Shown: positions 1 through 64,000 of the stretch, in pieces
How positions within the stretch are numbered: position 1 is the stretch's first letter
How the letters are laid out: each line of letters opens with the position of its first letter
Origin: Oscillospiraceae bacterium
GTDB lineage: Bacteria > Bacillota > Clostridia > Oscillospirales > Ruminococcaceae
Assembly: GCA_045606725.1 (NCBI GenBank)
Contig: JAZUSM010000119.1
Span: forward strand, 41,491-105,490
Direction of reading: 5' to 3'
DNA: 64,000 nt
Notes under the pieces: generated by a model
The model's database searches: none
Seen by the model: the letters and a program-made list of their open reading frames with translations, nothing else
What the model was told of the DNA's origin: nothing
Translations under genes and position numbers: made by a program

Positions 1-418
1 GAAGGCCCTTAAGCTTACTCATCGGCTTATTGGGGTATGCAACTCTTGCACCCACACCCTTTGCGCAGTCCATAGGTGAACCGCCGCCGAATGCAATTAT
101 TGCCTGACAATTTCCGTTTACATAAAGTTCTCTTGCAGCCTCTACATTTTTTACAGTCGGATTCGGACAGGTCTTATTATACACAATGCAACGGACAGCC
201 TTTGCTTCGAGTGCTTCAACAAGCTTTACAAAGCTATCTGTGCCGCTTAAAAATTCATCTGTAACAAGAAGCACTGAGCTGATTTTCTTATCGGTCATAA
301 CATCAGGTATTTTATCAAGGCTGTCAAGGCATACAGGCTCTCTGTACGGCATTACCGGCAGTGCAATATGGAATGCGCCCTGAAAAATTCTGCAATAAAT
401 TTTCTTGGCAATGTTCAT
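1..418 (-). CDS. Iron-containing (group III) alcohol dehydrogenase, N-terminal 139 codons only; the 3' end lies beyond the window edge
   Basis: Absent from the ORF track because no stop codon is reached. My reverse-strand reading from ATG 418-416 stays open to nt 2: MNIAKKIYCRIFQGAFHIALPVMPYREP...VNGNCQAIIAFGGGSPMDCAKGVGARVAYPNKPMSKLKGL. GGGSPxDxAK is the Fe-ADH hallmark. The ATG lies 2 nt after the MarR stop codon. Confidence 0.75.
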   Translation of the reverse strand, partial: MNIAKKIYCRIFQGAFHIALPVMPYREPVCLDSLDKIPDVMTDKKISSVLLVTDEFLSGTDSFVKLVEALEAKAVRCIVYNKTCPNPTVKNVEAARELYVNGNCQAIIAFGGGSPMDCAKGVGARVAYPNKPMSKLKGL

Positions 419-420
419 TA

Positions 421-858
421 TCAAAGTCCTTTCTCGCTCAAAGCCTCCAGATTAGAGCAAATAATTTCAAGCGCTTCATAGAAATTATCTCTCTGCTCAT
501 CAGTAAGACCTTTTCCTCCGTATTCAACTGCGGCTGCAGCTCTTGAATTAATAAGCTCGGCAATCATTTTTCCCTGCTTTGTAAGCTTGAGAGGTGCTCT
601 GTAATTGGTACCCTCTTTTTCAACAAGACCCTTCTTTTCCATGAGTGATACTGCGCGTGAAACGTCAGCTTTATCTCTTGAACACTCGTCAGAAAGCTTT
701 GCGGCAGTTATTCCCTCAGGATATCTGTACATTGTTGTAAAATACACGGAATGAGGACCTTTTAGTCCGTAATCGTTCATTACATCATTGGCAATTTTAT
801 GCCAGTAATGGGAAATCTCTGAAATAAAGTATGAAAACTTTTCAAAACGGTCAACCAT
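421..858 (-). CDS. MarR-family transcriptional regulator
   Basis: 145 aa with a winged-helix MarR pattern (ITAAKLSDECSRDKADVSRAVSLMEKKGLVEKEGTNYRAPLKLTKQG). It has its own consensus promoter plus a palindromic operator upstream. Confidence 0.85.
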   Translation of the reverse strand: MVDRFEKFSYFISEISHYWHKIANDVMNDYGLKGPHSVYFTTMYRYPEGITAAKLSDECSRDKADVSRAVSLMEKKGLVEKEGTNYRAPLKLTKQGKMIAELINSRAAAAVEYGGKGLTDEQRDNFYEALEIICSNLEALSEKGL

Positions 859-883
859 ATCTTCTCTTCTCCTTTAAGTAAAT

Positions 884-897
884 GTTGATTAATCAAC
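884..897. promoter_or_regulatory. Candidate MarR operator: perfect 14-bp palindrome GTTGATTAATCAAC
   Basis: Read directly from the sequence. It lies 4 nt downstream of the -10 box of the marR promoter, over the expected transcription start, which is the usual position of MarR autoregulatory operators. Confidence 0.5.
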
Positions 898-901
898 TTT
901 G

Positions 902-930
902 ATTATACCGTATTTTCGTTGAATTGTCAA
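902..930 (-). promoter_or_regulatory. SigA-type promoter of the marR-adh unit (TTGACA-17 nt-TATAAT)
   Basis: Reverse strand: TTGACA (930-925), 17-nt spacer, TATAAT (907-902). This is a perfect consensus about 45 nt upstream of ATG 858. Confidence 0.6.
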
Positions 931-944
931 CAAAATACGAACAC

Positions 945-971
945 AAAAAACGGCAAGGACCCGCCTTGCCG
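945..971 (-). terminator. Rho-independent terminator after the fused ABC transporter gene
   Basis: Reverse strand: CGGCAAGG-cgggt-CCTTGCCG followed by TTTTTT, 14 nt after the stop at 985. Confidence 0.8.
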
Positions 972-984
972 TTTCTGTATACAA

Positions 985-3900
985 TTATTCTGTACGGAGT
1001 GCAACAACCGGGTCTTTCTTTGCTGCGCTTCTTGATGGGATAATACCTGAAATAAGTGTAAGAAGCACACTGATAATAACAAGAATTGCTGCTGCGGGAA
1101 CAGGAAGAACTGCTTTGAGGTTGCTGATATCAGTAAGATTATACATAATGATATTGATCGGAATACACAGGAGATATGTTACAACTACGCCGAGAAGTCC
1201 TGCTGTAAAACCAACGATAACTGTTTCTGCATTGAACATTCCTGAAACTTCCTTCTTGGACGCACCGATTGCACGGAGGATACCGATTTCCTTTGTTCTT
1301 TCCTGAACGGAAATAAGTGTTATAACTCCAATCATGATGGAGGAAACGATAAGAGAAATTGCAACAAATGCGATAAGAACATATGTGATGGCGTTGATGA
1401 TTGTTGTAATGGAGGACATCATAATACCGAGATAGTCGGTATACTTAATCTGTTTGAGTTCCTCAACAGAGGAATTATATTCATCAATTGCTTCTACAAT
1501 TACGTCCTTATTTTCAAAGGAGGAAGCGTAAATATTGATTGTTGCAGGGTATTCTATATCTATATATCCCATTTTTCTGAGATTATCCTCATAGGTGGAA
1601 TCAGAGAATACCATGATTTCATCATAGTAGAGTGCAGCCTGTTCATCCGTATAGGTTGGAATTGCCATATCAAGAGCACCTGCAAGCTGGTCAGGTGTCA
1701 TTACTGCCATCTGTGTGACAATCTCTGCTGCATACTGAACCTTAATCTGCTCCTTCATCATCTGTGTGAAGAAGTCAGTCATTTCCTCATCTGTCATGGA
1801 CTCAAAATACTCTGTAATTTCATCTGCTGAAACTCCGACCTGTGTTCCCAGTGCATCAGCAAGGGTTGCTTCTATTTCCTCACGGGTCATAGCACCGAGA
1901 GTTGCGTCAATCTGCTGCTGAACGAATTCAGGTGTAGGGACGCAGCTGATTGAAACATAAGCTGCTGCCTTTCCGTTTGTATCAAGTCCTTCGAGGTATT
2001 CAACGAGCGCGGTCTTCTTATCTGCATCGGAAAGGCTTCCTGTTGTAGAGTCAAAAGGAAGTCCTGTAATGACATCTGTATCCGGTGTTTCAAGCTGTGC
2101 TTTAACAACGTCTGTTTCGTCAGCCTTTTCGATAAGATACTTTGTAAGGTCGCTTGTATATGCGATATAGCCTGTAAGCATTGCTGTATCGGTATCTTCC
2201 TTAGGGCGTACAATACCTGCTACTTTCATTGTAAGGGCATTGTCATAGAGATAACGGAGTCCTGCTTCAGTTTCACGCATATCTGTGTAAAGTCCCGTTG
2301 CTTCGTCATAGTGATAGCAATCAGCGTTAAGAATTGTTTTATATTCTGTGTTGCAGATATCCTCATACGTCCACTTTGTTGTACCTCTGTCAGAAAGCTC
2401 AACCTTATCAATTGCAGCAGAAGCGAGATCCTCAATCTCTCCTTCGGAAACAAGACCAAGTGCATAAAGAACAATATCATCAAGCTCGTTATTCTTGTCA
2501 ACAACAAGCACTACTTCGTCATAGCTGTCAGGCCATGTGCCGTACACAACCTCATACTGGTCGAGGATAAGGTCATTTACAGGTGCACCGTTTTCACCGG
2601 GAAGAAGCTCCTGCCAGAGTTTCACTCCTCCCATACCGCTCATGGAGGACATGCTTGCCATATTTGCATTGGACATTTCAACCATAGAGGACATATCCAT
2701 ACCGACATACTGTAGCATAAGGTCGATAATGATTTCTTCCAGGTTGGTATACATAATCTTATCATCTACAGTTTCAGTATAAAGCTGCAGGTCAAGGTTA
2801 TATCCGTACTGAACACCGTTTACTGCTTCTGAAAGCTTGCTTTCCTTATCGGCAAGCTGTGCGCCAATATACTCATTGAACGCTTTCAGGTCGTTTTCGC
2901 TGGTTTCGATATTGTTCATTGCGTTAATCATATCGTAAAGAGCGGTTTTCTTGTACACGGCGTCATTCTCGTGGGCTGTTTCCTCGGAATCAACATTCAT
3001 GAACGCCTCCATAAGTGCGGACATTTCAACGGTTGTTGCTTCAAGGGTAAGAGGATAAGCTGAAAGTGTGCTTTCCTGAACATCATTGATATAAGCTGTC
3101 ATACCTGTTGAAATAGCAAGGATAAGTGCGATACCGATGATACCGATTGAGCCTGCAAAGGAAGTGAGGATTGTTCTTCCTTTCTTGGTGAAAAGATTTT
3201 TCAGGGAAAGCATAAAGGATGTGCCGAAAGACATGGAAGGCTTCTTTGTTTTCTTTGCATCCTTGTTTGCTTCTTCGACAGCCTTGTTTTCGTCAGCAAT
3301 TTCTTCTTCGGTAAGCGGCATTGAGTCGTTTGTGATAACGCCGTCAAGCATTCTGATTATTCTTGATGAATACTGCTCGGCAAGCTCAGGGTTATGGGTT
3401 ACCATAACGATAAGTCTGTCCTTGGATATATTCTTGAGGATTTCCATTACCTGCACGCTTGTTTCTGTATCAAGAGCACCTGTAGGTTCGTCCGCAAGGA
3501 TAATGTCGGGGTTATTTACAAGCGCACGGGCAATTGCTACACGCTGCATCTGTCCGCCTGACATTTCGCTTGGTTTCTTTTTAAGCTGGTCACCGAGTCC
3601 CACATCTTCAAGGGCTTTCTTGGCTCTTTCGCGGCGTTCGGCTTTGGATACACCTGAAAGCGTGAGAGCAAGTTCAACATTCTGGAGAACAGACTGGTGA
3701 GGAATGAGGTTATAGCTCTGGAAAACGAAACCGATAGAATGGTTTCTGTAAGCGTCCCAATCTCTGTCCTTGAATTTTTTGGTAGAAGTTCCGTTAATAA
3801 CGAGGTCACCCTCTGAGTATCCGTCAAGACCGCCAATGATATTGAGCATTGTTGTCTTACCGCAGCCTGATGGTCCGAGAATTGACACGAATTCAGATTT

Positions 3901-3987
3901 GCGGAATTGCAGGTCTATGCCCTTAAGTGCGTGCACAACTCCGTCGCCTGCAGGGTAATCCTTTTTGATTTGCTTCAGTTCCAGCAT
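985..3987 (-). CDS. Fused ABC transporter: N-terminal ATPase plus FtsX/MacB-type permease with a very large extracytoplasmic domain
   Basis: Track ORF is 985..4023. Start trimmed to ATG 3987 ([11 protein letters not shown]) because GGAGG lies 9 nt upstream. Motifs: Walker A GPSGCGKT, signature SGGQMQR, Walker B ILADEPT. One TM after about aa 280, then a roughly 570-aa acidic region, then a C-terminal FtsX-like TM bundle. Confidence 0.85.
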
Positions 3988-4062
3988 TGTTATACTGCCT
4001 CCAGATTCAATATATAAAAGCATTTGGTAACATTGTTAAGAAAATAACTTTCCAACTACATA

Positions 4063-4091
4063 ATTATACTCTCAAAGCCTTTCCCTGTCAA
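4063..4091 (-). promoter_or_regulatory. SigA-type promoter of the fused ABC gene (TTGACA-17-TATAAT)
   Basis: Reverse strand: TTGACA (4091-4086), 17-nt spacer, TATAAT (4068-4063). Confidence 0.6.
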
Positions 4092-4131
4092 CAAAATCCT
4101 GTTTTTTTCACATAAATTTCACTCAATGACA

Positions 4132-4161
4132 AAAGTCCGCACCAAAAGGCACGGACTTTTG
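4132..4161. terminator. Hairpin terminator closing the DUF58/MoxR unit (bidirectional shape)
   Basis: AAAAGTCCG-caccaaaaggca-CGGACTTTT. On the reverse strand the stem is followed by TTTTGTCATT. It lies 118 nt downstream of the stop at 4279. Confidence 0.7.
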
Positions 4162-4278
4162 TGAAAAAGAAAGAAAGTAAAGAAAGGAGAATAACTTCTG
4201 GAGTTTGTTACAACTGTATTATAGCATATCAATTTACTGCCGTCCAGTGTTTGGTGTACAGATTATTTCCCATCTGTG

Positions 4279-5469
4279 CTATGACAGCAATTCTGCTGAA
4301 TAATCCTCATTAATTCTCCATATTCGTTCTGCGCTTCCGCTTATTATCTTTTCAGCTGTTACAACAGCGCAGGACATTCCCTGCTCCTCAGCAAAAGCAA
4401 TTTCTGCACTCAGATTGCTGTCCAGCAGAGGGGTATAAATCATAAGCGCTCTTGAACCGCCTGACAGCATTTCTTCAACAGGAACACGTGTTATTTTTTT
4501 CTGCCCCGCAAGCTGACGTTCAAAACTGAAATCCGCAAGTCTTGTCTGTAAAACGGAAACATCACCAGGCTCAGAAATTGAAATTGCTTCATATATTCCG
4601 TTAAAACGGCAATGAACCGTTGACTCAAAACCACATTTAAGCATTCCGAGTGTGGCTGCAAGCATACCCTCTACGGCTCTTTCGTTTTCATAGATATTGT
4701 TTCCTCCAACGCTGTCAAGTATAATATTCTGCCTGATTGACTCAATTTCGTCATCAAGTCTTGTCATATATTTGTCGCGCTTTGATGAAAGCTTCCAGTT
4801 TATCCGTCGTATAGGGTCACCCTCGATATACTCCCTGTGAGTGTACCCTGGCATTCCTGAAAAGCCTGTTACACTTTCGCTTTCGCTGGTTTCCTCGCTG
4901 TCATCGGCAAAACGTGCTGCCTCAACAGCTGAACGAAGAAGCGGCGAGTCCCCTTGTATTTCGGGAATATCTGGAAACACCTTTACCTCATTCATGGAAT
5001 TAAGGCAGGACATACGAAACTTGAAAAATCCCATAAAATCGTGCAGAAATGCACTTTCTGAACCAATAATATATCGTCCCCACACCTTAGCCTTATAATT
5101 GATTTCCACGACACTTTCACTTCTCGGTGATACGCTTACAACATAACAGCTGCAATCGTCCTCGGGGTCAAGTCCACCTGTTGCGGCAATTCTTATTTTT
5201 ACGGCGGGTACAGGAAAAACACTTCTGTTGCGTACAACAATTCTTAGAGTTGACATTTCACCCTTATATAACATCGTACGATTGACATCGGAAGTTACCG
5301 ACACCCTGTTATTCTTTGTAAGGAAATATGTTATTGCCAGTGAAAAAATCGGTGCGCAGACAAGCATATATACAAACGTCCAACCGATAGGCGCTGACAA
5401 ACACAATGCAAAAGCGACACTTATTGCAATTGCAATAAGGTACAGAAAAACACTGATAAACATTTTCAT
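4279..5469 (-). CDS. DUF58 domain protein (MoxR partner), copy 1
   Basis: 396 aa with N-terminal TM helices and the DUF58-type motif REYIEGDPIRRINWKLSSKRDKYMTRLDDE. There is a 10-nt gap to the MoxR gene upstream. Confidence 0.8.
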   Translation of the reverse strand: MKMFISVFLYLIAIAISVAFALCLSAPIGWTFVYMLVCAPIFSLAITYFLTKNNRVSVTSDVNRTMLYKGEMSTLRIVVRNRSVFPVPAVKIRIAATGGLDPEDDCSCYVVSVSPRSESVVEINYKAKVWGRYIIGSESAFLHDFMGFFKFRMSCLNSMNEVKVFPDIPEIQGDSPLLRSAVEAARFADDSEETSESESVTGFSGMPGYTHREYIEGDPIRRINWKLSSKRDKYMTRLDDEIESIRQNIILDSVGGNNIYENERAVEGMLAATLGMLKCGFESTVHCRFNGIYEAISISEPGDVSVLQTRLADFSFERQLAGQKKITRVPVEEMLSGGSRALMIYTPLLDSNLSAEIAFAEEQGMSCAVVTAEKIISGSAERIWRINEDYSAELLS

Positions 5470-5479
5470 GGCAGTACCC

Positions 5480-6409
5480 TTATTCTGTCGGCACGGCTAT
5501 TCTGCCGAGAATTTTTTCAAATGCCTTTTCCGGAGTTTCATACATTGATTTTCCCTTTGGCGAAAGCATAATTCTGTGTGCAAGTGTACATACACAGCAA
5601 TCCTTTACATCCTGAGGGGTAATGTAATCACGTCCAGCCATAAATGCCCATGCCTTTGCGGATTTATACAGGGCAATACTTCCTCTCGGACTTACTCCAA
5701 GTCTGATACCCTCATCATTTCTGGTTTCGCTGACGATACTGATAATATAATTCTTTACCTTTTCTTCGGCACGAACCTGCTTGACCTGCTCCTGCAATTC
5801 CACGATATCTTCAATTTTCAGCACGGGTGAAATTTTTGAAACAGGGTTTTCAAACTCATTTCTGTCGAGAATGGAAAGCTCCTCTCCTGCTGTCGGGTAA
5901 CCCATACTTATTTTCATTGCAAATCGGTCCATCTGTGCTTCGGGGAGATGGTATGTGCCGTATGTTTCAACCGGATTCTGTGTTGCAAGTACCATGAACG
6001 GCTTGGGCAGAATATAGGTTGTACCGTCGATACTTACCTGATGTTCTTCCATTACTTCAAGGAGTGAGGACTGGGCTTTCGGCGAAGCACGGTTGATTTC
6101 GTCGGCAAGGAGGAAGTTACAGAAAGCTGCACCTTTACGATATTCAAACTCACCTGTTTCGCGGTTCAGCATAGAAAAGCCTGTAATATCCGATGGCATA
6201 ATATCAGGGGTCATCTGGACACGGCTGAACACGCCGTCCACTGACTTTGACAGTGCTGCCGCAAGCTGAGTTTTACCTACGCCAGGAACGTCCTCAACAA
6301 GGATATGTCCTTCGGTAAGAAGTGCGCAGACAGTCTGCATAATAGGTGTACGCTTGCCCACGATTACCTTTTCAATATTTTCGATAAGAAGCTGAATTTT
6401 TGCGTCCAT
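5480..6409 (-). CDS. MoxR-family AAA+ ATPase, copy 1
   Basis: Track start 6487 would overlap the upstream gene. ATG 6409 (MDAKIQLLIENIEK) follows AAAGGAAAAAAACT. Motifs: Walker A VPGVGKT, Walker B LLADEINR, and LATQNP. Confidence 0.9.
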   Translation of the reverse strand: MDAKIQLLIENIEKVIVGKRTPIMQTVCALLTEGHILVEDVPGVGKTQLAAALSKSVDGVFSRVQMTPDIMPSDITGFSMLNRETGEFEYRKGAAFCNFLLADEINRASPKAQSSLLEVMEEHQVSIDGTTYILPKPFMVLATQNPVETYGTYHLPEAQMDRFAMKISMGYPTAGEELSILDRNEFENPVSKISPVLKIEDIVELQEQVKQVRAEEKVKNYIISIVSETRNDEGIRLGVSPRGSIALYKSAKAWAFMAGRDYITPQDVKDCCVCTLAHRIMLSPKGKSMYETPEKAFEKILGRIAVPTE

Positions 6410-6425
6410 AGTTTTTTTCCTTTCT

Positions 6426-7481
6426 TTAAGCAAGCCCTGTGTCAAGCACAAGGGCAGGATTGATGATAATATCCTTGACCTCGTCACGGGTCAGAAGCTT
6501 TGTCCCCTGAGTGCCCTCAAGGAAGATTTCCTGCGAGGTTTCCACAAGGTCAAAGGACTGCTCCAGAACTGCCATGATTTCGGGGATTATCACGTTGTCA
6601 AGGGTACTTGCCAGCAAACCGACGGCAAGTATCGGATTGGTTGTTTTTGCGTACTCATCAGCGGCATCTGCAAGTCGGTCAAGCGCCTTGATAAGCCTGT
6701 TAAAATAGGAAAGGCTGTCCTCGTACATTGCACCGAACTCTTCGCCGTGCTGATCAGCACTTTTATACTGCTTTTCAAAATCGTCACGGATAGCTGTAAT
6801 ATCATCACGCAGTTTGCTGTAATCGGCTGTCATCAGGCTTGTTATGTCAGACATATTTACGCTGTCGAGAACCATATTCAGTGATGTTATCACGCTGTTT
6901 TCCATTTCATTGGCAAGCTGTTTCTTCTCTTTCAGTTCGGGACGTGTTTCCTGTTTGACGTATACGTTGCCGTTGAGAAAATAGTGGTCAATAAGGAATT
7001 TTGTAACACGATTCTGCTCGTCAGCAGAGAGGGTAAACATTGTTTTTATTGGAATACCGCTTCTGTCCGTAGGGAGAAGTCCTCCACGGGTGAACTCGGT
7101 TATGATTTCTTCCGGTACTTCCTCGGTAACGGCTGTTGTTTCCGTTGTTTTTTCGGTATCAAGGGGAACTGTGGGGAAGCTTTCCGTTGGAACTGTTGTA
7201 AGCACGATAGGCTCAGTTTCTGGTACGAGGGGTGCTGTTGTGACAGCGGTTTCCTGTCCTTTCAGTTCCACATCTGTAACGGCAAGCTTATCACCAAGCT
7301 GTTCCTTGGCTTGCTCCTCGGCTTTCTGGATTTCAGCCTGAAGCTGTCCCTGGACGATTGCTTCAGCGAGGGTTTTATCCTTTGTTGCGGCTTCCGCGAC
7401 GTACTTTTCGGTGAAGTGTGATGCAAGCAGCACGCTTATCGTGCCGACGATTAGGATTGCTATTATTTTTATTGTTTTCAT
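6426..7481 (-). CDS. Hypothetical N-terminally anchored extracytoplasmic protein with a Thr/Glu/Pro-rich linker
   Basis: Track start GTG 7487 is only 2 nt from the SD AAGGAG, whereas ATG 7481 has 8-nt spacing (MKTIKIIAILIVGTISVLLASHF). Linker is TETTAVTEEVPEE. The C-terminal helical domain has no family I recognise. Confidence 0.6.
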   Translation of the reverse strand: MKTIKIIAILIVGTISVLLASHFTEKYVAEAATKDKTLAEAIVQGQLQAEIQKAEEQAKEQLGDKLAVTDVELKGQETAVTTAPLVPETEPIVLTTVPTESFPTVPLDTEKTTETTAVTEEVPEEIITEFTRGGLLPTDRSGIPIKTMFTLSADEQNRVTKFLIDHYFLNGNVYVKQETRPELKEKKQLANEMENSVITSLNMVLDSVNMSDITSLMTADYSKLRDDITAIRDDFEKQYKSADQHGEEFGAMYEDSLSYFNRLIKALDRLADAADEYAKTTNPILAVGLLASTLDNVIIPEIMAVLEQSFDLVETSQEIFLEGTQGTKLLTRDEVKDIIINPALVLDTGLA

Positions 7482-7501
7482 CAGCACGACTCCTTTCGTT
7501 C

Positions 7502-8119
7502 TTACTTGCTGAAATCAAGCATTAAAAGCTTTTTGCCGTTGGGTAATTTTTCTTCAGATTTATTGCACAGCAAATAATCAATTTGCTTCATTGCATTGAC
7601 AAGACCGTCCTCGTCAATCTGATTGTGGACGCTTTCAATTCCGTCGAAAGCGTGGAGATACGGCGAGTCGGAAACAAAGCCATCGCCTGTATTTATCTGA
7701 ATTACGCAGGAAACCTGCTTGGGGCTGACCTTATTTACGACACGTTGAAAATTTTTGTAGCCGATATATTCAATCAGCAAATCAGCAACCACGAAATCCG
7801 CTTCGGGCAACTGAACAATTTCGTCCGTCAGGTCGGCGCAGATAAATTTTGCTACACCGTTCAAGTGCGGGTATCTTTCACTGCATTTCTGCAGATATTC
7901 GTTGTTGACGTCAACACCGTAGACCGCGTTATATTCGGCGGGGTTGATATGTTCAAGTCCGTTTCCGCCTGCAATGCCCAGTATCATAATGCTTTTGCAG
8001 GGGTAGCTTTCAAACTGCTGTTTCATCATTGAATTGAGCGTCTGCAACTGCATAACGCTGTCAAGGCTCATATGATTTTCGTAGTCGGACAGGCTTACTT
8101 CTTCCCAAGGGTTTTTCAT
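7502..8119 (-). CDS. Class I SAM-dependent methyltransferase
   Basis: 205 aa with motif I ILGIAGGNGLEHI and an acidic post-I residue (VYGVDVN). SD AAGGAG lies upstream. Confidence 0.7.
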   Translation of the reverse strand: MKNPWEEVSLSDYENHMSLDSVMQLQTLNSMMKQQFESYPCKSIMILGIAGGNGLEHINPAEYNAVYGVDVNNEYLQKCSERYPHLNGVAKFICADLTDEIVQLPEADFVVADLLIEYIGYKNFQRVVNKVSPKQVSCVIQINTGDGFVSDSPYLHAFDGIESVHNQIDEDGLVNAMKQIDYLLCNKSEEKLPNGKKLLMLDFSK

Positions 8120-8164
8120 TTTTATAAAACTCCTTTAGTTATTATTTGCAAAATCAATTCAACA

Positions 8165-8737
8165 TTATTTTTCCAAATCTCCGATTGAAAACGATATATG
8201 TTCAACGTTTCCGCTTTCATTGCAGGTAATGCGCACTATAAATTGTGAATTATCATCTATATCAACCTGTACTGTTGAACTGCAACTTGTTTGAGTTACA
8301 TAATCAAATGCTCCAAAATATTTTTCTACATCTTTCATATTACTGCAAAATGATAATCCATTTACATATATTGGACAATTCTCACTGAAAATTACAGACT
8401 TTACATATCCGTTGTATATATCTCCTGATAAGCTTTCATCAACAATTCTTGCTGCACCTACATATTTGCCATCATAATTTATATTCACATCAACCAAAGC
8501 GTTATCATCGCTTTGATAAAAAATCTGAAACTCAAAATCATCTCCAAAATTTTTCAAGCTAATAGGTACATCTGCTTTTCTATCATTTATCAATATGCAC
8601 TCTTTTAAAGTTTCATATGTCCAGCCTGCTTCAATAGGTACACCAACTTTTTCAACCTGTGTGCTTTCATCAGTCTTACAGCTCGACAAGCTCAACACAA
8701 CTACGATTGCTATAAATAATGATAAAATTCGTTTCAT
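8165..8737 (-). CDS. Hypothetical lipoprotein
   Basis: 190 aa with a signal peptide and lipobox LSLSSC. SD AAGGA lies 7 nt upstream. The gene is markedly AT-richer than the flanking genes. Confidence 0.65.
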   Translation of the reverse strand: MKRILSLFIAIVVVLSLSSCKTDESTQVEKVGVPIEAGWTYETLKECILINDRKADVPISLKNFGDDFEFQIFYQSDDNALVDVNINYDGKYVGAARIVDESLSGDIYNGYVKSVIFSENCPIYVNGLSFCSNMKDVEKYFGAFDYVTQTSCSSTVQVDIDDNSQFIVRITCNESGNVEHISFSIGDLEK

Positions 8738-8774
8738 ATTATGTTCCTTTCTGTTATGTTTAAATTGCGAATTA

Positions 8775-9527
8775 TCAATAAAGCTTCTTCCCTCCGAAAT
8801 CCTTTTTACGCACAGAAGCTATGCAGAAAACGTACATTGCGGCTGTTGCGGCGGCGAGGACAAGACAGCGGAGAAGCTGGCTTCCTGCGCTGTTGGAAAT
8901 CACAAGCATATTGCCAAGTCCAAGTGCTATTCCTGCAAAGAGGGACATGAACAATGCGGTGGACTCCCTGTCGGTTGCGAGGGAAACAAGCATATTTACC
9001 GTGCCGCAGAGGACATAGAAAAGAAGCACTGCGGCGGATGCGGCGATTATTGTGGGGACGGGTGCGGTTGTGAAGTCCGTTGCGGGCTGTCCCGACATTA
9101 CACGGAAGCCAACGAAGTCACCTGACCACACGTTGCTGAAATTGAACGCTCTTGAACAGATGATAAGGTTGATTGCGAACATTACTCCAAAAAAGACAGC
9201 GCTGTTCACGAGGTAGGTCAAAAGCTTGCCTGCGAGCCAGTTTGCACGGCTGCCGCAGCGGAGGATTTCTATTCCGCCGAAGCCGCTGTCGAACATTATT
9301 CCGCAGACCACGAACAGGTAAAGCGGCAGGTAGATGAACACGATATTCATCGGGTCGGTAAGTATAAGAAACAGCACTTCCATTGCCGAAAATGTTACCA
9401 TTCCTGCCATGTCGACATATTTATGGACGCTTACAACTGCCACAAATGCGATTACCGCGAGGGCAAGGCACCATCTTGCCGCAGGGATATGCTCGGAAAG
9501 GCTGAAACGCAGTCCTCTCAGTTTCAT
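8775..9527 (-). CDS. ABC-2-type permease subunit (LanG/MutG-like size and topology)
   Basis: 250 aa, polytopic and hydrophobic. The ATG overlaps the stop of the upstream permease by 4 nt (ATGA). Confidence 0.6.
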   Translation of the reverse strand: MKLRGLRFSLSEHIPAARWCLALAVIAFVAVVSVHKYVDMAGMVTFSAMEVLFLILTDPMNIVFIYLPLYLFVVCGIMFDSGFGGIEILRCGSRANWLAGKLLTYLVNSAVFFGVMFAINLIICSRAFNFSNVWSGDFVGFRVMSGQPATDFTTAPVPTIIAASAAVLLFYVLCGTVNMLVSLATDRESTALFMSLFAGIALGLGNMLVISNSAGSQLLRCLVLAAATAAMYVFCIASVRKKDFGGKKLY

Positions 9528-10204
9528 CTGCGGTCACCTGCCTTTCCGTAGAGGGTAAGCAGGATTGCGCTTGCTGTAAGGATAAGGGGCACGGCGAAAC
9601 GCTGTAGAGTTATTTCTCCGCCGTAGATTGAGGGTGCAATATCAAGTGGCGGATAGAAGCGTTCAAGTTTAAGATGCGGGAAAGCGTAGATACACAGCAG
9701 ATACAGCACCTGCGGCATTACAAGCGGTACGTAGCGATGGTGGTTTACGAAAGTCAGGCCGTAGGAAATTGCGGCATAGCCAAAGCCGAAAGTGATTGGC
9801 AGGACGAGGCATTTTGCCGCAAAAGAAAAATCGGGTACTCCGCCTATGCAAAGACACACCAGAAGCAGTGCAAGCTGTGGGATAACCAGGGCAAGCGCAC
9901 CCGAAATTCCGCTTGTGAGCAGACGTGCAAGCTGGTATCCATTTTTTCGGAGTTTGATTGTCATAAGCGTTCCGAAACGGGTTTCTTTTTCCTGCATAAT
10001 CATTACGGAGTACGGCATTGCTGCAAGTACGGGTGCGGCGAAAGGCAAGGCAAGAGCCTGTGCACTGGTATAGAGGGTTTCAGTTCCGCCTGCTGTCAAA
10101 TAGTACGCCATTGCACCAAAAAGCAGGATTGCGTTGAGTGCGATGCTTATAAAAAAGGCCGGCTCGGTTATTACACGCTTTAAGTCAGTTGACAAGAATT
10201 TCAT
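9524..10204 (-). CDS. ABC-2-type permease subunit (LanE/MutE-like size and topology)
   Basis: 226 aa, polytopic. Overlaps the ATPase gene by 20 nt. Confidence 0.6.
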   Translation of the reverse strand: MKFLSTDLKRVITEPAFFISIALNAILLFGAMAYYLTAGGTETLYTSAQALALPFAAPVLAAMPYSVMIMQEKETRFGTLMTIKLRKNGYQLARLLTSGISGALALVIPQLALLLVCLCIGGVPDFSFAAKCLVLPITFGFGYAAISYGLTFVNHHRYVPLVMPQVLYLLCIYAFPHLKLERFYPPLDIAPSIYGGEITLQRFAVPLILTASAILLTLYGKAGDRR

Positions 10205-10853
10205 CGTGCACCTCGATTATTTCTGCAACAGTTGAATTTTCGATACGAAATTTTTTTGTACAAAGGGAGTCTATATCCTCGGCAATATGGCTGGCCAGAA
10301 CGATTGTTGCACCTTGCTCATTAAGTTCGGTAAAAAGCTTTCTGATTTCGGCAACAGACTCTGTATCAAGGCTGTTCATCGGCTCGTCAAGGACAAGCAA
10401 TTCAGGTTTGTTCATTACCGCCTGAATTATACCTAATTTCTGACGCATACCGAGAGAATATGTGCGGACTCCCCTGCGGTTTTTAGGGTCGAGTCCCAAC
10501 CTTGTCATAAGGGCACAGATTTCCTCCGTTGGAACGGGATTTACGCTCATTGAGTTAAGGATTTTCAGATTTTTAAGACCGCTGTAATGCGGGATAAAGC
10601 CAGGGGTTTCAATCATTACCCCAAGCGACTCAAAAAAACGGTTTTGTTTTGTAAGGTTGACTCCGTCAAAGGTTACGCTGCCCTTATCGGGAACAAGCAA
10701 GCCTGTCATAAGTTTGAAAATAACGGTTTTGCCACTTCCGTTTCTGCCGACGAAGCCGCATATTTCACCTTTTTCTATTGTAAAGCTTACAGATTTCACA
10801 ACGGGAACTCCTCCGAAGCTTTTGCTGACGTCCTGAAAACGGATATAACTCAT
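10185..10853 (-). CDS. ABC transporter ATP-binding subunit (ABC-2/LanF-like)
   Basis: The track start 10913 sits inside the promoter. ATG 10853 (MSYIRFQDVSKSF) has GAAAGGA 8 nt upstream. Motifs: Walker A GRNGSGKT, signature LSLGMRQK, Walker B LVLDEP. Confidence 0.85.
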   Translation of the reverse strand: MSYIRFQDVSKSFGGVPVVKSVSFTIEKGEICGFVGRNGSGKTVIFKLMTGLLVPDKGSVTFDGVNLTKQNRFFESLGVMIETPGFIPHYSGLKNLKILNSMSVNPVPTEEICALMTRLGLDPKNRRGVRTYSLGMRQKLGIIQAVMNKPELLVLDEPMNSLDTESVAEIRKLFTELNEQGATIVLASHIAEDIDSLCTKKFRIENSTVAEIIEVHDEILVN

Positions 10854-10884
10854 ATGAAAAATCCTTTCAATTTTACTACTTACA

Positions 10885-10913
10885 ATTATAATATTTTTCC
10901 CTATAAATGTCAA
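10885..10913 (-). promoter_or_regulatory. SigA-type promoter (TTGACA-17-TATAAT) heading the ABC-2 to DUF58 gene string
   Basis: Reverse strand: TTGACA (10913-10908), 17-nt spacer, TATAAT (10890-10885). Confidence 0.6.
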
Positions 10914-10932
10914 CTTATAAAGCCAATCAAGT

Positions 10933-10959
10933 AAAAAAGGCGGATATATAATCCGCCCC
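10933..10959 (-). terminator. Rho-independent terminator after the DUF4364 gene
   Basis: Reverse strand: GGGGCGGAT-tatat-ATCCGCCTT followed by TTTTTT. It begins at the stop codon. Confidence 0.75.
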
Positions 10960-11525
10960 TAATCAATATCAATTTTTATTTGTTCTTCTTCATTTTCAAG
11001 TGCAAAGCCTATTATTCTGCTGTAGAAATCAGTAGGGTTAAGCAGGATTTTATCCTTGATAACCTTAGCCTGGTCATAATCGGGTGCATAAAGGGAAATC
11101 CTCATCAAATCAAAGTTTGTATCCTTGATTCTGCAATTGACCTCACAACCGTTTGCAACCTCGGTTATCTCTATATCCGCTTCACTTTCACGTTTCAGAC
11201 GTGCAAAATAGTACATTGCTGTTTTAAGCAGCTTCTTACGGAAATAGTATGGTATGGAGTCATTGAAATACTCGGCACCGTATTTTCCCTTTTCGGTTGC
11301 TTCAATGTAAATTTCTCCGTTGCGTTCAACACGGACAACCGACTCATTCTTCAGCAGGTCGCCCATTGCTTCCGTATAATAAAAATAATTTATTATTTCA
11401 CTTTCCTGCACGATTTCGTAAAGCTGCTCTTCTGTGACGGGATTTTTCAGCTTGTCAAGGAGATAACACAGCATCACCTTTACGTCGTGGGCGGAATACA
11501 TTTCTATATTATTGAATTCGTTCAT
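10959..11525 (-). CDS. DUF4364-like protein
   Basis: 188 aa. The N-terminus (VKVMLCYLLDKLKNPVTEEQLYEIV) resembles the DUF4364 family common in Clostridia. Assignment is from memory only. Confidence 0.5.
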   Translation of the reverse strand: MNEFNNIEMYSAHDVKVMLCYLLDKLKNPVTEEQLYEIVQESEIINYFYYTEAMGDLLKNESVVRVERNGEIYIEATEKGKYGAEYFNDSIPYYFRKKLLKTAMYYFARLKRESEADIEITEVANGCEVNCRIKDTNFDLMRISLYAPDYDQAKVIKDKILLNPTDFYSRIIGFALENEEEQIKIDID

Positions 11526-11543
11526 AACATCTCCGATATGGTT

Positions 11544-12263
11544 TTACATCATATTATCTATCTTTCGGTTTCCCTTAGGAAGCTGAGCGTCAAGCGGAAG
11601 TTCTTCCATTTCCCAATCCTGAGTTTCGGAAGCTGTATCGGGATTTTCCTTTTTTTCTTTCTGCATACGCTTCAGATATTCGCTTCTTTTGTAATGCAAG
11701 CCGCTGGTGTTTGCCATTGGTCTTGGCTCGTCAATTGCGATAATGAAATCGGGATAACCCTCCTGCAAAGAAAGATAGTCCTTTTCCTTATACAAACGAA
11801 GAATATAGTCGCTGAGCCATATTCCGTATCCGCCGTATGCAATGAAATACAGACCTGTAAGTATACCGCAGCTGCCCATAATAAGTGCTATTAAACCATA
11901 CAATGCCCCTGCCGCATATATTGCTATAATGACGTAGAATGGTTTTCTTGCCTTGAAGAAATAGGCACCGAATGTCAGCAGACCGATTACAAGCAGAAAC
12001 GCCAGATAAAGATATGGAATTTCAACCGCAAGGTCGCTTTTTTCGTTTGTACCATTGGCATAGTTCATAATTATCTGTCCCATGAAAGCAGTTCCGCCTG
12101 CAAGCATAGCAAGGGTACGGATAAAATAATACAGCGTAAGAATAAGCCAAACACCCGCTGACGGAATCATTGCCATCCAGAAAGCTGTCTTGAAGCTTTT
12201 CTTCATTGTGGTGTAACGCTGATGATTGATTTTATATTCCTCTTCACGTTTCAGCGAAGGCAT
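11544..12263 (-). CDS. Hypothetical integral membrane protein with a charged C-terminal tail
   Basis: 239 aa with about 5 TM segments. SD GAGGTGA lies 4-5 nt upstream of ATG 12263. Confidence 0.55.
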   Translation of the reverse strand: MPSLKREEEYKINHQRYTTMKKSFKTAFWMAMIPSAGVWLILTLYYFIRTLAMLAGGTAFMGQIIMNYANGTNEKSDLAVEIPYLYLAFLLVIGLLTFGAYFFKARKPFYVIIAIYAAGALYGLIALIMGSCGILTGLYFIAYGGYGIWLSDYILRLYKEKDYLSLQEGYPDFIIAIDEPRPMANTSGLHYKRSEYLKRMQKEKKENPDTASETQDWEMEELPLDAQLPKGNRKIDNMM

Positions 12264-12287
12264 ATCATCACCTCATGTTGTCATAAA

Positions 12288-13379
12288 TCAGAAATTCGGA
12301 TAGTTAAGCATATGTGAAAGAATAGCAAGATTTGCTGCTGCTTCAACGCATGGCACTGCTCTCGGAACGACGCATGGGTCGTGTCTGCCCTTGATTTCGA
12401 GAGTTTCGTTTGTAAGTGCGCTGATGTCCACAGTTTCCTGTGGTTTGGAAATAGATGGAGTAGGCTTGAATGCTACTCTGAACACGATTGGCATACCTGA
12501 GGAAATACCTCCGAGGATACCGCCGTGGTTGTTTGTCTTAGTGAGTACGTGACCGTGTTCATTTACATAGAACTCGTCGTTATTCTGGCTTCCGAGCATT
12601 TCTGCTACCTGGAAGCCTGCACCGAATTCGATACCCTTTACAGCTGGAATACCGAAAACGAGCTGTGCAATGCTGTTTTCGAGTCCCTCAAAAATCGGAG
12701 AGCCGATACCTGCGGGAACGTTTGTGATTACGCACTCGATAATTCCGCCTACGCTGTCGCCTGCTTCTCTTGCCTTTGCAATATCGGCAACCATAGCTGC
12801 TCCCTTCTTATCGTTAAGGGTTGGGAATTTCTTGTGACGCAAAGCAACAATCTGCTCCTTTGTAACCTCACAAGGATTGAATTTTTCTTCCTTGATGTTG
12901 TGTACCTGAAGAATATGTGCACCTGTATAGATGCCTCTGCGCTCAAGAATCTGGCCACAGATTGAACCTGCAAAGCAAAGCGGTGCGGTAAGTCTGCCTG
13001 AGAAGTGTCCGCCGCCTCTTACGTCGTTGAAGCCCTTATAGCGGAGTGCGCCTGTATAATCGGCATGACCGGGACGAGCAAGCTTGGAAAGGTTGCTGTA
13101 GTCCTGTGAATGGGTATCGGTATTATTGATAAAAGCGGCAAGAGGAGTACCTGTAGTATAATTGTTATGGATACCTGAAAGGATATTCGGCATATCGCTT
13201 TCACGGCGAGGTGTGGAAGTAGCGTCCTTTTTAGGGGCGCGTCTTGCCATAAAATTACGGATTTCCTCAGGGTCTATATATTCACCTGATGGAAGCTTAT
13301 CAAGAACGACACCTATTGCGGGGCCGTGAGATTCACCGAAAATTGACACTGTTAAGTTATGATTCCAGAATGATGACAT
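12288..13379 (-). CDS. aroC: Chorismate synthase
   Basis: 363 aa with motifs FGESHGPAIG, GRLTAP and HDPCVVPRAVP. Confidence 0.92.
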   Translation of the reverse strand: MSSFWNHNLTVSIFGESHGPAIGVVLDKLPSGEYIDPEEIRNFMARRAPKKDATSTPRRESDMPNILSGIHNNYTTGTPLAAFINNTDTHSQDYSNLSKLARPGHADYTGALRYKGFNDVRGGGHFSGRLTAPLCFAGSICGQILERRGIYTGAHILQVHNIKEEKFNPCEVTKEQIVALRHKKFPTLNDKKGAAMVADIAKAREAGDSVGGIIECVITNVPAGIGSPIFEGLENSIAQLVFGIPAVKGIEFGAGFQVAEMLGSQNNDEFYVNEHGHVLTKTNNHGGILGGISSGMPIVFRVAFKPTPSISKPQETVDISALTNETLEIKGRHDPCVVPRAVPCVEAAANLAILSHMLNYPNF

Positions 13380-13405
13380 TTATTTTTCAATCCTTTCAGC
13401 ACGGG

Positions 13406-14668
13406 TTAGTTACCGATTATCTCATAGTTTCCGCCCAAAGCGGCAAAATCCTTCCAGAAATCGGGGTAGCTTTTTGTTACTGCCTCTGCGTCGGTAATTA
13501 CGAATTCACCATCCGACATTGTTGAAGCGATTGCCGCAGCCATAACAATTCTATGGTCGTTGCAACCATTGATTTTACCTGCGTGGAATCCCTCAATCGG
13601 AGCAATTTCCAGCGCATCGTCGAACACAGTAATTTTTCCGCCTACGGCATTAAGCGCATCTGCTATTGCTGCAAGACGGTCGCTTTCCTTTATTTTAAGG
13701 CGCTTTGCACCGGTTATACGGCTTATTCCGTCCCCGAAGCATCCCAGCACCGTCATAATCGGCACAAGGTCGGGAATATCGGAAACATCCGCCTCAAAGG
13801 CTTTCAGCTTAACATTGGAAGCACCTGTATTATTATAACCCATTTCCTTAATAATTTCAAGGATTTTTTTATCACCCTGCACGGAAGCACTGTTGAGGTT
13901 GTCAACAACAATTTCCGAGCCGAGTGCGTTTGCAACATAGAAGAATGCCGCCTGAGAGTAGTCACCCTCAACGATACAGTCTGCGGACCTATATTTCTGT
14001 CCACCCTTTATATTATACACTGGGTAGCCGTTTTCGTCCGCTGTTTCATTGATTTCAATGCCGAAGCAATTCAGTGCACTGACTGTCATATCTGCGTAAG
14101 GCTTTGACTCAAGACGTGATGTAAGACGGATAACTGAATCCTCCTCGCAAAGAGGAAGTGCAAACAGAAGTCCAGTAATAAACTGCGAGGAAATATCCCC
14201 TTCCAGCAAATATTCACCGCCTCTTAGCTTGCCGCTCATTGTAAACGGCATAACGCCCTCATCACGGGTGATTGTTACTCCATATTTGCTCATTTCACGG
14301 ATATACGGTGTTATAGGTCTTTCGGGAAGTTTGCCCTTGCCGTGAAATTCGCATTCGCAGCCGAGAGCAGCTGCAATCGGAATTATAAAACGAAGCGTTG
14401 AGCCGCTTTCACAGCAGTCAACAACAGCCTTTTCCGCAGGCTTTTTTATACCCATAACGGTATATGTGCTGTCATCGGAAAGTATATTTGCACCGAGGGC
14501 ATTCATTGCTCCAACGGTTGCGTCAATATCCTTTGACACGCTTATATTTGACATCTCGGACACGCCGCCTGCAAGAGCTGCGGCGATGAGCATACGGTGC
14601 GAAAAGCTTTTTGAGGAAGGTGCTTTAACCCTGCCGATAAGCTTTGATGGGGTAATTCTTACTTTCAT
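13406..14668 (-). CDS. aroA: 3-phosphoshikimate 1-carboxyvinyltransferase (EPSP synthase)
   Basis: 420 aa with motifs PSSKSFSHRMLIAAALA, ESGSTLRF, KESDRL and NDHRIVMAAA. Confidence 0.92.
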   Translation of the reverse strand: MKVRITPSKLIGRVKAPSSKSFSHRMLIAAALAGGVSEMSNISVSKDIDATVGAMNALGANILSDDSTYTVMGIKKPAEKAVVDCCESGSTLRFIIPIAAALGCECEFHGKGKLPERPITPYIREMSKYGVTITRDEGVMPFTMSGKLRGGEYLLEGDISSQFITGLLFALPLCEEDSVIRLTSRLESKPYADMTVSALNCFGIEINETADENGYPVYNIKGGQKYRSADCIVEGDYSQAAFFYVANALGSEIVVDNLNSASVQGDKKILEIIKEMGYNNTGASNVKLKAFEADVSDIPDLVPIMTVLGCFGDGISRITGAKRLKIKESDRLAAIADALNAVGGKITVFDDALEIAPIEGFHAGKINGCNDHRIVMAAAIASTMSDGEFVITDAEAVTKSYPDFWKDFAALGGNYEIIGN

Positions 14669-14689
14669 TCGTTAATCCTTTCGAAACGG

Positions 14690-15772
14690 TTACTCTGTAT
14701 ATTCGGAAAGCATTGCAAAGAAAGCTTCCACAGGCATTTTCTTAATCATTGAAGCACCTATATCACAGCAGATGATAATATTTATGCTTCCGCCGAAGCG
14801 CTTCTTGTCATTGATACAGCCGCCTGCAAGCTTATCGGGAGCAATATCCACGTCATTATCAAGTCCGTAATAGCTGAGGCAGTTCTTAAGTCTGCCGTAT
14901 GTGCCGGGTTCAGCCATGCCGTTTGACTCGGCAATTGCAGTGATAAGCTTCATTCCGATACCTACAGCCTTACCGTGAGTAATACCTGTATAGTTGTAAT
15001 ACTGCTCAATTGAGTGACCGATTGTGTGACCGAAATTCAAGAGCATTCTTTCTCCCGTATCAAATTCGTCAGCCTCAACAACGTCACGCTTTATTGTTAC
15101 GCACTGTGCGATAATGTCGTCAAGCACGTCCTTGTTCTTACGGAGTGAGTCAACTGTATACTGTTCAAGCTCGGAGAAAAGGCTTTCGGACTTGATCATA
15201 CCGTACTTGACAATCTCACCCATTCCGTCGATGAAGAATTCTTCATCAAGTGTATCAAGTGTACCTGTGTCGCAAAGAACAAGCTTAGGCTGTTTGAATG
15301 CACCTACAAGGTTCTTTCCGCCGTCAAGGTCAACGGCTGTTTTGCCACCGACGGAGGAGTCAACCTGAGCAAGAAGAGTTGTCGGAAGCTGAACAAAGTC
15401 AACGCCGCGAAGATATGTTGCTGCCGCAAAGCCTGTAATGTCACCTACTACTCCGCCGCCAAGTGCAACAAGGCAGTCACTTCTGCTTATTCCGTTTTCA
15501 CAGAGGAAGTTCCATATTTTTGCAAGAGTTTCCGTGGATTTTGACTGTTCACCGTGAGGGAAAACAAATTTGCACACCTCATAACCCTCGCTTTCGAGAG
15601 CTTCAACGACAATTCTGCCGTAAAGGGCATCAACGGTATCATCTGTTATAACCGCAAGCTTCTGTGCTTCGGTTATGTTACTGATATATCCTCCGCAGTG
15701 GCGAAGCAGACCTCCGCCGATAAGCACATCATATATGCCTGATGCGGTAACGGTAATCTTTTTCAGTGACAT
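14690..15772 (-). CDS. aroB: 3-dehydroquinate synthase
   Basis: Track start is 15787. ATG 15772 (MSLKKITV) has GGAGA 4 nt upstream. Motifs: GGGVVGDITGFAAATYLRG, KTAVD and FGHTIGHSIE. Confidence 0.9.
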   Translation of the reverse strand: MSLKKITVTASGIYDVLIGGGLLRHCGGYISNITEAQKLAVITDDTVDALYGRIVVEALESEGYEVCKFVFPHGEQSKSTETLAKIWNFLCENGISRSDCLVALGGGVVGDITGFAAATYLRGVDFVQLPTTLLAQVDSSVGGKTAVDLDGGKNLVGAFKQPKLVLCDTGTLDTLDEEFFIDGMGEIVKYGMIKSESLFSELEQYTVDSLRKNKDVLDDIIAQCVTIKRDVVEADEFDTGERMLLNFGHTIGHSIEQYYNYTGITHGKAVGIGMKLITAIAESNGMAEPGTYGRLKNCLSYYGLDNDVDIAPDKLAGGCINDKKRFGGSINIIICCDIGASMIKKMPVEAFFAMLSEYTE

Positions 15773-15818
15773 ATTATCTCCGTCCATTCCTGATAAATTT
15801 ATTTTGTAGTGGTAAGAT

Positions 15819-16835
15819 TTACTTGCCCATAGGTCTGCCGAGGAAGTTTGCCATATTTCTGATGTTTGCCATTACAGACTCGAACTTTTCAGGGGTAAGC
15901 TGCTGGCTTGCGTCGGAAAGTGCGCTCTTAGGATCGCAATGAACTTCAATTTCGAGAGCATCTGCACCTGCAACGATTGCAGAGAGTGAGAGAGGCTCAA
16001 CAAGTGAAGCGATACCTGCTGCGTGAGATGGGTCAATACAGATTGGAAGATGTGTCTTCTGCTTGAGGAGAGGTACAGCAGAAATGTCAAGGGTGTTTCT
16101 TGTCCATGTTTCGAATGTACGGATACCTCTTTCGCAGAGGATGATATTCTGGTTGCCGCCTGCCATAATGTACTCAGCAGACATAAGAAGTTCTTCCATT
16201 GTATTCGCAAGACCTCTCTTGAGGAGGACAGGCTTGTCAGACTTGCCGAGAGCCTTGAGAAGCTCAAAGTTCTGCATATTTCTTGCACCTACCTGAATTA
16301 CGTCAATATCTGCAAAAAGGTCAAGGTCAGCGCCGTACATGATTTCTGTTACGATTGGAAGACCTGTTTCCTTACGAGCCTGAATGAGGAGGTCAAGGCC
16401 CTCCTTGCCGAGTCCCTGGAAAGAATATGGTGAAGTTCTTGGCTTGAATGCACCGCCGCGGAGCATTGTAGCACCTGCTTTCTTACAAGCGATAGCTGTC
16501 TTCATAATCTGGTCTTCTGTTTCAACAGAGCAAGGACCTGCAATAACCTGGAGAGAGCCGTTACCGATAACGCAATCTCTTACAGGAATTGTTGTGTCGT
16601 CAGGATGGAACTTACGGTTAGCCTGCTTATAAGGCTCCTGTACACGACGGATACTTTCAACGCAGTCCTGTACCATGAGTGAATCAACATCAATTCTTGA
16701 TGTATCGCCAACAAGACCGATAATATTCTGATTTGCACCTTCAATATGATTAGCTGTTACACCTTTTGCTCTGATAATTTCTTCAAGTCTTGCTACAGCC
16801 TCAGCCTGCGCACCTTTTTTAAGAATAACAATCAT
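15819..16835 (-). CDS. aroF: 3-deoxy-7-phosphoheptulonate (DAHP) synthase, type I-beta, with an N-terminal ferredoxin-like regulatory domain
   Basis: 338 aa. An N-terminal extension of about 70 aa (MIVILKKGAQAE...) precedes a KDO8P/DAHP-synthase-like barrel (AGPCSVE, LRGGAFKPRTSPYSFQG, DPSH). Confidence 0.88.
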   Translation of the reverse strand: MIVILKKGAQAEAVARLEEIIRAKGVTANHIEGANQNIIGLVGDTSRIDVDSLMVQDCVESIRRVQEPYKQANRKFHPDDTTIPVRDCVIGNGSLQVIAGPCSVETEDQIMKTAIACKKAGATMLRGGAFKPRTSPYSFQGLGKEGLDLLIQARKETGLPIVTEIMYGADLDLFADIDVIQVGARNMQNFELLKALGKSDKPVLLKRGLANTMEELLMSAEYIMAGGNQNIILCERGIRTFETWTRNTLDISAVPLLKQKTHLPICIDPSHAAGIASLVEPLSLSAIVAGADALEIEVHCDPKSALSDASQQLTPEKFESVMANIRNMANFLGRPMGK

Positions 16836-16903
16836 TTTCTTTTCCTCCGAAATTTAAAATTTTATTTAAAAGCGTAGGGTACATTTGCACGAAACGTTTT
16901 TAT

Positions 16904-17929
16904 TTACTTTGTAACAATAGTTGTGTCCGGGAGCTTATCGGTCAGTGAAGTCATGTCCTCGTCAGAAACGTCAATACCCTCAATGTATAGCTTTTTGAGT
17001 CCTGCAAGATTTGTCAGAGGATTAAGATTTGAAACGGGATTTCCGCCAAGCTTTATCCAGCCGAGGCTTGTAAGGGACATAAGAGGTTCAACATCTGAAA
17101 CCATATTGTTTTCAAGATAAATCTCCGTCATATCAACCATATTCATAACAGGAGTAATATCTGAAATCTGATTGTTCTGCAAATGGAGTCTGTCCATACG
17201 CTTCATTCCGCTTAATGCGGAAATATCGGAAATTGAGTTGCCGTTAAGACGAAGCAATGTGATTTCTGTCATTCCTGCAAGAGGAGTAATATCGGAAATA
17301 TTGTTTTCAGACAGGTCAAGCACTTCAAGTCCCAACAGACCGTCAAGTGCTGAAATATCGGTAATATTATTTGAGCGCAGGTAAAGATCCTTCAGGGAAA
17401 TAAGTCCTGCAAGCGGTGTAATGTCGCTGATATTGTTCTTGAACAGAGAAAGCGTCTGAAGATTTGTCAGACCTTTAAGAGGAGTGATGTCGCTGATATT
17501 GTTCTGATATATATGAAGTTCAGTAAGATTTACCATATACTTCAGATCCTTGATATCCTCATCTGTAAGCTCCATATTATTGAGGGTAAGCGCAGTAAGG
17601 CTTGTACTGTACTCCACGCCTTTTATTGTAATGAACTGAGGCAAGTCGGACATTACCTCCTCCTTTGCCGCAGCGGCTTCGCTTACAGCAGGATTATCCT
17701 TGCCCAACATGAAATCGGACTTATCCTTGAAGCCGATATTCGGTGAGGTTTCTGCTTTAAGAGATTCCACCTGAGATTCAAGTTCGGCAATTCTTGATTC
17801 ATAGCCTGCCGAATCAAAGGTTTCAGCAGGTTCAGCACCTGCTGTTTCCTTATCCTTACAACCTGTCAGGGACAACGCCATTGCAGCGGCCAGCAGTATG
17901 CCGAATGCACTCCTTATTTTTTTGTTCAT
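16904..17929 (-). CDS. Leucine-rich-repeat (internalin-like) lipoprotein
   Basis: Track start is 17992. ATG 17929 (MNKKIRSAFGILLAAAMALSLTGC) has AAGGA 8 nt upstream. It carries a lipobox and about 9 tandem 22-aa repeats LxxLxLxxNxISDITPLxGLxx. Confidence 0.85.
   Translation of the reverse strand: MNKKIRSAFGILLAAAMALSLTGCKDKETAGAEPAETFDSAGYESRIAELESQVESLKAETSPNIGFKDKSDFMLGKDNPAVSEAAAAKEEVMSDLPQFITIKGVEYSTSLTALTLNNMELTDEDIKDLKYMVNLTELHIYQNNISDITPLKGLTNLQTLSLFKNNISDITPLAGLISLKDLYLRSNNITDISALDGLLGLEVLDLSENNISDITPLAGMTEITLLRLNGNSISDISALSGMKRMDRLHLQNNQISDITPVMNMVDMTEIYLENNMVSDVEPLMSLTSLGWIKLGGNPVSNLNPLTNLAGLKKLYIEGIDVSDEDMTSLTDKLPDTTIVTK
16972..17602 (-). repeat. Coding tandem repeats: about 9 x 66-nt LRR units
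   Basis: Repeated peptides NNISDITPLKGLTNLQTLSLFK, NNISDITPLAGLISLKDLYLRS, NNITDISALDGLLGLEVLDLSE, NNISDITPLAGMTEITLLRLNG, and so on. Confidence 0.8.
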
Positions 17930-18285
17930 AATCATTTTCCTTTCAAAACAAAAACAGCCTGTGACACCTTTGCCGCAGACCGTTACAAACAATAGTTATT
18001 ACAACATCAGCTTTACAATTCTGTTATCGGCAATATATTTTTTTACGGCATGGAAAGTAAAACCCATAGCTAAAGTAAAAGCCTGCGCCTGCAAAAAATA
18101 TAAAGTTAAAAAAGCCAAGAACAGAATTTACAGCCTTCATACTTTTAACCTCAAAATTTAAATCTACATGGTTTATTATATACCTACAACAAGCTATTGT
18201 CAAGGTTTTTTGCAAAAAAAATGTCAAAACGTAACTTTATTCCATTTCAGTTACAATATGTAAACTTCATTTACCAAATTGTAAT

Positions 18286-18314
18286 TTGTATTACAATGTA
18301 AAGTGTGATATAAT
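18286..18314 (+). promoter_or_regulatory. Candidate promoter of the MoxR-DUF58-transglutaminase operon
   Basis: TTGTAT (18286-18291), 17-nt spacer, TG-extended TATAAT (18309-18314), 41 nt upstream of ATG 18355. Confidence 0.45.
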
Positions 18315-18354
18315 TGTTTCATATTCTGAAAATAAACTGTAAGGGGTTTTAGAT

Positions 18355-19311
18355 ATGACCGATGAAATAATCCGCAGACAGGTTCTTCCTGTTGCAAAGA
18401 AAATAAACGAGGAAGTCAAAAAAGCTGTTATAGGAAAAAATGATATTATTGTCAAGACCCAGCTTGCCATTATCGCTGGAGGGCACATTCTTCTCGACGA
18501 TATCCCCGGAGTAGGAAAGACGACCCTTGCCCTTGCTTTTTCCAAAGCTATGTCCCTTGACTATAAGCGTATGCAGTTTACTCCCGATGTACTTCCTGCT
18601 GATGTAACGGGTTTTACTGTTTACAACAAGCAGACAGAACGCTTTGAGTACAAGCCCGGTGCGGCGCTTTGCAGTCTGTTCCTTGCAGATGAAATAAACC
18701 GTACCTCCAGCAAGACTCAGAGTGCACTTCTTGAGGCGATGGAGGAAGGTTCTGTAACTGTTGACGGTGTTACACACGAGCTTCCCAAGCCGTTCATTGT
18801 TATTGCAACGCAGAACCCTATCGGTTCTGTCGGCACGCAGATGCTCCCCGAATCTCAGCTTGACCGTTTCATTGTCAGGCTGACAATGGGTTATCCTGAC
18901 CTTAACAGTGAGATACAGATTCTCAAGTCAAAAGGCTCAGACAAGCCTGCTGACAGCATCGTTCCTGTTGCAAATGCTGATGATGTGCTTATGCTTCGTG
19001 CGGCGGCTGAACAGATTTTCGTAGATGACCGTGTTTACAAATATATCGCTTCAATTTCGTCGGCAACCCGTACTCATCCTCAGATAAAACTCGGACTCAG
19101 TCCGAGAGGCTCGGTTGCCCTTGCGGCAATGGCCAAGGCTACTGCACTCCTAAGCGGACGTAGCTACGTTATTCCCGATGACGTAAAATACATTCTCAAT
19201 GATGTTGCTGAACACCGCATCATCATTTCTCCGAAAGCAAAGGCAGCAGGGGTAACTGCGGCTGATGTAATCCGTGACATAAGTGCACGCATACCCGCTC
19301 CGAAAATCTGA
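18355..19311 (+). CDS. MoxR-family AAA+ ATPase, copy 2 (YeaC-like)
   Basis: 318 aa with Walker A IPGVGKT, Walker B FLADEINR and ATQNP. By eye it is about half identical to copy 1. Confidence 0.9.
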   Translation: MTDEIIRRQVLPVAKKINEEVKKAVIGKNDIIVKTQLAIIAGGHILLDDIPGVGKTTLALAFSKAMSLDYKRMQFTPDVLPADVTGFTVYNKQTERFEYKPGAALCSLFLADEINRTSSKTQSALLEAMEEGSVTVDGVTHELPKPFIVIATQNPIGSVGTQMLPESQLDRFIVRLTMGYPDLNSEIQILKSKGSDKPADSIVPVANADDVLMLRAAAEQIFVDDRVYKYIASISSATRTHPQIKLGLSPRGSVALAAMAKATALLSGRSYVIPDDVKYILNDVAEHRIIISPKAKAAGVTAADVIRDISARIPAPKI

Positions 19312-19331
19312 AATCCGAAAGGACAAGCCTT

Positions 19332-20510
19332 ATGAGGTTATTCTATTTTTTTCTTCTGATTTTTTCGGTAATCTTCCATGTGCTTTACAAGGGTGACCTT
19401 TCTTTTATCCTGCTTGGATTTGTTATTATATTTCCTGTTTTCATGCTTGTGATACTTATTATCACTTCAAGGGCGGTAAAGGTCACGTCGCACTTTGAAC
19501 AGCTTTCGACGTCAAGAGGAAACTCTGCGGTGCTGAAAATAACAGTAAAAAACCGCTCTGTATTCCCTGTTGTAAGCTGTTGTGCGGAAATAAGATACAC
19601 TCCGTCTGTGCCGTTTGAAGCGCCTGCGGTAAAGAAATTCAGGCTCAGTGCTTCGGTTGGTGCACGCTCCGAGGAATGCTTCGCCCTCAACATAAAGCCT
19701 GAACACTGCGGAAGCACTGACATTTTTGCAGCAAAAATAAAAATCCGTGACATAATGGGACTTTTTTCAATTCCGATAAGAACAAACCTCAGTGGAAAAA
19801 TCATTTCCCTGCCTGTAATTTATCCGATACAAGCGGCAATTGAAAGCAATCCAGCTTCATCTTCGGAAAGCAGTACATTTTCTTCTGTAAAACCGGGCGA
19901 CGACCCATCGGAAATATTTGCGCTGCGTGAATACCGTGAGGGTGACAGCAGTACACGAATTCACTGGAAACTCAGTAGCAGAGGCGAAAACTTTATTGTA
20001 AAGGAATTTTCTCTTCCTGTCGGATGCAGGATACTGATAGTTACTGATTTCTGCGGTTGTAAGAATGCGTCCGCGGCTGACAGAATACTTGATGCTGCCT
20101 TTTCAGTTTCAGAATTTCTCACTGGATATGGCACTGCCCATTCGATAGCATACGCCTGCGCTGACGGCACAATACATTCTCAGGAAATCACTGACGAGAA
20201 TAATTTCAGCTCTGCCTCTGCGGAAATATGCGGCGTACTGAAAGATGCCGCATTTGAGATTACTTTTGCTGAAGCTGTTTCAGCAGATGGTTCGTACCAT
20301 GTGAGAAATAATTTTTCAAGAGTTATTGTTTTTTCCGACAGCACTGATATTGCCCGTGCGGAAGAGTTTGAAGCAGTCTGCGGAGAAGCACGGCTGACAA
20401 TAATCTGCACCGGTTCACCCTGCGCATCCGATGATGTTGAAAAATACCGTGCTGAAATTATTTATGCTGATGCTGAAACTCTCAGCAGCCGTGAACTGCT
20501 GATTATTTAA
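19332..20510 (+). CDS. DUF58 domain protein, copy 2 (YeaD-like)
   Basis: 392 aa with two N-terminal TM helices and the motif REYREGDSSTRIHWKLSSRGENFIVKEF. Confidence 0.8.
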   Translation: MRLFYFFLLIFSVIFHVLYKGDLSFILLGFVIIFPVFMLVILIITSRAVKVTSHFEQLSTSRGNSAVLKITVKNRSVFPVVSCCAEIRYTPSVPFEAPAVKKFRLSASVGARSEECFALNIKPEHCGSTDIFAAKIKIRDIMGLFSIPIRTNLSGKIISLPVIYPIQAAIESNPASSSESSTFSSVKPGDDPSEIFALREYREGDSSTRIHWKLSSRGENFIVKEFSLPVGCRILIVTDFCGCKNASAADRILDAAFSVSEFLTGYGTAHSIAYACADGTIHSQEITDENNFSSASAEICGVLKDAAFEITFAEAVSADGSYHVRNNFSRVIVFSDSTDIARAEEFEAVCGEARLTIICTGSPCASDDVEKYRAEIIYADAETLSSRELLII

Positions 20511-20528
20511 GAAAGGAGGTACGGCAAT

Positions 20529-23108
20529 ATGACTGAACTTACAGCTTCCGTAACTGTTACTGCCGCAGTAAAAAAAGCAGGAACAAAACCTACTCTGCAA
20601 ATGCAGGCGATACGCTTCATTATTGCCGTACTTGGCTGCTGCGGCTCTGCGTTTACGTTTCTTACCTGCTTTGATACAGGCGTGAACGGGTTTGCTGTTT
20701 TCTCGTTAATTGCGGGAATATGTCTTGTGGCAACCGCTTACAGACTCAGAAAAGTAATTGCCTGCTCAGCTCTTGCTTTATCAGCTGTAGGCTGTATTGC
20801 TGCTGCGGTAGCTTTGAGGGATTCATTCTCGTCTGGACTTGCGGGATTTATCAACACCTACTCCTCGCTTGCCTGGGAAAAATACCGCAAAAATCCGATT
20901 TTCACAATCACCGAACCTGAGCTTGCCGAGAAACACACAGCAGCTTTTATAATTCTTTCTGTACTCATAATATACACACTTGCCTGCTATCTTTTTATAC
21001 GCTGTGACGCAGGACTTTACTCGCTTTCGCTTCTGATTGCCCCGACAATTCCCGTTTTTGCAATCGGACTTGAGCCGCATCCATTGGCATTTACTGCACT
21101 TGTTTCGTCGGCAGCGGGTTTGATTGTTCTTGAATTTACTGCATCAAACACAGTTCACAGCCAGCAATTTGCCAAATATGGACTGCAATGTGCGGCAGCG
21201 GCTTCCGCTGTTTCGGCGCTATGCGTCGGGATTGTTTTCGGATTTGCGAAAATTACGGATTATGAGCGTCCTCAGGCACTCAATGACGTTTTTGACAAGG
21301 CTGACACCTACATCAACAGCGGCGAACTTAAGAACAACATCAGGGAAACATTTTCTCAGCTTACGGGAGATTTCTATGTATACGGAGCTATAAATCACGG
21401 AAAGCTTGACGAATTCGGAAAAATCAGGTTTGAATTCACAGATGTCCTTCAGGTTACAATGCCCCGTTCTGCTGATACGGTTTATCTGCGAGGCTTTGTA
21501 GGTTCTGTATACACGGGAAGAAGCTGGGAAGAGCTTCCCGCGGGAAAGCTCCGTGAGCTTGAAGAAATCACGGGTAATTTCTCAACAGATGGCTTATCTC
21601 CGCTTCTGCTGGACAGCTATAATCTGAAAAACGCACCTGCAATACTTCCTAACTACAGCTTCAAGGTGAAAAATATTGCGGCAAATCCTGATTATCTCTA
21701 TATGCCATACAATCTTGTACCCGAAAGCGTATCACGTTACACAATTGTTGACAACAGCTACTTCAAAGGAACTTCCACAACATATTTCGGACAGGTTTAC
21801 GACCCTGACAGTTATCACGGTTATCAGAATCTTTTCAGGAAACGCTGGTCTATTCCGTCATCGCTTATTGAAGATGAAGCGGCTTACAGAAACTTTGTAT
21901 ATGAAAATTATCTTGAACTGCCCGACACATTTTCTCCCTCGGAAATTTTTACTCAGAATTACTATGAATACATTACCGCAGAGGAAATTCAGACGGGAAA
22001 GAGCACACTTGATGAAATGACGGTATTCAGCAGAAAGCTTTACTACATCAAGGACTGGCTTCGTGACAACTGCACCTACAGCCTTACTACTGAACCGCTT
22101 CCAAAGGGAAAGGATTTCGTTAATCATTTTCTTGAATACAAGGAGGGCAGCTGCTCGCATTTTGCCACAACAGCTGTGCTTATGTGCAGATATTCTGGTA
22201 TTCCTGCAAGATATGTGGAGGGATATGTTATTACCCCTCATGACATTGATAAGAGTATTCCTGTCGGGGCAACTGTTACCGTTGATGTTGAGGACACTCA
22301 CGGACACGCGTGGGTTGAGGTCTACATTGATGGCTATGGCTGGTATCCGATGGAATTCACCTCGGGCTACGGCAATGTGAGAACAGCTTTTCCTACTGAA
22401 ACAACTGTTACTGAAACTGAACCTGCTACAGAAAGCTTTACAGAAGAAACCACTGAAACAACTGTTGATGCTGAAAGTGAAGAAACAGAGCAGGCTGCTC
22501 CTCAACCGCAGGAAAATACCACTGAAACCACTGTTGCACAAAACAGTGAAAATATCACACCTGCTGTTACGACAATTCCTTCCGAAGGAACTGAGAAATC
22601 TCTGTCAGAAAGCGATGACAAGAGTAAATCCAGGTCGATAGGTTTCGGTATTTTCGGAATAGAAGGGGAAAAGCAGGTTGATGTTGTTTACGACCTGACA
22701 TGGTTGCTGGTGCTTGTTTTATTGGTTGCAGCAATTCCTGCAGCTGTTATTTTACGCAGGATAATCATAATTTCAAGACGCAGGTCGGCATTATCGCCTG
22801 CTGCAAGGGCAAATGCCGAATACCGCCGTTTCTGCAGTCTTATCAGGATTATGAAGCTGCCTGAGCAAGGCGGTATGACTTACTCCGAATACGGAAATGC
22901 ACTTGCTGAACGCTCTCCGCTTCTTGATGAAGGCAATGCTTCACAGGTAATTGGTCTGGCACTTAAAGCCTCTTTCGGCGGCGACAGCATTACACATAAT
23001 GAAGTGCATGAAATGCAGGCTATAGTTACAACTCTTGCCAAAAGATATTATGCTTCTCTTTCGGCATGGGGCAAGTTCAAGATGAAATTTGTTCAATGCA
23101 TTATATAA
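20529..23108 (+). CDS. Transglutaminase-like membrane protein (YebA-like)
   Basis: 859 aa with an N-terminal polytopic region and a transglutaminase core (GSCSHFATTAVLMCRYSGIPARYVEGY, HGHAWVEVY). A Thr/Glu-rich linker (TETTVTETEPATESFTEETTETTV), a late TM and a C-terminal cytoplasmic domain follow. SD AAGGAGG. Confidence 0.85.
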   Translation: MTELTASVTVTAAVKKAGTKPTLQMQAIRFIIAVLGCCGSAFTFLTCFDTGVNGFAVFSLIAGICLVATAYRLRKVIACSALALSAVGCIAAAVALRDSFSSGLAGFINTYSSLAWEKYRKNPIFTITEPELAEKHTAAFIILSVLIIYTLACYLFIRCDAGLYSLSLLIAPTIPVFAIGLEPHPLAFTALVSSAAGLIVLEFTASNTVHSQQFAKYGLQCAAAASAVSALCVGIVFGFAKITDYERPQALNDVFDKADTYINSGELKNNIRETFSQLTGDFYVYGAINHGKLDEFGKIRFEFTDVLQVTMPRSADTVYLRGFVGSVYTGRSWEELPAGKLRELEEITGNFSTDGLSPLLLDSYNLKNAPAILPNYSFKVKNIAANPDYLYMPYNLVPESVSRYTIVDNSYFKGTSTTYFGQVYDPDSYHGYQNLFRKRWSIPSSLIEDEAAYRNFVYENYLELPDTFSPSEIFTQNYYEYITAEEIQTGKSTLDEMTVFSRKLYYIKDWLRDNCTYSLTTEPLPKGKDFVNHFLEYKEGSCSHFATTAVLMCRYSGIPARYVEGYVITPHDIDKSIPVGATVTVDVEDTHGHAWVEVYIDGYGWYPMEFTSGYGNVRTAFPTETTVTETEPATESFTEETTETTVDAESEETEQAAPQPQENTTETTVAQNSENITPAVTTIPSEGTEKSLSESDDKSKSRSIGFGIFGIEGEKQVDVVYDLTWLLVLVLLVAAIPAAVILRRIIIISRRRSALSPAARANAEYRRFCSLIRIMKLPEQGGMTYSEYGNALAERSPLLDEGNASQVIGLALKASFGGDSITHNEVHEMQAIVTTLAKRYYASLSAWGKFKMKFVQCII

Positions 23109-23126
23109 AATATTAATTATTTGTTG

Positions 23127-23155
23127 TTGAATATGCCGTATAAATATGATAAAAT
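23127..23155 (+). promoter_or_regulatory. Candidate promoter of the GH5 gene
   Basis: TTGAAT, 17-nt spacer, TAAAAT, 35 nt upstream of ATG 23190. Confidence 0.35.
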
Positions 23156-23189
23156 TATATGTATATTTATCTAACGGAGGTTATTTAAT

Positions 23190-24350
23190 ATGAATATAAA
23201 AAATCTGAAAAAGCTTAGTGCGGCATTTACTGCTGCAGTTATGCTGACTTCACTTGCCGGCTGTAACAAGGACGATACTCAACAGGAAGTTCCTGCTGAA
23301 ACTACGGTTACAGAAGCTGTTGTTGTACATGATGAGATACGGGATATTCCGTCCGTTGAACTTGTAAAGGAAATAAAAATCGGTTGGAGTCTTGGAAACA
23401 CTCTTGACTCAACTGCAACGGGAATTAATGCAGAAACTGCCTGGGGCAACGTGAAAACCACAAAGGAAATGATTACTGCTGTCAAGGACGCAGGCTTCAA
23501 CGCTATTCGTGTTCCTGTAACCTGGGGCACTCATATGGACGCTGAAAACAACGTTGATGAGGAATGGATGAACCGTGTTCAGGAAGTCGTTGACTACGCT
23601 TATTCTCAGGATATGTTTGTAATTCTCAACATTCATCATGAGGACTGGCACGACCCTTACTACGATACAGCTGACGCTTCAATTGCAAAGCTTAAGGCAC
23701 TCTGGACTCAGATAGGAACACGTTTTGCCGAATATGATGAGCGCCTTATTTTTGAGGGACTCAACGAACCGAGAATGAGAAACACAGGCTTTGAATGGAA
23801 CGGCGGAAACGAAGAGGGACATGACGTTGTAAATCAGTTAAACGCGGCTTTTGTTGAAACAATCCGAAGTCTTGGCGGAAACAATGAAAAACGTCATCTT
23901 ATGCTTCCCACATATGCCGCAAGCTCAACCGCTTCCGCAATTAATGATTATGTTCTCCCTGAGGGAGATAACAAGCTTATCGTTTCAATCCATGCTTATC
24001 TCCCTTATGCATTTGCCCTCGGCGGAAACCTTGACCAGCGTGAATTTACTCCTGAGGGAAACGGCAAAGAAATTGACAACCTTATGAACTCGCTCAAAAC
24101 TTCATTCATCGACAAGGGAATACCTGTTATAATCGGTGAAACAGGTGCAAGAAGCAAGGCTAACGAGGATATCCGTGCTGAATGGGCAACCTACTACATC
24201 AGCAAGGCAAAGGAAATCGGTATTCCATGCTTCATCTGGGATAACGGTGCTTTCAACGGCACAGGCGAAAACTTCGGCTTACTTAACCGTCTGACCTGCA
24301 CATGGAAATATCCTGCAATTATCGAAGGCTTCATGAAGGGTCTTGAATAA
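23190..24350 (+). CDS. GH5 endo-beta-1,4-glucanase (cellulase family A), lipoprotein
   Basis: 386 aa with lipobox LTSLAGC. GH5 motifs: GWSLGNTLD, acid/base in FEGLNEPR, nucleophile in IIGETGA. Confidence 0.85.
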   Translation: MNIKNLKKLSAAFTAAVMLTSLAGCNKDDTQQEVPAETTVTEAVVVHDEIRDIPSVELVKEIKIGWSLGNTLDSTATGINAETAWGNVKTTKEMITAVKDAGFNAIRVPVTWGTHMDAENNVDEEWMNRVQEVVDYAYSQDMFVILNIHHEDWHDPYYDTADASIAKLKALWTQIGTRFAEYDERLIFEGLNEPRMRNTGFEWNGGNEEGHDVVNQLNAAFVETIRSLGGNNEKRHLMLPTYAASSTASAINDYVLPEGDNKLIVSIHAYLPYAFALGGNLDQREFTPEGNGKEIDNLMNSLKTSFIDKGIPVIIGETGARSKANEDIRAEWATYYISKAKEIGIPCFIWDNGAFNGTGENFGLLNRLTCTWKYPAIIEGFMKGLE

Positions 24351-24368
24351 TTGGATTAACAAAAAGAA

Positions 24369-24397
24369 ATCCGCTTCCAAATAAACTGGAAGCGGAT
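24369..24397. terminator. Bidirectional terminator between the convergent GH5 and dehydrogenase genes
   Basis: ATCCGCTTCCA-aataaac-TGGAAGCGGAT, followed by ATTTTTAT on the + strand and TTCTTTTT on the - strand. Confidence 0.8.
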
Positions 24398-24417
24398 ATT
24401 TTTATGCATATTTGATT

Positions 24418-25620
24418 TTAGTCAACAAGCACAGGGTCGAAGTTTTCCTTCCATGGAAGTCCCCACTTGTTGAGTGCATCCATAAATGGATCTGGGTCAA
24501 ATTCCTCGATGTTGTAAACACCCGGCTTCTTCCACTTGCCTGTCATAACCATCATTGCGCCGATCATTGCAGGTACGCCTGTTGTGTAGGAAATAGCCTG
24601 TGAGCCCACTTCCTTGTAACATTCCTGGTGGTCGCACACGTTGTATACGTAGTACTTCACAGGCTTGCCGTCCTTGAAGCCCTGCATAATACAGCCAATG
24701 TTTGTCTTACCCACTGTTCTTGGACCGAGAGAAGCTGGGTCAGGAAGTACAGCTTTCAGGAACTGGAGCGGAACAATCTGCATGCCCTCGTATTCGATTG
24801 GCTCGATTGAAGTCATACCAACGTTTTCAAGACACTTCAGATGTGTAAGATAGCTCTGGCCAAATGTCATAAAGAAACGGATACGCTTGATGCCATTGAT
24901 GTTCAGTGCGAGGGACTCAAGCTCCTCGTGGTGAAGCAGGTACATATCCTTTTCGCCGACCTCGTCAAAGTTGTATACACGCTTGATTTCCATTGGCTCT
25001 GTTTCAACCCACTCGCCGTTTTCGATGTAGCTTCCCTTTGCGGAAACCTCACGGATATTGATTTCGGGGTTGAAGTTTGTAGCAAAGGGGTAACCGTGGT
25101 CACCACCGTTGCAGTCGAGGATATCTATGTAGTTGATTTCGTCAAAGTAGTGCTTCTGTGCATAAGCGCAGAACACGCCTGTTACACCCGGGTCAAAACC
25201 GCTTCCGAGAAGTGCTGTGATACCAGCCTTTTCAAACTTTTCACGGTAAGCCCACTGCCACTTGTACTCAAACTTTGCAGTATCAAGAGGCTCATAGTTT
25301 GCTGTATCAACATAGTCAACCTTACATTCAAGGCAAGCGTCCATAATGGTTAAATCCTGATATGGGAGCGCAACATTGATACAGATATCAGGCTTGAATT
25401 CCTTCATCAGCGCAACAAGCTCGCTTACATTGTCGGCATCAACCTTAGCGGTTGAAATTTTCGTTTTTGTAGTACCCTCCAGCTTTTCCTTGAGCGCATC
25501 GCACTTGGATTTTGTACGGGAGGCAATCATGATTTCCTCAAACACTTCGGAATTCTGGCAGCACTTGTGAATTACAACGGAAGCAACTCCGCCGCAGCCG
25601 ATAATTAAAGCTTTACCCAA
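24418..25620 (-). CDS. Saccharopine dehydrogenase family protein, carboxynorspermidine/carboxyspermidine dehydrogenase-like
   Basis: The track start 25704 adds 28 non-conserved residues. The in-frame TTG at 25620 gives (M)GKALIIGCGGVASVV, a Rossmann N-terminus typical of this family, with GAAAGGA 11 nt upstream. Confidence 0.7.
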   Translation of the reverse strand: MGKALIIGCGGVASVVIHKCCQNSEVFEEIMIASRTKSKCDALKEKLEGTTKTKISTAKVDADNVSELVALMKEFKPDICINVALPYQDLTIMDACLECKVDYVDTANYEPLDTAKFEYKWQWAYREKFEKAGITALLGSGFDPGVTGVFCAYAQKHYFDEINYIDILDCNGGDHGYPFATNFNPEINIREVSAKGSYIENGEWVETEPMEIKRVYNFDEVGEKDMYLLHHEELESLALNINGIKRIRFFMTFGQSYLTHLKCLENVGMTSIEPIEYEGMQIVPLQFLKAVLPDPASLGPRTVGKTNIGCIMQGFKDGKPVKYYVYNVCDHQECYKEVGSQAISYTTGVPAMIGAMMVMTGKWKKPGVYNIEEFDPDPFMDALNKWGLPWKENFDPVLVD

Positions 25621-25741
25621 TTTGACAACAGTCCTTTCAATTGTAAAATCTGGCCCATAAAAAAGCCATTGAGTAATTATAACATATTGCAGATAGAATT
25701 GCAATAATTTTTTACAATAATTTGTTACTGTGTCAAAGCGA

Positions 25742-28396
25742 TTATTTCAGCACGCATTGCAGAAGCGGTGCGGAAATCGCAAACCCTAATGCAATGAGTA
25801 ACTGTTCAGTGGTAAGGGGGACCGTTGCAAAAATAACCTGCATATACGGCAGGTAGATTGCTGCAAAAATTACTGCTGCTGAAAACAGGACTGCTCCGAT
25901 AAGCTTTTTATTGTTAAGATACGGCACGGTGAAGATATTCTTTTTTTCGCTTTTGCATTCAAAGACATGGAAAAGCTGTGACATTACAAGGGTAAGCAAT
26001 GCTGCTGTTCTTGCGGCGGCAACATTTGCAAAAATGTAATTCACTGCCGCAAAGCTTCCAAGTGTACACAACCCGATAAGCACGCCTCTGAAAATAATCT
26101 TCTGCATGAGTCCGCCTGAAAAGAAGCTTTCACTGCTTTTTCGCGGCGGCATTTTCATATTCTCACGGTCAGGAGGCTCGACGCCCAGTGCAATTGCAGG
26201 CAGACCGTCTGTAACAAGGTTGACAAGCAAAATCTGCGTAGGAAGAAGTACCATAGGCATTCCGCAGATTATTCCCAGAAACATTGTCAGCACCTCTCCG
26301 ATGTTACAGCTTAACAGGTAACGGACGAACTTTCTTATGTTGGAATAAATTCCGCGTCCCTGCTCAACTGCGCTGACAAGGGTTGCAAAATTATCGTCAA
26401 GCAAAACAACATCTGCCGCCTGCTTGGTAACGTCTGTTCCTGTGATACCCATTGCAACACCGATACTTGCTTCCTTTACGGCAGGTGCGTCGTTTACGCC
26501 GTCCCCCGTCATTGTAACAATTTCTCCCTTACGCTTGAACGCACGGACAATTCTCAGCTTATCGGCAGGTGTTACACGGGCAAAAACAGCTGTTTTTCCG
26601 ATAACCTCATCGAGTGCGCTGTCTGACATTGCCGCAAGCTCCTCTCCGTTAAAAATCAAGTCACCCTCACGCATTATTCCTGCCTGCTTTGCAACAGCGG
26701 CGGCAGTATTTTTATGGTCGCCAGTAATCATTACTGTACGGATATGAGCACTTCGGCAAAGTCTTACCGCCTGTCTTGCTTCAGCACGTGGTGGGTCAAG
26801 CATACCCTGCAGGCCAAGAAAAATCATTCCTGTTTCAGTATCGGAGCCGCTTGCAAGATTTTTCCTGCACAAGGCAAGCACACGTAGCGCATCGGAAGTC
26901 ATTCTGTCATTTGCTTCAAGAATTGCGCGCCTCTTTGCCGCTGTAAGAGGTATTGTATCGCCGTCCTCAAGGACAAAGGCACATTTTTTCAGTATTACAT
27001 CAACGGAGCCTTTTGTATAAGCTGTCCTGCCGCCGTTTTCACGGATTATAACCGTCATACAGCGTGTATCGCTGTCAAAAGGTATTTCGTCAAGCTTTTC
27101 TCTGCCGTGAGAAAGCTTTTCTGCAGTAATTCCGCACTTCGCCGCCGCAACAAGAAGCGCCGCTTCGGTGGGGTCACCTGTAACCGTCCATTCACCGCCT
27201 GCAGAAAGCTTTCCACGCTCACGGGTCGAAATGTCGTTTTTGGCGGTAATTGAAGCACTTGTACAAAGCGTACCGCAGATAAGTGCTTCACGCAAAGCCA
27301 TTTCAGAAACAGGATTTACCCTTTCTCCGCCGCAGGTTACCTCGCCTGCAATTCTGTATCCGCTGCCCGAAAAATCATATTCCTTTCCTCCGCAGTACGC
27401 CTTTGTAACCGTCATTTTGTTTTCGGTAACCGTACCTGTTTTGTCGGTACAGATTACCGATGCACAGCCAAGAGTTTCAACGGAATGGAGTTTGTGCACA
27501 AGGGCATTCTTTTTCAGCATTCGTCCCACTGCTAACGCAAGAGCGATTGTTACCGTTGCAGGAAGTCCTTCGGGAATTGCCGCAATTGCAATGGTTATTC
27601 CTGTCATGAGCATATCGAAAACAGGCTCGCCTCTGAGTATTCCTGCAAGTGCCACAACAATGCAGACCACAAGGCAGATTACCGCAATTATTTTTCCAAG
27701 TTCAGCAAGACGCTTCTGCAAAGGTGTAAGCTCGTCATCTATTTCTGTAAGCATATCAGATATTTTTCCTACCTGGGCTTCCTTTCCTGTTGCGATAACA
27801 CGTGCTTCCGCACTTCCTTTCGTAACAACCGTGCCACTATAAAGCACACCCTTTTTGCCAAGAGAATTATCCTCATCGGTAATATTCTGAACTTCCTTTT
27901 CTACTGCTGCTGACTCGCCTGTGAGAATACTTTCTTCGGCAAGCAGACCCTTGGCTTCGGTAATGGTACAATCCGCAGGCACTCTGTCGCCTGCTTCAAG
28001 ACGGATTACATCTCCCCTGACAAGCTTTGCCGCAGGAATTGTCTGCAAAGCACCATCACGGAAGCATTTTGCTAAGGGTGCAGTCATATTCTTCAAGGCA
28101 ATAAGAGTTCTTTCGGTACGGTATTCCTGCACAAAACCAAGAATTGCATTCAGCAGGACAATTATTACTATTGTAACTGCGTCGTAGATTTCACCGAGAA
28201 AGAATGACACAACGGTTGCTGCAAGCAAAATCATAATCATCACGTCACGGAACTGCCCAAGAAAAATTTTAAGCGGCTTTGCCTTTTTTTCATCCGCAAG
28301 CACATTTTCTCCGTATTTTGCAAGTCTTTCTTCCGCCTCGGCACTGGACAGACCCTTTTCAGGCGAAATATACGGCTTATCAAGAATTTCAAGCAT
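25742..28396 (-). CDS. P-type Ca2+-transporting ATPase (P2 type)
   Basis: 884 aa with motifs LTGES, ICTDKTGTVTENKM, MITGDH and TGDGVNDAPAVKEA, plus 10-TM organisation. SD AAGGAGG. Confidence 0.88.
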   Translation of the reverse strand: MLEILDKPYISPEKGLSSAEAEERLAKYGENVLADEKKAKPLKIFLGQFRDVMIMILLAATVVSFFLGEIYDAVTIVIIVLLNAILGFVQEYRTERTLIALKNMTAPLAKCFRDGALQTIPAAKLVRGDVIRLEAGDRVPADCTITEAKGLLAEESILTGESAAVEKEVQNITDEDNSLGKKGVLYSGTVVTKGSAEARVIATGKEAQVGKISDMLTEIDDELTPLQKRLAELGKIIAVICLVVCIVVALAGILRGEPVFDMLMTGITIAIAAIPEGLPATVTIALALAVGRMLKKNALVHKLHSVETLGCASVICTDKTGTVTENKMTVTKAYCGGKEYDFSGSGYRIAGEVTCGGERVNPVSEMALREALICGTLCTSASITAKNDISTRERGKLSAGGEWTVTGDPTEAALLVAAAKCGITAEKLSHGREKLDEIPFDSDTRCMTVIIRENGGRTAYTKGSVDVILKKCAFVLEDGDTIPLTAAKRRAILEANDRMTSDALRVLALCRKNLASGSDTETGMIFLGLQGMLDPPRAEARQAVRLCRSAHIRTVMITGDHKNTAAAVAKQAGIMREGDLIFNGEELAAMSDSALDEVIGKTAVFARVTPADKLRIVRAFKRKGEIVTMTGDGVNDAPAVKEASIGVAMGITGTDVTKQAADVVLLDDNFATLVSAVEQGRGIYSNIRKFVRYLLSCNIGEVLTMFLGIICGMPMVLLPTQILLVNLVTDGLPAIALGVEPPDRENMKMPPRKSSESFFSGGLMQKIIFRGVLIGLCTLGSFAAVNYIFANVAAARTAALLTLVMSQLFHVFECKSEKKNIFTVPYLNNKKLIGAVLFSAAVIFAAIYLPYMQVIFATVPLTTEQLLIALGFAISAPLLQCVLK

Positions 28397-28465
28397 AGTA
28401 TGCCTCCTTGTCCTTTTTTATTAAAATAATATTCGGACAAGGAAGAAAATATTACCATATGTTCA

Positions 28466-28505
28466 GATATAAAAACAGTCCTTGATTTTGTATCAAGGAC
28501 TGTTT
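28466..28505 (-). terminator. Rho-independent terminator after the giant flagellin gene
   Basis: Reverse strand: AAACAGTCCTTGA-tacaaaa-TCAAGGACTGTTT followed by TTTTATATC, 23 nt after the stop at 28528. Confidence 0.85.
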
Positions 28506-28527
28506 GAATTGATATGCTATAATTATA

Positions 28528-31500
28528 CTAAGCAATGATATTGAGCACAGACTGCTGGTGGTTTCTGAAATGACCGAAAATAGTCTGCTGAGTCTGATTG
28601 AGAATCTGGTGCTTGGTGTAGTCGGCATACTGCTTTGCCATATCGGCGTCACGGATCTGCGATTCAGCTGCAGAAAGATTTTCGATATAATTCTGACGAT
28701 TTGCAAGTGCATGCTCCGAACGGTTTTCATAAGCACCGCTTACTGCACGCTGCTTTGAAAGGTAATCATTTGCAAGGTTAAGACGATTGATTGCCTTTGA
28801 AGCTCTTTCGGCAGTTGTTACACCTGTTGTGTTGATTCTCATGAGATGCTCGTCAACACGGGTCTTTTCGTACATGATATAGTCATCTGTACGACGTCCC
28901 TTGTGGATACCGATATCAGTATCTTCTTCTCTGCTTTCGCCGCCGTAGATAATATCATTTGCAGCTTTGCCTGTAAACTTATCAAAGACAAAATCGCCGT
29001 TTTCAATTGTGTAGAACATAATTCTGCCGTCACGGTGTCCAACTCTTACATCTGAGCTTGCAGCTGAAAAGCTGTTGTTCAGCTGTTCAGCAAGCTCCTC
29101 CACAGTATATTCGCCGTGAGGAATATCTACATTTGCAGGCACGCCGTCAAGCTCAAAACCAAGAGTATCATTTTCATCATTGATTACGATACCGTCAGAA
29201 AGGTCAGGCTTGCCGTAGAATGTGGACGGCTGAGGTGAACGTGTTGCATCATAGAAAACTCTGTATGCGGAATTACCACGGATACCATCAATAATTGCTG
29301 TAGTTTTGCCGTTTCTTCCGTCATCTGGAAGCTTGCACCAGAGTACAAGCTTACCGGAGCTTGAAATACCTGTATTGTTTTCGGGAACGCCAAGCTCGGA
29401 AAGACCGATTGAAGCATTGAAGAAATCGTCAGGGAAGCTGTTTCCTGTGTAATCGGTAAGCTTTGCAAATTCTTCTCTGCCCTTCTGCTCGATTACGTTG
29501 GCAAGTTCCTTTTTGGTGTAGTCGCCTGCGGGAATTTTGAATTCGATAGTATGAGTCTGTCCGCCGTAGTTAAGGTCAAAAATCATTGTATCATTCAGAT
29601 CAGTGTAGATACAAACATCCTTGCCTGAAAGCTGTTCGTCCTTACTCATTGGTTCAAGGCTGTTTCTGCCGACAATGTAGGACAGTGTGCTGCCGAGGGA
29701 AGTTCCCTTGGTTTCTGTATGGCGGTTTATGCTTTCATAAGCTGCATTCTGGAACACCTTATCGAAAAGACGACCGCTGAAGTTGCTGATTTTGCGTGTA
29801 TCAGACGGTGTAGCGCCCTTGATAGAAATTGTTCCGTTATTGTTTGAAACAATAAGCTGGTCAGTACCGAGAGCATTGTCAATTGCTGTCTGGAGTGCTG
29901 TTTTCAGCGTATCGGCTGTATAAGTTCCTGCAGGAATTGAAATATTCACTCTGCCTGAAACAAGACTTCCGTTTACATCTGTAGCATAATCAAAGGACAT
30001 CTCATTGTTGTAATCCTCGATTGTAATGCTTGTGATATAATTTCTGGAAGTGATTGTACATCTGCTGTCGTTTCTTGAAACAGTGCTTTCCTTTGCAACG
30101 TTGTTGGACTTACTGTAAATTTCGGAAGTATTTGCGCTGCTCATGGAAATATCTGCTGCAGCACCCTTTGTATCTGTAATGATTGTAAGAGTTGTTCCAG
30201 AAGCTGAAACAGTTGCGCCGCTGCCTGCAAAGCCAGCCTGAAGCTGGGAAACAAGGCTGTTCATGCCTGCATTACCCACATAATCGCCCTCTGCAAGGTC
30301 AAACTCAACTGTATTGCCGTTGATTGTAAGGGCAACGTGCTTGTTCTTGTCATTGACTTCAAGTCCATCACCGCTGAAAAGGGTATTGAACTTATTGTTT
30401 GTGAGAATTGCGGGGTAATAAACCTTATTTGTTGATGTGTCAATAGTACCGTTACTGCCTGCACTTGCCTTGGAAATATACTTATCAAGACCTGCTGTTC
30501 CGCCGAAGTTGCTGAGGGAATAGCCTTTACCGCCGTTCTTGGTGGTGAAGGTAAGACCCTTGCCCGATGCGTAGCTTACAGAAATGATATCCTTGAGTGC
30601 AGGGTCATTGCTGACAACATTGCTGATTGCCTGTGCACAGTCAGAAGCGGAATTGTAAGTACCGTCAGGAATAGTAATTGTAATATTCTTTGTTTCCGAC
30701 GGAGATTTGTAAGTAAAGGTTACTGTGTTATTTGCTGAAGTTACTGTCATAGGGAAATGGGAGTCAAAGCCTGCTGCTGTAACGGAAGCAGGTTCTTCAA
30801 TTTTACCTGTTGCAGGATTATAGTTCGGGTTGCCTGCTGTTTCCTTGACATTTTTGGTTTTATAGATATTGCAGTTGGTTTTTGCAGTATCAATTGTAAA
30901 GGAACCGCTTTCGGTAAGAGGTCCTTTGAAAACAAGGGATTTTCCTCCGCTTCCTACGGAAACGGTTGTCTTAGGATTGCCGCCGTCAGCTTCAGCAATT
31001 CTTGCGTTGAGTTCTGCAGCAATTGCTTCTGCGGAGGTATATGTGCCGCTTGTAAGGGTCAGGTCGTAATTTGTTGCACCTGCCTTGAAAACGAACTTAT
31101 TGTTTGTTCCGTCAATTGTATAAGGAAGCTGTGAAGCAACGTTAGGAATTGTCATTGAGGACGGTACATAAACTCTGTTGTGAGTTTCATCCACAACTGC
31201 ATCCGTTCTTGAAGCAACCGCATTCTTATATGCGGAATTTGCCATTGAACAGCTGCCTGTTGCAATCTGAACGCCGTCGCCCTTTTCAGTTGTTGTTACA
31301 ACAAGAGTATTGCCGTCAGCCTTGGCGGTAGCCTTGCCGTTAAGCTCCTTGTTGATTGCAGCAATAGCCTGTTCCTTGGTTGAACCCTTAGGAACTGTGA
31401 TATTGAATGCAGTTGAACCTGTTGTATCTGTTACAGAAAGGACAAGATTTACATCTCTGAGGGATTTGCCTGCTGCTGTAAACTGCGACAAAGCGTTTGT

Positions 31501-33606
31501 CATAGTCAGTGAAGCCGGGTACTTTTCAATTCTTTCATCACCAATGATGGACTCACTATCGTCGTACTCAACCTCATAGCCGTTTTTGATGGATGGAGTA
31601 ACGCTGTTATAGATAATATAATTCTGAGTAATCTGAGCGTTTGTTGTCACCTGATTTGAATATGTAACAACATCCGTTGTTGTACCTGCTGTGGAAGAAA
31701 CTGCCGGCTTACCTGATGGCATTGTTCCGGAGCCGCTTGCATAAGGTTTCTCGCTGCCCTTGTCAATTTCATAATTGTCTGTATAGTAAACGCCGCCTAT
31801 AAGGTTTGCATAACCGCTTGATGAGGAAGAAACCGAGAAAGACCTGATATCTGCGCCGCTGTATTCAATTGCTGAAAGCTTGATTGTACCGTCTACGGTA
31901 AATTTCAGCTTTGAAGAAAGGTCGGGATAATTTGCCGCAACCTGATTGTTAAGCTCATTCTGGAGAGAAGCTGCTGTATATGTTCCCTGAGGAACTGTCA
32001 CTGACATTGTCTTGTTTCCGCTGTCTGTTGCAACTGTGAATACAAGCTCATTTTCATTGGCAGGAACTTCAATTGAGCTGCCGAGATTTTTCTGTGCTGT
32101 AAGGCTTGCAGGACGGAAAGAAGATGTTGTCACGGACGGATTAAGCTTATTGAGGGTACCCTTGTCAAAGAGGTCATAAAGCATATATCCGCTTGGAGCA
32201 AGGCTTTCAACGAGGTCAATCTTGCACTTGTCACCGTACTGGTCGGACTTGATAACAAGAGTTCCCGAAGAACCGATTGCTGCTGTAAAAGGCAGGTCAC
32301 CAAGCTGTTCGTTAATTCTTGCTGCAAGGTCGGAAGGATTTGCGTATATTCTTTCATTTTCCGAGTCATCAAGGAGATTAATCTGAACTCTGCGTTTTTC
32401 GGCAGCATCATTTGCACCATACCAACTGAGGTCAAGGGTAAAGTGTTCGTTTCTGCCTCTTACGATTTCAGTATTTACGGGGATAACCTTCTTACCTGAG
32501 AGTACAGACTGAGTGTTATTTGTGTAGCCGTAATTTGCAATATCGTAAATCGGCGAGGATTTGTTATCCATTTTAAGGAAGTTCCCTGTCAGACCTGTGA
32601 TTGTTTCCTTGCAGGCAATACCAATAATCATGCCGCCTTTTGCATTTGTTTCAGGAACAGCCTTGATATCACCAGGGATACCTGATGCAGCAAACTTAGC
32701 GTTCATATGGTCGATAAGCTGGTCACGGGTATACTTTCCTGCGTCGAGGGTTACAGAATAAATTGTATCACTTTCTCCAAGGCGGAAAGACATAACATCG
32801 TTTTCGCCTGTGAAGATTTCGAGCTTTGCATTTTCGTGAACAAATGTTGTTACGCCGAGAAGATAACCGCTTTCAGAACCGATTGTTGCGTCATAGAAAA
32901 GAGTTGCGCCAGGGCCGCCTACATAGTCGATTTTACCGGGTTCAGACTGAATTGTGAATTCTCTGTTTTCATTTACACCGATAATAAGATTAGGAACTTT
33001 GTCATAAAGCTCTGTATCAATTACGTCAGCAAGCTCCTCTGCGCTGTATGTGCCGTAAGGAACATTGATTGTGTATTCCTTCTGCTGACCGTCGAGTGTA
33101 TAGCCGATAACAAGAGGCATATTCAGATCGTTTACAACAACAGCCTTATCATGAACGACTACGCCCTCGTTAAGACCGTAGGACTCAAGGTGCTTTTCAA
33201 AAAGAGAAAGCCCATTAAAATGTGAAGTATCGGTAATCTGACCGATTTCCTCAAGAAGCTGCTGATATTCAAGGTCGAGCGCACCTCTGTCAATGCTGTC
33301 ATAAGTGCCGTTAGCCGCCTGAACAGCAATTGTTTCAAGGCGGTGAATGATATTATGTATTTCCTGAGCGGAACCGTCAACGGAATGGAGATAGCTGATG
33401 CCGTCATTAAGGTTCTTGACGCCCTGGTCAAGACCTGCAATAATTCCGCGCATTTTTTCTGAAACAGCAAGTCCTGCCGCATCATCAGCAGCACGGTTAA
33501 CCTGATATCCGCTTGCAAGCTTTTCGAGAGATTTCTGGAGCTTGGAATTGGTTTTTCTGTTTCTGTTAACAAGAAAATCAGCGCCTTTGAAATTTGTAAC
33601 GGTCAT
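28528..33606 (-). CDS. fliC: Giant flagellin (1692 aa): canonical flagellin N- and C-terminal helical domains flanking a central region of about 1450 aa
   Basis: N-terminus: LEKLASGYQVNRAADDAAGLAVSEKMRGIIAGLDQGVKNLNDGISYLHSVDGSAQEIHNIIHRLETIAVQAANGT. C-terminus: LSKQRAVSGAYENRSEHALANRQNYIENLSAAESQIRDADMAKQYADYTKHQILNQTQQ. Both match conserved D0/D1 flagellin segments. SD GGAGGA is 7 nt from the ATG and a sigma-28 promoter lies upstream. Confidence 0.85.
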   Translation of the reverse strand: MTVTNFKGADFLVNRNRKTNSKLQKSLEKLASGYQVNRAADDAAGLAVSEKMRGIIAGLDQGVKNLNDGISYLHSVDGSAQEIHNIIHRLETIAVQAANGTYDSIDRGALDLEYQQLLEEIGQITDTSHFNGLSLFEKHLESYGLNEGVVVHDKAVVVNDLNMPLVIGYTLDGQQKEYTINVPYGTYSAEELADVIDTELYDKVPNLIIGVNENREFTIQSEPGKIDYVGGPGATLFYDATIGSESGYLLGVTTFVHENAKLEIFTGENDVMSFRLGESDTIYSVTLDAGKYTRDQLIDHMNAKFAASGIPGDIKAVPETNAKGGMIIGIACKETITGLTGNFLKMDNKSSPIYDIANYGYTNNTQSVLSGKKVIPVNTEIVRGRNEHFTLDLSWYGANDAAEKRRVQINLLDDSENERIYANPSDLAARINEQLGDLPFTAAIGSSGTLVIKSDQYGDKCKIDLVESLAPSGYMLYDLFDKGTLNKLNPSVTTSSFRPASLTAQKNLGSSIEVPANENELVFTVATDSGNKTMSVTVPQGTYTAASLQNELNNQVAANYPDLSSKLKFTVDGTIKLSAIEYSGADIRSFSVSSSSSGYANLIGGVYYTDNYEIDKGSEKPYASGSGTMPSGKPAVSSTAGTTTDVVTYSNQVTTNAQITQNYIIYNSVTPSIKNGYEVEYDDSESIIGDERIEKYPASLTMTNALSQFTAAGKSLRDVNLVLSVTDTTGSTAFNITVPKGSTKEQAIAAINKELNGKATAKADGNTLVVTTTEKGDGVQIATGSCSMANSAYKNAVASRTDAVVDETHNRVYVPSSMTIPNVASQLPYTIDGTNNKFVFKAGATNYDLTLTSGTYTSAEAIAAELNARIAEADGGNPKTTVSVGSGGKSLVFKGPLTESGSFTIDTAKTNCNIYKTKNVKETAGNPNYNPATGKIEEPASVTAAGFDSHFPMTVTSANNTVTFTYKSPSETKNITITIPDGTYNSASDCAQAISNVVSNDPALKDIISVSYASGKGLTFTTKNGGKGYSLSNFGGTAGLDKYISKASAGSNGTIDTSTNKVYYPAILTNNKFNTLFSGDGLEVNDKNKHVALTINGNTVEFDLAEGDYVGNAGMNSLVSQLQAGFAGSGATVSASGTTLTIITDTKGAAADISMSSANTSEIYSKSNNVAKESTVSRNDSRCTITSRNYITSITIEDYNNEMSFDYATDVNGSLVSGRVNISIPAGTYTADTLKTALQTAIDNALGTDQLIVSNNNGTISIKGATPSDTRKISNFSGRLFDKVFQNAAYESINRHTETKGTSLGSTLSYIVGRNSLEPMSKDEQLSGKDVCIYTDLNDTMIFDLNYGGQTHTIEFKIPAGDYTKKELANVIEQKGREEFAKLTDYTGNSFPDDFFNASIGLSELGVPENNTGISSSGKLVLWCKLPDDGRNGKTTAIIDGIRGNSAYRVFYDATRSPQPSTFYGKPDLSDGIVINDENDTLGFELDGVPANVDIPHGEYTVEELAEQLNNSFSAASSDVRVGHRDGRIMFYTIENGDFVFDKFTGKAANDIIYGGESREEDTDIGIHKGRRTDDYIMYEKTRVDEHLMRINTTGVTTAERASKAINRLNLANDYLSKQRAVSGAYENRSEHALANRQNYIENLSAAESQIRDADMAKQYADYTKHQILNQTQQTIFGHFRNHQQSVLNIIA
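28926..33159 (-). repeat. Divergent tandem protein modules (about 11) in the flagellin central region
   Basis: The motif [IVL]x[IVL]PxGxY[TS]xxxLxxx[IL]N recurs with the Gly at aa 185, 290, 541, 854, 982, 1107, 1227, 1361 and 1498, plus degenerate copies near aa 421 and 741. Spacing is 105-137 aa, except one 200-aa gap. aa 541 and 1227 were checked against the DNA. Confidence 0.7.
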
Positions 33607-33651
33607 TTCAGCTTCCTCCTTTCCACATTATTCAACAAACTTACAATATAT

Positions 33652-33678
33652 TTATCGGCACAACTGACAAAAACTTTA
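33652..33678 (-). promoter_or_regulatory. Sigma-28 (FliA/SigD)-type promoter: TAAA-15 nt-GCCGATAA
   Basis: Reverse strand: TAAA (33678-33675), exactly 15 nt of spacer, then GCCGATAA (33659-33652). This is an exact match to the flagellar sigma-factor consensus, 45 nt upstream of the flagellin ATG. Confidence 0.7.
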
Positions 33679-33725
33679 GCATTTTACAGCAAATTTTTTT
33701 TAAAAAATCTTGAACGCAATAAATA

Positions 33726-33756
33726 AAGAAGCCTTACCCTCGGGGTAAAGCTTCTT
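33726..33756 (-). terminator. Rho-independent terminator after the GH5 gene (33778..34884)
   Basis: Reverse strand: AAGAAGCTTTACCC-cga-GGGTAAGGCTTCTT followed by TATTTATT. Confidence 0.8.
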
Positions 33757-33777
33757 GTTAAAATCCGTTAAAAAATA

Positions 33778-34884
33778 TCAATTGCCGCGCCACTCGGCAT
33801 TTTCAGTTCTTGCGTTAATAAGCTCCTTTATGTATTTTCCTGTTTCACTGAGGAAAATATCCTGAGCGAAAATACTGGAGGTTTCGTCCTTGTCATTTAC
33901 AGCCCAGTTACAGCTTGAAATATTATTCTCATCCATCCACTTGAACCATTCCTCGGTAGAAGTTTTGTCAATGCTTCCGTTTCCGTCTGCATTTACGCTT
34001 CCCCACTCGGTAACAAAAAGCGGAATTCCCTTTTCAAGCGCCTTATCGGCATTATCCCTGAGCCACTGCTTATGAGTACCTGCATAGAAATGGAGTGTAT
34101 ATGCTATATTTTCACCATCAACAGGATTACCTGCTGCAGAAAGGACATCCTGTGACCATGTCGGTGAGCCAACAATAACAAGATTATCGGAATGCTTTCT
34201 TATAGCAGGAATAACCTTTTCCGCATATTCCTTTACTGTATCCCAGCTTATCTGGGTAGGTTCGTTGAAAACTTCAAAAATAACATTATCATAGCTTCCG
34301 TATTTTTCAGCAAGCTGTTCAAAATATGCAATCGCTTCATCAGGATTATTATGGGCACCGTGAGAATGCCAGTCAATAATTACATAAACTCCTCTTTCGA
34401 TAGCCTGTTCAATTACGTCCTCAATAAGCGGCTCGCAGGATTTGTCATACGGTACACCGTTATCCTGAATTCCGTATGAACAGCGCACAATCTCGCAGTT
34501 ATAATCATCAACAAGGTAATCAACATAATCTGCTGTATAATATTTCTGTGACCAGTTGCTCCAGAAAAAGCTCATTCCTGTGACACGGACGGTTTCACCA
34601 GTATTCTTTCCCACAAGCTTATTTCCGTCAGCAATTATTTCACCGTAGTATGCAACAGGAGTATTTTCAGAAATTTCAGACTCGTCTGATGTAGTTTCTT
34701 CTGTAATTTCTTCCGCAGCTTCTGATGTTGCTTCTGGTTTTACCGTTTCCTCTGAAACGGAAATTGTTTCTGCGGTAGTTACAGTAAGCTGTTCGGTTGT
34801 CTGTATAGAAGCATCAGGAACCTCCGCCGCATTACAGCCTGTCAGCATTGCGCACATAACTAATATTATCAGGGCTTTTTTCAT
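33778..34884 (-). CDS. GH5 endoglucanase, lipoprotein with a Thr/Glu-rich linker
   Basis: 368 aa with lipobox MLTGC. Motifs: acid/base in FEVFNEP, nucleophile in FVTEWGS, and HFY. Confidence 0.85.
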   Translation of the reverse strand: MKKALIILVMCAMLTGCNAAEVPDASIQTTEQLTVTTAETISVSEETVKPEATSEAAEEITEETTSDESEISENTPVAYYGEIIADGNKLVGKNTGETVRVTGMSFFWSNWSQKYYTADYVDYLVDDYNCEIVRCSYGIQDNGVPYDKSCEPLIEDVIEQAIERGVYVIIDWHSHGAHNNPDEAIAYFEQLAEKYGSYDNVIFEVFNEPTQISWDTVKEYAEKVIPAIRKHSDNLVIVGSPTWSQDVLSAAGNPVDGENIAYTLHFYAGTHKQWLRDNADKALEKGIPLFVTEWGSVNADGNGSIDKTSTEEWFKWMDENNISSCNWAVNDKDETSSIFAQDIFLSETGKYIKELINARTENAEWRGN

Positions 34885-34922
34885 AATATACCTCCCATAT
34901 TATTTGTGGTAACAACACATTA

Positions 34923-34951
34923 ATTTTACCATTTCAGATTTATTATGTCAA
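34923..34951 (-). promoter_or_regulatory. SigA-type promoter of the GH5 gene (TTGACA-17-TG-extended TAAAAT)
   Basis: Reverse strand: TTGACA (34951-34946), 17-nt spacer ending in TGG, TAAAAT (34928-34923). Confidence 0.55.
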
Positions 34952-34966
34952 GCTGTTCCAAACATA

Positions 34967-34998
34967 AAAGCAGACTGCCGTAAAAGACAGTCTGCTTT
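34967..34998 (-). terminator. Rho-independent terminator after the GGDEF-EAL gene
   Basis: Reverse strand: AAAGCAGACTG-tcttttacgg-CAGTCTGCTTT followed by TATGTTT. Confidence 0.8.
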
Positions 34999-35004
34999 GA
35001 AAAA

Positions 35005-36693
35005 TTATCTTACACCCTTATAAACACGCCCTGTTTTCAGGCGCTCTTCAAATTCGCTGCACGGAAGAGGCTTGTCAAACAGATATCCCTGAGCCATACT
35101 GCATTGAAAATCCTCCAGCAGGTCAGCCTGAATATTTGTTTCAACGCCCTCAGCAACAACCTTCATATCAAGCTCATTTACCATATTTACGATGTTTCTG
35201 ATTACGACCTCATCGGATTTCTTTTTATCGCCGAGATTATCGAGGAAGGACTTGTCCAGCTTGATAATATCAACATCAAGGTCTTTCAGCAAATTCAACG
35301 AGCTGTAGCCTGTACCGAAGTCATCAATAGAAGTGCTTACACCGAATTTTTTCATTTTTCTTACGAACTCAGCCAGAGCCTCATAATCCTCATAACCTGA
35401 TGACTCAGTAAGTTCTACCTCTACGTATGACGGGTCAACACCATGTTTGTTTATAATTTCAATAATTTTATCTGCGAAATCAACATCATGCAGGTGAAGC
35501 TTTGAGAAATTCGTTGAAACTCTTACAGGGACAATTCCCATGTTAATCCAGCGCTTTATATCTGCACAAACCCTGTCAAGCACATAAAAATCAAGACGGC
35601 ATATTGACCCTTCGTGTTCAAGGACAGGAATAAATTCAGCAGGCGGAACAATACAGCCGTTTCTTATCCATCTTGTAAGAGCTTCGCAGCCGCACAGGCT
35701 GTTATCTGCAAGTCCTACCTTAGGCTGATAGAATACCACAAATTCTTCCTTGCGCAAAGCTTCAGGGAAAATAGTTGAGATTTCATTTGCCTTAAAGGTC
35801 TTGTCCATCATGTCAGCTCTGAAGTAGACATTATCTGTTCTGCTAACATTCTTGGCTATACCGAGAGCTGTAGAAGCTGAATTTATGGCATTATTTGCTG
35901 TATCATTCTCAACAGTCATGTATATGCCTGTTCTTGAAGAAATATTTATAGAACGTTTTTCTCCTGCCAGTTCATTTTCAAACTGCATATCCGACACAAA
36001 CTCAAGCAGTTCATTGACACGTTCTTTTCGTATTACAGTGCAGAAGTTATCACCGCCTGGACGTGAAACTACACCATCATCTTTTACAAACTTCATCAGT
36101 CTGTGTGCACAGCGTTTAAGCACGATATCAGCCTGCTTCTCACCTATAAGGCGGTTGACATATCTGAAATTCTTGAGATTAACAAAAATAACTGCATAAT
36201 CCTTGAAATCCCCTGAATTTACAAGCTTTTCACAGTGCATTACAAACCCATGCATATTTAATGCACCTGTAGTAATGTCAATAGAGCTTATTTTGTTCAT
36301 TACGCCAAGCATCTGAACGCGTCCGCCGAGGATGAAAAGGTTTTCAGCTATAAATCTGATATCCTTTAAATCTTCTTCATTCCACTTACAGCCTTTTTCA
36401 GGATAAAAGGACATACTCAGGGTTCCGTTTTCACCTGTGCGGAAAATAAAGGTTTCGGGACAATCGTCATACCCAGCTTCAGAAGTATATAATATCACTG
36501 TCTGATTAATTCCATCAATATTGAACGGTGTTTTAGGTGCCATAAAAGTTTCGGAGCTACGTCCTATCTTCAATTCCTGTGCAACCTCTGTTATTGCTGA
36601 AGAAACAAAAGAAACAAATTCGTCCATGCTAAATGTCATACCGTTGATTTTGTAAAAGAAATCCCTGTACAGTTCACTGCATATCTTACTCAT
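35005..36693 (-). CDS. c-di-GMP phosphodiesterase: unknown N-terminal domain, degenerate GGDEF domain, intact EAL domain
   Basis: 562 aa. The GGDEF signature reads GGDNF (nt 36043-36057) and the upstream DxD/FK segment reads VNLKNFRYVN. EAL motifs are intact: CEALTRW, DDFGTGYSS, KLDKSF, EGVET, QGYLF. Confidence 0.85.
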   Translation of the reverse strand: MSKICSELYRDFFYKINGMTFSMDEFVSFVSSAITEVAQELKIGRSSETFMAPKTPFNIDGINQTVILYTSEAGYDDCPETFIFRTGENGTLSMSFYPEKGCKWNEEDLKDIRFIAENLFILGGRVQMLGVMNKISSIDITTGALNMHGFVMHCEKLVNSGDFKDYAVIFVNLKNFRYVNRLIGEKQADIVLKRCAHRLMKFVKDDGVVSRPGGDNFCTVIRKERVNELLEFVSDMQFENELAGEKRSINISSRTGIYMTVENDTANNAINSASTALGIAKNVSRTDNVYFRADMMDKTFKANEISTIFPEALRKEEFVVFYQPKVGLADNSLCGCEALTRWIRNGCIVPPAEFIPVLEHEGSICRLDFYVLDRVCADIKRWINMGIVPVRVSTNFSKLHLHDVDFADKIIEIINKHGVDPSYVEVELTESSGYEDYEALAEFVRKMKKFGVSTSIDDFGTGYSSLNLLKDLDVDIIKLDKSFLDNLGDKKKSDEVVIRNIVNMVNELDMKVVAEGVETNIQADLLEDFQCSMAQGYLFDKPLPCSEFEERLKTGRVYKGVR

Positions 36694-36801
36694 AATCTTC
36701 TACTCCCTAAGGGTTTTGTGTTCGGGGCACACGTCCGAGAGCATAAAACCGATTTCCCATAACATTTCTTACAATTTACAACCTATATACTCTTACTATA
36801 C

Positions 36802-36830
36802 AGTATAACACTGCACAATGTTTTTGTCAA
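36802..36830 (-). promoter_or_regulatory. SigA-type promoter of the GGDEF-EAL gene (TTGACA-17-TATACT)
   Basis: Reverse strand: TTGACA (36830-36825), 17-nt spacer, TATACT (36807-36802). It leaves a leader of about 100 nt. Confidence 0.55.
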
Positions 36831-36974
36831 CTGTTATAATTTTTTTTGAGAATTTTCGGCATAATGTCCAATTAACTTAATTGTATTCTTTTTATTGATA
36901 TAGATATTAATATAATGTCTAAAAAGAGTGGAATTCATGAAGCGTTTTATATCTATGAAATAATTTATATCAAT

Positions 36975-37011
36975 AAAAAATAGCGGCAGAAACCATTTTC
37001 GGTATCTGCCG
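36975..37011 (-). terminator. Rho-independent terminator after the EAL/beta-solenoid gene
   Basis: Reverse strand: CGGCAGA-taccgaaaatggtt-TCTGCCG followed by CTATTTTTTATTG. Confidence 0.65.
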
Positions 37012-37020
37012 TTGTTTTCA

Positions 37021-39087
37021 TTATTCACTTCTTTTTTCTGCACCGTTTATAACAATTCTTGCTCGTCCCCCATCAATTCTGATTTTGTCTTCACTGATGT
37101 AGTCGGCATAATCCGTTTTTGTAACCAGATCAATAGAAGAATCCGAATTAACAAGTTGAATTTCCGAGTCGCCGCTGAGGCTTCCAAGTGCAAGCGCATT
37201 GTCACCCTTTACAACTACATTCATACTTGCCTTATCAAGTATGAAGCGAGTTGCACCTTCAAGTGCTGCAACCGCTGAACAACGGTCAGCGATAATATTG
37301 AATTTTGTACTTGCCTCGCAAATTACAACATCGCAGTTTCCGCCCTTAAGAGTACCGATACCAACTGTATCTGTACCCGAAAGGTAAAGCTTCAACGCAC
37401 TGTGACGTACACTGACTCTGCAGTTTCCATCAAGCGTACCTATTGCCACACCATGTTCAGATGAAATCTCGACTGAAATATCACAGGCAAACAATTCAAG
37501 ATCGGTATCAGTATCAATTGCTCCTATTCCGACACCCATATAGCCAGCCATATTGATAAAGAACTGACCCTTTAATATACTTATCTTTCCGCCGAGTCCC
37601 GAACCTATGCCCACTCCGCTTGCAGCATGATTATCGATTGTTACACCCTGTCTGAAGACAAGTTCACCATGTCTTGACTCACCGTCATTTCCTATTGCAT
37701 AATAACCCGAGCCATTTATGAAAACCGAGAGTCCTCCGTCGCCGCTTACTGTAAGCTTTGAGCTTTCCGGTACTTTTATTCCGCCGTTTTTCAGCTGATT
37801 GTTACCAGAAAGGACAAGCTCAACATCACAGTTTTCACCTATATTGATACATGGGCGGTTCTTTTCGTTGGAAAGCATTGCATTGTCAAGGATGATGCTT
37901 CCCCTGAAATCGTTTGCAACGTCAATATGGATTTTTGTATCAATTTCCAGAGAACCTGCGACGATTATGTCACCGTTTCCATCTCCGCCTACCATCACGC
38001 ACTTATATCCGTCCTTTTCAATCCTTTCAAGAAGCACTCTTTCTGACTTCACGGCATTATAGACCTGAAGCTTTTTACCGTCCTCACGTTCCTGCCGATA
38101 GCGCTTGATTTCCTGTCTTATTTCACGGGGAATTGACTCTGCAATCACTGCTGACGGTCTTGCTGTATAATAGCCTTGGATAAGGTCAACACCAAGCTTG
38201 ACAACTGTATGTAATTCCTCAGATGTTTCGACACCCTCAGCAAGTGCAAGAATTCCGTTATCATGACAGAAATCTATTATCTCACGCACAAAATAACGCT
38301 TCTGCCTGTTGTTATGTATATCACTCAGCAGTGAACGGTCTATTTTTACGTAATGAGGCATATATCTCAGCAGATTGTGCACGTTTGAATATCCCGTACC
38401 GTAATCGTCAATTGCAATCTGCACATTCATGCCGTCATACATTTCCCTGATTTCACCGAACTCGCTTTCACCCATTTCCGACTGCTCGGTCATTTCAACA
38501 ACAACGCTGTCCGGATGCTTTTCCATAAAAGCCTTTGTTTTGCTGAGATTTTCATCATTCAGCCTTGCCCTCGGAATACTGTTGATAAAAACCTTTCTTC
38601 CGCCGAATTCTTCTTTCTTGCTGTCAATAATACCAAGAACATTGAGAAAGGTTGCTTTTTCAATATCGTCAAGCCGTTCCATTATTTCAGCATATTTTAT
38701 AATATGATACGGACTCGGACACACACTGCTCCTAGGACGCATAAGCGCTTCGTAGGAATAAATTTTTCCGTCAGTAGCTCTTACTATCGGCTGAAAATGG
38801 TAATCAAAGAGATTTTCGTCAATAATCCTGCGCACTTCGGCAAGCTCTGCACGTTCCTGTTCTGTTCTCACAGCAAATCTGCACTCATTCGTATCGTTCT
38901 CTCTGAGTGTTGCCAGTTCATTTCCGATATTCCATATATCTTCAAGCACGTTTTTCCACTCCGCGCTTCCATCTGTATCAAGTGAAGGGAAATATTTACC
39001 TGTAACAGCTTCAAGTTCCTTTAAGCTATTTATGCCTTTAAGTTCTGAAAAAAGCTCATGCAGAAGTTTCAATTTCATTTCGTTCAT
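37021..39087 (-). CDS. EAL-domain c-di-GMP phosphodiesterase fused to a C-terminal repeat domain of about 330 aa (predicted beta-solenoid), cytoplasmic
   Basis: 688 aa with no signal peptide or TM. EAL motifs: YEALMRP, INSIP, VVEMTE, DDYGTGYSN, KIDRSL, AEGVET, QGYY. From about aa 360 the sequence is Gly/Ile/Val-rich with short recurring strands. Confidence 0.8.
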   Translation of the reverse strand: MNEMKLKLLHELFSELKGINSLKELEAVTGKYFPSLDTDGSAEWKNVLEDIWNIGNELATLRENDTNECRFAVRTEQERAELAEVRRIIDENLFDYHFQPIVRATDGKIYSYEALMRPRSSVCPSPYHIIKYAEIMERLDDIEKATFLNVLGIIDSKKEEFGGRKVFINSIPRARLNDENLSKTKAFMEKHPDSVVVEMTEQSEMGESEFGEIREMYDGMNVQIAIDDYGTGYSNVHNLLRYMPHYVKIDRSLLSDIHNNRQKRYFVREIIDFCHDNGILALAEGVETSEELHTVVKLGVDLIQGYYTARPSAVIAESIPREIRQEIKRYRQEREDGKKLQVYNAVKSERVLLERIEKDGYKCVMVGGDGNGDIIVAGSLEIDTKIHIDVANDFRGSIILDNAMLSNEKNRPCINIGENCDVELVLSGNNQLKNGGIKVPESSKLTVSGDGGLSVFINGSGYYAIGNDGESRHGELVFRQGVTIDNHAASGVGIGSGLGGKISILKGQFFINMAGYMGVGIGAIDTDTDLELFACDISVEISSEHGVAIGTLDGNCRVSVRHSALKLYLSGTDTVGIGTLKGGNCDVVICEASTKFNIIADRCSAVAALEGATRFILDKASMNVVVKGDNALALGSLSGDSEIQLVNSDSSIDLVTKTDYADYISEDKIRIDGGRARIVINGAEKRSE
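37024..38010 (-). repeat. Coding region for imperfect short repeats of the C-terminal domain ([VAL]-[GA]-[IAL]-[GL] turns)
   Basis: YAIG (aa 463), VGIG (492), VGIG (529), VAIG (547), VGIG (575), VAAL (606) and LALG (632) are spaced 18-37 aa apart. Each is followed by a short x-L-x-G or D-G turn. Confidence 0.5.
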
Positions 39088-39146
39088 TTTCAGCTCTCCG
39101 TTTCAGCATTATCTGCACATTATAATGGGGAGTTTTATTTTGCAAC

Positions 39147-39175
39147 ATTATATCATACAAAGATACAAAATGCAA
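39147..39175 (-). promoter_or_regulatory. SigA-type promoter of the EAL/beta-solenoid gene (TTGCAT-17-TG-extended TATAAT)
   Basis: Reverse strand: TTGCAT (39175-39170), 17-nt spacer ending in TGA, TATAAT (39152-39147). Confidence 0.55.
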
Positions 39176-39184
39176 TGAACTTTT

Positions 39185-39224
39185 AATAAACAAAACGGAC
39201 GCAAAAAAATATTTTCACGTCCGT
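39185..39224 (-). terminator. Rho-independent terminator after the AraC gene
   Basis: Reverse strand: ACGGACG-tgaaaatatttttttg-CGTCCGT followed by TTTGTTTATT. Confidence 0.65.
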
Positions 39225-39270
39225 TGAATTTTTATATCATATATTTGCACAAAATGTAATCCATTTGTCG

Positions 39271-40002
39271 CTATGCCTTTGTTCTGAAAAACCTCTCGCG
39301 GTAATTTTTCGGCGTATAACCCGTATGCTTCTTAAAAACCTGTATAAAATGGCTTTCTGAACTGAAACAAAGATATTCTGAAATTTCAATGCAGGAATAC
39401 TCTGAAAATTTCAGCATGTTTTCAGCCGCTTCAATACGCTTTTTGACTATGTATCCTGACACTGTCATGCCTGTTTCCTTGTGAAAAAGCTTTGACAGAT
39501 AGGCAGGACTGAGCGATACCTTTTCGGCAAGCATTTCAAGAGTAATCTTCTTATGGAGATTATCGTAAATATAATCAAGGCACATTGTTATTGCCTTAGG
39601 ATAACGATTCTGCTTGCGTATGATATTCATCCGCTGTGCATAATCGTCCACAACCTCACGGTGAAGAAGATTAATTTGCTCCTCGGTACGGCATTTGTCA
39701 ATGCTTTGTATATATATATCACTCAGATTATATGCGGCTTCCATTTCCATTCCGCCCTCTATACAGTATCGTGTTATAAATGCAACCGATATAATCAGAT
39801 GATATTTCAGATTACGCAGACTGTCCTCGCTGAGTTTTCCCATATCCTCACTGTTGAACGGTTTGAACAGTCGCTTTGTTTCTTCGACATCACCTTCTTT
39901 TATGCTATGGAAAAAAGCCATTTCACGTTCATATGAAAGATGGGAAATACTGTATTCACGATTGATAAATTCAATATGTGAAAGCTTTTTGCTTACGTTC
40001 AT
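39271..40002 (-). CDS. AraC-family transcriptional regulator
   Basis: 243 aa with a C-terminal double HTH (LSPAYLSKLFHKETGMTVSGY...FSSESHFIQVFKKHTGYTPKNYR). It lies 26 nt downstream of the GH16 gene. Confidence 0.85.
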   Translation of the reverse strand: MNVSKKLSHIEFINREYSISHLSYEREMAFFHSIKEGDVEETKRLFKPFNSEDMGKLSEDSLRNLKYHLIISVAFITRYCIEGGMEMEAAYNLSDIYIQSIDKCRTEEQINLLHREVVDDYAQRMNIIRKQNRYPKAITMCLDYIYDNLHKKITLEMLAEKVSLSPAYLSKLFHKETGMTVSGYIVKKRIEAAENMLKFSEYSCIEISEYLCFSSESHFIQVFKKHTGYTPKNYRERFFRTKA

Positions 40003-40028
40003 AGTAGTACCCCCCTAAAGCGCAAATC

Positions 40029-40808
40029 TTATTCAAACGGTGTAAATCTTACCCACTCATACTCTGCAGAAAGCGGCATATTTGTATCGTCAAATGCGTT
40101 AAGCCATCCGTCAACACCTTTTCCGCACCATGCATTCATCATAATCTTACCCTCGGTAACAGGAATGCTTTCGGCAGCACTGTACACCTCAACACCGTCA
40201 ACAAACCACACAATTCTATCCTTATGCCACTCAAATGCGTACGTATGGAAATCCTCTGCCGCATCAAAACCAAGGTCGTGCATATATTCATGATTACCCC
40301 TGCTGTCAGTAAAATAATTGAACTGGACCTTTGTTGTATCCTTGCCGAGAATTTCAACATCGATTTCATCCCACGGATTTCCGTCAGATGGACCTGTATA
40401 GGTGAAGAATGAAGATACAACGCCGTCATTCTTTATAGCCTTCATTGATACCTCATAGCGTCCGTATCCATAAAATCCTGTGCTTCTGAATTCTCCTCCT
40501 GAATAAGGAATTGTTCCGTCAGAAAGCAAATCCTTGTCAATTATAAGCTGCATTCTGCCGTCCTTGAAGGTAACGTTGCTTCTGCGCCATGTTACATTGA
40601 ACATACTTCCGTTTGTCCAGCCGTCAGCACACTCCCACCCGTCAGGCATTCCGTTTGTAAACTCGGCATATACAGACCCGTCATCAACTGCTTCTTCAAC
40701 AGAAACAGCGGTTGTTGTTTCACTCATGATTTCATCGGCTTCCTTTCCGCAGGCTGTAAGCAGCATTGCTGATAATAATATGGCTGAAATAAATCTTATT
40801 CTTTTCAT
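40029..40808 (-). CDS. GH16 beta-glucanase (lichenase/laminarinase type), lipoprotein
   Basis: 259 aa with lipobox LLTAC and the catalytic motif WDEIDVEILG (ExDxE). Confidence 0.85.
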   Translation of the reverse strand: MKRIRFISAILLSAMLLTACGKEADEIMSETTTAVSVEEAVDDGSVYAEFTNGMPDGWECADGWTNGSMFNVTWRRSNVTFKDGRMQLIIDKDLLSDGTIPYSGGEFRSTGFYGYGRYEVSMKAIKNDGVVSSFFTYTGPSDGNPWDEIDVEILGKDTTKVQFNYFTDSRGNHEYMHDLGFDAAEDFHTYAFEWHKDRIVWFVDGVEVYSAAESIPVTEGKIMMNAWCGKGVDGWLNAFDDTNMPLSAEYEWVRFTPFE

Positions 40809-41006
40809 AATTATTCCTCCGAATTGCTTTTATGACATAATTATAACACTTTGAACAAAACAATAATATCATATTTTTGTTTCAAATGTCAATTATTTGT
40901 TGTTACTTTTGCAATAAATTTATGATACAATAAGCATTGTTATGACATTCACAAAAGCACATATATGATATATTAAAAGCATGAATTTTGAAAGGAACGG
41001 TGAATT

Positions 41007-41960
41007 ATGTTAAAGGAAAAAGGCTTTTATAAGGGAATAAATCTCGGCGGCTGGTTTTCTCAGTGCGATTACAGCGAAGACCGCCTGAACAATTTTATTA
41101 CTGAAGCTGATTTTGAAAAAATCAGTCAATGGAAAATCGATCATGTCAGAATCCCTGTTGACTACAATATTTTTGAAAATGCTGACGGCACATACAAAAA
41201 TGACGGCTTTGAAAGAATTGACCGTGTGTTTGAGCTTTGCGAAAAATACGGACTTAATGCCGTTCTTGACCTGCACAAAACAGCAGGATTTTCCTTTGAT
41301 TATTACGGTGAAAGCGAAAGCGGCTTTTTTGACAGCGAGGATTTACAGGAACGCTTTTACAAGCTGTGGGAAAAATTTGCTGTCAGATACGGCAACCGCC
41401 CTGACAGTATTGCTTTTGAGCTTCTTAATGAGGTTACCGATAAGGAATATATCGACAAGTGGAACAGCATTGCTGAAAACTGCATAAAGCGCATAAGGGT
41501 TTACGCACCTAACACGATTATTCTTGTTGGAAGCTACTGGAACAACAGTGCTGAAGCTGTAAAAGATCTTACAAAACCTTTTGATGATAAGGTTGTTTAT
41601 AATTTCCACAGCTATGATCCGCTGAAATTCACTCATCAGGGCGCATACTGGACAAACATGATTGATCCGAATGAACGTATTGCTTTTGAAGACAGCGGAG
41701 TTACTCCCGAATACTTTGAAAACTTCTTTGCTTCTGCAATTGAAACAGCAAAGGCAAACGGTGCAGTCCTCTACTGCGGCGAATACGGTGTCATTGACAA
41801 GGTTTCACCTGAGGATACGCTTGAATGGTTCAAATGTATCAATGCTGTATTTAAAAAATACAATATCGCAAGAAGCGCATGGAGCTACAAGGAAATGGAC
41901 TTCGGACTTTCAGATGCAAGACTTGACAACATTCGTGATGAACTTTTGAAATACTTGTAA
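41007..41960 (+). CDS. GH5 glycoside hydrolase without a signal peptide (probably cytoplasmic)
   Basis: 317 aa with GINLGGWF, acid/base in FELLNEV and nucleophile in YCGEYGV. Confidence 0.8.
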   Translation: MLKEKGFYKGINLGGWFSQCDYSEDRLNNFITEADFEKISQWKIDHVRIPVDYNIFENADGTYKNDGFERIDRVFELCEKYGLNAVLDLHKTAGFSFDYYGESESGFFDSEDLQERFYKLWEKFAVRYGNRPDSIAFELLNEVTDKEYIDKWNSIAENCIKRIRVYAPNTIILVGSYWNNSAEAVKDLTKPFDDKVVYNFHSYDPLKFTHQGAYWTNMIDPNERIAFEDSGVTPEYFENFFASAIETAKANGAVLYCGEYGVIDKVSPEDTLEWFKCINAVFKKYNIARSAWSYKEMDFGLSDARLDNIRDELLKYL

Positions 41961-41971
41961 TTTATAAAGAT

Positions 41972-42002
41972 GCGGGCGGATAATATCCGCCCGTTTTTTT
42001 GT
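41972..42002 (+). terminator. Rho-independent terminator after the cytoplasmic GH5 gene
   Basis: GCGGGCGGAT-aat-ATCCGCCCG followed by TTTTTTTGT. Confidence 0.85.
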
Positions 42003-42076
42003 CTGTAATAAGAAAGAGATAACCCCGCTTCACATGGAAACGGGATTATCAGAAGGAAAATTATGAGGTTTTATTA

Positions 42077-43486
42077 TCAGGAGAACTTCTCTTGGATAAC
42101 ATGGTTGAGGTCGTCAACAGTTGTCTGTGTAAGAGCACTGATTTCTTCTCTTGTAACGTTCCAGTCCTTACCGCTGAAGGAAGCCTGCTTGATGGAGTCG
42201 TCAACGATTGCTGCAACCTCGGAAGGAAGACCCATATGGAGGCTTACAACAGGGTTAGCGTCGGTAAGTTCTCTTACCTTGTACCACATTTCAAACATTT
42301 CATCTGTCCAGCCGTAGTCTTCACGGTACTGGTTAACTGTAATAGCAAGTGCATTTTCATCCTTTTCTGCGATAAGCTTACACTTGATGAATGCAGCTGC
42401 ACCCTCTGGGTTTTCTGCGCCCTTACAAAGTGCGTATGCGTCCATATTTGCAGGGAGATAATATTCATCTGCAGCAGGGTCACGAGGCATTGGAACAAAC
42501 ATGATATCGCCCTGTTCGCCGAACTTGGAAAGGTCAGCTTCCCAGAGTGCCCATGTTGCGCAAGGCCAGAAAAGTGTCTTGCCTTCTGCGATACGCTGAG
42601 GCTGTTCTGTCCAGTTGAATTCAGCCTTAGGAAGTGGCAGGTCAGCCTTCTTCAGCTCATACATGAAGTTTTCTGCACGCTCAAGTTCAGCGCTGTCAAT
42701 ATTGTTCTGTACAAGACCGTTTTCCATAGAAATTGGAGCAACACCTGTTGTGAGAACAAACTGTGTTTCAAAATACCAGCTGTCGTAAGCAAACTTATCT
42801 TCTTCACGGTCGCAGTATTCAAAGCACATTTCACGGAATGTATCCCATGTCCAGTTACCTTCTGCAAGGAGCTCAGCAGGATCATCAAGTCCGTTTTCTT
42901 CCATTGTTTTCTTATTGTAAATCATAAGACACTTGGAGTCTGTATTTACAGGAGCAACGTAGTGCTTACCGCCCATAACGTGAGCTTCAGCAAGCTTCTT
43001 TGCACCGTCAGTCCAGAGTGACTCATCATTGAAGTCAAGGTAATCATCAAACGGCTGGAACATACCGTCAACAACCTTGCCAGGGAATGTATCAAATTCC
43101 TGTGCAGGGAAAAGGTCAGGAGCAGTACCGCCAAGAACCATTGTAGAAAGATCTGTGTAGCGGTTTTCCCATGTTGTAGGGATGTACTCGATCTTGCCGC
43201 CGTACTTTGTTTCAAAAAGTTCAAGAGCAAAGAGCTTTGGCTTTCCCTTATCAGGGTTGATGTCATATGTAGCAAGCCACTTTACTGTGCCGTTTTCAAG
43301 CTTTTCATCAGTAATTTCAACTTCCTGAACAGCAGCCTGTTCTTCTTCACTGAGCTGCTTAGGAGCAGTAGTTGCACTTGTTACCTCCGCTTCGCTTGCA
43401 ATTCCTTCATCTGTACTACAACCAGCAAATGTGCCGAGCATTGCAAGTGCGGAAATCATAGCAGTTATTCTTTTAAAATTCTTCAT
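42077..43486 (-). CDS. Extracellular solute-binding lipoprotein (sugar ABC type) with no adjacent permease genes
   Basis: Track start is 43540. ATG 43486 (MKNFKRITAMISALAMLGTFAGC) has AAGGAG 7 nt upstream. It has a lipobox. Confidence 0.8.
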   Translation of the reverse strand: MKNFKRITAMISALAMLGTFAGCSTDEGIASEAEVTSATTAPKQLSEEEQAAVQEVEITDEKLENGTVKWLATYDINPDKGKPKLFALELFETKYGGKIEYIPTTWENRYTDLSTMVLGGTAPDLFPAQEFDTFPGKVVDGMFQPFDDYLDFNDESLWTDGAKKLAEAHVMGGKHYVAPVNTDSKCLMIYNKKTMEENGLDDPAELLAEGNWTWDTFREMCFEYCDREEDKFAYDSWYFETQFVLTTGVAPISMENGLVQNNIDSAELERAENFMYELKKADLPLPKAEFNWTEQPQRIAEGKTLFWPCATWALWEADLSKFGEQGDIMFVPMPRDPAADEYYLPANMDAYALCKGAENPEGAAAFIKCKLIAEKDENALAITVNQYREDYGWTDEMFEMWYKVRELTDANPVVSLHMGLPSEVAAIVDDSIKQASFSGKDWNVTREEISALTQTTVDDLNHVIQEKFS

Positions 43487-43604
43487 ATAAACACTCCTTC
43501 TCAAAAATGTTTTCCGTTTACTGTAATTACACTTTACCACATTTGAAAGGGATGCAATATCAGAATTATATCTTTTTTGTTAATATTTTGCGCATAATTA
43601 AAGT

Positions 43605-43641
43605 AAAAAAATAAGGGCAGCAGACCACAGACCTGCTACCC
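43605..43641 (-). terminator. Rho-independent terminator after the aldo-keto reductase gene
   Basis: Reverse strand: GGGTAGCAG-gtctgtggt-CTGCTGCCC followed by TTATTTTTTT. Confidence 0.8.
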
Positions 43642-43659
43642 ATGATTATATATCACAAA

Positions 43660-44652
43660 TTATTCATTAAGAACTGCTTCAATCTCTGCAATTTCCATAT
43701 CAGTAAAATCAAGCTTTTCAATACAAGCTGCATTTTCAATAATCTGTTCAGGACGACTTGCTCCGATAAGGACAGTTGCAACGGCTTTGTTGTTCAGCAC
43801 CCATGAAAGTGCAAGCTGCGAAAGCTTCTGTCCTCGTTTTTCAGCAATGGCATTAAGCTTATTGAGTCTTGCAATCATCTTATCGTCAAGCTCATTGCCT
43901 ATCCATGTTTCACCCTTTCCAACCCTTGAATCGGCAGGAACTCCGTTAAGATACTTATTTGTAAGGAAACCCTGATAAAGCGGAGAGAATACAGCAAGTC
44001 CGAAGCCTGCTTCCTCTGCAAACTTGTCCAGCCCGTCACGTTCAATCCAGCGGTTAAGCATTGCATAAGACGGCTGATTTACAATAAACGGTGTGTGAAG
44101 CTCCTTGAATATCTTCATGATTTCCTCAGTCTGCTGCTTGTTATAATTGGAGATACCAACATAAAGCGCCTTACCCTGCTTTACAGCATTATCAAGCGCA
44201 AGAGCTGTTTCCTCAACGGGAGTATTCGGGTCGGGTACATGGTGATAGAAAATGTCCACATATTCCAGTCCCATGCGTTTCAGGCTCTGGTCAAGAGAAG
44301 CGGTAAGATATTTGCGTGAGCCGTTTTTATCTCCGTAAGGGCCAGGCCACATATCATAGCCTGCCTTTGTGGAAATACACATTTCATCACGGTAACTTTT
44401 CATTTCCTCAAGAATTCTTCCGAAATTCTCCTCTGCGCTTCCATTATAAGGATTGCCATAATTATTTGCAAGGTCAAAATGAGTGATGCCGAGGTTGAAG
44501 GCGGTATGCACCATATTTTCCATATTTGCAAAGCTGCCCTTGTGACCGAAATTCTGCCAGAAACCGAGTGATACCGCAGAAAGCTTCAGACCGCTTTTTC
44601 CGCAGCGGTTATAAATCATTTTATCATATCTTTTTTCATCTGCAATAAACAT
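43660..44652 (-). CDS. Aldo/keto reductase (YghZ/L-glyceraldehyde-3-phosphate reductase-like)
   Basis: Track start is 44763. ATG 44652 (MFIADEKRYDKMIYNRCGKSGLKLSAVSLGFWQNFG) has AAGGAG 7 nt upstream. Confidence 0.85.
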   Translation of the reverse strand: MFIADEKRYDKMIYNRCGKSGLKLSAVSLGFWQNFGHKGSFANMENMVHTAFNLGITHFDLANNYGNPYNGSAEENFGRILEEMKSYRDEMCISTKAGYDMWPGPYGDKNGSRKYLTASLDQSLKRMGLEYVDIFYHHVPDPNTPVEETALALDNAVKQGKALYVGISNYNKQQTEEIMKIFKELHTPFIVNQPSYAMLNRWIERDGLDKFAEEAGFGLAVFSPLYQGFLTNKYLNGVPADSRVGKGETWIGNELDDKMIARLNKLNAIAEKRGQKLSQLALSWVLNNKAVATVLIGASRPEQIIENAACIEKLDFTDMEIAEIEAVLNE

Positions 44653-44925
44653 AAGAATTCTCCTTTCATATTTACAGAAATTAATATTCGATTTTAACAG
44701 TATCGCAAGCTGTACAATACCACTTATTATAATAGCATCTGTCGCTTTGTTCGTCAACCTCAAATTACATAATACACAAATTTCAGATAAATGCTTTTAT
44801 TAGTTATGTTACTTCTCTTAACAAGCTTTGTCATAACATTTTTCAACTGATTTGCCACAAAAGTTCTTTGTCCTCTTGTCAGCATTATACAAATAAATCT
44901 CATAAAATTCCCTAATTATACCGTA

Positions 44926-44954
44926 TTGCTTAACAATACAATTTGTGGTATACT
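44926..44954 (+). promoter_or_regulatory. Promoter of the two-gene hydrolase-like operon (TTGCTT-17-TG-extended TATACT)
   Basis: TTGCTT (44926-44931), 17-nt spacer ending in TGG, TATACT (44949-44954). The track ORF start 44943 falls inside this promoter. Confidence 0.5.
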
Positions 44955-44990
44955 ATTAACAAATTCAAAGTGAAAGCAAGGTGTTTTTTT

Positions 44991-46742
44991 ATGGGTAATT
45001 ACAAAAACTTTGAACTGGTAGTTTATTTTGTTGCACATGGTGTAAAAAACGTAAACGAGGCTGAACTTAACAGACAGATTGAGTTTTTTGAAAAATATAT
45101 GCGCATTGACAAGGTTTATCTTGAACCGTTCCGTGACGGCTGTTTCGCAAGCGAGGAACAGCTCCGCCTTTGCAAGGATATTTTTGCAAAGCACGGAATA
45201 AAGTCACAGGGCGGCATTACAACAAGCATGCCTGACCCTGAGGGTGCTCACCCTAAACAGCGTTTGTTCAACGTAATGTGTTACAATGATGAGGTTATGA
45301 TGAACACGCTTCAGCAGGTATGCGAGATGAATGCACGTGTTTTTGACGGGTTTATCATTGACGATTTCTTCTTCACAAACTGCACTTGCGAAAAATGCAG
45401 AACAGGCAGGGATGAGTACAATTCCGAACACGGCATCACTGACGGAAGCTGGCAGGCTTACCGCACTCATCTTATGTATGAAGCTTCAAAGAAATATGTT
45501 ATCGGGCCTGCTAAGGCTGTAAACCCTGACTGCAAAATTACAATAAAGTATCCTAACTGGATGGAGTCCTATCAGGAAACGGGATACGACCCTGCTTCAC
45601 AGAAGGAAATTTTCGATTATATTTATACAGGAACAGAAACCCGTGACCCGATTAATACTGACCAGCATCTGCCGAGGTATCTTTCCTACTCTCTGATGAA
45701 GTATATGGACAAGATGGCGCCTGGCAGAAACGGTGGCGGATGGTTTGACCCATTTGACTGCAGGATGCTGGACTACTATCTTGAACAGGCTTATCTTACT
45801 GTATTTGCAAAGCCTAAGGAAATAATGATGTTCTGTTTTCAGGCGCTTGCTGACTCGGTAAATGTTCCTGCGCTTGGCTTTATGCTTGACAAGCTTGATT
45901 TGCTTCTTAATGGTCTGGGAGAACCGATTGGTGTACCATGCTATATTCCGAATGCTTCGCAGGGTGAAGACAACGTTCAGGATTTTCTCGGTATGCACGG
46001 CTTCCCTGTTCTTACTACACCGAACTTTGAAGCGGACGCACCTGCTATGCTTCTGACGGCTTCTTCCGCTTATGACAAGGATATTATTGACAAGCTTGAA
46101 AAATATATTGCAGGCGGCGGAAAGGCTATTGTAACAAGCGGATTTGTCAAGGAAACTCTCGGAAAGGGCGTTGAACGTCTGACCTCAATCCGTGACAGAA
46201 ACAGAAAAATGACTGTCAAGGATTACGCTGCTGAGATGTCATTCCATTATAACAGATGGGAAAGGGAAAGTGCTTCAAAGGCTGTTACTGTACCTATAAT
46301 GGAATTCAGGAACAACGCAACATGGGGAGCAATCTGCAAGGGTATTTCCGAGGAGGAAGCCTGCACACTGTTTGCAATTGACACCTACGGTGACGGGCAG
46401 CTTTACACTCTTGTTGTACCTGAAACATTTGCGGATATCAAGCATTACCCCGAAACCGTGCTGAACAGAATGAGAATGGAATTTGCTGTAAATGGTATCC
46501 GTATGGAGGGCAAGGGTCAGATAAGCATTTTCACTTATGACAATGATACTTTTGTTGTTTATCCTTATGTTGACAACAACACCTATGACAGCGATATTAC
46601 TGTTCATATCAAGGATGCAAAAGCTATTACAGGACTTTCCGACTGCAGGGAAACTGCTCCGATTTATACTGAAAACGGAGAGGCTGTTTTCAGGCTTCGT
46701 ACCGAGGTCGGGAAATTTACAGGCTACAGAATTATCAGATAA
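44991..46742 (+). CDS. Hypothetical protein, 583 aa; possible barrel + flavodoxin-like + beta-sandwich layout (GH42-like architecture), family not recognised
   Basis: Start moved to ATG 44991 (MGNYKNFELVVYF). No signal peptide. It is the first gene of the operon with the clan GH-A-like gene and sits beside LacI and sugar ABC genes. The architecture statement is my impression only. Confidence 0.45.
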   Translation: MGNYKNFELVVYFVAHGVKNVNEAELNRQIEFFEKYMRIDKVYLEPFRDGCFASEEQLRLCKDIFAKHGIKSQGGITTSMPDPEGAHPKQRLFNVMCYNDEVMMNTLQQVCEMNARVFDGFIIDDFFFTNCTCEKCRTGRDEYNSEHGITDGSWQAYRTHLMYEASKKYVIGPAKAVNPDCKITIKYPNWMESYQETGYDPASQKEIFDYIYTGTETRDPINTDQHLPRYLSYSLMKYMDKMAPGRNGGGWFDPFDCRMLDYYLEQAYLTVFAKPKEIMMFCFQALADSVNVPALGFMLDKLDLLLNGLGEPIGVPCYIPNASQGEDNVQDFLGMHGFPVLTTPNFEADAPAMLLTASSAYDKDIIDKLEKYIAGGGKAIVTSGFVKETLGKGVERLTSIRDRNRKMTVKDYAAEMSFHYNRWERESASKAVTVPIMEFRNNATWGAICKGISEEEACTLFAIDTYGDGQLYTLVVPETFADIKHYPETVLNRMRMEFAVNGIRMEGKGQISIFTYDNDTFVVYPYVDNNTYDSDITVHIKDAKAITGLSDCRETAPIYTENGEAVFRLRTEVGKFTGYRIIR

Positions 46743-46754
46743 GAGAGGCTTTTT

Positions 46755-47681
46755 ATGGAATTTATCAAGGGCATAACCTTTGCGCCTTTCGCACGCAGGG
46801 GTGCACTTTCAACTGACGAGGCACATACAAGCCTTGACAGACTCGTTGAACGAACAAACGCTGATTTTATCATACTTGTTCCTACAGGCTTGCAGGACCA
46901 CCCACAGGCTGAAATTGTGGATTACAAATCTGAGGCAACTATGGGTGATGATGAACTGATTGCATTTATTGAGTATGCACACTCAAAGGGACTTCGTGTT
47001 GCGCTCAAGCCGACAGTAAACTGCCGCAACGGAACATGGCGTGCGCATATCAATTTCTTTGATGAGGATGTGCCTTGTGAACCTAAGTGGTGCAACTGGT
47101 TTGCCAGCTATACAGAATTTCAGGTGCATTTTGCCGGAATTGCTGAAAAATGCGGCTGTGAGATGTTCATTGCAGGCTGTGAAATGGTGCAGGCACAGCG
47201 TCGTGAGAATGAATGCAGGAAAATGATTTCCGATATTCGTCAGCATTACAGCGGACTTATTTCCTACAACACTGACAAGTATCAGGAACATAATGTTAAA
47301 TGGTGGGACGCTGTTGATGTGATTTCCTCCAGCGGTTATTACCCTATCAATGATTGGGATAATCAGCTTGACCGCATTGAAAAGGTTGTAATGCAGTTTA
47401 ACAAGCCGTTCTTCTTTGCAGAATGCGGCTGTATGTCGGTAAAGAATTCAAACCTTGTGCCGAATGACTGGTCTGTGCGAGGAGATATTGATTTGCAGGG
47501 ACAGGCTGACTGGTACAAGGCAATGTTCGAAGCCTGCTCAAAACGCAGCTGGGTAAGCGGCTTCGCTGTATGGGACTGGGCCTGGAAACAGTATGACAAT
47601 GCCAAAGACAACGGCGGTTATGATGTTTACATGAAGCCTGCTGAAAAAGTTATTGAAGAATTTTACGGAAGAATAAATTAA
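46755..47681 (+). CDS. Clan GH-A-like (beta/alpha)8 glycoside hydrolase, unassigned family, cytoplasmic
   Basis: 308 aa. KGITFAPF, a candidate acid/base in FIAGCEM (Cys where GH-A enzymes usually have Asn) and a candidate nucleophile in FFFAECGC. Confidence 0.5.
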   Translation: MEFIKGITFAPFARRGALSTDEAHTSLDRLVERTNADFIILVPTGLQDHPQAEIVDYKSEATMGDDELIAFIEYAHSKGLRVALKPTVNCRNGTWRAHINFFDEDVPCEPKWCNWFASYTEFQVHFAGIAEKCGCEMFIAGCEMVQAQRRENECRKMISDIRQHYSGLISYNTDKYQEHNVKWWDAVDVISSSGYYPINDWDNQLDRIEKVVMQFNKPFFFAECGCMSVKNSNLVPNDWSVRGDIDLQGQADWYKAMFEACSKRSWVSGFAVWDWAWKQYDNAKDNGGYDVYMKPAEKVIEEFYGRIN

Positions 47682-47698
47682 GATATGTCTTACCGATA

Positions 47699-47727
47699 TT
47701 GACTTAATCAGATGATTGGACTATAAT
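47699..47727 (+). promoter_or_regulatory. SigA-type promoter of the LacI gene (TTGACT-17-TATAAT)
   Basis: TTGACT (47699-47704), 17-nt spacer, TATAAT (47722-47727). Confidence 0.55.
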
Positions 47728-47770
47728 TACTATAGTGTCTTAGTATTATTTTACATGGAAGGATATTGAT

Positions 47771-48781
47771 ATGGCAAAAAAACAGGTCACTTTAAGTGAT
47801 ATCGCCGGAATCTGCGGCACAAGTACTGTTACGGTTTCAAAAGCCCTCAGCGGAAAAGAGGGAGTAAGTGATGAGCTCCGTAAAAAAATCAAGCATGTTG
47901 CCTGTGAAATGGGTTATGTTGCTCCATCTAAAGCGGCAAATTCCGAATATCATGGAAACATAGGCGTAATAATTCCGGAAAAATTCCTATCACAAACAGG
48001 AACATTTTACTGGGTATTATACAATCGCATAGTTCAGCGTCTGAAGTCTGACAACATAAGCTGCATACAGGAAAACATCGGTGAAGAGGAAGAAGCTTCA
48101 CTTATACCGCCAAATATCCTTTCCAATAATAAAATTACCGGCTTGATTTCACTTGGACAGCTCAGACCTGAATATGTGGACATGCTGATGAAGAAAACCA
48201 ACAATCTTGTTCTTCTGGATTATTACATACCGGGAATCAATGTTGACTGCGTTATTTCCAACGGAATTTCAGGTGCATACCGTATTACAAAGCACCTTAT
48301 AGAAAATGGCCATAAAAACATAGGCTTTATCGGCACCAGGCTTGCAACCTCCAGTATTTTTGACCGTTTTACAGGTTACTCAAGGGCTATGCTTGAACAT
48401 GATTATCCGATAAGGGAAGAATGGATAATCAATGACCGTAAAAATGACAATATGAATTTCGGTGAGATGGATTTTCCGTCAGAGATGCCTACAGCATTTG
48501 TATGTAACTGTGATGAAACAGCCTTTGCGGCAATAAGAAAACTTCAGAGCATGGGTTATTCTGTTCCTGATGATATTTCAATTGCAGGATACGATAACTT
48601 CCTGATTTCCGAAATGTCAGAACCACAGATTACAACCATAAGTGTTGATGCCAAGGAAATCGCTGACACAGCTGTTTCCATGCTGTTTGACAAGATGAAC
48701 AATCCGTACAAAAAGCCTGAAATCCGCAGTATCAGCGGAACGCTTGAAATCAAGAATTCAATAAGAAATATCAATCTATAA
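47771..48781 (+). CDS. LacI-family transcriptional regulator
   Basis: 336 aa with N-terminal HTH VTLSDIAGICGTSTVTVSKALSG and a periplasmic-binding-protein-like C-terminal domain. Confidence 0.88.
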   Translation: MAKKQVTLSDIAGICGTSTVTVSKALSGKEGVSDELRKKIKHVACEMGYVAPSKAANSEYHGNIGVIIPEKFLSQTGTFYWVLYNRIVQRLKSDNISCIQENIGEEEEASLIPPNILSNNKITGLISLGQLRPEYVDMLMKKTNNLVLLDYYIPGINVDCVISNGISGAYRITKHLIENGHKNIGFIGTRLATSSIFDRFTGYSRAMLEHDYPIREEWIINDRKNDNMNFGEMDFPSEMPTAFVCNCDETAFAAIRKLQSMGYSVPDDISIAGYDNFLISEMSEPQITTISVDAKEIADTAVSMLFDKMNNPYKKPEIRSISGTLEIKNSIRNINL

Positions 48782-48786
48782 TAAAA

Positions 48787-48822
48787 ACAACCGCTGTTCC
48801 CTGTTCAGGGACAGCGGTTGTT
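48787..48822. terminator. Long perfect hairpin between the convergent LacI and DUF624 genes
   Basis: AACAACCGCTGTTCCCTG-tt-CAGGGAACAGCGGTTGTT. It is followed by TTTTTAT on the reverse strand and a weaker T-run on the + strand. Confidence 0.75.
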
Positions 48823-48834
48823 CTATTTGAATAA

Positions 48835-49482
48835 TCAAAGCTTTTTCAGCATGTCCTCACCGAAAAGCTCTTTTTCTTCGTCAGTAAGTTCCTTTCTCAG
48901 ATTTTTAAATCCAAGTACGCCGAGAAAGGCAACAGTTTCCACAAGAAGCACGGCAATTGTTCCTATCAGAAGGAAAATGCCAAGCAGCTGTATACTGAAC
49001 AAGGTTGTAATCAGCAGCATTGCTACCCAAACCAGCAAAAAGAAATGCACTCTATAGAACATTGCTATGAGCACTTCTGTAATTGATGGCTTCGGGGTAT
49101 AAAAAATATGATAGGTTATCACATAAACAATCAATGCCAGTAAAAATGATATACACGCTATCATCAGATACATCAGGAAATTCATCCCTACTTTTTCGGA
49201 TGCATACATTCCTATGAGCTGAATGATTATAAGCAGCTGCAGAGGAAAATATTTCATCATACGCATCTCAGAGGCAAGTCCCGAAAAAAATCTTTTTACC
49301 AGTCCGTCATAAACGTCAAACTGTTTGTAGATTACATCCTTGCCGACAATAAATGCCGATGTCAGTGCGGGAATAAGAAGAATTCCAAGCGATAGAATTA
49401 TCGTACCGAAGCACACAAGACTCAGCACCACGACAAGATGAATTGCTGACATTATTGCTGTCAGAGTAAATTTACCTTTCAT
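48835..49482 (-). CDS. YesL/DUF624-like membrane protein (accessory gene common in sugar ABC loci)
   Basis: 215 aa with about 6 TM. It lies downstream of two sugar ABC permease genes. The family call is from memory of the topology and the IPALTSAF segment. Confidence 0.5.
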   Translation of the reverse strand: MKGKFTLTAIMSAIHLVVVLSLVCFGTIILSLGILLIPALTSAFIVGKDVIYKQFDVYDGLVKRFFSGLASEMRMMKYFPLQLLIIIQLIGMYASEKVGMNFLMYLMIACISFLLALIVYVITYHIFYTPKPSITEVLIAMFYRVHFFLLVWVAMLLITTLFSIQLLGIFLLIGTIAVLLVETVAFLGVLGFKNLRKELTDEEKELFGEDMLKKL

Positions 49483-49573
49483 CGGGAATCAGTACCTCCT
49501 CACCTTTTCGGGCAAATAACACCAAGAGCAAAACCCATTATGGATTTTGCCCTCAGCTTGTATAGATTAATAA

Positions 49574-50464
49574 TTACATTTTTACAGAACCAGCAAGTCC
49601 GTTGTAGATATACTTCTGCAGGAAGATAAACACAATCATAATCGGAATCATACCGATAATAATTGCTGCAGCAACAATTTCAAACGGAGTCGCCATTGAA
49701 CCGAAGAACTTATAGAGTGCAACGGTAAATGTCTGAACGTCACGGTTCAGGTACAGGTTCGGGATATAGAAGTCGTTGTAAAGACCGATACCATTGATGA
49801 TAATCAGTGTTGTACAAGCAGGCTTCATAAGAGGGAAAACAATTGTAGCAAATGTACGGAAGTAACCTGCACCGTCAATGAGAGCCGCTTCATCAATTTC
49901 TCTTGAAATACTTTCAAGCTGATTAAGCATAATGTAGATACCAACAATTCCGACACCGGAATAGAGAAGAACTACGCTCCACATTGTATTAACAAGCTTT
50001 GCTGCATACATCATTCTGAATACAAGAGTCTGTGTTGCAACAATCGGAATGAACATTGTAAGAGTAAAGAGTGTCTTTACAACCTTCTTACCGATAAAGT
50101 CAAAACGTCCAAGAACATATGCAACCATAGCTGTCAGTGTAACCTGAATTGCAAGGGAAATTGTCAGGATGATAGCTGTGTTGAGGAAAGCCTTTCCGAG
50201 CTTACCGACTTCAAGAGCATACTTGAAGTTATAGAAGTTGAAGAAGCTTTTTGGTGCTTCAAGTACGCTTGTGCTTGAGTATTCCGCACCTGTCTTGAAC
50301 GCCATAAAAATCAACGGAATGAGCGGAATGATTACAAACAGGCTTGCTAAAACAAGGAACACATAGCGCACAATTTTATACGCAAGTGATTCTCTTGCCA
50401 TACAGGTAAAGTCGTCATTGCTTTTCTTTTTTGTCTTTTTACCTTCATTATCAAATACGCTCAT
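49574..50464 (-). CDS. Carbohydrate ABC transporter permease (MalG-like)
   Basis: 296 aa with an EAA-type loop (IDEAALIDGAGYFRTFATIVFPLMKP). SD AAGGAGG 6 nt upstream. Confidence 0.88.
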   Translation of the reverse strand: MSVFDNEGKKTKKKSNDDFTCMARESLAYKIVRYVFLVLASLFVIIPLIPLIFMAFKTGAEYSSTSVLEAPKSFFNFYNFKYALEVGKLGKAFLNTAIILTISLAIQVTLTAMVAYVLGRFDFIGKKVVKTLFTLTMFIPIVATQTLVFRMMYAAKLVNTMWSVVLLYSGVGIVGIYIMLNQLESISREIDEAALIDGAGYFRTFATIVFPLMKPACTTLIIINGIGLYNDFYIPNLYLNRDVQTFTVALYKFFGSMATPFEIVAAAIIIGMIPIMIVFIFLQKYIYNGLAGSVKM

Positions 50465-50465
50465 G

Positions 50466-51317
50466 TCAATCCTCCTTTACAAGCAGCTTCTGAAGACCGA
50501 CAACTATAAGTACGATAACGAATACCATTACCGAGAGAGCAGCTGCGAAGCCAACTCTGTTTTCGGACATACTCTGCTGAATCATAATAACAGGTGTACC
50601 TGTACCGTTGCTTCCGTTGAGCATAATGTACGGGATTTCGAATACCTGAATTGAACCGGAAACACTGAGAAGGATATTGATAAAGAGTACCTTCTTGATT
50701 GACGGAATGGAAATATATCTGATTTCCTGCATCTTTGTACAGCCGTCAAGTGTTGCTGCTTCATAAAGCTCAGTAGGAATTGACTGGAGCGCACCGAAGA
50801 ACATAATGAAGTTCATTCCGTAGTATCTCCAGATACTGATTGAAGCAACTGCAGGGTTTACAAGCTCAAGGTCCTGGAGCCACTTGTGCTGAAGTGCATC
50901 AAGTCCGATTGAACCAAGAATTGTATTAAGTGTACCTTCACCATTGAAGAAAATAATGAAGATTGTAGAAATAATTACACCGTTGAGAAGATACGGAATA
51001 ATAAGAATACCCTTGAAGATGTTGAGTCCCTTGAACTTACCGTTAACGATAACTGCAAGGAAAAATGCAAAAATAAGCTGCGGAATTGCAGCGAGGAAGT
51101 ACCAGAAGCAGTTTTTGAACATTGAAATATATTCAGGATTTGTAAACAGCTTGCGGTAATTTCTTATGCCTATGAATTCAATCTCACCAAAGCCCTTCCA
51201 GTTTGTGAAACTGAGGACAAAGTTACCGATAATCGGCACGTATGAGAAAACAATCAGATGAATAAGCGGTAATGCAAGAAAAAGGATAATAAACAAGGAT
51301 CTGCTTTTACTTTTCAT
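50466..51317 (-). CDS. Carbohydrate ABC transporter permease (MalF-like)
   Basis: 283 aa with an EAA-type loop (LYEAATLDGCTKMQEIRYISIPSIK). SD AAGGTGAGG. Confidence 0.88.
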   Translation of the reverse strand: MKSKSRSLFIILFLALPLIHLIVFSYVPIIGNFVLSFTNWKGFGEIEFIGIRNYRKLFTNPEYISMFKNCFWYFLAAIPQLIFAFFLAVIVNGKFKGLNIFKGILIIPYLLNGVIISTIFIIFFNGEGTLNTILGSIGLDALQHKWLQDLELVNPAVASISIWRYYGMNFIMFFGALQSIPTELYEAATLDGCTKMQEIRYISIPSIKKVLFINILLSVSGSIQVFEIPYIMLNGSNGTGTPVIMIQQSMSENRVGFAAALSVMVFVIVLIVVGLQKLLVKED

Positions 51318-51338
51318 ATAACCTCACCTTTTGATTAC

Positions 51339-51371
51339 AAAATTGGGCGGTACACAATGATACCGCCCAAT
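51339..51371 (-). terminator. Intra-operon hairpin and T-run between the binding-protein and permease genes (partial terminator/attenuator)
   Basis: Reverse strand: ATTGGGCGGTA-tcattgtg-TACCGCCCAAT (perfect 11-bp stem) followed by TTTGTAATC. Confidence 0.6.
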
Positions 51372-51392
51372 CTTCACATGATATGCTATTGA

Positions 51393-52856
51393 TTAGAGAG
51401 TATCATCCCAAGCAACGCCGAGATCTTCTCTTGCCTGAACATATGCCTTGTTCTGTGTTTCAACCTGAGCATCGTATGCAGCCCAGTCAGCTTCCTTAGT
51501 TACGTCGATAACATCGTAGAGGTTACCAACATACTTAACGTCAGCAAGGAGGCTTGCTTCTGTAAGAACAGCTTCGTTGTTGATGGAGTTCTGGTTTGTA
51601 GCGTAAGCGAAGAGAACCTTACATGTACCAGCTTCTACAGCATCGTCGATAAGCTTGTAGAGGTCAGGAACAACAGGTGTAACACCCTTCTTCATTGCGA
51701 TATAACCGCTGTCAGCAAGGTACTGAGCGTCTTCAGAAATGTATTCGATGAAGAGTCTTGCAGCATCCTTGTTGTCGGAGCCCTTGTTGATTGCGTAGCT
51801 GTCAGCAGCAGCAGCCATTACATACTGACCGTTGCCGAAGTCAGGAGCTGGAGCAAACTTGATAACGGATGGATCTGTTCCCTCTGGAACACGGCCCTGG
51901 ATCTGTGGAACTACCCATGCACCGAAGAGCATCATACCAGCCTTACCGTTACCTACAACGTCCATAGCTACACCGAAGTCTGTGTAGATGTCAGCTTCGA
52001 AGAAACCTCTGGATTTCCAGTCTGTGTACATCTTGATTGTCTTACCCATAGGTTCGCTTTCGCTGAATGGTGTGTCGCTCTTGAGCATGCTCTGGTAAGC
52101 GTCGTTTCTACCTGCTACATAGTTAGCAAAGTCATTGATTGTGGAAAGAGGCCAGTTTTCAACTCTGTGCATTGCGATTGGGTCAATGCCAGCTTCTCTG
52201 AGCTTTGTGCAGAGGTCTTCGAATTCAGCCTGTGTTGTTGGGATTGCATCATAGCCAACGCTCTTGATTGTTTCTTCGTTGTAAACTACAGCGTTGTTGT
52301 ATGTCTTTGCAGGCATAAGTGCGTAGATGTATGTACCATCGTTGTACATTGTTTCAGCGTAGTCACCGTAGAGTTCCTTAGCTTCATCAATTGTGCAGTA
52401 TGGTTCAGCGTACTGCTGCCATTCTTCGATGCTCCAGTTAGGAGATGTGTAGATATCGATGGATGGGTCAGCTGTCTGGAGAAGAGGACGGATGTCATCT
52501 TCTGTAGAGTTAACCTGAAGGTCAACGTGAACGCCGTATTCGCCTTCAAACTTTTCAGCAAGGTGCTTCAGGTAAGCATAGGATTCGTCACGGTATGTGT
52601 TACCGTCAGCGTCCTTCTTTTCTTCACCGAGAACTCTGTTACCACCGTGTGTGTAAAGAGTAATGGATGTACCCTTGAGAGCTGCTGTGTCGATGTCAGC
52701 AATGGACTTGAGAATCTTGCCGTCAGCAGATGCTGCTGGAGTATTGCCGCCTGCGTTGCCATTGTCTGTTGTGCCGCCTTCTGTGCCACAGCCAGCAAAC
52801 ATAGTTGCAGACATAGCAAGACAGAGAGCAGCAGAAAGAATCTTCTTTGTCTTCAT
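51393..52856 (-). CDS. Extracellular solute-binding lipoprotein of the sugar ABC transporter
   Basis: 487 aa with lipobox MFAGC. SD GGAGGA 6 nt upstream. Confidence 0.88.
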   Translation of the reverse strand: MKTKKILSAALCLAMSATMFAGCGTEGGTTDNGNAGGNTPAASADGKILKSIADIDTAALKGTSITLYTHGGNRVLGEEKKDADGNTYRDESYAYLKHLAEKFEGEYGVHVDLQVNSTEDDIRPLLQTADPSIDIYTSPNWSIEEWQQYAEPYCTIDEAKELYGDYAETMYNDGTYIYALMPAKTYNNAVVYNEETIKSVGYDAIPTTQAEFEDLCTKLREAGIDPIAMHRVENWPLSTINDFANYVAGRNDAYQSMLKSDTPFSESEPMGKTIKMYTDWKSRGFFEADIYTDFGVAMDVVGNGKAGMMLFGAWVVPQIQGRVPEGTDPSVIKFAPAPDFGNGQYVMAAAADSYAINKGSDNKDAARLFIEYISEDAQYLADSGYIAMKKGVTPVVPDLYKLIDDAVEAGTCKVLFAYATNQNSINNEAVLTEASLLADVKYVGNLYDVIDVTKEADWAAYDAQVETQNKAYVQAREDLGVAWDDTL

Positions 52857-53068
52857 AATAATTTTCCTCCTATTAATCGGGCAGGATATTCAACCCTGCA
52901 ATTTGGTGTTGACTTTACAGAATAGCACCTGCAAAGTTAACTTCACCTTGTTACTAATTAAACTATAAATTAACGAAATAATCAAGAGTTTTTAGCTAAT
53001 CAATTAAGCTTTTCTCTTTATTTCACAAACCTTTCACAAAATTATAGTTAATTTGCACAACCGCTCGC

Positions 53069-53082
53069 TGTAAACGTTATCA
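53069..53082. promoter_or_regulatory. cre/LacI-family operator TGTAAACGTTATCA
   Basis: Matches the consensus TGWNANCGNTNWCA at all 14 positions on both strands. It lies 22 nt upstream of a reverse-strand TATAAT (53046-53041), over the -35 region. Confidence 0.5.
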
Positions 53083-53167
53083 TATATCCACAAAAAATAT
53101 TGAATTCTCTCAAATCAAGTGAAGCAACCACCTTATACGATTAAGTTACAGACATTAAATTCTACCT

Positions 53168-53177
53168 TAAACGTTTA
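53168..53177. promoter_or_regulatory. Second operator-like palindrome TAAACGTTTA
   Basis: Perfect 10-bp palindrome sharing the TAAACGTT core with the site at 53069-53082, about 97 bp away. Confidence 0.35.
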
Positions 53178-53280
53178 TAGTTTTTAACATTAATTACCGC
53201 CTTGAATTTTACTTGTTTTTACCGCAAACAATAATCAAAGAGTTAATTTGCCGCAAAAACATGTAAATTTGTACAAAAAC

Positions 53281-53325
53281 CAATAAACAATAAACTCCGT
53301 CGCTTTGTAAAAATCAACGGAGTTT
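53281..53325 (-). terminator. Rho-independent terminator after the Na/Pi cotransporter gene
   Basis: Reverse strand: AAACTCCGT-tgatttttacaaagcg-ACGGAGTTT followed by ATTGTTTATTG. Confidence 0.6.
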
Positions 53326-53406
53326 GACATTTTTCATTGTTCGTTTCAGGTATTTACTATTATGCTACAGAAATGTATGCACTAAAACAGACTGCGATGA
53401 ACATCA

Positions 53407-55143
53407 TTACTTAAGGTACTTTGAAGCGTAAATCTGATATTTCTGCTTATAGTAAGAGCTTTCGGACTTCATCTCACGAACAGAGCGGTGCAAATCCATG
53501 TCAGCCGCATCAATTACGCAAGCTGCAATATTGGAACAATGGTCGGATGTACGTTCAAGGTTTGTCAGCAGGTCAGACCATACAAAGCCGCCTTCAATAC
53601 TGCAGTCGCCCTGCTGAAGTCGTTTTATATGATTTGTACGGAGCTGTTCCTTCATGGTGTCAATGATTTCTTCAAGCGGTTCAACATCTCTCGCTGCATC
53701 AAGGTCGTTGTCCGTAAACGCCTTGCAGGCAAGGTTGAGAATTTCGTTGACAGCTTCAGTAAGACGTGCAAGTTCTGATTTTGCAGCATCGGAAAGCATC
53801 ATTTTCTTTGATGCAAGTTCTTCTGCTGACTCAACAATATTCATACTATGGTCGGAAATTCTTTCAAAGTCACCGATAATTTTCAGCAGTTTTGCCGATT
53901 CATTACTTTCAGCGGCAGTAAGCTGTGCTGAACTTAATTTTACGATGTAACTTCCGATAATATCTTCATAGTGGTCAGTTTTTTCTTCATAAGCCTTGAT
54001 TCCATTTACAGATTCAAGGGAAAAATTATCAAGACAGTTGATTGCATCACTGATTGAAATAACAGCACATCTGCCCATATCTGAAGCAAGTGCATGACAG
54101 CGTTCAAGCGCAACAGACGGAGTAACAAGGAGTCTTTCATCAAGTTCTGCAATTTCCTCCGGCTGTTTTGTTTCCGGCACAAGCTTGTATACAAGCTTTT
54201 CAAGGAATGATGACATAGGAAGCAAAAGAATTGTACAAGCAATATTGAATGCAGAGTGAGCAACAGCAATTCCTGCAAGAGAAGCTGATTCATCAAAGAG
54301 TACTGGCTGAACAAGATATTTTACGATTGTAAACACTGTAAGCCATACTACCGTACCGATTACATTGAAGGAGAGATGTACAAGTGCTGCTCTTTTTGCA
54401 TTTTTATTTGTACCGAATGATGAAAGAAGAGCAGTAATACAGGTACCTATGTTCTGTCCCATAATAATAGGAATTGCTGCACCGTAAGAAACCTGTCCGG
54501 TTGCGGCAAGAGCCTGAAGTATACCTACAGAAGCGGAACTTGACTGAATAATCGCAGTAAGTATTGCGCCTGCAAGTACACCGAGAATCGGATTTTTGAA
54601 CATAACAAAAAGATTCTGAAATGCAGGAACATCAGCAAGACCTGAAACTGAATCCGTCATAATATCCATACCGAACATGAGCACTGCAAAACCGAGAAGA
54701 ATTGTTCCCGTATCCTTTTTCTTGTCACTTTTGCAGAACATATAGAAGATTATACCAACAAGTGCAAGAACAGGGGTAAATGACATAGGTTTAAGCAGCT
54801 GAAGCAGCAATGCATCACCTTCAATACCGCCAAGGCTTAAAATCCACGCTGTTACGGTTGTACCGATATTTGCGCCCATTATTACATTGATTGCCTGTTT
54901 AAGCGTCATAAGTCCTGAATTTACAAAGCCTACAACCATAACGGTTGTTGCAGATGAACTCTGAATAACTGATGTCACACCAAGACCTGTGAGAAGTCCT
55001 GCGGCTTTGTTTGTGGTAAGCTTTCCAAGGAGATACTGCAAGCTGTTGCCTGCACGTCTTTCAAGAGCCTGTCCCATAACATTCATTCCGAATAAGAACA
55101 GACAAAGTCCACCGATTAATGTCAGCACGTCAAAAATATCCAT
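53407..55143 (-). CDS. Na+/phosphate cotransporter family protein with C-terminal PhoU-like repeats
   Basis: 578 aa. The N-terminal half is polytopic with duplicated GxNIGTT(V/C)TA motifs (GANIGTTVTAW, GQNIGTCITAL). The C-terminal part, about 230 aa, is a helical PhoU-type domain. Confidence 0.85.
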   Translation of the reverse strand: MDIFDVLTLIGGLCLFLFGMNVMGQALERRAGNSLQYLLGKLTTNKAAGLLTGLGVTSVIQSSSATTVMVVGFVNSGLMTLKQAINVIMGANIGTTVTAWILSLGGIEGDALLLQLLKPMSFTPVLALVGIIFYMFCKSDKKKDTGTILLGFAVLMFGMDIMTDSVSGLADVPAFQNLFVMFKNPILGVLAGAILTAIIQSSSASVGILQALAATGQVSYGAAIPIIMGQNIGTCITALLSSFGTNKNAKRAALVHLSFNVIGTVVWLTVFTIVKYLVQPVLFDESASLAGIAVAHSAFNIACTILLLPMSSFLEKLVYKLVPETKQPEEIAELDERLLVTPSVALERCHALASDMGRCAVISISDAINCLDNFSLESVNGIKAYEEKTDHYEDIIGSYIVKLSSAQLTAAESNESAKLLKIIGDFERISDHSMNIVESAEELASKKMMLSDAAKSELARLTEAVNEILNLACKAFTDNDLDAARDVEPLEEIIDTMKEQLRTNHIKRLQQGDCSIEGGFVWSDLLTNLERTSDHCSNIAACVIDAADMDLHRSVREMKSESSYYKQKYQIYASKYLK

Positions 55144-55227
55144 AACTAAAACCCTTTCATAACTTAATCTACAAATTTATGGAATATGGCGTTGTTTTAC
55201 ATTCCGTTTTAAATTATAACAGCTAAT

Positions 55228-55247
55228 CGGCAAAGATGCGGCAAAGA
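55228..55247. promoter_or_regulatory. Tandem direct repeat CGGCAAAGA-tg-CGGCAAAGA (11-bp period), pho-box-like placement
   Basis: On the reverse strand it reads TCTTTGCCG-ca-TCTTTGCCG and ends 9 nt upstream of TATAAT (55218-55213) of the Na/Pi gene, where a -35 box would be. It also lies 27 nt upstream of the -35 box of the divergent two-component operon. Confidence 0.45.
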
Positions 55248-55273
55248 ATTGGCTATACAGGTATTTACGACTG

Positions 55274-55302
55274 TTGACAACAGTAATGCTTTGGATTATA
55301 AT
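55274..55302 (+). promoter_or_regulatory. SigA-type promoter of the histidine kinase/response regulator operon (TTGACA-17-TATAAT)
   Basis: TTGACA (55274-55279), 17-nt spacer, TATAAT (55297-55302). Confidence 0.6.
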
Positions 55303-55353
55303 TAACTCAACTTCCCAAAATTAATATTTCTTTCCAGAAATGAAAGGTACTAT

Positions 55354-56403
55354 ATGAATAATATCAAAGTCAGAATCAAGGACATTATTTTAGCTGTAGT
55401 TATTCTCGCAGCTGCTTTTTCAATAAATATGCTGATTAAAAAGATTTTCGGCACGGATTCTCTTATCCCGATGATATTCGTTCTCGGAATATTTCTTATC
55501 TCACTTAAAACCAACGGCTATGTTATTGGAATTGCTTCATCGGTAATAAGCGTTTTCGCTGTAAACTATGCGTTTACATTTCCGTATTATGCTTTTGACC
55601 TTATTTCTCCTGAATGCGTTTTTTCGGTAATTGTAATGATGATAATTGCAATAATGACCAGTGCACTTACTACACAGATAAAAGAACAGCAAAAGGCCTA
55701 TGCCGAAAGCGAAAAGGAGAAAATGCGTGCTAATCTTCTCAGAGGTATTTCCCATGATCTGCGCACGCCACTTACTTCGATATGCGGTTCAACATCTGCA
55801 ATTATAGAAAATTATGATATACTCAGCAAGAAACAGCAGATAAAACTTCTGAGTGAAATCCGTGAGGACTCAAAATGGCTGACCCGAATGGTTGAAAATC
55901 TTCTTTCGGTAACAAGAATTGACAGCGAAAAAGTTCAGGTAATAAAAACACCAACTGTACTTGAAGAACTTATTGATGCAGTTATTTTCAAATTCCATAA
56001 GCATTGCCCCGAACAGGAAGTTAGGGTTAGTATTCCCGACGAATTCATAAGTATTCCTATGGATGCATTGCTTATTGAACAGGTATTGATCAACATTCTG
56101 GAAAATGCTGTTTTTCATGCAGAGGGAATGACTGAGCTTTCTCTTAACGTCAAAACCAGAAACAACATTGCAATATTTGAAATTTCCGATAATGGCTGCG
56201 GTATTCCCAAAGAACGTCTTGAAAATCTTTTCAGCGGATATCTTGACAGGTCTGATATACCAACGGACGGTTCACGCAGCAATATGGGCATAGGCTTATC
56301 GGTATGCGCCTCTATCATTAATGCACATGGCGGCGCAATTTCAGCGCAGAATATCAAAAGCGGCGGAGCAGTATTCCGCTTTGAACTTGAAATGGAGGAA
56401 TAA
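55354..56403 (+). CDS. Sensor histidine kinase with a KdpD-C-terminal-like (DUF4118-type) membrane domain; lacks the KdpD N-terminal sensor domains
   Basis: 349 aa with 4 TM, then H-box GISHDLRTPLTSI and the ATPase boxes ILENAVFHA, DNGCGIP and GIGLSVC. Confidence 0.8.
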   Translation: MNNIKVRIKDIILAVVILAAAFSINMLIKKIFGTDSLIPMIFVLGIFLISLKTNGYVIGIASSVISVFAVNYAFTFPYYAFDLISPECVFSVIVMMIIAIMTSALTTQIKEQQKAYAESEKEKMRANLLRGISHDLRTPLTSICGSTSAIIENYDILSKKQQIKLLSEIREDSKWLTRMVENLLSVTRIDSEKVQVIKTPTVLEELIDAVIFKFHKHCPEQEVRVSIPDEFISIPMDALLIEQVLINILENAVFHAEGMTELSLNVKTRNNIAIFEISDNGCGIPKERLENLFSGYLDRSDIPTDGSRSNMGIGLSVCASIINAHGGAISAQNIKSGGAVFRFELEMEE

Positions 56404-56405
56404 TA

Positions 56406-57116
56406 TTGGGCAGCAACAAATATAAAATTCTTGTAATCGAAGATGAAGCAAATATCCTCAGCTTTGTTAAGACAATACTTGAAGCAAACAATTATCAGGT
56501 ACTTATGGGCAAAAGCTGCGGTGAAGGAAAGCTGATGTATTCGTCACATATGCCTGACCTTGTAATTCTTGATCTTGGTCTGCCTGATATGGACGGACTT
56601 GAATTCATTAAATATACACGTGACTTTTCTACTGTTCCTATTATTGTTCTTTCTGCAAGAACTCAGGAAAGCGACAAGGTTTCTGCTCTTGATCTGGGTG
56701 CTAATGATTACATAACAAAACCATTTGGCACAGAAGAACTTCTTGCCCGTGTAAGAGCAGCACTGAGGAACAGCCGTTACAGCGCAGAAAGCGGTATGCT
56801 TTCAGACGGCAAGTATGTCTTACACGACCTTGTAATTGATTATGACAAACGCTTGATAACTGTAGGTGGAAACGATGTTAAGCTGACACAAACTGAATAC
56901 AACATCGTTGCATATCTTTCAGCACACTCAGGAAAAGTTCTGACTTACGCAAGTATAATCCGTGCTATATGGGGCAGTTCAGATCCGGGAAGTATAAAAA
57001 AGCTTCAGGTAAATATGGCGAATATCCGCAAAAAGCTCGGCGCCAAACCGGGTGAAAACAAATATATTATCAATGAACTTGGTGTAGGCTACAGAATGTG
57101 TGAAGAAAACGAATGA
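56406..57116 (+). CDS. OmpR/PhoB-family response regulator (KdpE-like)
   Basis: The TTG start lies 6 nt after GGAGGA, which sits inside the kinase stop region. It has a REC domain (LVILDLGLPDMDG) and a winged helix (LGVGYRM). Confidence 0.85.
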   Translation: MGSNKYKILVIEDEANILSFVKTILEANNYQVLMGKSCGEGKLMYSSHMPDLVILDLGLPDMDGLEFIKYTRDFSTVPIIVLSARTQESDKVSALDLGANDYITKPFGTEELLARVRAALRNSRYSAESGMLSDGKYVLHDLVIDYDKRLITVGGNDVKLTQTEYNIVAYLSAHSGKVLTYASIIRAIWGSSDPGSIKKLQVNMANIRKKLGAKPGENKYIINELGVGYRMCEENE

Positions 57117-57117
57117 T

Positions 57118-57158
57118 AAATCCGTGTCTTATATAAAATAAGGCACGGATTTTTCTTT
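57118..57158 (+). terminator. Rho-independent terminator after the response regulator gene
   Basis: AAATCCGTGTCTTAT-ataaa-ATAAGGCACGGATTT followed by TTCTTTG. Confidence 0.8.
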
Positions 57159-57222
57159 GCTGAAACTTTACTTGAAAAATAATATAATTATAATATAATT
57201 TTCTTAAAAGGAGATATAATAA

Positions 57223-58152
57223 ATGGATTTGCTTTTTCAGATTTTACTGTTGGCAGCAGGTTTTGTAATGCTTATCAAAGGTGCAGACTGGTTCGTGGAC
57301 GGTGCATCGGGCATAGCAACAAAGTTCGGAATACCTCAGCTTGTAATCGGTCTTACAATCGTTGCAATGGGGACAAGTTCACCTGAAGCTGCAGTAAGTA
57401 TTTCTGCTGCAATAAACGGAAATGCTGATATTACCATAGGAAACATTGTCGGAAGCAACATTCTGAATATTTTTATCATTCTCGGTATTTCTGCAGTAAT
57501 AACAACTCTTGCAGTTGCAAAATCCACAATGAAGTACGAAACTCCGCTCATGATAGCAGTAACCTTGCTTCTGCTTTTACTTGGACTTGATGGAAAAATC
57601 GGACTTGTTGACGGAATAATTTTCATTGCAGCGTTTGCAGGATATATGGTTTATCTGTTCAAGATGGCTAAGGACAATATGGATGAACAGGCTGATGCGC
57701 CAAAAAAAGAAGTCAAAATCATAAAAGCAATCATCTTTACTGTACTGGGTCTTGCACTTATCGTTCTTGGCAGTAATATAACCGTTGATGCTGCGACAAA
57801 AATTGCCGAAGCATTCGGTGTGAGTGAACGCTTTATCGGTCTTACAATCGTAGCCCTCGGAACATCGCTTCCTGAACTTTTCACATCAGTTTCTGCTGCA
57901 AGAAAGGGCAATGCAGATATTGCTATCGGTAATATTGTAGGAAGCAACATCTTCAATATCCTTTTTGTAGTAGGTATTTCAGCAGTTATTGTTCCTGTAC
58001 CGTTTGCAAGCAATTTCATCTTTGATACAATTGTTGCAATAATCGCTGCAGTCATGCTTCTGGTTTGCTGTCTTAAAACAAAATCCCTCAAACGCTGGGC
58101 AGGCATACTTATGCTTATCAGCTACGCTGTATATTTTGCAATGATTCTTTGA
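57223..58152 (+). CDS. CaCA-family cation/Ca2+ antiporter (YrbG-like)
   Basis: 309 aa with two alpha-repeats: GTSSPEAAVSI...GNIVGSNILNI and GTSLPELFTSV...GNIVGSNIFNI. Confidence 0.88.
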   Translation: MDLLFQILLLAAGFVMLIKGADWFVDGASGIATKFGIPQLVIGLTIVAMGTSSPEAAVSISAAINGNADITIGNIVGSNILNIFIILGISAVITTLAVAKSTMKYETPLMIAVTLLLLLLGLDGKIGLVDGIIFIAAFAGYMVYLFKMAKDNMDEQADAPKKEVKIIKAIIFTVLGLALIVLGSNITVDAATKIAEAFGVSERFIGLTIVALGTSLPELFTSVSAARKGNADIAIGNIVGSNIFNILFVVGISAVIVPVPFASNFIFDTIVAIIAAVMLLVCCLKTKSLKRWAGILMLISYAVYFAMIL

Positions 58153-58178
58153 TAACAGTTTTAAGTATACAATTCAAT

Positions 58179-58217
58179 CGCCGTGGTTTCCTAATTCGGA
58201 ACTACGGCGTTTTTTTA
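58179..58217 (+). terminator. Rho-independent terminator after the antiporter gene
   Basis: CGCCGTGGTTTCC-taattc-GGAACTACGGCG followed by TTTTTTT. Confidence 0.8.
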
Positions 58218-58304
58218 GATAATAATTATCCGAAGTCAGGTGCATTACACTCAGCCGACTTTCCTGAAATGTCACGGAATTGATATGTTTACATATGACA
58301 GTCC

Positions 58305-58333
58305 TTGCAATTACTGCCGCCAAATGATATAAT
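58305..58333 (+). promoter_or_regulatory. SigA-type promoter of the Bce-like regulator/kinase operon (TTGCAA-17-TATAAT)
   Basis: TTGCAA (58305-58310), 17-nt spacer, TATAAT (58328-58333). Confidence 0.55.
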
Positions 58334-58335
58334 AC

Positions 58336-58347
58336 TGTCATATGACA
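58336..58347. promoter_or_regulatory. Perfect 12-bp palindrome TGTCATATGACA overlapping the predicted transcription start
   Basis: Begins 3 nt after the -10 box. A 9-nt copy of its right part (CATATGACA) occurs at 58292-58300, just upstream of the -35 box. Confidence 0.35.
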
Positions 58348-58363
58348 TAAAGGAGTATTGAAA

Positions 58364-59038
58364 ATGTATCGTATATTTATTGTTGAGGACGATGAGGGAA
58401 TTTCTTCAGCTGTTCAGAAGCATCTCGGAAGCTGGGGTTATGAAGTAAAATGTGCCGGGGACTTCAGCAACGTAATTTCCGAATTCAACAGCTTTGAGCC
58501 GCACATTGTTCTTATGGATATATCTCTGCCGTTTTACAACGGTTTTTACTGGTGCGGTGAAATCCGCAAAAACTCAAAGGTTCCGCTTGTGTTCATTTCC
58601 TCACAATCGGACAATATGAATATTATTACTGCAATGAATATGGGCGGCGATGATTTCATTGCAAAGCCCTTTGACCTGACTGTGCTTATGGCGAAAATTC
58701 AGGCAATCCTCCGCAGGACATATGATTTCGGCACGATTGAGGCGTTGCTGTCACACAACGGCGCTGTTCTGAACAGTGATGACGCTACACTTATATATAA
58801 TGGTGAAAAGATCGACCTTACAAAGAATGAATACCGTATTTTACAGCTCCTTCTTGAAAAGAAAGGTATAATTGTAAGCCGTGAACTGCTTATGGAAAAG
58901 CTTTGGGAAACGGATTGCTTCGTTGACGAAAATACTCTTACTGTAAACGTAACACGGCTTCGTAAAAAGCTTGAAAAATATGGTCTTACCGATTTTATCA
59001 CGACTAAAGTCGGAATAGGTTATTTCATAGGTGAATGA
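58364..59038 (+). CDS. OmpR-family response regulator, BceR-like
   Basis: Track start TTG 58358 is 2 nt from AGGAG, whereas ATG 58364 (MYRIFIVEDD) has 8-nt spacing. It has a REC domain and a winged helix. Confidence 0.88.
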   Translation: MYRIFIVEDDEGISSAVQKHLGSWGYEVKCAGDFSNVISEFNSFEPHIVLMDISLPFYNGFYWCGEIRKNSKVPLVFISSQSDNMNIITAMNMGGDDFIAKPFDLTVLMAKIQAILRRTYDFGTIEALLSHNGAVLNSDDATLIYNGEKIDLTKNEYRILQLLLEKKGIIVSRELLMEKLWETDCFVDENTLTVNVTRLRKKLEKYGLTDFITTKVGIGYFIGE

Positions 59039-59039
59039 T

Positions 59040-60029
59040 ATGAAGATGCTGCTTGAATATCTGAAGCTGCGCTGGAAAACAGCTTTGTACGTACTGATTT
59101 TCTGCGCAGTGCAGGCTGTGGTATATACGCTTTATCAGCTTCCCTCCGAGGCGGTATGGTACGCAGGAGCAATTTGCATTTTTATAGGAGCAATTCTTGT
59201 TGTTCCTGACTTTTTACGATTCCGCAGACGTCACATTACGCTTACAAGACTTATTGAGGAAATTTCTCTGACAGCGGATAATCTCCCTGCTGGCAGTAAT
59301 CTTATCGAATACGACCTGAATATGCTGATACAAAAGCTTTCTGCGGACAAGAAGCTGCTTTCCGATGAAATGAACGGCAGAAACAAGGAAATGAGCGAAT
59401 ATTACTCAATGTGGGCACATCAGATAAAGACACCTATTGCGGCAATGAAGCTTGCTTTGCAAAGTGAAGACTCACCGTTAAGCCGTGAGCTTTCGGAGGA
59501 TTTGCAGAGAATTGAACAATACGTCGATATGGTTATGTGCTATATACGCCTTGACAGCACGTCAGGCGATTTTGTAATACGCAGATATCAGCTTGATGAC
59601 ATTATAAAGCAATCGGTAAAAAAATTCTCACGTCAGTTTATACGGAAGAAAATACGTCTTATATATGAGCCTGTAGAGTGCGAGGTGCTTACCGATGAAA
59701 AATGGATTTCATTTGTTGTTGAACAGATTGTTTCCAATGCTTTGAAATACACTAAAAGCGGAAGTATTGAAATTTTTCTTGAAGAGCCGAAAACTCTTTG
59801 TATCCGTGATACAGGAATAGGAATTGCCCCTGAGGATTTACCGAGAATTTTTGAACAGGGTTACACCGGCTACAACGGACGTGCTGACAAAAAGGCAAGC
59901 GGAATAGGACTTTATCTTTGCAAAAGAATCTGCAAACGGCTTAAACACGGTATTTCTGCCGAATCTGAAATCGGCGGAGGTACAACTATAAGGCTTCATC
60001 TTGAGGAAACAGAAATCGGAATTGAATGA
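59040..60029 (+). CDS. Intramembrane-sensing histidine kinase, BceS-like
   Basis: Start chosen as ATG 59040 (AGGTGA 5 nt upstream); GTG 59031 is the alternative. Two N-terminal TM helices are joined by a loop of about 6 aa with no extracellular domain. H-box WAHQIKTPIAAM and an ATPase domain are present. Confidence 0.85.
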   Translation: MKMLLEYLKLRWKTALYVLIFCAVQAVVYTLYQLPSEAVWYAGAICIFIGAILVVPDFLRFRRRHITLTRLIEEISLTADNLPAGSNLIEYDLNMLIQKLSADKKLLSDEMNGRNKEMSEYYSMWAHQIKTPIAAMKLALQSEDSPLSRELSEDLQRIEQYVDMVMCYIRLDSTSGDFVIRRYQLDDIIKQSVKKFSRQFIRKKIRLIYEPVECEVLTDEKWISFVVEQIVSNALKYTKSGSIEIFLEEPKTLCIRDTGIGIAPEDLPRIFEQGYTGYNGRADKKASGIGLYLCKRICKRLKHGISAESEIGGGTTIRLHLEETEIGIE

Positions 60030-60030
60030 C

Positions 60031-60046
60031 CTTACAAAAATGTAAG
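60031..60046 (+). promoter_or_regulatory. Predicted BceR-type binding site: inverted repeat CTTACA-aaaa-TGTAAG
   Basis: Perfect 6-4-6 inverted repeat fitting the TNACA-N4-TGTAA pattern that I recall for BceR-like regulators. An extra TGTAAG half-site lies at 60062-60067. A TATAAT at 60100-60105 has a poor -35 box (TGGCGG), as expected for an activator-dependent promoter. Confidence 0.55.
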
Positions 60047-60139
60047 ATTAAGACGGGAAAATGTAAGCCGAATCTATGGCGGATGTTTTCCCGTTTTGCT
60101 ATAATATAGACATAATCAATACGAAAGGAACAAACAACT

Positions 60140-60901
60140 ATGCCAATTCTTGAAGTTAAAAGCGTTAAAAAAATATACACAACCCGTTTCGGAGGTGCAA
60201 AAATCGAGGCACTCAAGGACGTCAATTTTGAAGTAGAAAACGGTGAATATATTGCAATTATGGGTGAAAGCGGCTCAGGAAAGACAACTCTCCTCAACAT
60301 CATCGCTTCCCTTGACAAGCCAACAGGCGGAAGCGTAACGCTTGACGGAAAGGATTTTTCGGGAATCAAGGAATCACAGATTGCTGAGTTCAGACGCGAT
60401 AACCTTGGTTTTGTTTTTCAGGATTTCAACCTGCTCGATACATTTACACTCCGTGACAACATCATGCTTCCCCTTGTGCTTATGGGTATGAAGTATGAAG
60501 AAATGAACAGCCGTGCGGTTGCTGTTGCTGAAAAGCTTGGTATTGCAGAATTGCTCGACAAATATCCCTATGAGGTATCAGGCGGTCAGAAACAGCGTGC
60601 CGCTTCAGCAAGAGCGATGATTACCAATCCAAAGCTTATTCTTGCTGACGAACCGACAGGCGCACTTGATTCAAAGTCATCTGATGAGCTTTTAAAGCTG
60701 TTCACTGAAATCAACAACGAGGGACAGACAATTCTTATGGTTACCCATTCGGTAAAAGCGGCAAGCCACGCAAACCGTATTCTTTTCATCAAGGACGGCG
60801 AGGTGTTCCACCAGATTTACCGCGGCAATTCCACCAACGAAGAACTGTTCCAGAAAATATCCGACTCTCTCTCACTTCTTGCATCAGGAGGCAACGCATA
60901 A
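60140..60901 (+). CDS. ABC transporter ATP-binding protein, BceA-like
   Basis: 253 aa with Walker A GESGSGKTT, signature SGGQKQR and Walker B ILADEPT. Confidence 0.9.
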   Translation: MPILEVKSVKKIYTTRFGGAKIEALKDVNFEVENGEYIAIMGESGSGKTTLLNIIASLDKPTGGSVTLDGKDFSGIKESQIAEFRRDNLGFVFQDFNLLDTFTLRDNIMLPLVLMGMKYEEMNSRAVAVAEKLGIAELLDKYPYEVSGGQKQRAASARAMITNPKLILADEPTGALDSKSSDELLKLFTEINNEGQTILMVTHSVKAASHANRILFIKDGEVFHQIYRGNSTNEELFQKISDSLSLLASGGNA

Positions 60902-62868
60902 TGAAGGCACTCACTTTATACCCTAAGCTTACAATAAATGGTATCAGCAAAAACCGTCAGGCATATATCCCTTATATCCTTACTTGTGTTGGTATGGTAA
61001 TGATGTTCTACATTGTTTCTTTCCTTTCCAAAAGTGACTTTGTAGCAAACATGCCTGGCGGAGATACAATGAAACTGCTTCTCACATTCGGTTGTGTAAT
61101 CCTCGTACTTTTCTCTGCTATCTTCCTTTTCTACACAAACTCCTTCCTTATCAAAAGCAGAAAAAAAGAACTTGGTCTTTACAATATCCTTGGCATGAGC
61201 AAGAAAAACATTGCCGCTGTTATGCTGTGGGAAAGTGTTATTGTTTACGCAATTTCTACTGTTGCAGGAATTCTTTGCGGTGTCCTCTTTTCCAAGGCTG
61301 CTGAACTTCTTGTTACAAATCTTCTCAAGGGGAGCGTGAATTACGCTTTTTCAATCAACCCTGCTTCAATCACTCAGACACTTTTCTGGTTTGCAATAAT
61401 TTTCGTGCTTATCCTTATCAATTCTCTCAGACAGGTACACAAAGCAAGTCCTGTTGAGCTTCTCAGAAGCGAAAACACAGGCGACAAGCAGGCACCTAAA
61501 CTTAACATCATCAAGACTGTTACAGGTATAATTCTTCTCGTGATTGCGTATACAATCGCTTTGACTGTCAAAAACCCACTTTCAGCGGCAGGTATGTTCC
61601 TGCTTGCTGTAGGACTTGTTATGATTGCAACAGAATTTCTTTTCACAGCAGGCTCCGTTGCACTTTGCAAGCTGCTTCAGAAAAACAAGAAATATTACTA
61701 CAAGACAAATCACTTCGTATCCGTTTCACAGATGGTTTTCCGTATGAACAGAAACGGAAGCGGTCTTTCTAATATCTGTATTCTTTCAACAATGGTGCTT
61801 GTTACTCTTACAGCTACAATCAGCCTTTATGCAGGCGAGGAGGACACACTCAATTCAACTTTCCCTCATCAGATTTCCATTCAGACAGCATCTGAAAACG
61901 ACAGCAATTTTGAAAATGTCCGTGCAGAAGTTGAAAAAATCATTGCTGAAAATGGTGTTATTCCTGTAAATTCAATCAGCTACAACTATTTTACATCAGG
62001 TGCAATAATTGACGGAAGCAACGCTGTTTCAGACTACCTCAAAGGACTTTCCACAGGCAGCTCTGATATACGCATAATAACAGTTATTCCTGTTGAATAC
62101 TATAATCTTTACACTGGTAGAAATATCGTCCTTGCTGACAATGAAGCTGTGATTGTCTGTGAAAGAGCGGACTACGCACACAGCACAATCAGTTTTGATG
62201 GCGAAAATGAATTGTCCATAACTGCTAAGGCTGAAGATTTTCCTGTTGTATCCGCTGCTGATATGCAGGTATATCCGTCAATGGCTGTATTCGTAAAGGA
62301 TATGGATACTGTAAAAGCAATCGCAGGTGAAAGCGGCGTACTCGGCAGTTACTACGGCTTTGACCTTGCAGAAGATGATGACACTCAGATAAAGCTTGCA
62401 GAAGTATTGTCAGGCATTGAATCAGAAGCAAGCATTACTGTACGCAGCAAGGCTTTTGAAGGTCATGAATTCTACGCAACATTCGGCGGCTTTTTCTTCC
62501 TCGGTATCGTACTCGGTTCAATCTTCCTTTGTGCTGCCGTTCTTATCATGTACTACAAGCAGATTTCTGAGGGCTTTGAAGACAAGGAACGTTTTGAAAT
62601 TCTCCGCAAGGTCGGCATGACCAAAGAGGAAATCAAGCAGTCCATCAACTCTCAGGTGCTTACAGTTTTCTTTGCGCCACTCGTCACTGCGGCAATTCAT
62701 ACTATGTTTGCACTTCCTATTATTCTTCGTCTGCTTTCGCTTTTCGGTTTTGTAAATGCACCCCTTTTCCTGATGGTTGCAGGAATATGCATTGTAATTT
62801 TTGCGGTAATTTACATCACCGCTTATGTGATTACAGCGAAAAGTTACTACAAAATTGTAAGTGAATAA
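60901..62868 (+). CDS. FtsX-type ABC permease, BceB-like (10 TM with a large extracellular loop)
   Basis: 655 aa. The ATG overlaps the bceA-like stop (TAATG). An extracellular segment of about 200 aa (about aa 300-510) lies between TM clusters. Confidence 0.88.
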   Translation: MKALTLYPKLTINGISKNRQAYIPYILTCVGMVMMFYIVSFLSKSDFVANMPGGDTMKLLLTFGCVILVLFSAIFLFYTNSFLIKSRKKELGLYNILGMSKKNIAAVMLWESVIVYAISTVAGILCGVLFSKAAELLVTNLLKGSVNYAFSINPASITQTLFWFAIIFVLILINSLRQVHKASPVELLRSENTGDKQAPKLNIIKTVTGIILLVIAYTIALTVKNPLSAAGMFLLAVGLVMIATEFLFTAGSVALCKLLQKNKKYYYKTNHFVSVSQMVFRMNRNGSGLSNICILSTMVLVTLTATISLYAGEEDTLNSTFPHQISIQTASENDSNFENVRAEVEKIIAENGVIPVNSISYNYFTSGAIIDGSNAVSDYLKGLSTGSSDIRIITVIPVEYYNLYTGRNIVLADNEAVIVCERADYAHSTISFDGENELSITAKAEDFPVVSAADMQVYPSMAVFVKDMDTVKAIAGESGVLGSYYGFDLAEDDDTQIKLAEVLSGIESEASITVRSKAFEGHEFYATFGGFFFLGIVLGSIFLCAAVLIMYYKQISEGFEDKERFEILRKVGMTKEEIKQSINSQVLTVFFAPLVTAAIHTMFALPIILRLLSLFGFVNAPLFLMVAGICIVIFAVIYITAYVITAKSYYKIVSE

Positions 62869-62880
62869 TATAAACACAAT

Positions 62881-62920
62881 TCAAGGGATTGCTGTATAAT
62901 ACAGCAATCCCTTGATTTTA
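62881..62920 (+). terminator. Rho-independent terminator after the BceB-like gene
   Basis: TCAAGGGATTGCTGT-ataat-ACAGCAATCCCTTGA followed by TTTTA. Confidence 0.8.
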
Positions 62921-63046
62921 TGAGCATTATTTCAAATCATTCAGAAAAACAGTTACAGCTGAAATCGGAATTTTCGTTTCTGTATATCCTGACATATTTT
63001 CTGATATGCGAGATTGTGTACATTCTTAAACCGGATACAACGGATT

Positions 63047-63865
63047 TTATAATGATTTGATTTTCTGGTATTCCCCGGGAGAAATGCCCTCATACTTTTT
63101 GAACACCGTACAGAAATATCCGGAATTTGAATAGCCGACCGCTTCTGCTACATTTCTGACAGAGATTGTGTCCATAACAAGAAGCCTTTTTGCCATCTGT
63201 ATACGCTTTTTATTTATATATTCGAGCGGACGCACTCCAAGGCTGTTTTTGAATACTCTGCAAAGATACTGCGGTGTAACTTTCATTATGCTGCACAGGT
63301 CTGTAAGCTCTATAACCTTCATATAGTTGTCATTAATATATTCAAGCACAGGCTTAAGAATATCATCTTCGGAGGTTTCAGCTTTCTGCAAAACCAATAC
63401 ATATTTATGAAACTGCATTATAAGCTCATAAACTGCTGCTGAAGCAATATATCCTCCGTATTCACGGTCTGATTTTACTGCAAATATAATTTTCCTGAAA
63501 ACCTCATCAAGAGCCTTGGTATCTACCATATATGCACCGCCGTTATCATATCCCAGCTGACGCATTATCAGCTCAGAAGCATATCCGTCAAAGGCTATGT
63601 AATGAGTAAACCATTTTCCATTTCCGACAGCCTTATATTCATGCGGAACTTTCGGAGGAAGATAAAATGCCATATTCTCTGCTATTGTGTATTCTTTGCC
63701 GTTGATTGACAGATATCCTTTTCCCTCGGTACAGAAAATGATTTGCGAACAATGAAAACCTCTCGGACGCATAACATGCGGCTGATATTCATTTTCACCT
63801 ATGTAGGAAAGATACACAGGAAGATTTTTTTCTTCACCTATTGTAAGCAGGTAATTCTGTTCCAT
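63047..63865 (-). CDS. AraC-family transcriptional regulator (cupin-like N-terminal domain plus HTH)
   Basis: Track start TTG 63868 abuts the SD GAGGTG, whereas ATG 63865 has 5-nt spacing. C-terminal HTH: VTPQYLCRVFKNSLGVRPLEY...YSNSGYFCTVFKKYEGISPGEYQ. Confidence 0.85.
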   Translation of the reverse strand: MEQNYLLTIGEEKNLPVYLSYIGENEYQPHVMRPRGFHCSQIIFCTEGKGYLSINGKEYTIAENMAFYLPPKVPHEYKAVGNGKWFTHYIAFDGYASELIMRQLGYDNGGAYMVDTKALDEVFRKIIFAVKSDREYGGYIASAAVYELIMQFHKYVLVLQKAETSEDDILKPVLEYINDNYMKVIELTDLCSIMKVTPQYLCRVFKNSLGVRPLEYINKKRIQMAKRLLVMDTISVRNVAEAVGYSNSGYFCTVFKKYEGISPGEYQKIKSL

Positions 63866-64000
63866 CAACTCACCTCATTCATGCATTATATTATTTAGTA
63901 TAGCTTATTTTCGGTTGCTTGTAAATAAAAATATTGAAACATATTTTAAAATATTAAACTTGCTTAAAATAAACCAACTTCGTATTATAGGCTGTTTTAT

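Follow-up and report, generated by a model that had tools for sequence, protein, structure and literature searches.

Within the window, by which we mean the whole 64-kb stretch of DNA that was analysed, eight genes (g1 to g8) lie on the minus strand in one tightly packed, operon-like layout. The first three, g1 (10853..10185), g2 (10204..9524) and g3 (9527..8775), encode an ABC transporter ATPase of 222 aa and two polytopic membrane subunits of 226 and 250 aa; g2 overlaps g1 by 20 nt, and g3 overlaps g2 by 4 nt. They are followed, after gaps of 37, 45, 20, 16 and 10 nt, by genes for a lipoprotein of 190 aa with the lipobox LSSC (g4, 8737..8165), a class I SAM methyltransferase of 205 aa (g5, 8119..7502), an N-terminally anchored protein of 351 aa (g6, 7481..6426), a MoxR-family AAA+ ATPase of 309 aa (g7, 6409..5480) and a DUF58 protein of 396 aa (g8, 5469..4279). 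A ribosome-binding site of the GGA/GGAG type precedes each of the eight starts. The original prediction had described eight co-directional genes with exactly these overlaps and gaps. It gave the anchored protein a length of 352 aa, which we corrected to 351 aa, with the start at ATG 7481, by alignment of homologues.

Transcription signals of the unit

The unit begins with a perfect promoter (TTGACA-17-TATAAT, 12/12 consensus positions, 10913..10885, minus strand), a motif observed five times in the window versus 0.02 times expected by chance, and in many related loci g1 is likewise preceded by TTGACA-17-TATACT or TATAAT at a distance of about 60 nt. As predicted, the promoter comes after the intrinsic terminator of the preceding gene, DUF4364 (10960..10936, minus strand), which has a 10-bp stem with 5 G-C pairs and a T-run. 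A sequence scan found no minus-strand terminator-like site in any of the intergenic gaps between g1 and g8, in agreement with the same prediction. The intrinsic terminator that it placed at the end of the unit (4161..4132, minus strand) is borne out by the sequence, by a custom scan and by a hairpin conserved in related species, where the stem still pairs despite five double-sided changes (loci L002, L004, L005 and L006). The standard tool scan skipped this terminator because its T-tract is short (TTTTGT).

With a promoter, no terminators and gaps of at most 45 nt, the sequence is compatible with a transcript from g1 to g8, and judged by these signals a single transcript is likely. It falls short of proven because promoter-like motifs occur within the unit, at 9074..9046 (minus strand, 10/12 consensus positions) and at 6601..6574 (minus strand, TTGACA-16-AATCAT, 10/12), the latter, within g6 and 193 nt ahead of g7, being a candidate for an internal promoter. 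The proposal of one eight-gene transcription unit thus holds for the layout, but for the transcript it stands only as the likely case.

Between g8 and the terminator there is a conserved element (4246..4162, minus strand), which consists of an extended -10 promoter (TGcTATAAT, 4226..4218, minus strand), a small 5′ hairpin and an invariant UUCUCCUUUC stretch. It matched no Rfam family, and is a candidate for a small RNA or a 3′-UTR element that would use the operon's terminator. The gene after g8 encodes a MacB-like ABC protein and has its own perfect promoter.

Core and variable genes in related loci

Our neighbourhood survey collected 53 related loci, 50 of which had enough upstream sequence to be evaluated. 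The combination g1-g2-g3-g6 is present in all 50, with g2 always next after g1, and with g6 identity reaching down to 32%. Judged by this distribution, the ABC ATPase, the two membrane subunits and g6 are the ancestral core of the locus.

We predict that g1 to g3 form an ABC exporter, based on the class of the ATPase, the gene order and the translational coupling. The ATPase matches Pfam ABC_tran with 101.5 bits, and its best NCBIfam model is TIGR03740 (lantibiotic-protection ABC ATPase), although the score of 166.8 bits lies below the cut-off of 309.75. The membrane proteins g2 and g3 have five to six and six to seven hydrophobic segments, respectively. With ABC2_membrane_3, g2 scores a sub-threshold 19.5 bits (threshold 31.6), and only 1 of 17 members of its family has a match to this model. 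No match to Pfam or the PDB was found for g3, also with its family profile, and 18 g3 relatives likewise lack a Pfam match; a PDB sequence match was also absent for g2 alone. Neither protein matched an NCBIfam model at E <= 0.01, including those of the LanE/LanG type (MutE/EpiE, MutG), and no homology between g2 and g3 is detectable. Proteins near-identical to g3 carry a precomputed PF10920/DUF2705 tag, which was not reproduced in our searches. The earlier label of an ABC-2 (LanFEG-like) exporter is therefore not supported: it derives solely from the ATPase, which is itself below the family cut-off, and it finds no counterpart in ABC-2 or LanE/G models for the membrane proteins.

The g6 protein contains a single transmembrane helix, a coiled coil and a long stalk rich in Thr, Pro and Glu. 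Its conserved domain of about 225 aa is all-helical, and there the AF2 model has pLDDT values mostly of 70-92 (residues ~131-350; 52 for residues 121-130). The protein has no Pfam, NCBIfam or PDB-fold match, and its family is small, with 45 representatives among 1.84 billion. We predict that g6 is anchored in the membrane and faces outward, and that its helical domain is of a previously unseen kind.

Other parts of the locus are less constant. The lipoprotein gene g4 has a GC content of 0.32 and a GC3 of 0.23, versus 0.43-0.51 in the neighbouring genes. No homologue was found in the 53 loci or among 5.8 billion protein clusters, its sole database match being itself. The gene, whose insertion boundaries could be located, is lacking on 24 contigs from near-identical strains, even where the strain's g8 is 99% identical. 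On these grounds, we interpret g4 as a strain-specific, recent insertion without relatives. The methyltransferase g5 scores 24.0 bits with Pfam Methyltransf_11, over the cut-off of 21.2, and has no PDB or NCBIfam relative. It occurs only in the window's own species (the near-identical strains L058-L061) and in L001, and so appears to be cargo in a variable slot. In other loci, this slot between g3 and g6 holds a gene with a glyoxalase/bleomycin-resistance fold (ten species) or, in some, unrelated genes, and it is empty in 25 loci.

These patterns bear on the proposal that the full set of eight, lipoprotein and methyltransferase genes included, forms a dedicated and undescribed envelope system, in which a MoxR chaperone would aid the maturation or export of a surface component. 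The shared promoter and terminator, with no terminators in between, speak for this proposal, and its linkage of exporter, g6 and MoxR-DUF58 recurs in about 30 species. However, the eight-gene co-occurrence for which a survey was suggested does not extend to g4 and g5: the former is low in GC, without relatives and absent from the closest strains, the latter is confined to the nearest relatives, and the slot itself is empty or otherwise filled elsewhere. The survey distribution largely refutes the proposal for these two genes, which look like recent passengers and not like part of an eight-gene system, and we consider it very improbable as a whole.

The MoxR-DUF58 genes show a third pattern. 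They lie right behind g6 in 30-31 loci (about 30 species-level genomes), with a gap between g6 and the MoxR gene of 14-37 nt in 28 of 30 loci and no terminator in between. In a tree of g1, g2, g3 and g6, the loci with g7-g8, about 30 species, group in a single monophyletic clade; the sister clade and the outgroups lack the pair. Because presence maps to a single clade, the linkage reflects one evolutionary event. In total, 19 loci have the ABC genes and g6 without MoxR-DUF58; in the sister clade the unit ends with g6, often with a strong terminator 2-40 nt past the stop codon. What follows g8 differs between the related loci, with genes from many unrelated families, and upstream synteny is found only within subclades. 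Since the flanks of the cluster are variable while the g6-g7 gap is constant, the g6-g7 junction is more stable than either flank. A six-gene backbone (g1-g2-g3-g6-g7-g8) is common to uncultured Oscillospiraceae from the gut and rumen (about 30 species), and the locus is best described as known kinds of parts in a new combination, not as an undescribed eight-gene system.

Origin and possible role of the MoxR-DUF58 pair

The assignment of g7 to the MoxR AAA+ ATPases (MRP subfamily) follows from its matches to Pfam AAA_3 (195.8 bits) and AAA_lid_2 (78.2 bits), its length of about 310 aa and the adjacent DUF58 gene, which starts 10 nt downstream. Across the clade g7 is 79-97% identical, which indicates strong purifying selection. 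The g8 protein scores a sub-threshold 17.2 bits with PF01882 (threshold 23.4), and its homologues, always behind MoxR, carry PF01882 and the NCBI name DUF58. Its AF2 model (mean pLDDT 79.6) comprises an N-terminal transmembrane hairpin, a beta-sandwich and a vWA-like alpha/beta domain, and Foldseek matches are to CARDB/macroglobulin-type sandwiches and to NorD in the NorQD complex (9qhd_G, E = 5e-5, 243 aligned columns). Homologues, predicted fold and pairing with MoxR together identify g8 as a DUF58 protein.

The closest relatives outside the clade point to the source of the pair. MoxR proteins of transglutaminase operons are 73-74% identical to g7, and g8 relatives at 42-48% identity lie in operons that encode an anchored LRR_5 protein, MoxR, DUF58 and Transglut_core; none of these closest MoxR/DUF58 relatives has ABC genes beside it. 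No transglutaminase gene directly follows g8 in the window, and the matching transglutaminase of ~745 aa has no full-length match in the first 53 loci or the window, where the sole match is a short core-domain match inside the transglutaminase of a second MoxR operon. This operon (18355-23108) is a full MoxR-DUF58-transglutaminase set of a distant, paralogous type, whose MoxR is only 46% identical to g7. By these comparisons, g7-g8 were captured once from an operon for a surface LRR protein, MoxR, DUF58 and a transglutaminase, and are now without an adjacent transglutaminase. The ABC and MoxR halves are separable on both sides: the 19 loci mentioned above have the first half alone, and the outside relatives have the second half alone.

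We favour, at about even weight, a reading of g1-g8 as a strongly promoted operon and three-layer mosaic in which MoxR-DUF58 acts on the exporter and g6. The layout, the pattern of conservation and the source of the parts follow from the data; the topologies, the substrate and an action of MoxR on the exporter are inferred. The first layer is a DrrA/LanF-class ATPase (g1) with two unrelated membrane subunits (g2, g3) and the dedicated partner g6, which would work jointly at the cell envelope. The second is MoxR (g7) and its predicted membrane-anchored, vWA-like DUF58 adaptor (g8), captured once and kept behind g6. The third is exchangeable cargo between g3 and g6, here g5 and the recently inserted g4, which may simply ride on the strong promoter. 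On the cytoplasmic face, MoxR-DUF58 might provide membrane-proximal AAA+ remodelling or quality control, its substrate being presumably the exporter-g6 complex, or g6 during insertion; we find such functional coupling plausible. Since predictions put the conserved g6 domain outside the cell, and MoxR and the DUF58 domain in the cytoplasm, direct contact would be possible only via the transmembrane/N-terminal part of g6 or before its export. A further point against this reading is that no homology to known ABC permeases could be detected for g2 or g3.

Alternatively, the exporter-g6 and MoxR-DUF58 modules could be independent and co-transcribed by historical accident, if a rearrangement put the pair behind the ABC genes and g6, away from its transglutaminase, and dependence on the upstream promoter then retained it, without functional interaction with exporter or g6. 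The linkage is a single gain event, so descent or promoter dependence could explain retention, and each module is also found alone elsewhere. In one locus (L039), the g6-g7 junction tolerates the insertion of an LRR lipoprotein gene, and the window has a complete second MoxR-DUF58-transglutaminase operon. Furthermore, of the 30 loci with g7-g8, 15 have promoter motifs of at least 10/12 consensus positions within the final 300 nt of g6, versus 2 of the 19 without, an enrichment that is no more than suggestive because the loci are phylogenetically related; these candidates upstream of g7 hint that g7-g8 may be expressed separately. On the other hand, the g6-g7 distance has been kept in 28 of 30 loci while the flanks and the g3-g6 slot were repeatedly rearranged, and g7 and g8, although no transglutaminase gene adjoins them, have stayed intact and well conserved. 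The outside operons, L039 and the Bifidobacterium PFNA cluster likewise have a gene for an anchored surface protein just before MoxR, in the PFNA cluster ahead of MoxR-DUF58-transglutaminase (PMC8430577). This suggests that the position matters. On balance, we regard accidental co-transcription as rather unlikely, and less so than the other alternatives discussed here.

The recurrent anchored protein before MoxR-DUF58 could also indicate a sense-and-respond module, in which the stalked g6 would sense an external threat such as a peptide, phage or epibiont, MoxR-DUF58 would relay the signal across the membrane, and the exporter would be the effector. Such a relay resembles the actinobacterial Esr pathways, a model that joins a surface sensor, MoxR, a vWA protein and a transglutaminase in a proposed passage of signals across the membrane (bioRxiv 10.64898/2026.09.08.750141), and the glyoxalase/bleomycin-resistance-fold gene in the slot of ten loci fits a defensive theme. 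However, the operon has no kinase, phosphatase, FHA, beta-propeller or transglutaminase gene, g6 accompanies the ABC genes without MoxR-DUF58 in 19 loci, and the promoter appears constitutive, so we consider a sensing role improbable. Nor does the operon look like a MoxR-vWA-beta-propeller conflict system or another known anti-phage defence system: the bpMoxR model scores 23.7 bits, below its cut-off of 27, there are no propeller or effector genes, and PADLOC defence families gave nothing beyond generic ABC-ATPase similarity. The bpMoxR and PADLOC results also count against the sensing role.

Comparison with known systems

The locus has partial parallels in several known systems. The LanFEG/CprABC-type ABC immunity transporters of Firmicutes resemble g1-g3 in having an ATPase of ~220 aa and two membrane subunits of ~225-250 aa, in an F-E-G-like order and translationally coupled. 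We take g6, which follows g1-g3, to be an extracytoplasmic accessory protein, loosely comparable with LanI or LanH. Unlike these transporters, g1 is far below the TIGR03740 cut-off, and g2 and g3 are mutually unrelated and unmatched by LanE/LanG or ABC-2 models. The genes around g1-g8 encode DUF4364, a membrane protein, chorismate synthase and the MacB-like ABC protein, and the flanks (about ±8 kb examined) contain no lantibiotic biosynthesis genes and no LanRK-type/two-component regulator.

The MoxR-vWA(DUF58)-transglutaminase operons of the B. subtilis YeaC-YeaD-YebA type have been proposed to form a membrane-proximal unfolding and cleavage system (Zhang & Aravind 2012, PMC3495828). g7 and g8 are MoxR and DUF58 members of the same kind, their nearest outside relatives (74% and 42-48% identity) sit in exactly such operons, and a predicted membrane-anchored DUF58 protein with a vWA-like domain is shared. 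In contrast, g8 has no transglutaminase behind it, and the genes ahead of the pair are those for an ABC exporter and for g6.

In the Bifidobacterium PFNA cluster (pkb2-fn3-MoxR-DUF58-tgm; PMC8430577, PMC12067865), the gene of a secreted or anchored surface protein directly precedes MoxR-DUF58, as in g6-g7-g8. Here, however, ABC exporter genes take the place of the Ser/Thr kinase, the FN3 protein and the transglutaminase, and the surface protein g6 is from an unrelated helical family. A MoxR protein is also needed for export in M. tuberculosis, where RipA requires MoxR1 (PMC12067865).

Finally, in NorQ-NorD a MoxR-class AAA+ ATPase and its vWA adaptor remodel the membrane-bound NO reductase. 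The locus differs in having no nor genes, and g8 differs from NorD in its extra transmembrane hairpin and beta-sandwich, and in reading DSVGG where the metal-binding MIDAS motif has DxSxS. Nevertheless, the two would share the same logic, namely an AAA+ ATPase that works through a vWA-like adaptor on a membrane complex.

Transcriptional organisation of the unit

The eight genes of the unit are all on the minus strand, between 10853 and 4279, as had been predicted from the sequence alone. They encode an ABC ATPase (g1, 10853..10185), two membrane proteins (g2, 10204..9524, and g3, 9527..8775), a lipoprotein (g4, 8737..8165), a methyltransferase (g5, 8119..7502), an anchored protein (g6, 7481..6426), a MoxR protein (g7, 6409..5480) and a DUF58 protein (g8, 5469..4279). 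The predicted spacing was exact, with overlaps of 20 and 4 nt and gaps of 37, 45, 20, 16 and 10 nt, and a ribosome-binding site is present at each of the eight starts. Likewise, the proposed TTGACA-17-TATAAT promoter (10913..10885, minus strand) matches the consensus at 12 of 12 positions, and it does follow a terminator, being directly 3′ of a 10-bp hairpin and T-run that end the DUF4364 gene. Many relatives have a nearly identical promoter some 60 nt ahead of g1. Perfect sites of this kind occur five times in the 64-kb window (902-930, 4063-4091, 10885-10913, 18175-18203 and 55274-55302), versus 0.02 expected by chance; the organism appears to rely on the full consensus more often than is usual.

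The gaps between g1 and g8 had been claimed to be free of terminators, and they contain no minus-strand terminator-like site. The terminator proposed at 4161..4132 (minus strand) is readable in the sequence, and its stem is retained through five double-sided changes in related species; our terminator scan did not list it because of its short T-tract. Inside the unit there are two promoter-like sites (9074..9046 and 6601..6574), each with 10 of 12 consensus positions. Rfam searches for a riboswitch or leader yielded no match in the operon or at either end.

Between g8 and the next gene lies a small conserved transcription unit (4126-4246, minus strand). It has an extended -10 promoter (TGcTATAAT) and a 5′ hairpin. 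Its single-stranded UUCUCCUUUC stretch is invariant and complementary to ribosome-binding sites, and a spacer rich in pyrimidines and a terminator complete the unit. Six related loci and strains (L002, L004, L005, L006, L058 and L060) share the element, in which changes to the stem of the terminator are compensatory, and it matches no Rfam family. We regard it as a candidate small RNA of about 85 nt or a 3′-UTR element. The gene directly downstream (985-4023, minus strand) encodes a fused ABC ATPase and FtsX-type (MacB-like) permease of 1012 aa and has its own perfect promoter (4091..4063). Outside the closest relatives (L002–L006 and L058–L062), it is not a neighbour of the operon.

A conserved core and a variable slot

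Starting from an alignment of g6 homologues, we collected 53 loci from species-representative genomes, and searched each by tblastn with all proteins of the window. Many of the loci were recovered from the gut of ruminants, rabbits or other hosts, and their labels are mostly Oscillospiraceae, Ruminococcus, Ruminiclostridium or uncultured Clostridia. One locus (L043, JAMPIC010000026.1) is labelled as a Prevotella sp. metagenome-assembled genome, yet its locus is complete, of the Oscillospiraceae type and preceded by the same genes (AroC, DUF4364), and it is probably a binning contaminant.

The genes g1-g2-g3 are upstream of g6 in all 50 loci with enough upstream sequence, down to 32% identity in g6, and the g7–g8 pair directly follows g6 in 30–31 loci. 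Of the eight genes whose co-occurrence across genomes was to be surveyed, these six thus recur together, and g4 and g5 do not. The operon has a backbone of six genes and two cargo genes; at its core are an ABC module and the anchored protein dedicated to it.

The lipoprotein gene g4 has no homologue in any survey locus, and a search of 5.8 billion protein clusters returned only g4 itself. Its GC content is 0.32 and its GC3 0.23, compared with 0.43–0.51 in its neighbours. Twenty-four contigs from strains with 99%-identical g8 lack g4 and have a seven-gene version of the operon, and in their alignment with the window g4 appears as a cleanly inserted segment of about 630 nt that follows the stop codon of g3. 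The g5 product, a methyltransferase of the generic class I SAM type, has no relative among solved structures or in NCBIfam, and beyond the window it is restricted to these near-identical strains and one survey locus (L001). These data show that g4 and g5 are passengers, not members of a system as had been proposed, and experiments designed around an ‘eight-gene system’ would therefore be misdirected.

In 25 loci, among them every member of the clade that is sister to those with g7–g8, the slot between g3 and g6 has no gene and spans 19–56 nt. Ten species of the clade that has MoxR–DUF58 (L015, L017, L018, L023, L025, L030, L034, L043, L046 and L051) have in this slot, just upstream of the g6 homologue, a gene for a 126-aa protein with a glyoxalase/bleomycin-resistance fold (PF00903, 70.3 bits). 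This protein may be a semi-conserved seventh member that was replaced by the methyltransferase in the window lineage. The slot products in other loci are a membrane protein of 269 aa, a DUF7674 protein or further small proteins that are unclassified. For a slot gene of 139–147 aa in relatives, we dropped a deaminase-like label, as Pfam gave no match.

The exporter and its anchored protein

The unit had been described as having a LanFEG-like exporter, a label that we do not retain. The g1 protein matches Pfam ABC_tran (101.5 bits), and its top curated model is the lantibiotic-protection ATPase TIGR03740, with 166.8 bits against a cut-off of 309.75. Both g2 and g3 are polytopic membrane proteins. 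A single sub-threshold match to ABC2_membrane_3 was found for g2, and none in Pfam for g3, even at the family level; an NCBIfam search gave no match for either protein. PDB searches, for which the queries were the g2 sequence, the g3 sequence and a g3 family profile, returned one non-significant match, for g3 (E = 1.3), and hhalign detected no relationship between g2 and g3. With an ATPase below the cut-off, permeases without a match and no lantibiotic genes in the flanks examined (to about 8 kb on either side), g1–g3 fall outside the LanFEG family. The g3 proteins (8775-9527 in the window) of near-identical strains (L058–L061) carry a precomputed DUF2705 tag (PF10920), which we could not reproduce with the current Pfam library at E <= 10; the mismatch is a library-version discrepancy. 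In one survey locus, the g2 homologue (L013:7078-7758) has an in-frame stop codon, reflecting a pseudogene or an assembly error.

The g6 protein consists of an N-terminal hydrophobic helix, a coiled coil, a linker rich in Thr, Pro and Glu, and a conserved domain of some 225 aa that is entirely helical. This domain has no match in Pfam, NCBIfam or the PDB, and a Foldseek search of the PDB with the g6 model found nothing below E = 0.087, and generic helical bundles only. Weak Pfam hints of WXG100_2 and ATG17 (E of about 0.01) were treated as noise. The family is small, with 45 representatives among 1.84 billion proteins. Thus, g6 represents a small, lineage-restricted family of rumen and gut Oscillospiraceae that is the constant companion of an otherwise unclassifiable ABC exporter.

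The MoxR–DUF58 pair and its possible client

The g7 protein is clearly a MoxR (AAA_3, 195.8 bits; AAA_lid_2, 78.2 bits), and family evidence identifies g8 as a DUF58 protein. PADLOC matches reflected generic ATPase similarity only, and we rejected a role in anti-phage defence. An AF2 model of g8 (mean pLDDT 79.6) has a transmembrane hairpin, a beta-sandwich and an alpha/beta domain, and in Foldseek it matches CARDB/macroglobulin-type sandwiches as well as NorD of the NorQD complex (E = 5e-5).

Homologues of g8 at 42–48% identity are found in a different, four-gene type of operon, which encodes, in order, a surface protein (about 385 aa, with a C-terminal anchor, an LRR_5 domain and an acidic stalk), a MoxR, a DUF58 protein and a transglutaminase-core membrane protein of about 745 aa. 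The MoxR proteins of these operons are 73–74% identical to g7, and one g8 homologue with 50% identity is again accompanied by the ABC genes and g6. One survey locus (L039) has an LRR lipoprotein gene between g6 and MoxR, and two (L026 and L035) encode LRR_5 proteins downstream of g8. These comparisons show that the g7–g8 pair derives from transglutaminase-containing operons. It is not itself a complete MoxR–DUF58–transglutaminase operon, as neither the window nor any of the first 53 loci has a full-length match to the ~745-aa transglutaminase behind g8.

The window also has a second, canonical operon on the plus strand, encoding a MoxR (18355–19311), a DUF58 protein (19332–20510) and a transglutaminase (20529–23108), whose first two proteins are 46% and 25% identical to g7 and g8. 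A divergent LRR lipoprotein gene (16904–17992, minus strand) adjoins it, with its own perfect promoter (18203..18175), and the whole region (16904-23108) is syntenic in L002, L004 and L006.

In a tree of concatenated g1, g2, g3 and g6, the loci with g7–g8 form one clade, and the sister clade and outgroups lack the pair, which implies that it was gained once or, less parsimoniously, lost once. The pair is missing in 19 loci with enough downstream sequence, where the next genes are unrelated, often on the opposite strand and often behind a strong terminator. Within the clade, g6 and g7 are 14–37 nt apart in 28 of 30 loci, the genes on either flank (behind g8 and ahead of g1) vary between subclades, and g7 remains 79–97% identical while g6 drops to about 50%. 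These patterns show that the pair has been kept in tight linkage with the ABC–g6 module. The main rival to a functional connection is that the two modules are merely co-transcribed. The single origin of the linkage favours this explanation, as do promoter-like motifs in the 3′ end of g6, which occur in 15 of 30 loci with g7–g8 and 2 of 19 without, a difference that is suggestive only since the loci are phylogenetically related.

We infer from the lysines preceding the hydrophobic helix of g6 and from its Thr/Pro-rich stalk that this protein would face outward, and the positively charged stretch after the transmembrane hairpin of g8 suggests that the g8 domains are cytoplasmic. With this topology, the most plausible targets of MoxR–DUF58 would be those parts of the exporter–g6 complex that lie in the membrane or the cytoplasm, or g6 itself ahead of its export. 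A further-reaching and rather unlikely idea is that the pair, having no adjacent transglutaminase, took the exporter–g6 complex as a dedicated client or signalling partner. If this is true, g6 could be remodelled or inserted by the pair, or could be a stalked surface sensor coupled to the exporter via MoxR–DUF58, and the unit would be a natural case of an operon that itself reveals what a classical MoxR–DUF58 pair acts on. To our knowledge, MoxR–DUF58 operons rank with the most widespread bacterial operons that lack a known client or function, whether or not they include a transglutaminase. In about 30 species, the pair described here is welded to an ABC exporter and a surface protein with a stalk, which offers a concrete, testable candidate client, in an arrangement that, judging by the genomes, would go back to one evolutionary event in uncultured organisms.

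We found no paper on MoxR–DUF58 fused to an ABC exporter operon, and the unit is a novel combination of known kinds of parts. In the Bifidobacterium PFNA cluster, surface-protein genes are directly upstream of MoxR–DUF58 (PMC8430577), and in actinobacterial Esr pathways surface sensors work with a MoxR, a vWA protein and a transglutaminase (bioRxiv 10.64898/2026.09.08.750141). The MoxR–vWA–YebA operon has been proposed to encode a membrane-proximal unfolding and cleavage system (PMC3495828), and this proposal and NorQD are the precedents for the mechanism that we put forward here for MoxR–DUF58.

Follow-up and report, generated by a model that had tools for sequence, protein, structure and literature searches.

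Sequence evidence for a giant flagellin with eleven repeated modules in an Oscillospiraceae bacterium

Giant flagellins, those longer than 1000 aa, build filaments thicker than those of ordinary flagellins and have grown by domain duplication, and they have been listed for Firmicutes too, as in Eubacterium plexicaudatum (Thomson et al. 2018, PMC6248924). The flagellin of Geovibrio thiophilus, described as the largest solved by cryo-EM, builds a 24-nm filament and carries an outer region (D2-D5) with a FliD-D2-derived outer domain (PMC11532411). Large inserts in the hypervariable region are also found in clostridial flagellinolysins, or enzymatic flagellins (PMC7643111). Growth of flagellins by domain duplication is already known, in Firmicutes as elsewhere, and the protein described here is an extreme, uncharacterised variant.

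This protein is encoded in a 64,000-nt stretch of DNA (hereafter the window; all feature positions are window positions) from Oscillospiraceae bacterium assembly GCA_045606725.1 (contig JAZUSM010000119.1, 41,491-105,490). The ORF (28528..33606, minus strand, as are all features given below) starts with ATG and putatively encodes 1692 aa (182 kDa, pI 4.9). The initial annotation placed flagellin termini at both ends with about 1450 aa between them, and our Pfam scan agrees: Flagellin_N aligned to residues 14-138 (107.4 bits against a cut-off of 26.6; profile positions 12-136 of 139) and Flagellin_C to residues 1612-1690 of 1692 (50.7 bits, cut-off 23), leaving ~1470 aa between the two domains, of which ~1420 residues form an insert between ND1 and CD1. 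The N-terminal D0/D1 helical region comprises residues 1-140 (33187..33606) and matches residues 10-137 of solved flagellins, and the C-terminal D1/D0 helical region comprises residues 1561-1692 plus the stop codon (28528..28926). The best 60 matches among PDB sequences were all filament flagellins with both termini aligned, and Hag structures (5wjt and related entries) matched the D0/D1 regions at about 130 bits. The NCBIfam flagellin Hag model (NF009446) scored 165.1 bits against a curated cut-off of 352, but NCBIfam flagellin models describe full-length flagellins of ~280-580 aa, to which only the termini of this protein align; falling below these cut-offs places it outside every named NCBIfam flagellin subfamily. 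Its length and termini together put it within the giant-flagellin definition of Thomson et al. (2018).

The insert is built largely of repeats. Self-BLAST of the protein found no repeats and only profile-profile comparison revealed them: together with a module HMM, it delimits 11 homologous modules of ~90-125 aa, with hhalign probabilities of 90-98% between modules. This bears out the modularity that the initial annotation had proposed. Profile self-comparison, the module HMM and an AlphaFold2 (AF2) model all delimit M1 (residues 152-238; 32893..33153), M2 (256-343; 32578..32841), M3 (375-468; 32203..32484), M4 (506-595; 31822..32091), M6 (824-911; 30874..31137), M7 (947-1038; 30493..30768), M8 (1077-1160; 30127..30378) and M9 (1189-1285; 29752..30042). 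M10, which carries an insertion (1328-1452; 29251..29625), and M11 (1468-1554; 28945..29205) come from profile self-comparison and the module HMM, and M5 (717-791; 31234..31458) from the module HMM, an alignment to Flagellin_IN and a Foldseek match to FliD D2-D3. Between M4 and M5, the AF2 model shows an all-β segment (residues about 606-702; 31501..31791) with no repeat signal in the profile self-comparison. Paralogous modules are ~20-35% identical to each other and orthologous modules 30-90%, and every orthologue yields exactly 11 matches to the module HMM; the 11-module architecture is ancient and fixed across a family that has diverged to ~33% identity. Judged by its sequence, the 1692-aa ORF does encode a giant flagellin whose outer region is modular.

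Structure prediction suggests that the modules share a FliD D2-D3-like, or flagellin outer-domain-like (Flagellin_IN-type), fold. The 1200-aa AF2 model had a pLDDT of 86.6 and a pTM of 0.44, with uncertain geometry between modules. The module array matched FliD (PDB 6iwy; Foldseek E = 1.7e-5, probability 0.99) as well as FliC and Fla outer domains, whereas E was no better than about 1e-3 to 1e-2 for a single module. Structurally, the modules come closest to FliD D2-D3 (6iwy, 6sih, 5h5t; probability 0.97-1.0), a likeness of domain fold (E of 1.7e-5 for the array and ~2e-3 for one module) at 11-19% identity; unlike FliD, the protein has flagellin-type termini and lacks FliD_N and FliD_C in Pfam. 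M5 aligned to Flagellin_IN (PF07196) over profile positions 1-54 of 55 (21.1 bits, E = 3.6e-4, against a gathering cut-off of 22.7), and precomputed PF07196 matches exist in a few orthologues; the other nine modules scanned (M1, M2, M4 and M6-M11) had no Flagellin_IN match, and sequence search of the central region against the PDB gave zero matches. When residues 596-800 were predicted alone, M5 reached pLDDT about 97 and residues from about 661 to 702 mostly stayed confident, but residues 596-660 fell to pLDDT 44-56. Given this loss of confidence in isolation, we assign no fold to the β-rich segment, which showed ~14 short strands at pLDDT 85-93 in the 1200-aa model.

The initial annotation suggested that the insert might bear adhesive or substrate-binding domains, a proposal that finds no support in our scans. 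Neither the whole protein nor its modules scored significantly for an enzyme, carbohydrate-binding or adhesin domain in Pfam, no HExxH or HxxEH motif occurs, and Foldseek found no carbohydrate-binding-type match for residues 596-800, although the module array itself may mediate adhesion. A few weak Pfam matches (X25_BaPul_like, pAdhesive_11, DinI, Cass2 and LDL lectin; E = 0.03-0.2) were dismissed as noise.

Compared by description, the protein resembles the Oceanospirillales giants of Bermanella marisrubri and Oleibacter marinus (PMC6248924), which likewise exceed 1000 aa, keep canonical D0/D1 regions, have an insert grown by outer-domain duplication and lack a recognisable enzyme domain. It differs in having 11 tandem modules rather than two 'DE' regions (with or without a DX insert), in its length (~1700 aa versus ~1000-1100) and in its host, a Gram-positive anaerobic gut or rumen Oscillospiraceae bacterium rather than a marine gammaproteobacterium; furthermore, filaments have been observed for the Oceanospirillales giants and are predicted for the present family. 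With G. thiophilus flagellin it shares a multi-domain outer region that arose partly by duplication of a FliD-D2-related domain recruited from flagellar genes, but where that flagellin has four outer domains, this one has 11 modules and a β-rich segment, ~3x the outer mass, in a structure that is predicted only. It shares a large insert in the hypervariable region and a Firmicutes host with flagellinolysins, but not their HExxH motif, peptidase or other enzyme domain. Its D0/D1 sequence is like that of Bacillus subtilis Hag and Clostridioides difficile FliC, although Hag, at 304 aa, has no outer domain, against ~1420 extra residues between ND1 and CD1 here.

The likeness to hag and fliC extends to their monocistronic organization and TAAA-N15-GCCGATAA-type promoter; in C. 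difficile, the fliC promoter reads aTAAAgtt...CCGATAAt and transcription starts 68 nt upstream of the start codon (PMC3865298). The giant flagellin gene is preceded by a predicted σ28/SigD-type promoter, TAAAGTTT-ttgtcagttgt-GCCGATAA (33652..33678), with its -10 element ending 45 nt before the ATG. All 16 of 16 positions match the consensus TAAAGTTT-N11-GCCGATAA (taken from PMC2859248 and PMC3865298), and no other exact match occurs in the window, where 16 specified bases would be expected to match about 3e-5 times. A Shine-Dalgarno sequence read from the DNA (GGAGG, 33615..33619) lies 8 nt 5' of the ATG. Predicted intrinsic terminators, each with a 14-bp stem and a T-run, bound the gene: one (33726..33756) ends the upstream GH5 gene and so isolates the flagellin transcription unit upstream, and the other (28473..28505) lies 23 nt after the stop codon, which makes the gene monocistronic. 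Seven orthologous loci at 52-91% identity (L001, L126, L085, L129, L131, L124 and L125) have the motif 63-76 nt upstream of the ATG, in intergenic sequence that diverges around it. It is replaced by σA-type promoters in orthologues at or below 48% identity, so σ28 coupling is not universal in the family, but for the gene studied here the predicted promoter points to late-class flagellar σ28/SigD regulation. GGA motifs occur in the 5'UTR and a C-terminal ENR is conserved, and from these we raise a CsrA/FliW partner-switch acting on the giant flagellin as a possible mode of control.

The immediate neighbours of the gene are not flagellar. We scanned the 48 substantial ORFs of the window against Pfam and checked intergenic gaps for small ORFs, and apart from the giant flagellin we found no fliD, fliS, flaG, fliW, csrA, hook, motor, export or chemotaxis gene in the 64 kb, as the initial annotation had stated. 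Its list of neighbours (a Ca-ATPase, a GH5 lipoprotein and two c-di-GMP genes) also stands: Pfam identifies a P-type cation ATPase (25742-28396), a GH5 gene directly upstream (33778-34884) with a lipobox in its N-terminus (MKKALIILVMCAMLTGC), a GGDEF-EAL gene (35005-36693), putatively for c-di-GMP turnover and relevant as context only, and an EAL gene (37021-39087). The neighbourhood also contains further glycoside hydrolase genes (GH5, GH16 and GH113) and genes for sugar ABC transporters; the suggested fibrolytic, Clostridia-type host, an Oscillospiraceae organism, is supported. The GC content and codon usage of the giant flagellin gene are those of adjacent genes. A GGDEF-EAL gene of the same kind adjoins the orthologues in L001, L126, L124 and L129. 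Neither the window nor the spacer between the flagellin gene and flgB in L124 gave an Rfam match to a c-di-GMP riboswitch or any other known RNA.

The earlier description of the gene as an orphan in a non-flagellar setting holds only inside these 64 kb. The σ28 promoter is conserved in orthologues, and the orthologue in L124 (62% identity) lies directly upstream of flgB-flgC-fliE-fliF-fliG-fliH-fliI-fliJ-fliK, in an operon that also encodes an oversized, poorly annotated FlgD (506 aa); the orthologue in L086 adjoins an MCP gene. In cultured Robertmurraya andreesenii (Bacillaceae; L005), an 8-module homologue sits in a hag-flaG-fliD-fliS locus, followed by FlaG, FliD, FliS and Hpf. Moreover, gut Oscillospiraceae have scattered motility loci and commonly carry flagellin genes outside the main flagellar operon (bioRxiv 10.1101/2025.07.18.665615). 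Nor is such a flagellin as unusual as first supposed: besides the Firmicutes listed by Thomson et al. 2018 (PMC6248924), Oscillospiraceae, including an abundant human-gut species (a metagenome cluster of 3842 sequences), have at least 87 full-length orthologues (1688-1833 aa), and Lachnospiraceae and Bacillaceae have related forms of 8-11 modules. One fragment of a 63%-identity cluster is assigned to the genus Huintestinicola (CAG-353); we found no motility description in the literature for this genus or for R. andreesenii. A contig profile search with the full-length alignment returned one partial orthologue and mostly the generic flagellin pattern [IV]N[RS]AADDAA. The same search also turned up other exceptionally long flagellin ORFs in Bacillota, of 1200-2350 aa.

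The giant flagellin ORF is under strong purifying selection over its full length. In comparisons with two relatives (dS 0.5-0.8), dN/dS was 0.02-0.19 along the ORF and 0.09-0.11 overall, with values of 0.05-0.06 in the N-terminal region, 0.02-0.035 in the C-terminal region and 0.09-0.19 in the middle modules; M1, M2, M10 and M11 are the most constrained modules and M4-M9 the least. The flagellin-type D0/D1 termini, the predicted σ28 monocistron, this selection, the fixed number of modules and the flagellar loci of relatives together suggest that the ORF encodes a functional late-class filament protein of a flagellated rumen or gut Oscillospiraceae bacterium, an interpretation we consider probable. 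We infer that σ28, the export apparatus, the hook and the motor are present in this organism.

FlgL, the hook-filament junction protein (HAP3), has its Pfam Flagellin_N and Flagellin_C termini in common with flagellin, and the ORF could in principle be an FlgL-like protein with an expanded insert. FlgL models do match the termini (TIGR02550 at 67.6 bits, PRK06663 at 71.9 bits), but these scores are far under the respective cut-offs of 127.2 and 337 and well under those of flagellin models (up to 165 bits), FlgL is absent from the best 60 PDB matches, and the gene is a predicted σ28 monocistron like fliC and hag, unpaired with flgK; we regard this identity as highly improbable. An unexpressed, non-functional gene, persisting as an evolutionary relic in a lineage that has lost its flagella, would account for 64 kb without flagellar genes, and some gut Clostridia do keep flagellin genes after loss of motility genes (bioRxiv 10.1101/2025.07.18.665615). 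However, a relic is very unlikely, and the least probable of the readings weighed here: the 5-kb reading frame is unbroken, dN/dS stays near 0.1 over the entire length, the length and 11 modules are conserved in the orthologues, and the σ28 promoter, the Shine-Dalgarno sequence and the terminators show no decay.

Alternatively, the protein may be exported by the flagellum and co-regulated with it, while another flagellin serves as the propeller. It would then be a minor or specialised flagellin (confined to a proximal or distal segment, or a sparse co-polymer), or a scaffold or adhesin, secreted or displayed on the surface, whose flagellin termini serve solely in export and anchoring. A filament contains ~20,000 subunit copies, and the metabolic cost of a 182-kDa subunit speaks against bulk use. 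Relatives may also have more than one giant flagellin gene (L129 carries two, the second also σ28-driven), the gene lies among glycoside hydrolases, with GH5 directly upstream in the three closest relatives too, and the σA promoters of distant orthologues suggest expression outside the flagellar hierarchy. Nevertheless, the polymerisation segments D0/D1, and not the export signal alone, are the most constrained of all (dN/dS 0.02-0.06), and the R. andreesenii homologue holds the hag position itself. Together with the detection of no adhesin, carbohydrate-binding or enzyme domain by Pfam and the fact that giant flagellins tested by experiment do form the filament (PMC6248924), these observations make such a minor or non-filament role unlikely.

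If the protein is a filament flagellin, as we favour, σ28-RNA polymerase would transcribe its gene after completion of the hook-basal body, the unfolded 182-kDa chain would leave through the flagellar type III channel, and subunits would polymerise beneath the FliD cap through their D0/D1 helices. The ~1420-aa insert would fold outside the core as 11 FliD-D2/D3-like β-α-β modules and one β-rich segment, with M1, M2, M10 and M11, nearest the termini, packed close to the core and the middle modules M4-M9 exposed on the filament surface. The array itself probably goes back to an ancient series of duplications of a flagellar outer domain. Such filaments would probably be very thick: mass per length gives a width of at least 24.5 nm if solid and 32-39 nm at packing fractions of 0.6-0.4, so the filament would have a minimum width of about 25 nm and a more likely one of 30-40 nm. 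A thick coat might stiffen the filament for swimming through viscous digesta or mucus, shield the core or make contact with surfaces. Going further, the 11 FliD-like modules might form an ordered, multi-layer sheath round the core, giving gut and rumen Oscillospiraceae, a prevalent human-gut species among them, the thickest flagellar filament known (>30 nm), with a second role in contact with plant fibre or mucus that is coordinated with c-di-GMP via the recurrent GGDEF-EAL neighbours, and with the oversized FlgD of the same lineage (about 500 aa) as part of a co-adapted, enlarged machine. We offer this extended version only tentatively and consider it rather doubtful.

Few proteins of gut Clostridia are as abundant or as visible to the immune system as flagellins, and knowledge of flagellins comes almost entirely from subunits of 270-600 aa. 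Our data indicate that anaerobic gut and rumen Firmicutes, including a species abundant in human-gut metagenomes, keep a 182-kDa flagellin under strong selection. For annotation, this means that the nearest relative in the database, annotated at present as 'hypothetical protein', is putatively a σ28-controlled flagellin, and that the absence of a flagellar neighbourhood does not imply a non-motile organism. If it forms filaments, this protein would broaden the range of sizes known for flagellar filaments and provide a clear case of a subunit enlarged by serial duplication of a domain taken from the flagellum's own components, raising testable questions about export, assembly under the cap and mechanics in viscous digesta and mucus.

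The 1692-aa ORF on the minus strand (28528-33606; 5079 nt) encodes a giant flagellin, as the initial annotation had proposed: both termini score above their Pfam cut-offs, with Flagellin_N at residues 14-138 (107.4 bits against 26.6) and Flagellin_C at residues 1612-1690 (50.7 bits against 23). Its top-ranked NCBIfam models are flagellins (Hag, 165 bits), and the model for the paralogous hook-junction protein FlgL scores 67.6 bits, under its 127.2 cut-off. Among sequences of solved structures, all 60 of the 60 best matches were filament flagellins aligned at both termini, including B. subtilis Hag.

The region between these termini is a modular array. No repeats were found by self-BLAST; when 120-aa windows were compared with the orthologue alignment, profile to profile, about 11 mutually homologous segments emerged (hhalign probabilities 90-98%), and an HMM built from them found exactly 11 copies (M1 to M11) in each orthologue, even the most distant, always at corresponding positions. 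Since identity is lower between paralogous modules (~20-35%) than between orthologous modules across species (30-90%), the duplications predate the family, with copy number fixed since then. An AlphaFold2 model of residues 141-1340, built from 68 aligned sequences (mean pLDDT 86.6, pTM 0.44), predicts a module pattern of three strands, a ~15-residue helix and three strands; a β-rich segment at ~606-702 is predicted with confidence only in the context of its neighbours. The first Foldseek match of the array model in the PDB was the H. pylori FliD cap protein (6iwy; E = 1.7e-5, prob 0.99), and others were the outer domains of P. aeruginosa FliC and Vibrio Fla. A single module gave FliD D2-D3 or outer domains of flagellins at each of its first 13 ranks (prob 0.85-1.0, 12 of the 13 ≥0.89; E = 2e-3 to 1.5e-2), and M5 aligned with the whole Pfam Flagellin_IN profile at 21.1 bits, slightly below the 22.7 cut-off. 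Pfam gave no significant match to enzyme, carbohydrate-binding or adhesin families in the protein, which contains no HExxH motif. The central region had no relative among sequences of solved structures. Searched exhaustively against 1.84 billion representative proteins, it gave only 123 matches, of which the full-length ones fell into two size classes (~1200-1290 and 1600-1830 aa); this is a compact superfamily composed wholly of giants.

The initial annotation also described an orphan in a carbohydrate-degrading neighbourhood. When all 48 substantial ORFs were compared with Pfam and the few intergenic gaps inspected for small ORFs, the 64 kb indeed showed no further gene for flagellar parts, motor, export or chemotaxis, and the neighbours agreed with that account: a P-type cation ATPase, a GH5 lipoprotein, a GGDEF-EAL protein and an EAL protein, with further GH5, GH16 and GH113 genes and sugar ABC transporters elsewhere in the window. 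The GH5 lipoprotein gene directly upstream (33778-34884) keeps this position in the three closest relatives (L001, L126-L128), where a terminator separates it from the flagellin gene; more distant orthologues have a different neighbour, and the adjacency is local synteny only. Genes of the GGDEF-EAL/EAL type (c-di-GMP turnover) lie one to a few genes from the flagellin in five genomes (window 35005-36693 and 37021-39087; L001, L126, L124, L129), a circumstantial hint of c-di-GMP coordination of motility; no c-di-GMP riboswitch was found with Rfam in the window or L124. Elsewhere, the window holds a triad of MoxR AAA+ ATPase, DUF58 and transglutaminase-like (859 aa) genes, together with a second MoxR gene followed by a 353-aa ORF that overlaps it and has no Pfam match (18355-23108 and 5480-7487). 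It also holds a response regulator, histidine kinase, ABC ATPase and FtsX-type permease, in an arrangement resembling Bce-type modules for the sensing and detoxification of peptide antibiotics, and a separate fused ABC-FtsX protein of 1012 aa (58358-62868 and 985-4023).

Orphan status holds for this local 64 kb only, and the gene is no one-off. A search among 5.8 billion proteins returned 211 matches, of which ~87 were full-length orthologues (1688-1833 aa; identity down to 33%), nearly all from rumen and gut MAGs assigned to Oscillospiraceae or "Ruminococcus"; the nearest (91% identity) is labelled "hypothetical protein". One cluster (P0068/P0121), represented by a 1702-aa orthologue at ~44% identity and also seen on human-gut metagenome contigs (L088-L123), has 3842 member sequences, so a prevalent human-gut bacterium carries this flagellin. 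Scanning metagenomes with an alignment specific to the family yielded 34 loci at ~50% identity, most in gut-metagenome assemblies and several in records titled human gut metagenome. The L122 orthologue has a 1.08-kb intergenic region upstream and a 1409-aa neighbour without a Pfam domain.

At every examined locus the gene stands alone as a unit, and its surroundings vary. The decisive case for a flagellar context is L124 (62% identity), where a GGDEF-EAL gene lies 5' of the flagellin gene and genes for FlgB, FlgC, FliE, FliF, FliG, FliH, FliI, FliJ, FliK and FlgD lie directly 3'. An MCP gene adjoins the L086 orthologue. The module HMM also detected the architecture in a record titled Bacillus sp. 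MAG (11 modules), a Lachnospiraceae MAG and the cultured Robertmurraya andreesenii (8 modules), all Bacillota; in R. andreesenii the giant flagellin occupies the classical hag position, followed after a small insertion by FlaG, FliD, FliS and Hpf. From these contexts, the family belongs to flagellated organisms. The R. andreesenii FliD is 633 aa (L005:10085-11986). The L124 FlgD, a hook cap or scaffold protein (L124:23549-25069), has 506 aa, compared with ~140-230 aa in model organisms, and more than 400 homologues, the best 120 of which are ~430-620 aa and mostly from Oscillospiraceae MAGs; it is therefore a further enlarged flagellar part in this lineage. L129 encodes a second giant flagellin (1227 aa; 13471-16310, continuing beyond the locus end) 7 kb from its 1693-aa orthologue, with a canonical N-terminus (MRIQNN...) and its own σ28-type promoter, TAAAGTTT-N11-GACGATAT; its outer region differs, since the module HMM finds no matches there. 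Other very long flagellin matches, in Natroniella sulfidigena (~2330 aa), a Butyrivibrio MAG (~2356 aa), Paenibacillus azoreducens (~1868 aa) and a Pseudobutyrivibrio MAG (~1988 aa) (L013, L034, L058, L079), are picked up only weakly or not at all by the module HMM.

The transcription unit itself points to flagellar control. On the minus strand, a terminator with a 14-bp stem ends the GH5 gene (33756-33726), followed by the motif TAAAGTTT-ttgtcagttgt-GCCGATAA (33678-33652), a Shine-Dalgarno GGAGG 8 nt upstream of the ATG and, 3' of the stop codon, a second 14-bp-stem terminator (28505-28473). At all 16 of 16 positions this motif agrees with the σ28 consensus TAAAGTTT-n11-GCCGATAA (PMC2859248), and it is also compatible with the SigD form TAAA-N13-16-GCCGATAW of B. 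subtilis and C. difficile, from which C. difficile fliC is expressed (PMC3865298). No other exact match occurs in the window (chance expectation ~3e-5). A one-mismatch site, TAAA-N15-ACCGATAA, inside a truncated Fe-ADH-like ORF at the window edge (288-314, minus strand) is probably due to chance, with 0.47 such sites expected.

The motif recurs with 0-2 mismatches, 63-76 nt 5' of the ATG, at seven orthologous loci (L001, 91% identity to the window protein; L126, 86%; L085, 66%; L129, 65%; L131, 63%; L124, 62%; L125, 52%) whose remaining intergenic sequence is divergent. Such a conserved σ28 promoter would mean that these genomes encode a σ28 factor and so have a flagellar regulon. Promoter type follows clade: the window and these loci have TAAAGTTT-N11-GCCGATA(A/T), whereas clades at ≤48% identity (L084, L086, L087, L088-L122), including the abundant human-gut species, have a strong σA-type TTGACA-N17-TATAAT and no σ28 motif within ~100 nt upstream, suggesting that regulation of the giant flagellin has been rewired.

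Alternatively, the gene could be a decaying relic, but low dN/dS throughout the ORF excludes this: overall values were 0.09 and 0.11 against the 91% and 86% orthologues (dS 0.5-0.8), and GC content and codon usage resemble those of neighbouring genes. Against the same two orthologues, dN/dS was 0.02-0.06 in the D0/D1 termini, 0.04-0.10 in flanking modules M1, M2, M10 and M11, and 0.09-0.19 in middle modules M4-M9, the gradient expected of an out-and-back filament subunit, in which the core and the parts near it are constrained and the surface is freer.

The evidence best supports a late-class flagellin whose gene σ28 would transcribe. For the steps past transcription, we infer that the protein would leave the cell unfolded by way of the flagellar type III channel and polymerise by D0/D1 beneath the cap, the 11-module array forming a massive outer layer. 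A mass-based calculation (182-kDa subunit, 4.7 Å rise per subunit) gives a filament width of at least 24.5 nm if solid, or 32-39 nm if packing fractions of 0.6-0.4 are assumed; a Salmonella filament measures 24 nm, and thicker filaments are reported for ~1000-aa giant flagellins (PMC6248924).

Giant flagellins >1000 aa occur in many phyla, including Firmicutes, having grown as an internal duplication produced two tandem DE regions (PMC6248924). In the G. thiophilus flagellin (outer domains D2-D5), the largest flagellin solved by cryo-EM, a FliD-D2-like domain was likewise recruited and then duplicated (PMC11532411). A 2024 survey of outer-domain folds drew on AlphaFold DB entries for UniProt "flagellin" proteins. 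To our knowledge, that database lacks most proteins >1280 aa, so this family probably fell outside the survey's sample; our literature search found no paper on it. The initial annotation thus recognized a real feature and over-interpreted it; the gene is neither an orphan nor a one-off. The window flagellin takes the known giant-flagellin theme to an extreme, as a conserved and hitherto uncharacterised variant, clear in its architecture of 11 Flagellin_IN/FliD-D2-like modules and, judging from its promoter, in its flagellar regulation; it changes no paradigm and is of high interest to flagellar structural biologists.

What the first reader, a model, noticed from the sequence alone, without database searches (positions are those of the whole stretch)
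29115..33054. The flagellin outer region is built from about 11 divergent tandem modules sharing a P-x-G-x-Y-T ... L ... L-N signature
I read these copies: INVPYGTYSAEELADVID, VTLDAGKYTRDQLIDHMN, VTVPQGTYTAASLQNELN, ITVPKGSTKEQAIAAIN, LTLTSGTYTSAEAIAAELN, ITIPDGTYNSASDCAQAIS, FDLAEGDYVGNAGMNSLVSQLQ, ISIPAGTYTADTLKTALQTAID, FKIPAGDYTKKELANVIE and VDIPHGEYTVEELAEQLN, plus a degenerate copy (YANPSDLAARINEQL). Spacing is 105-137 aa, with one 200-aa gap that may hide another copy. The signature resembles the short flagellin/hook IN motif, which normally occurs in 1-3 copies. Here it appears to mark a whole repeated domain. The copies are highly diverged at the DNA level, so this is ancient duplication and not recent slippage.
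Basis: seen in the sequence. Interest (0 to 1): 0.7.

Follow-up and report, generated by a model that had tools for sequence, protein, structure and literature searches.

The report
Giant flagellin with eleven tandem domains
A 1692-residue flagellin from an uncultured gut Oscillospiraceae bacterium carries 11 anciently duplicated copies of one ~100-residue domain between its filament-forming ends, and belongs to a large family of such multi-domain flagellins that I did not find described in the papers searched.

Summary
The ORF at 28528..33606 (-) is a flagellin with intact Flagellin_N and Flagellin_C ends. It has a sigma-28-type promoter and its own terminator.

Its 1471-residue middle contains exactly 11 homologous modules of about 95-105 aa.
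- Profile-profile comparison gives >=90% probability for 35 of 55 module pairs, all in register. Scrambled controls reach at most 18%.
- Leave-one-module-out HMMs recover every copy, including the "degenerate" one, at 24-61 bits. Shuffled sequence reaches at most 6.8 bits.
- AlphaFold2 gives all 11 the same order of secondary-structure elements.

The 200-aa gap does not hide a twelfth copy. It holds an unrelated beta-rich insert.

The module is a divergent Flagellin_IN-type domain. Its fold matches FliD D2/D3 and the single outer domain of Vibrio and Pseudomonas flagellins.

There is no DNA-level repeat. All 11 modules keep their order in orthologues down to 33% identity, under purifying selection.

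A search of 1.84 billion proteins found 1312 relatives. Most top hits are flagellins with 3-12 modules, including some from cultured Bacillaceae. In these, the end modules keep their position and the middle modules vary.

I classify it as a new variant of a known kind. How such a filament is built and what the coat does remain inferred.

The parts
33652..33678 (-). Sigma-28 (FliA/SigD)-type promoter, TAAA-N15-GCCGATAA, about 46 nt upstream of the start codon
   Evidence: It is the only match in the 64-kb window (0.01 expected by chance). The same motif lies 50-70 nt upstream of the gene in orthologous loci L003, L004, L011, L012, L013, L027 and L036. Sequence read. The consensus itself is from my own knowledge.
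33615..33620 (-). Ribosome-binding site AGGAGG, 8 nt before the ATG at 33606
   Evidence: Read directly.
28528..33606 (-). Flagellin ORF, 1692 aa, 182 kDa
   Evidence: ORF. Pfam Flagellin_N and Flagellin_C. Best NCBIfam match is flagellin Hag at E 2.4e-48, and FlgL models score far lower.
33190..33606 (-). N-terminal D0/D1 helical region (aa 1-139)
   Evidence: PF00669 matches aa 14-138, E 8.2e-31. dN/dS is 0.02-0.05 against close orthologues.
32866..33147 (-). Module 1 (aa 154-247)
   Evidence: HMM domain at 63.9 bits, 32 bits in the leave-one-out test. Secondary structure b-b-b-b-helix-b-b-b. dN/dS about 0.04. It is the first module in 95% of distant relatives.
32509..32826 (-). Module 2 (aa 261-366)
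   Evidence: 53.9 bits, 32 bits leave-one-out. Same secondary-structure order. dN/dS 0.03-0.04.
32155..32469 (-).
   Evidence: 45.1 bits, 24 bits leave-one-out (E 1.9e-9 for one sequence). hhalign >=90% to modules 2, 7 and 9. Same secondary-structure order with a longer loop before the helix.
31765..32079 (-). Module 4 (aa 510-614)
   Evidence: 60.8 bits, 49 bits leave-one-out. hhalign 97.9% to module 9 over 106 columns.
31519..31764 (-). Non-homologous beta-rich insert (aa 615-696), poorly conserved; this is the '200-aa gap'
   Evidence: No similarity to any module (hhalign <=3%). The model has only short strands here, at mixed confidence. It is the least conserved stretch of the orthologue alignment.
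31201..31455 (-). Module 5 (aa 718-802)
   Evidence: 49.2 bits, 30 bits leave-one-out. The orthologous module in P0021 passes the Pfam Flagellin_IN cutoff at 30.9 bits.
30838..31125 (-). Module 6 (aa 828-923)
   Evidence: 56.2 bits, 42 bits leave-one-out. hhalign 98.9% to module 7 over 119 columns. Secondary structure.
30448..30753 (-). Module 7 (aa 952-1053)
   Evidence: 75.0 bits, 61 bits leave-one-out. Secondary structure.
30091..30369 (-). Module 8 (aa 1080-1172)
   Evidence: 44.3 bits, 28 bits leave-one-out. The orthologous module in P0035 passes the Flagellin_IN cutoff at 27 bits.
29734..30030 (-). Module 9 (aa 1193-1291)
   Evidence: 73.5 bits, 58 bits leave-one-out. Secondary structure.
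29320..29619 (-). Module 10 (aa 1330-1429), with an insert after the helix
   Evidence: 57.9 bits, 36 bits leave-one-out. Secondary structure. dN/dS 0.03-0.04.
28918..29196 (-). Module 11 (aa 1471-1563)
   Evidence: 65.0 bits, 47 bits leave-one-out. It is the last module in 99% of distant relatives.
28531..28776 (-). C-terminal D1/D0 helical region (aa 1611-1692)
   Evidence: PF00700 matches aa 1612-1690, E 2.3e-13. dN/dS 0.03-0.04.
28471..28502 (-). Intrinsic terminator: 10-bp GC-rich hairpin (28502-28493 pairing with 28485-28476) followed by TTTTT
   Evidence: Read directly. Together with the promoter it makes the gene a single-gene transcription unit.

Best explanation
This is a genuine late-class flagellar filament protein. 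Its hypervariable middle is a chain of 11 homologous, independently folding modules of about 100 residues, plus one unrelated beta-rich insert. Each module has the order short strand, two long strands, short strand carrying G-x-Y, a 12-16-residue helix ending in L-N/I-N, then three strands. The modules are divergent Flagellin_IN-type domains. They share a fold with FliD D2/D3 and with the single outer domain of Vibrio and Pseudomonas flagellins.

Inferred mechanism. The protein is exported unfolded through the flagellar type III channel and polymerises through its normal D0/D1 ends. Both ends of the array must attach to D1, so the chain has to run out from the filament core and back. Modules 1-2 and 10-11 would then sit next to the core, and modules 3-9 would form the exposed periphery. 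Together the modules would form a thick protein coat of about 157 kDa per subunit. By volume, the filament would be at least about 26 nm across, and probably 35 nm or more. Array length changes over evolution by gain and loss of modules in the middle, at the outer tip of the hairpin.

The coat's purpose is not shown. The most likely roles are covering the conserved core against phages, proteases and host recognition, stiffening the filament in viscous gut contents, or both.
For: Shown by tool results:
- Flagellin identity: Flagellin_N and Flagellin_C domains. Flagellin models far outscore FlgL models.
- Regulation: a unique sigma-28-type promoter, conserved in orthologues, and a private terminator.
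- Module homology: hhalign gives 35 of 55 pairs >=90% in register, with clean controls. Leave-one-out HMMs score 24-61 bits against 6.8 for shuffles.
- Same secondary-structure order in all 11 modules, in models with mean pLDDT 78.5 and 75.9.
- Fold: H. pylori FliD 6iwy is the top PDB hit for both models (E 1.4e-4 and 5.7e-5, probability 0.99). V. cholerae flagellin outer domains align over 115-117 columns at rmsd 3.2-3.4 A, probability 1.0. Serratia FliD D2-D3 reaches probability 0.97.
- Flagellin_IN is the only Pfam family that recurs among the modules, in 9 of 44.
- Age and selection: no DNA repeat. There are 47 full-length orthologues of 1688-1761 aa, in 39 species-level genomes. dN/dS over the outer region is 0.09-0.11.

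Support for the hairpin model:
- dN/dS is 0.03-0.06 for modules 1, 2 and 10, as low as in D0/D1. It is 0.09-0.21 (mostly 0.11-0.17) for modules 3-9.
- In 80 distant flagellins with 7-11 modules, the first module best matches module 1 in 95%, the second matches module 2 in 94%, and the last matches module 11 in 99%. The middle modules vary.

Support for a filament role:
- The 8-module relative in cultured Robertmurraya andreesenii lies just upstream of yjfB-flaG-fliD-fliS-fliT. That is where the filament gene hag sits in Bacillus (my own knowledge).
Against: - No experiment shows that any member of this family is assembled into a filament.
- Domain-domain packing is not predicted with confidence (pTM 0.35-0.36). 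The hairpin arrangement therefore rests only on topology, selection gradients and positional conservation.
- Module folds could not be superposed on each other, because no coordinates were available. 'Same fold' rests on sequence homology and secondary-structure order.
- The Foldseek queries were multi-domain models, so TM-scores are low (0.1-0.36) and E-values modest.
- The window protein itself does not reach the Pfam Flagellin_IN threshold.
- No flagellar genes lie next to the gene in the window or in L041.
- Whether the genome also has a short flagellin is unknown.
- The diameter estimate uses textbook filament geometry recalled from memory: 4.7 A axial rise per subunit and a 60 A core radius.
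Confidence: 0.7

Rival explanations
1. The array is mainly an adhesin. The modules would bind plant fibre, mucus glycans or other cells, so the filament works as a long sticky appendage rather than only as a shielded propeller. This concerns function and is compatible with the same architecture.
For: The middle modules evolve 3-4 times faster than the end modules and vary in number and type between lineages, as expected for surfaces that meet ligands. The gene sits among GH5, GH16, GH2 and GH113 carbohydrate-degradation genes in the window and in L041. FliD, which carries the same module, is reported to mediate adherence in some bacteria (abstract of PMC7316729).
Against: No module matches any carbohydrate-binding or adhesin family in Pfam. 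Glycoside hydrolase neighbours are expected anywhere in a fibre-degrading gut genome. The Bacillaceae relatives are not gut fibre degraders as far as I know, which I did not check.
Confidence: 0.25
2. The protein is not the main filament subunit. It could be a minor flagellin restricted to one part of the filament. It could also be exported by the flagellar apparatus and released as a secreted or decoy protein.
For: The gene is isolated from other flagellar genes in Oscillospiraceae. Exporting about 20,000 copies of a 182-kDa unfolded chain is costly. Many bacteria have several flagellins, of which only one is essential (for example Vibrio, PMC13106801).
Against: The D0/D1 ends are under the strongest purifying selection (dN/dS 0.02-0.05), as expected if polymerisation matters. 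The promoter is the late-flagellar type. In R. andreesenii the 8-module gene sits next to flaG-fliD-fliS-fliT, the position of hag in Bacillus by my own knowledge. Giant flagellins of gamma-proteobacteria do form thick filaments (PMC6248924).
Confidence: 0.2
3. Only a short sequence motif recurs, by convergence or chance, and the segments between the motifs are unrelated.
For: Pairwise identity between modules is only 10-23%. BLASTP of the region against itself finds nothing beyond the self-match.
Against: Profile alignments extend over 80-119 columns in register. Controls are clean. Leave-one-out HMMs cover 80-100 residues of each module. The secondary-structure order is identical in all 11.
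Confidence: 0.02
4. The repeat is a recent slippage product or an assembly artefact.
For: None found.
Against: There is no DNA-level repeat. Length and module order are the same in 47 orthologues from independent assemblies.
Confidence: 0.01

Closest known systems
Pfam PF07196 Flagellin_IN ('flagellin hook IN motif')
   Same: The strand, G-x-Y turn and helix ending in I-N/L-N, plus the following strand, align to the 55-position model. It is the only Pfam family that recurs among the modules: 9 of 44, best E 1.8e-6. One orthologous module in each of P0021 and P0035 passes the cutoff. As with Flagellin_IN, the module also occurs in FliD and FlgK proteins and in an FlgL-like protein.
   Different: The Pfam model covers only about half of the ~100-residue module. 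The window protein has no hit at E<=1, and the consensus scores 17 bits against a 22.7-bit cutoff. Here there are 11 copies in one protein.
FliD cap protein D2/D3 domains (and D4/D5 in H. pylori): PDB 6iwy, 5h5t, 5h5w, 5xlj, 6sih, 9gnz
   Same: 6iwy is the best PDB fold match for both halves of the array (E 1.4e-4 and 5.7e-5, probability 0.99). Serratia D2-D3 reaches probability 0.97. The sequence profile also finds the module in FliD proteins.
   Different: No sequence-level match to any solved structure (best E 0.03). FliD has 2-4 such domains, some nested inside others, not 11 in a row. TM-scores are low because the queries were multi-domain models.
Single outer (D2) domain of Vibrio cholerae FlaA-D (9n8g, 9n8h, 9n8a, 9p7r) and Pseudomonas aeruginosa FliC (4nx9)
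   Same: One module superposes on the Vibrio outer domain over 115-117 columns at rmsd 3.2-3.4 A, probability 1.0, 15-17% identity. 4nx9 aligns over 103 columns, probability 0.87.
   Different: Those flagellins are about 380-490 aa with one copy. This one has 11 copies plus an insert.
Giant flagellins of Oceanospirillales (Bermanella, Oleibacter), PMC6248924
   Same: Over 1000 aa, with a hypervariable region enlarged by internal domain duplication. These are shown to form thick filaments. The paper raises the same 'out-and-back' topology question for tandem domains.
   Different: Those have two tandem 'DE' regions plus a new insert, in gamma-proteobacteria. Here there are 11 modules, in Bacillota. 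Homology between the DE region and this module was not tested.
Geovibrio thiophilus flagellin D4/D5, PMC11532411
   Same: The authors relate outer domain D4 to FliD D2 and describe D5 as a duplication of D4. So FliD-like domains recruited and duplicated in a flagellin have a precedent.
   Different: That protein is 793 aa, with two such domains, one nested in a loop of the other. The paper calls it the largest flagellin structure determined. The present protein is more than twice as long, with tandem rather than nested copies.
Phage virion proteins with arrays of a similar domain (BFVD: baseplate J-like A0A6J5KUV1, Myoviridae tail sheath, putative penton of MELD virus)
   Same: Foldseek aligns over 1126 columns at E 5.7e-9, so there are multi-domain arrays of the same fold. 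A single 113-aa viral protein matches with target-normalised TM-score 0.70 and rmsd 3.4 A. The PDB sequence search gives weak hits to phage sheath proteins (E 0.03-0.1).
   Different: These are not flagellar proteins. The sequence relationship is not significant, so this may be a shared fold rather than shared ancestry.

Membership tests
Bacterial flagellin (FliC/Hag) | N-terminal and C-terminal helical D0/D1 regions (PF00669 and PF00700) | tested here: met
   PF00669 at 107 bits and PF00700 at 50.7 bits, both above their cutoffs. Flagellin Hag model at E 2.4e-48, against FlgL at 1.3e-18.
Bacterial flagellin (FliC/Hag) | Late-class (sigma-28/SigD) expression | tested here: met
   TAAA-N15-GCCGATAA lies 46 nt upstream, is unique in the window, and is conserved in 7 orthologous loci. 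This is a consensus match only; no transcript data.
Bacterial flagellin (FliC/Hag) | Polymerises into the filament | not testable with these tools
   Indirect support only: strong purifying selection on D0/D1, and the relative in R. andreesenii lies next to flaG-fliD-fliS-fliT.
Giant flagellins (over 1000 aa, PMC6248924) | Length over 1000 aa with an enlarged central region | tested here: met
   1692 aa, with a 1471-aa central region.
Giant flagellins (over 1000 aa, PMC6248924) | Homology to the Oceanospirillales DE region | not tested
Pfam PF07196 Flagellin_IN | Score at or above the 22.7-bit gathering cutoff | tested here: not met
   No hit at E<=1 for the window protein. No hit in the six window modules scanned individually, and the module consensus scores 17 bits. 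The cutoff is met only by single modules of orthologues P0021 (30.9 bits) and P0035 (27 bits). Nine of 44 modules match at E<=0.1.
FliD D2/D3-like fold | Significant structural match of a module to solved FliD domains | tested here: inconclusive
   6iwy is the top hit with probability 0.99 for both models. The queries were 688- and 798-residue multi-domain models, so TM-scores are 0.1-0.36 and rmsd values are large. No single-module search could be run.
Tandem-repeat domain array | All units homologous over their whole length, with the same fold | tested here: met
   hhalign with controls, leave-one-out HMMs, and identical secondary-structure order in all 11. Three-dimensional superposition between modules was not possible.

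The most novel reading that the evidence does not exclude
These proteins define an undescribed, widespread class of 'polymodular' flagellins in Bacillota. In this class a FliD-like or Flagellin_IN-like domain is strung 3-12 times between the D1 arms. The modules next to the core are fixed, and the array grows or shrinks at the distal tip of an out-and-back hairpin. The resulting filaments would be wrapped in a protein coat several times heavier than the core, and would be the thickest unsheathed flagella known. The same module also decorates phage baseplate, sheath and penton proteins, which could mean domain exchange between phages and the flagellum they often target.
Probability: 0.4. Interest if true: 0.75.

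Novelty: new variant of a known kind. Interest (0 to 1): 0.62.

Why it matters
Flagellin outer domains are the most variable part of a very well-studied machine. According to PMC11532411, the largest flagellin structure solved has 793 residues. Internal duplication has been described for two copies only (PMC6248924, PMC11532411).

An 11-copy array raises several concrete questions:
- How a tandem chain satisfies the out-and-back topology of flagellin.
- How a 182-kDa unfolded chain is exported and folded at the filament tip.
- What a coat of about 157 kDa per subunit does to filament mechanics.
- How such a coat affects recognition by phages and by the host.

Relatives exist in cultured Bacillaceae: an 8-module flagellin in Robertmurraya andreesenii and a 4-module one in Salibacterium aidingense. 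These questions can therefore be tested directly by cryo-EM and genetics.

The carriers of the 11-module form are uncultured Oscillospiraceae and related Clostridia MAGs, several labelled as from ruminant and human guts, where flagellins are major immune targets.

Tried and rejected
- BLASTP of the central region against itself found only the self-match. The modules are too diverged for pairwise BLAST.
- My first phmmer comparison used overlapping segments for modules 1 and 2, so that pair's E-value is inflated. I replaced it with non-overlapping profile comparisons.
- Pfam and NCBIfam on the whole protein annotate only the two ends.
- A twelfth copy in the 200-aa gap is rejected.
- A sequence-profile search of the PDB found nothing significant.
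- A search for the module elsewhere in the window, over all six frames, found none.
- Neighbouring genes gave no functional clue. They encode cellulases, GH16, EAL and GGDEF-EAL proteins, a P-type ATPase, a shikimate operon and MoxR ATPases.
- Five literature searches found no description of many-copy tandem modules in flagellins. The library lacks most subscription journals, so this absence is weak evidence.
- I could not obtain model coordinates or predicted aligned error. Module-to-module superposition and inter-module packing therefore remain untested.
- Both structure-prediction jobs went on covering the whole array, so no clean single-module Foldseek search was possible.
Full report
**What is there**

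The finding lies inside one ORF, window 28528..33606 on the minus strand. It encodes 1692 aa, about 182 kDa.
- Pfam recognises only the two ends: Flagellin_N at aa 14-138 (E 8.2e-31) and Flagellin_C at aa 1612-1690 (E 2.3e-13).
- NCBIfam ranks flagellin models far above hook-associated FlgL models: Hag at E 2.4e-48 against FlgL at 1.3e-18.
- A sigma-28/SigD-type promoter, TAAA-N15-GCCGATAA, lies at 33678..33652, 46 nt upstream of the ATG. It is the only match in the 64-kb window, where 0.01 is expected by chance.
- The same motif recurs 50-70 nt upstream of the gene in seven orthologous loci.
- An AGGAGG ribosome-binding site precedes the ATG. A GC-rich hairpin with a T-run follows the stop codon.

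So the gene is a single-gene, late-flagellar-type transcription unit.

**Checking the observation**

All 11 quoted strings are present at the stated spacings. The question was whether more than a short motif is repeated.

I collected 47 full-length orthologues of 1688-1761 aa, at 90% down to 33% identity, and aligned them with the window protein. I cut the alignment into 11 module blocks and compared all blocks by profile-profile alignment.
- 35 of 55 pairs have >=90% probability. Every module has at least two such partners.
- All alignments are in the same register. The longest cover 106-119 columns.
- With reversed or shuffled columns, none of 220 comparisons reaches 50%. The maxima are 18% and 2.2%.

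An HMM built from 275 module sequences finds exactly 11 domains in the window protein. HMMs built without any copy of a given module still detect that module at 24-61 bits over 80-100 residues. The best score in 200 shuffled sequences is 6.8 bits.

The consensus is I....N..l.F.l.......y.itIP.GtY.t..eLa.aIN..l.......ltv.....G..L.i.t...G....is.

The 200-aa gap holds no copy. The profile of aa 612-700 matches no module (<=3%).

**Structure**

Two AlphaFold2 runs on 15-sequence alignments covered the whole array:
- aa 140-827, mean pLDDT 78.5;
- aa 803-1600, mean pLDDT 75.9.

Every module shows the same order of elements:
- a short strand,
- two long strands,
- a short strand at the G-x-Y turn,
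- a 12-16-residue helix,
- three strands,
- often a short helix.

Module 10 has an extra insert after the helix. The gap region is modelled as short beta strands only.

Inter-domain packing is not confident (pTM 0.35-0.36). I had no access to coordinates, so "same fold" rests on homology plus secondary-structure order.

**What the module is**

Foldseek against the PDB puts H. pylori FliD (6iwy) first for both models, at E 1.4e-4 and 5.7e-5 and probability 0.99.
- Other FliD D2-D3 structures follow.
- The outer domain of V. cholerae flagellins aligns over 115-117 columns at rmsd 3.2-3.4 A, probability 1.0.
- P. aeruginosa FliC also matches.

A sequence-profile search of the PDB finds nothing significant.

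Against Pfam:
- the module consensus gives Flagellin_IN at 17 bits, below the 22.7-bit cutoff;
- single modules of two orthologues pass the cutoff;
- scanning 44 modules one by one, Flagellin_IN is the only family that recurs, in 9 of 44 with best E 1.8e-6.

So the module is a divergent Flagellin_IN-type domain. The Pfam model covers about half of it.

**Age and selection**

There is no DNA-level tandem repeat. Modules share only 10-23% identity with each other. All 11 are retained in order in orthologues from 39 species-level genomes. These are all uncultured Oscillospiraceae, Ruminococcus, Huintestinicola or Clostridia MAGs, and several are labelled as from goat, deer or human gut.

dN/dS against the closest orthologues:

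| Region | dN/dS |
|---|---|
| Whole outer region | 0.09-0.11 |
| Modules 1, 2 and 10 | 0.03-0.06 |
| D0/D1 ends | 0.02-0.05 |
| Modules 3-9 | 0.09-0.21 (mostly 0.11-0.17) |

**The wider family**

A profile of the module was searched against 1.84 billion representative proteins. It found 1312 proteins at E<=1e-3 and 137 at E<=1e-30.

Of the 147 best new hits, 102 carry both flagellin ends. Most of the others carry one end, or neither, and are probably gene fragments.

Module counts among the 102 complete flagellins:

| Modules | 3 | 4 | 5 | 6 | 7 | 8 | 9 | 10 | 11 |
|---|---|---|---|---|---|---|---|---|---|
| Proteins | 1 | 5 | 3 | 8 | 7 | 25 | 8 | 20 | 25 |

Named members include:
- Robertmurraya andreesenii, 1215 aa, 8 modules;
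- Salibacterium aidingense, 734 aa, 4 modules;
- a Heliobacteriaceae MAG, 876 aa, 5 modules.

In R. andreesenii the gene lies just upstream of yjfB-flaG-fliD-fliS-fliT. That is where hag sits in Bacillus (my own knowledge).

The module also occurs in FliD and FlgK proteins and in an FlgL-like protein.

I labelled each module of 80 distant flagellins with 7-11 modules using module-specific HMMs.
- The first module best matches module 1 in 95%.
- The second best matches module 2 in 94%.
- The last best matches module 11 in 99%.
- The middle labels vary, and labels 1 and 10 almost never appear in the middle.

**How it most likely works**

Shown: the flagellin ends, the promoter type, the module homology, the common secondary structure, the fold relatives, and the selection and position gradients.

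Inferred:
- The chain leaves D1, runs outward and returns.
- Modules 1-2 and 10-11 therefore pack near the core, and modules 3-9 form the exposed, evolvable periphery.
- Arrays change length at the distal tip.
- The outer region is 157 kDa per subunit. With an axial rise of about 4.7 A per subunit and a core radius of about 60 A (textbook values from memory), it needs a filament at least about 26 nm wide if solid, and about 34-52 nm at 20-50% packing.

The function of the coat is unknown. Shielding, stiffening and adhesion are all open.

**Comparison with what is known**

- Giant flagellins and two-copy duplications are published (PMC6248924).
- A FliD-like domain recruited into a flagellin and duplicated once is published, in a 793-aa protein described as the largest flagellin structure solved (PMC11532411).
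- I found no description of long tandem arrays of this module. The paper library is incomplete, so this is weak evidence.

I therefore rate it a new variant of a known kind. It is a real and striking architecture built from a known domain type, with no evidence of a new mechanism.

Noticed in passing
model of window aa 803-1600; proteins P0162 and P0163: The same fold appears as multi-domain arrays in phage virion proteins. BFVD hits include a baseplate J-like protein (1126 aligned columns, E 5.7e-9), a Myoviridae tail sheath and a putative penton. Two very large hits of the module profile lack flagellin ends and may be virion proteins: P0162 (5374 aa, 26 matched stretches; too long for the Pfam scan) and P0163 (2684 aa, 9 stretches; no Pfam family).
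   Followed up: partly
proteins P0169, P0182, P0191, P0174, P0184 and P0196: The module also occurs in several copies in FliD cap proteins, in FlgK hook-associated proteins and in an FlgL-like protein. It is therefore shared by flagellin, FliD, FlgK and an FlgL-like protein.
   Followed up: partly
window 33652-33678 (-): An exact sigma-28/SigD consensus promoter lies in front of a flagellin gene that is otherwise isolated from flagellar genes. It is conserved in orthologous loci.
   Followed up: yes
window 23190-24350 (+), 33778-34884 (-), 40029-40808 (-), 41007-41960 (+): Three GH5 cellulase genes and one GH16 gene surround the flagellin gene, and an AraC-type regulator lies at 39271-40002 (-). 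An orthologous locus (L041) also has GH2, GH113 and GH5 genes nearby. This may simply reflect a fibre-degrading genome.
   Followed up: no
window 35005-36693 (-) and 37021-39087 (-): Two c-di-GMP-related proteins lie just upstream of the flagellin region. The first looks like a GGDEF-EAL protein from its translation; it was not scanned against Pfam. The second is a 688-aa protein with an EAL domain. They could be motility regulators. This was not examined.
   Followed up: no
window 5480-6487 (-) and 18355-19311 (+): There are two MoxR-type AAA_3 ATPase genes. The second is followed by an unannotated 392-aa ORF and an 859-aa transglutaminase-like protein.
   Followed up: no
window 31519-31764 (-), aa 615-696 of the flagellin: A poorly conserved beta-rich insert, unrelated to the modules, sits between modules 4 and 5 near the middle of the array. 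Its origin and role are unknown.
   Followed up: partly
window flagellin aa ~700-717, 805-826, 939-950 and 1054-1077: Modules 4-8 share a further N-terminal element, 'P-[AS]-x-[LMV]-T ... F', modelled as a strand plus a short helix. For these modules the repeat unit fills almost the whole 113-128-aa period.
   Followed up: partly
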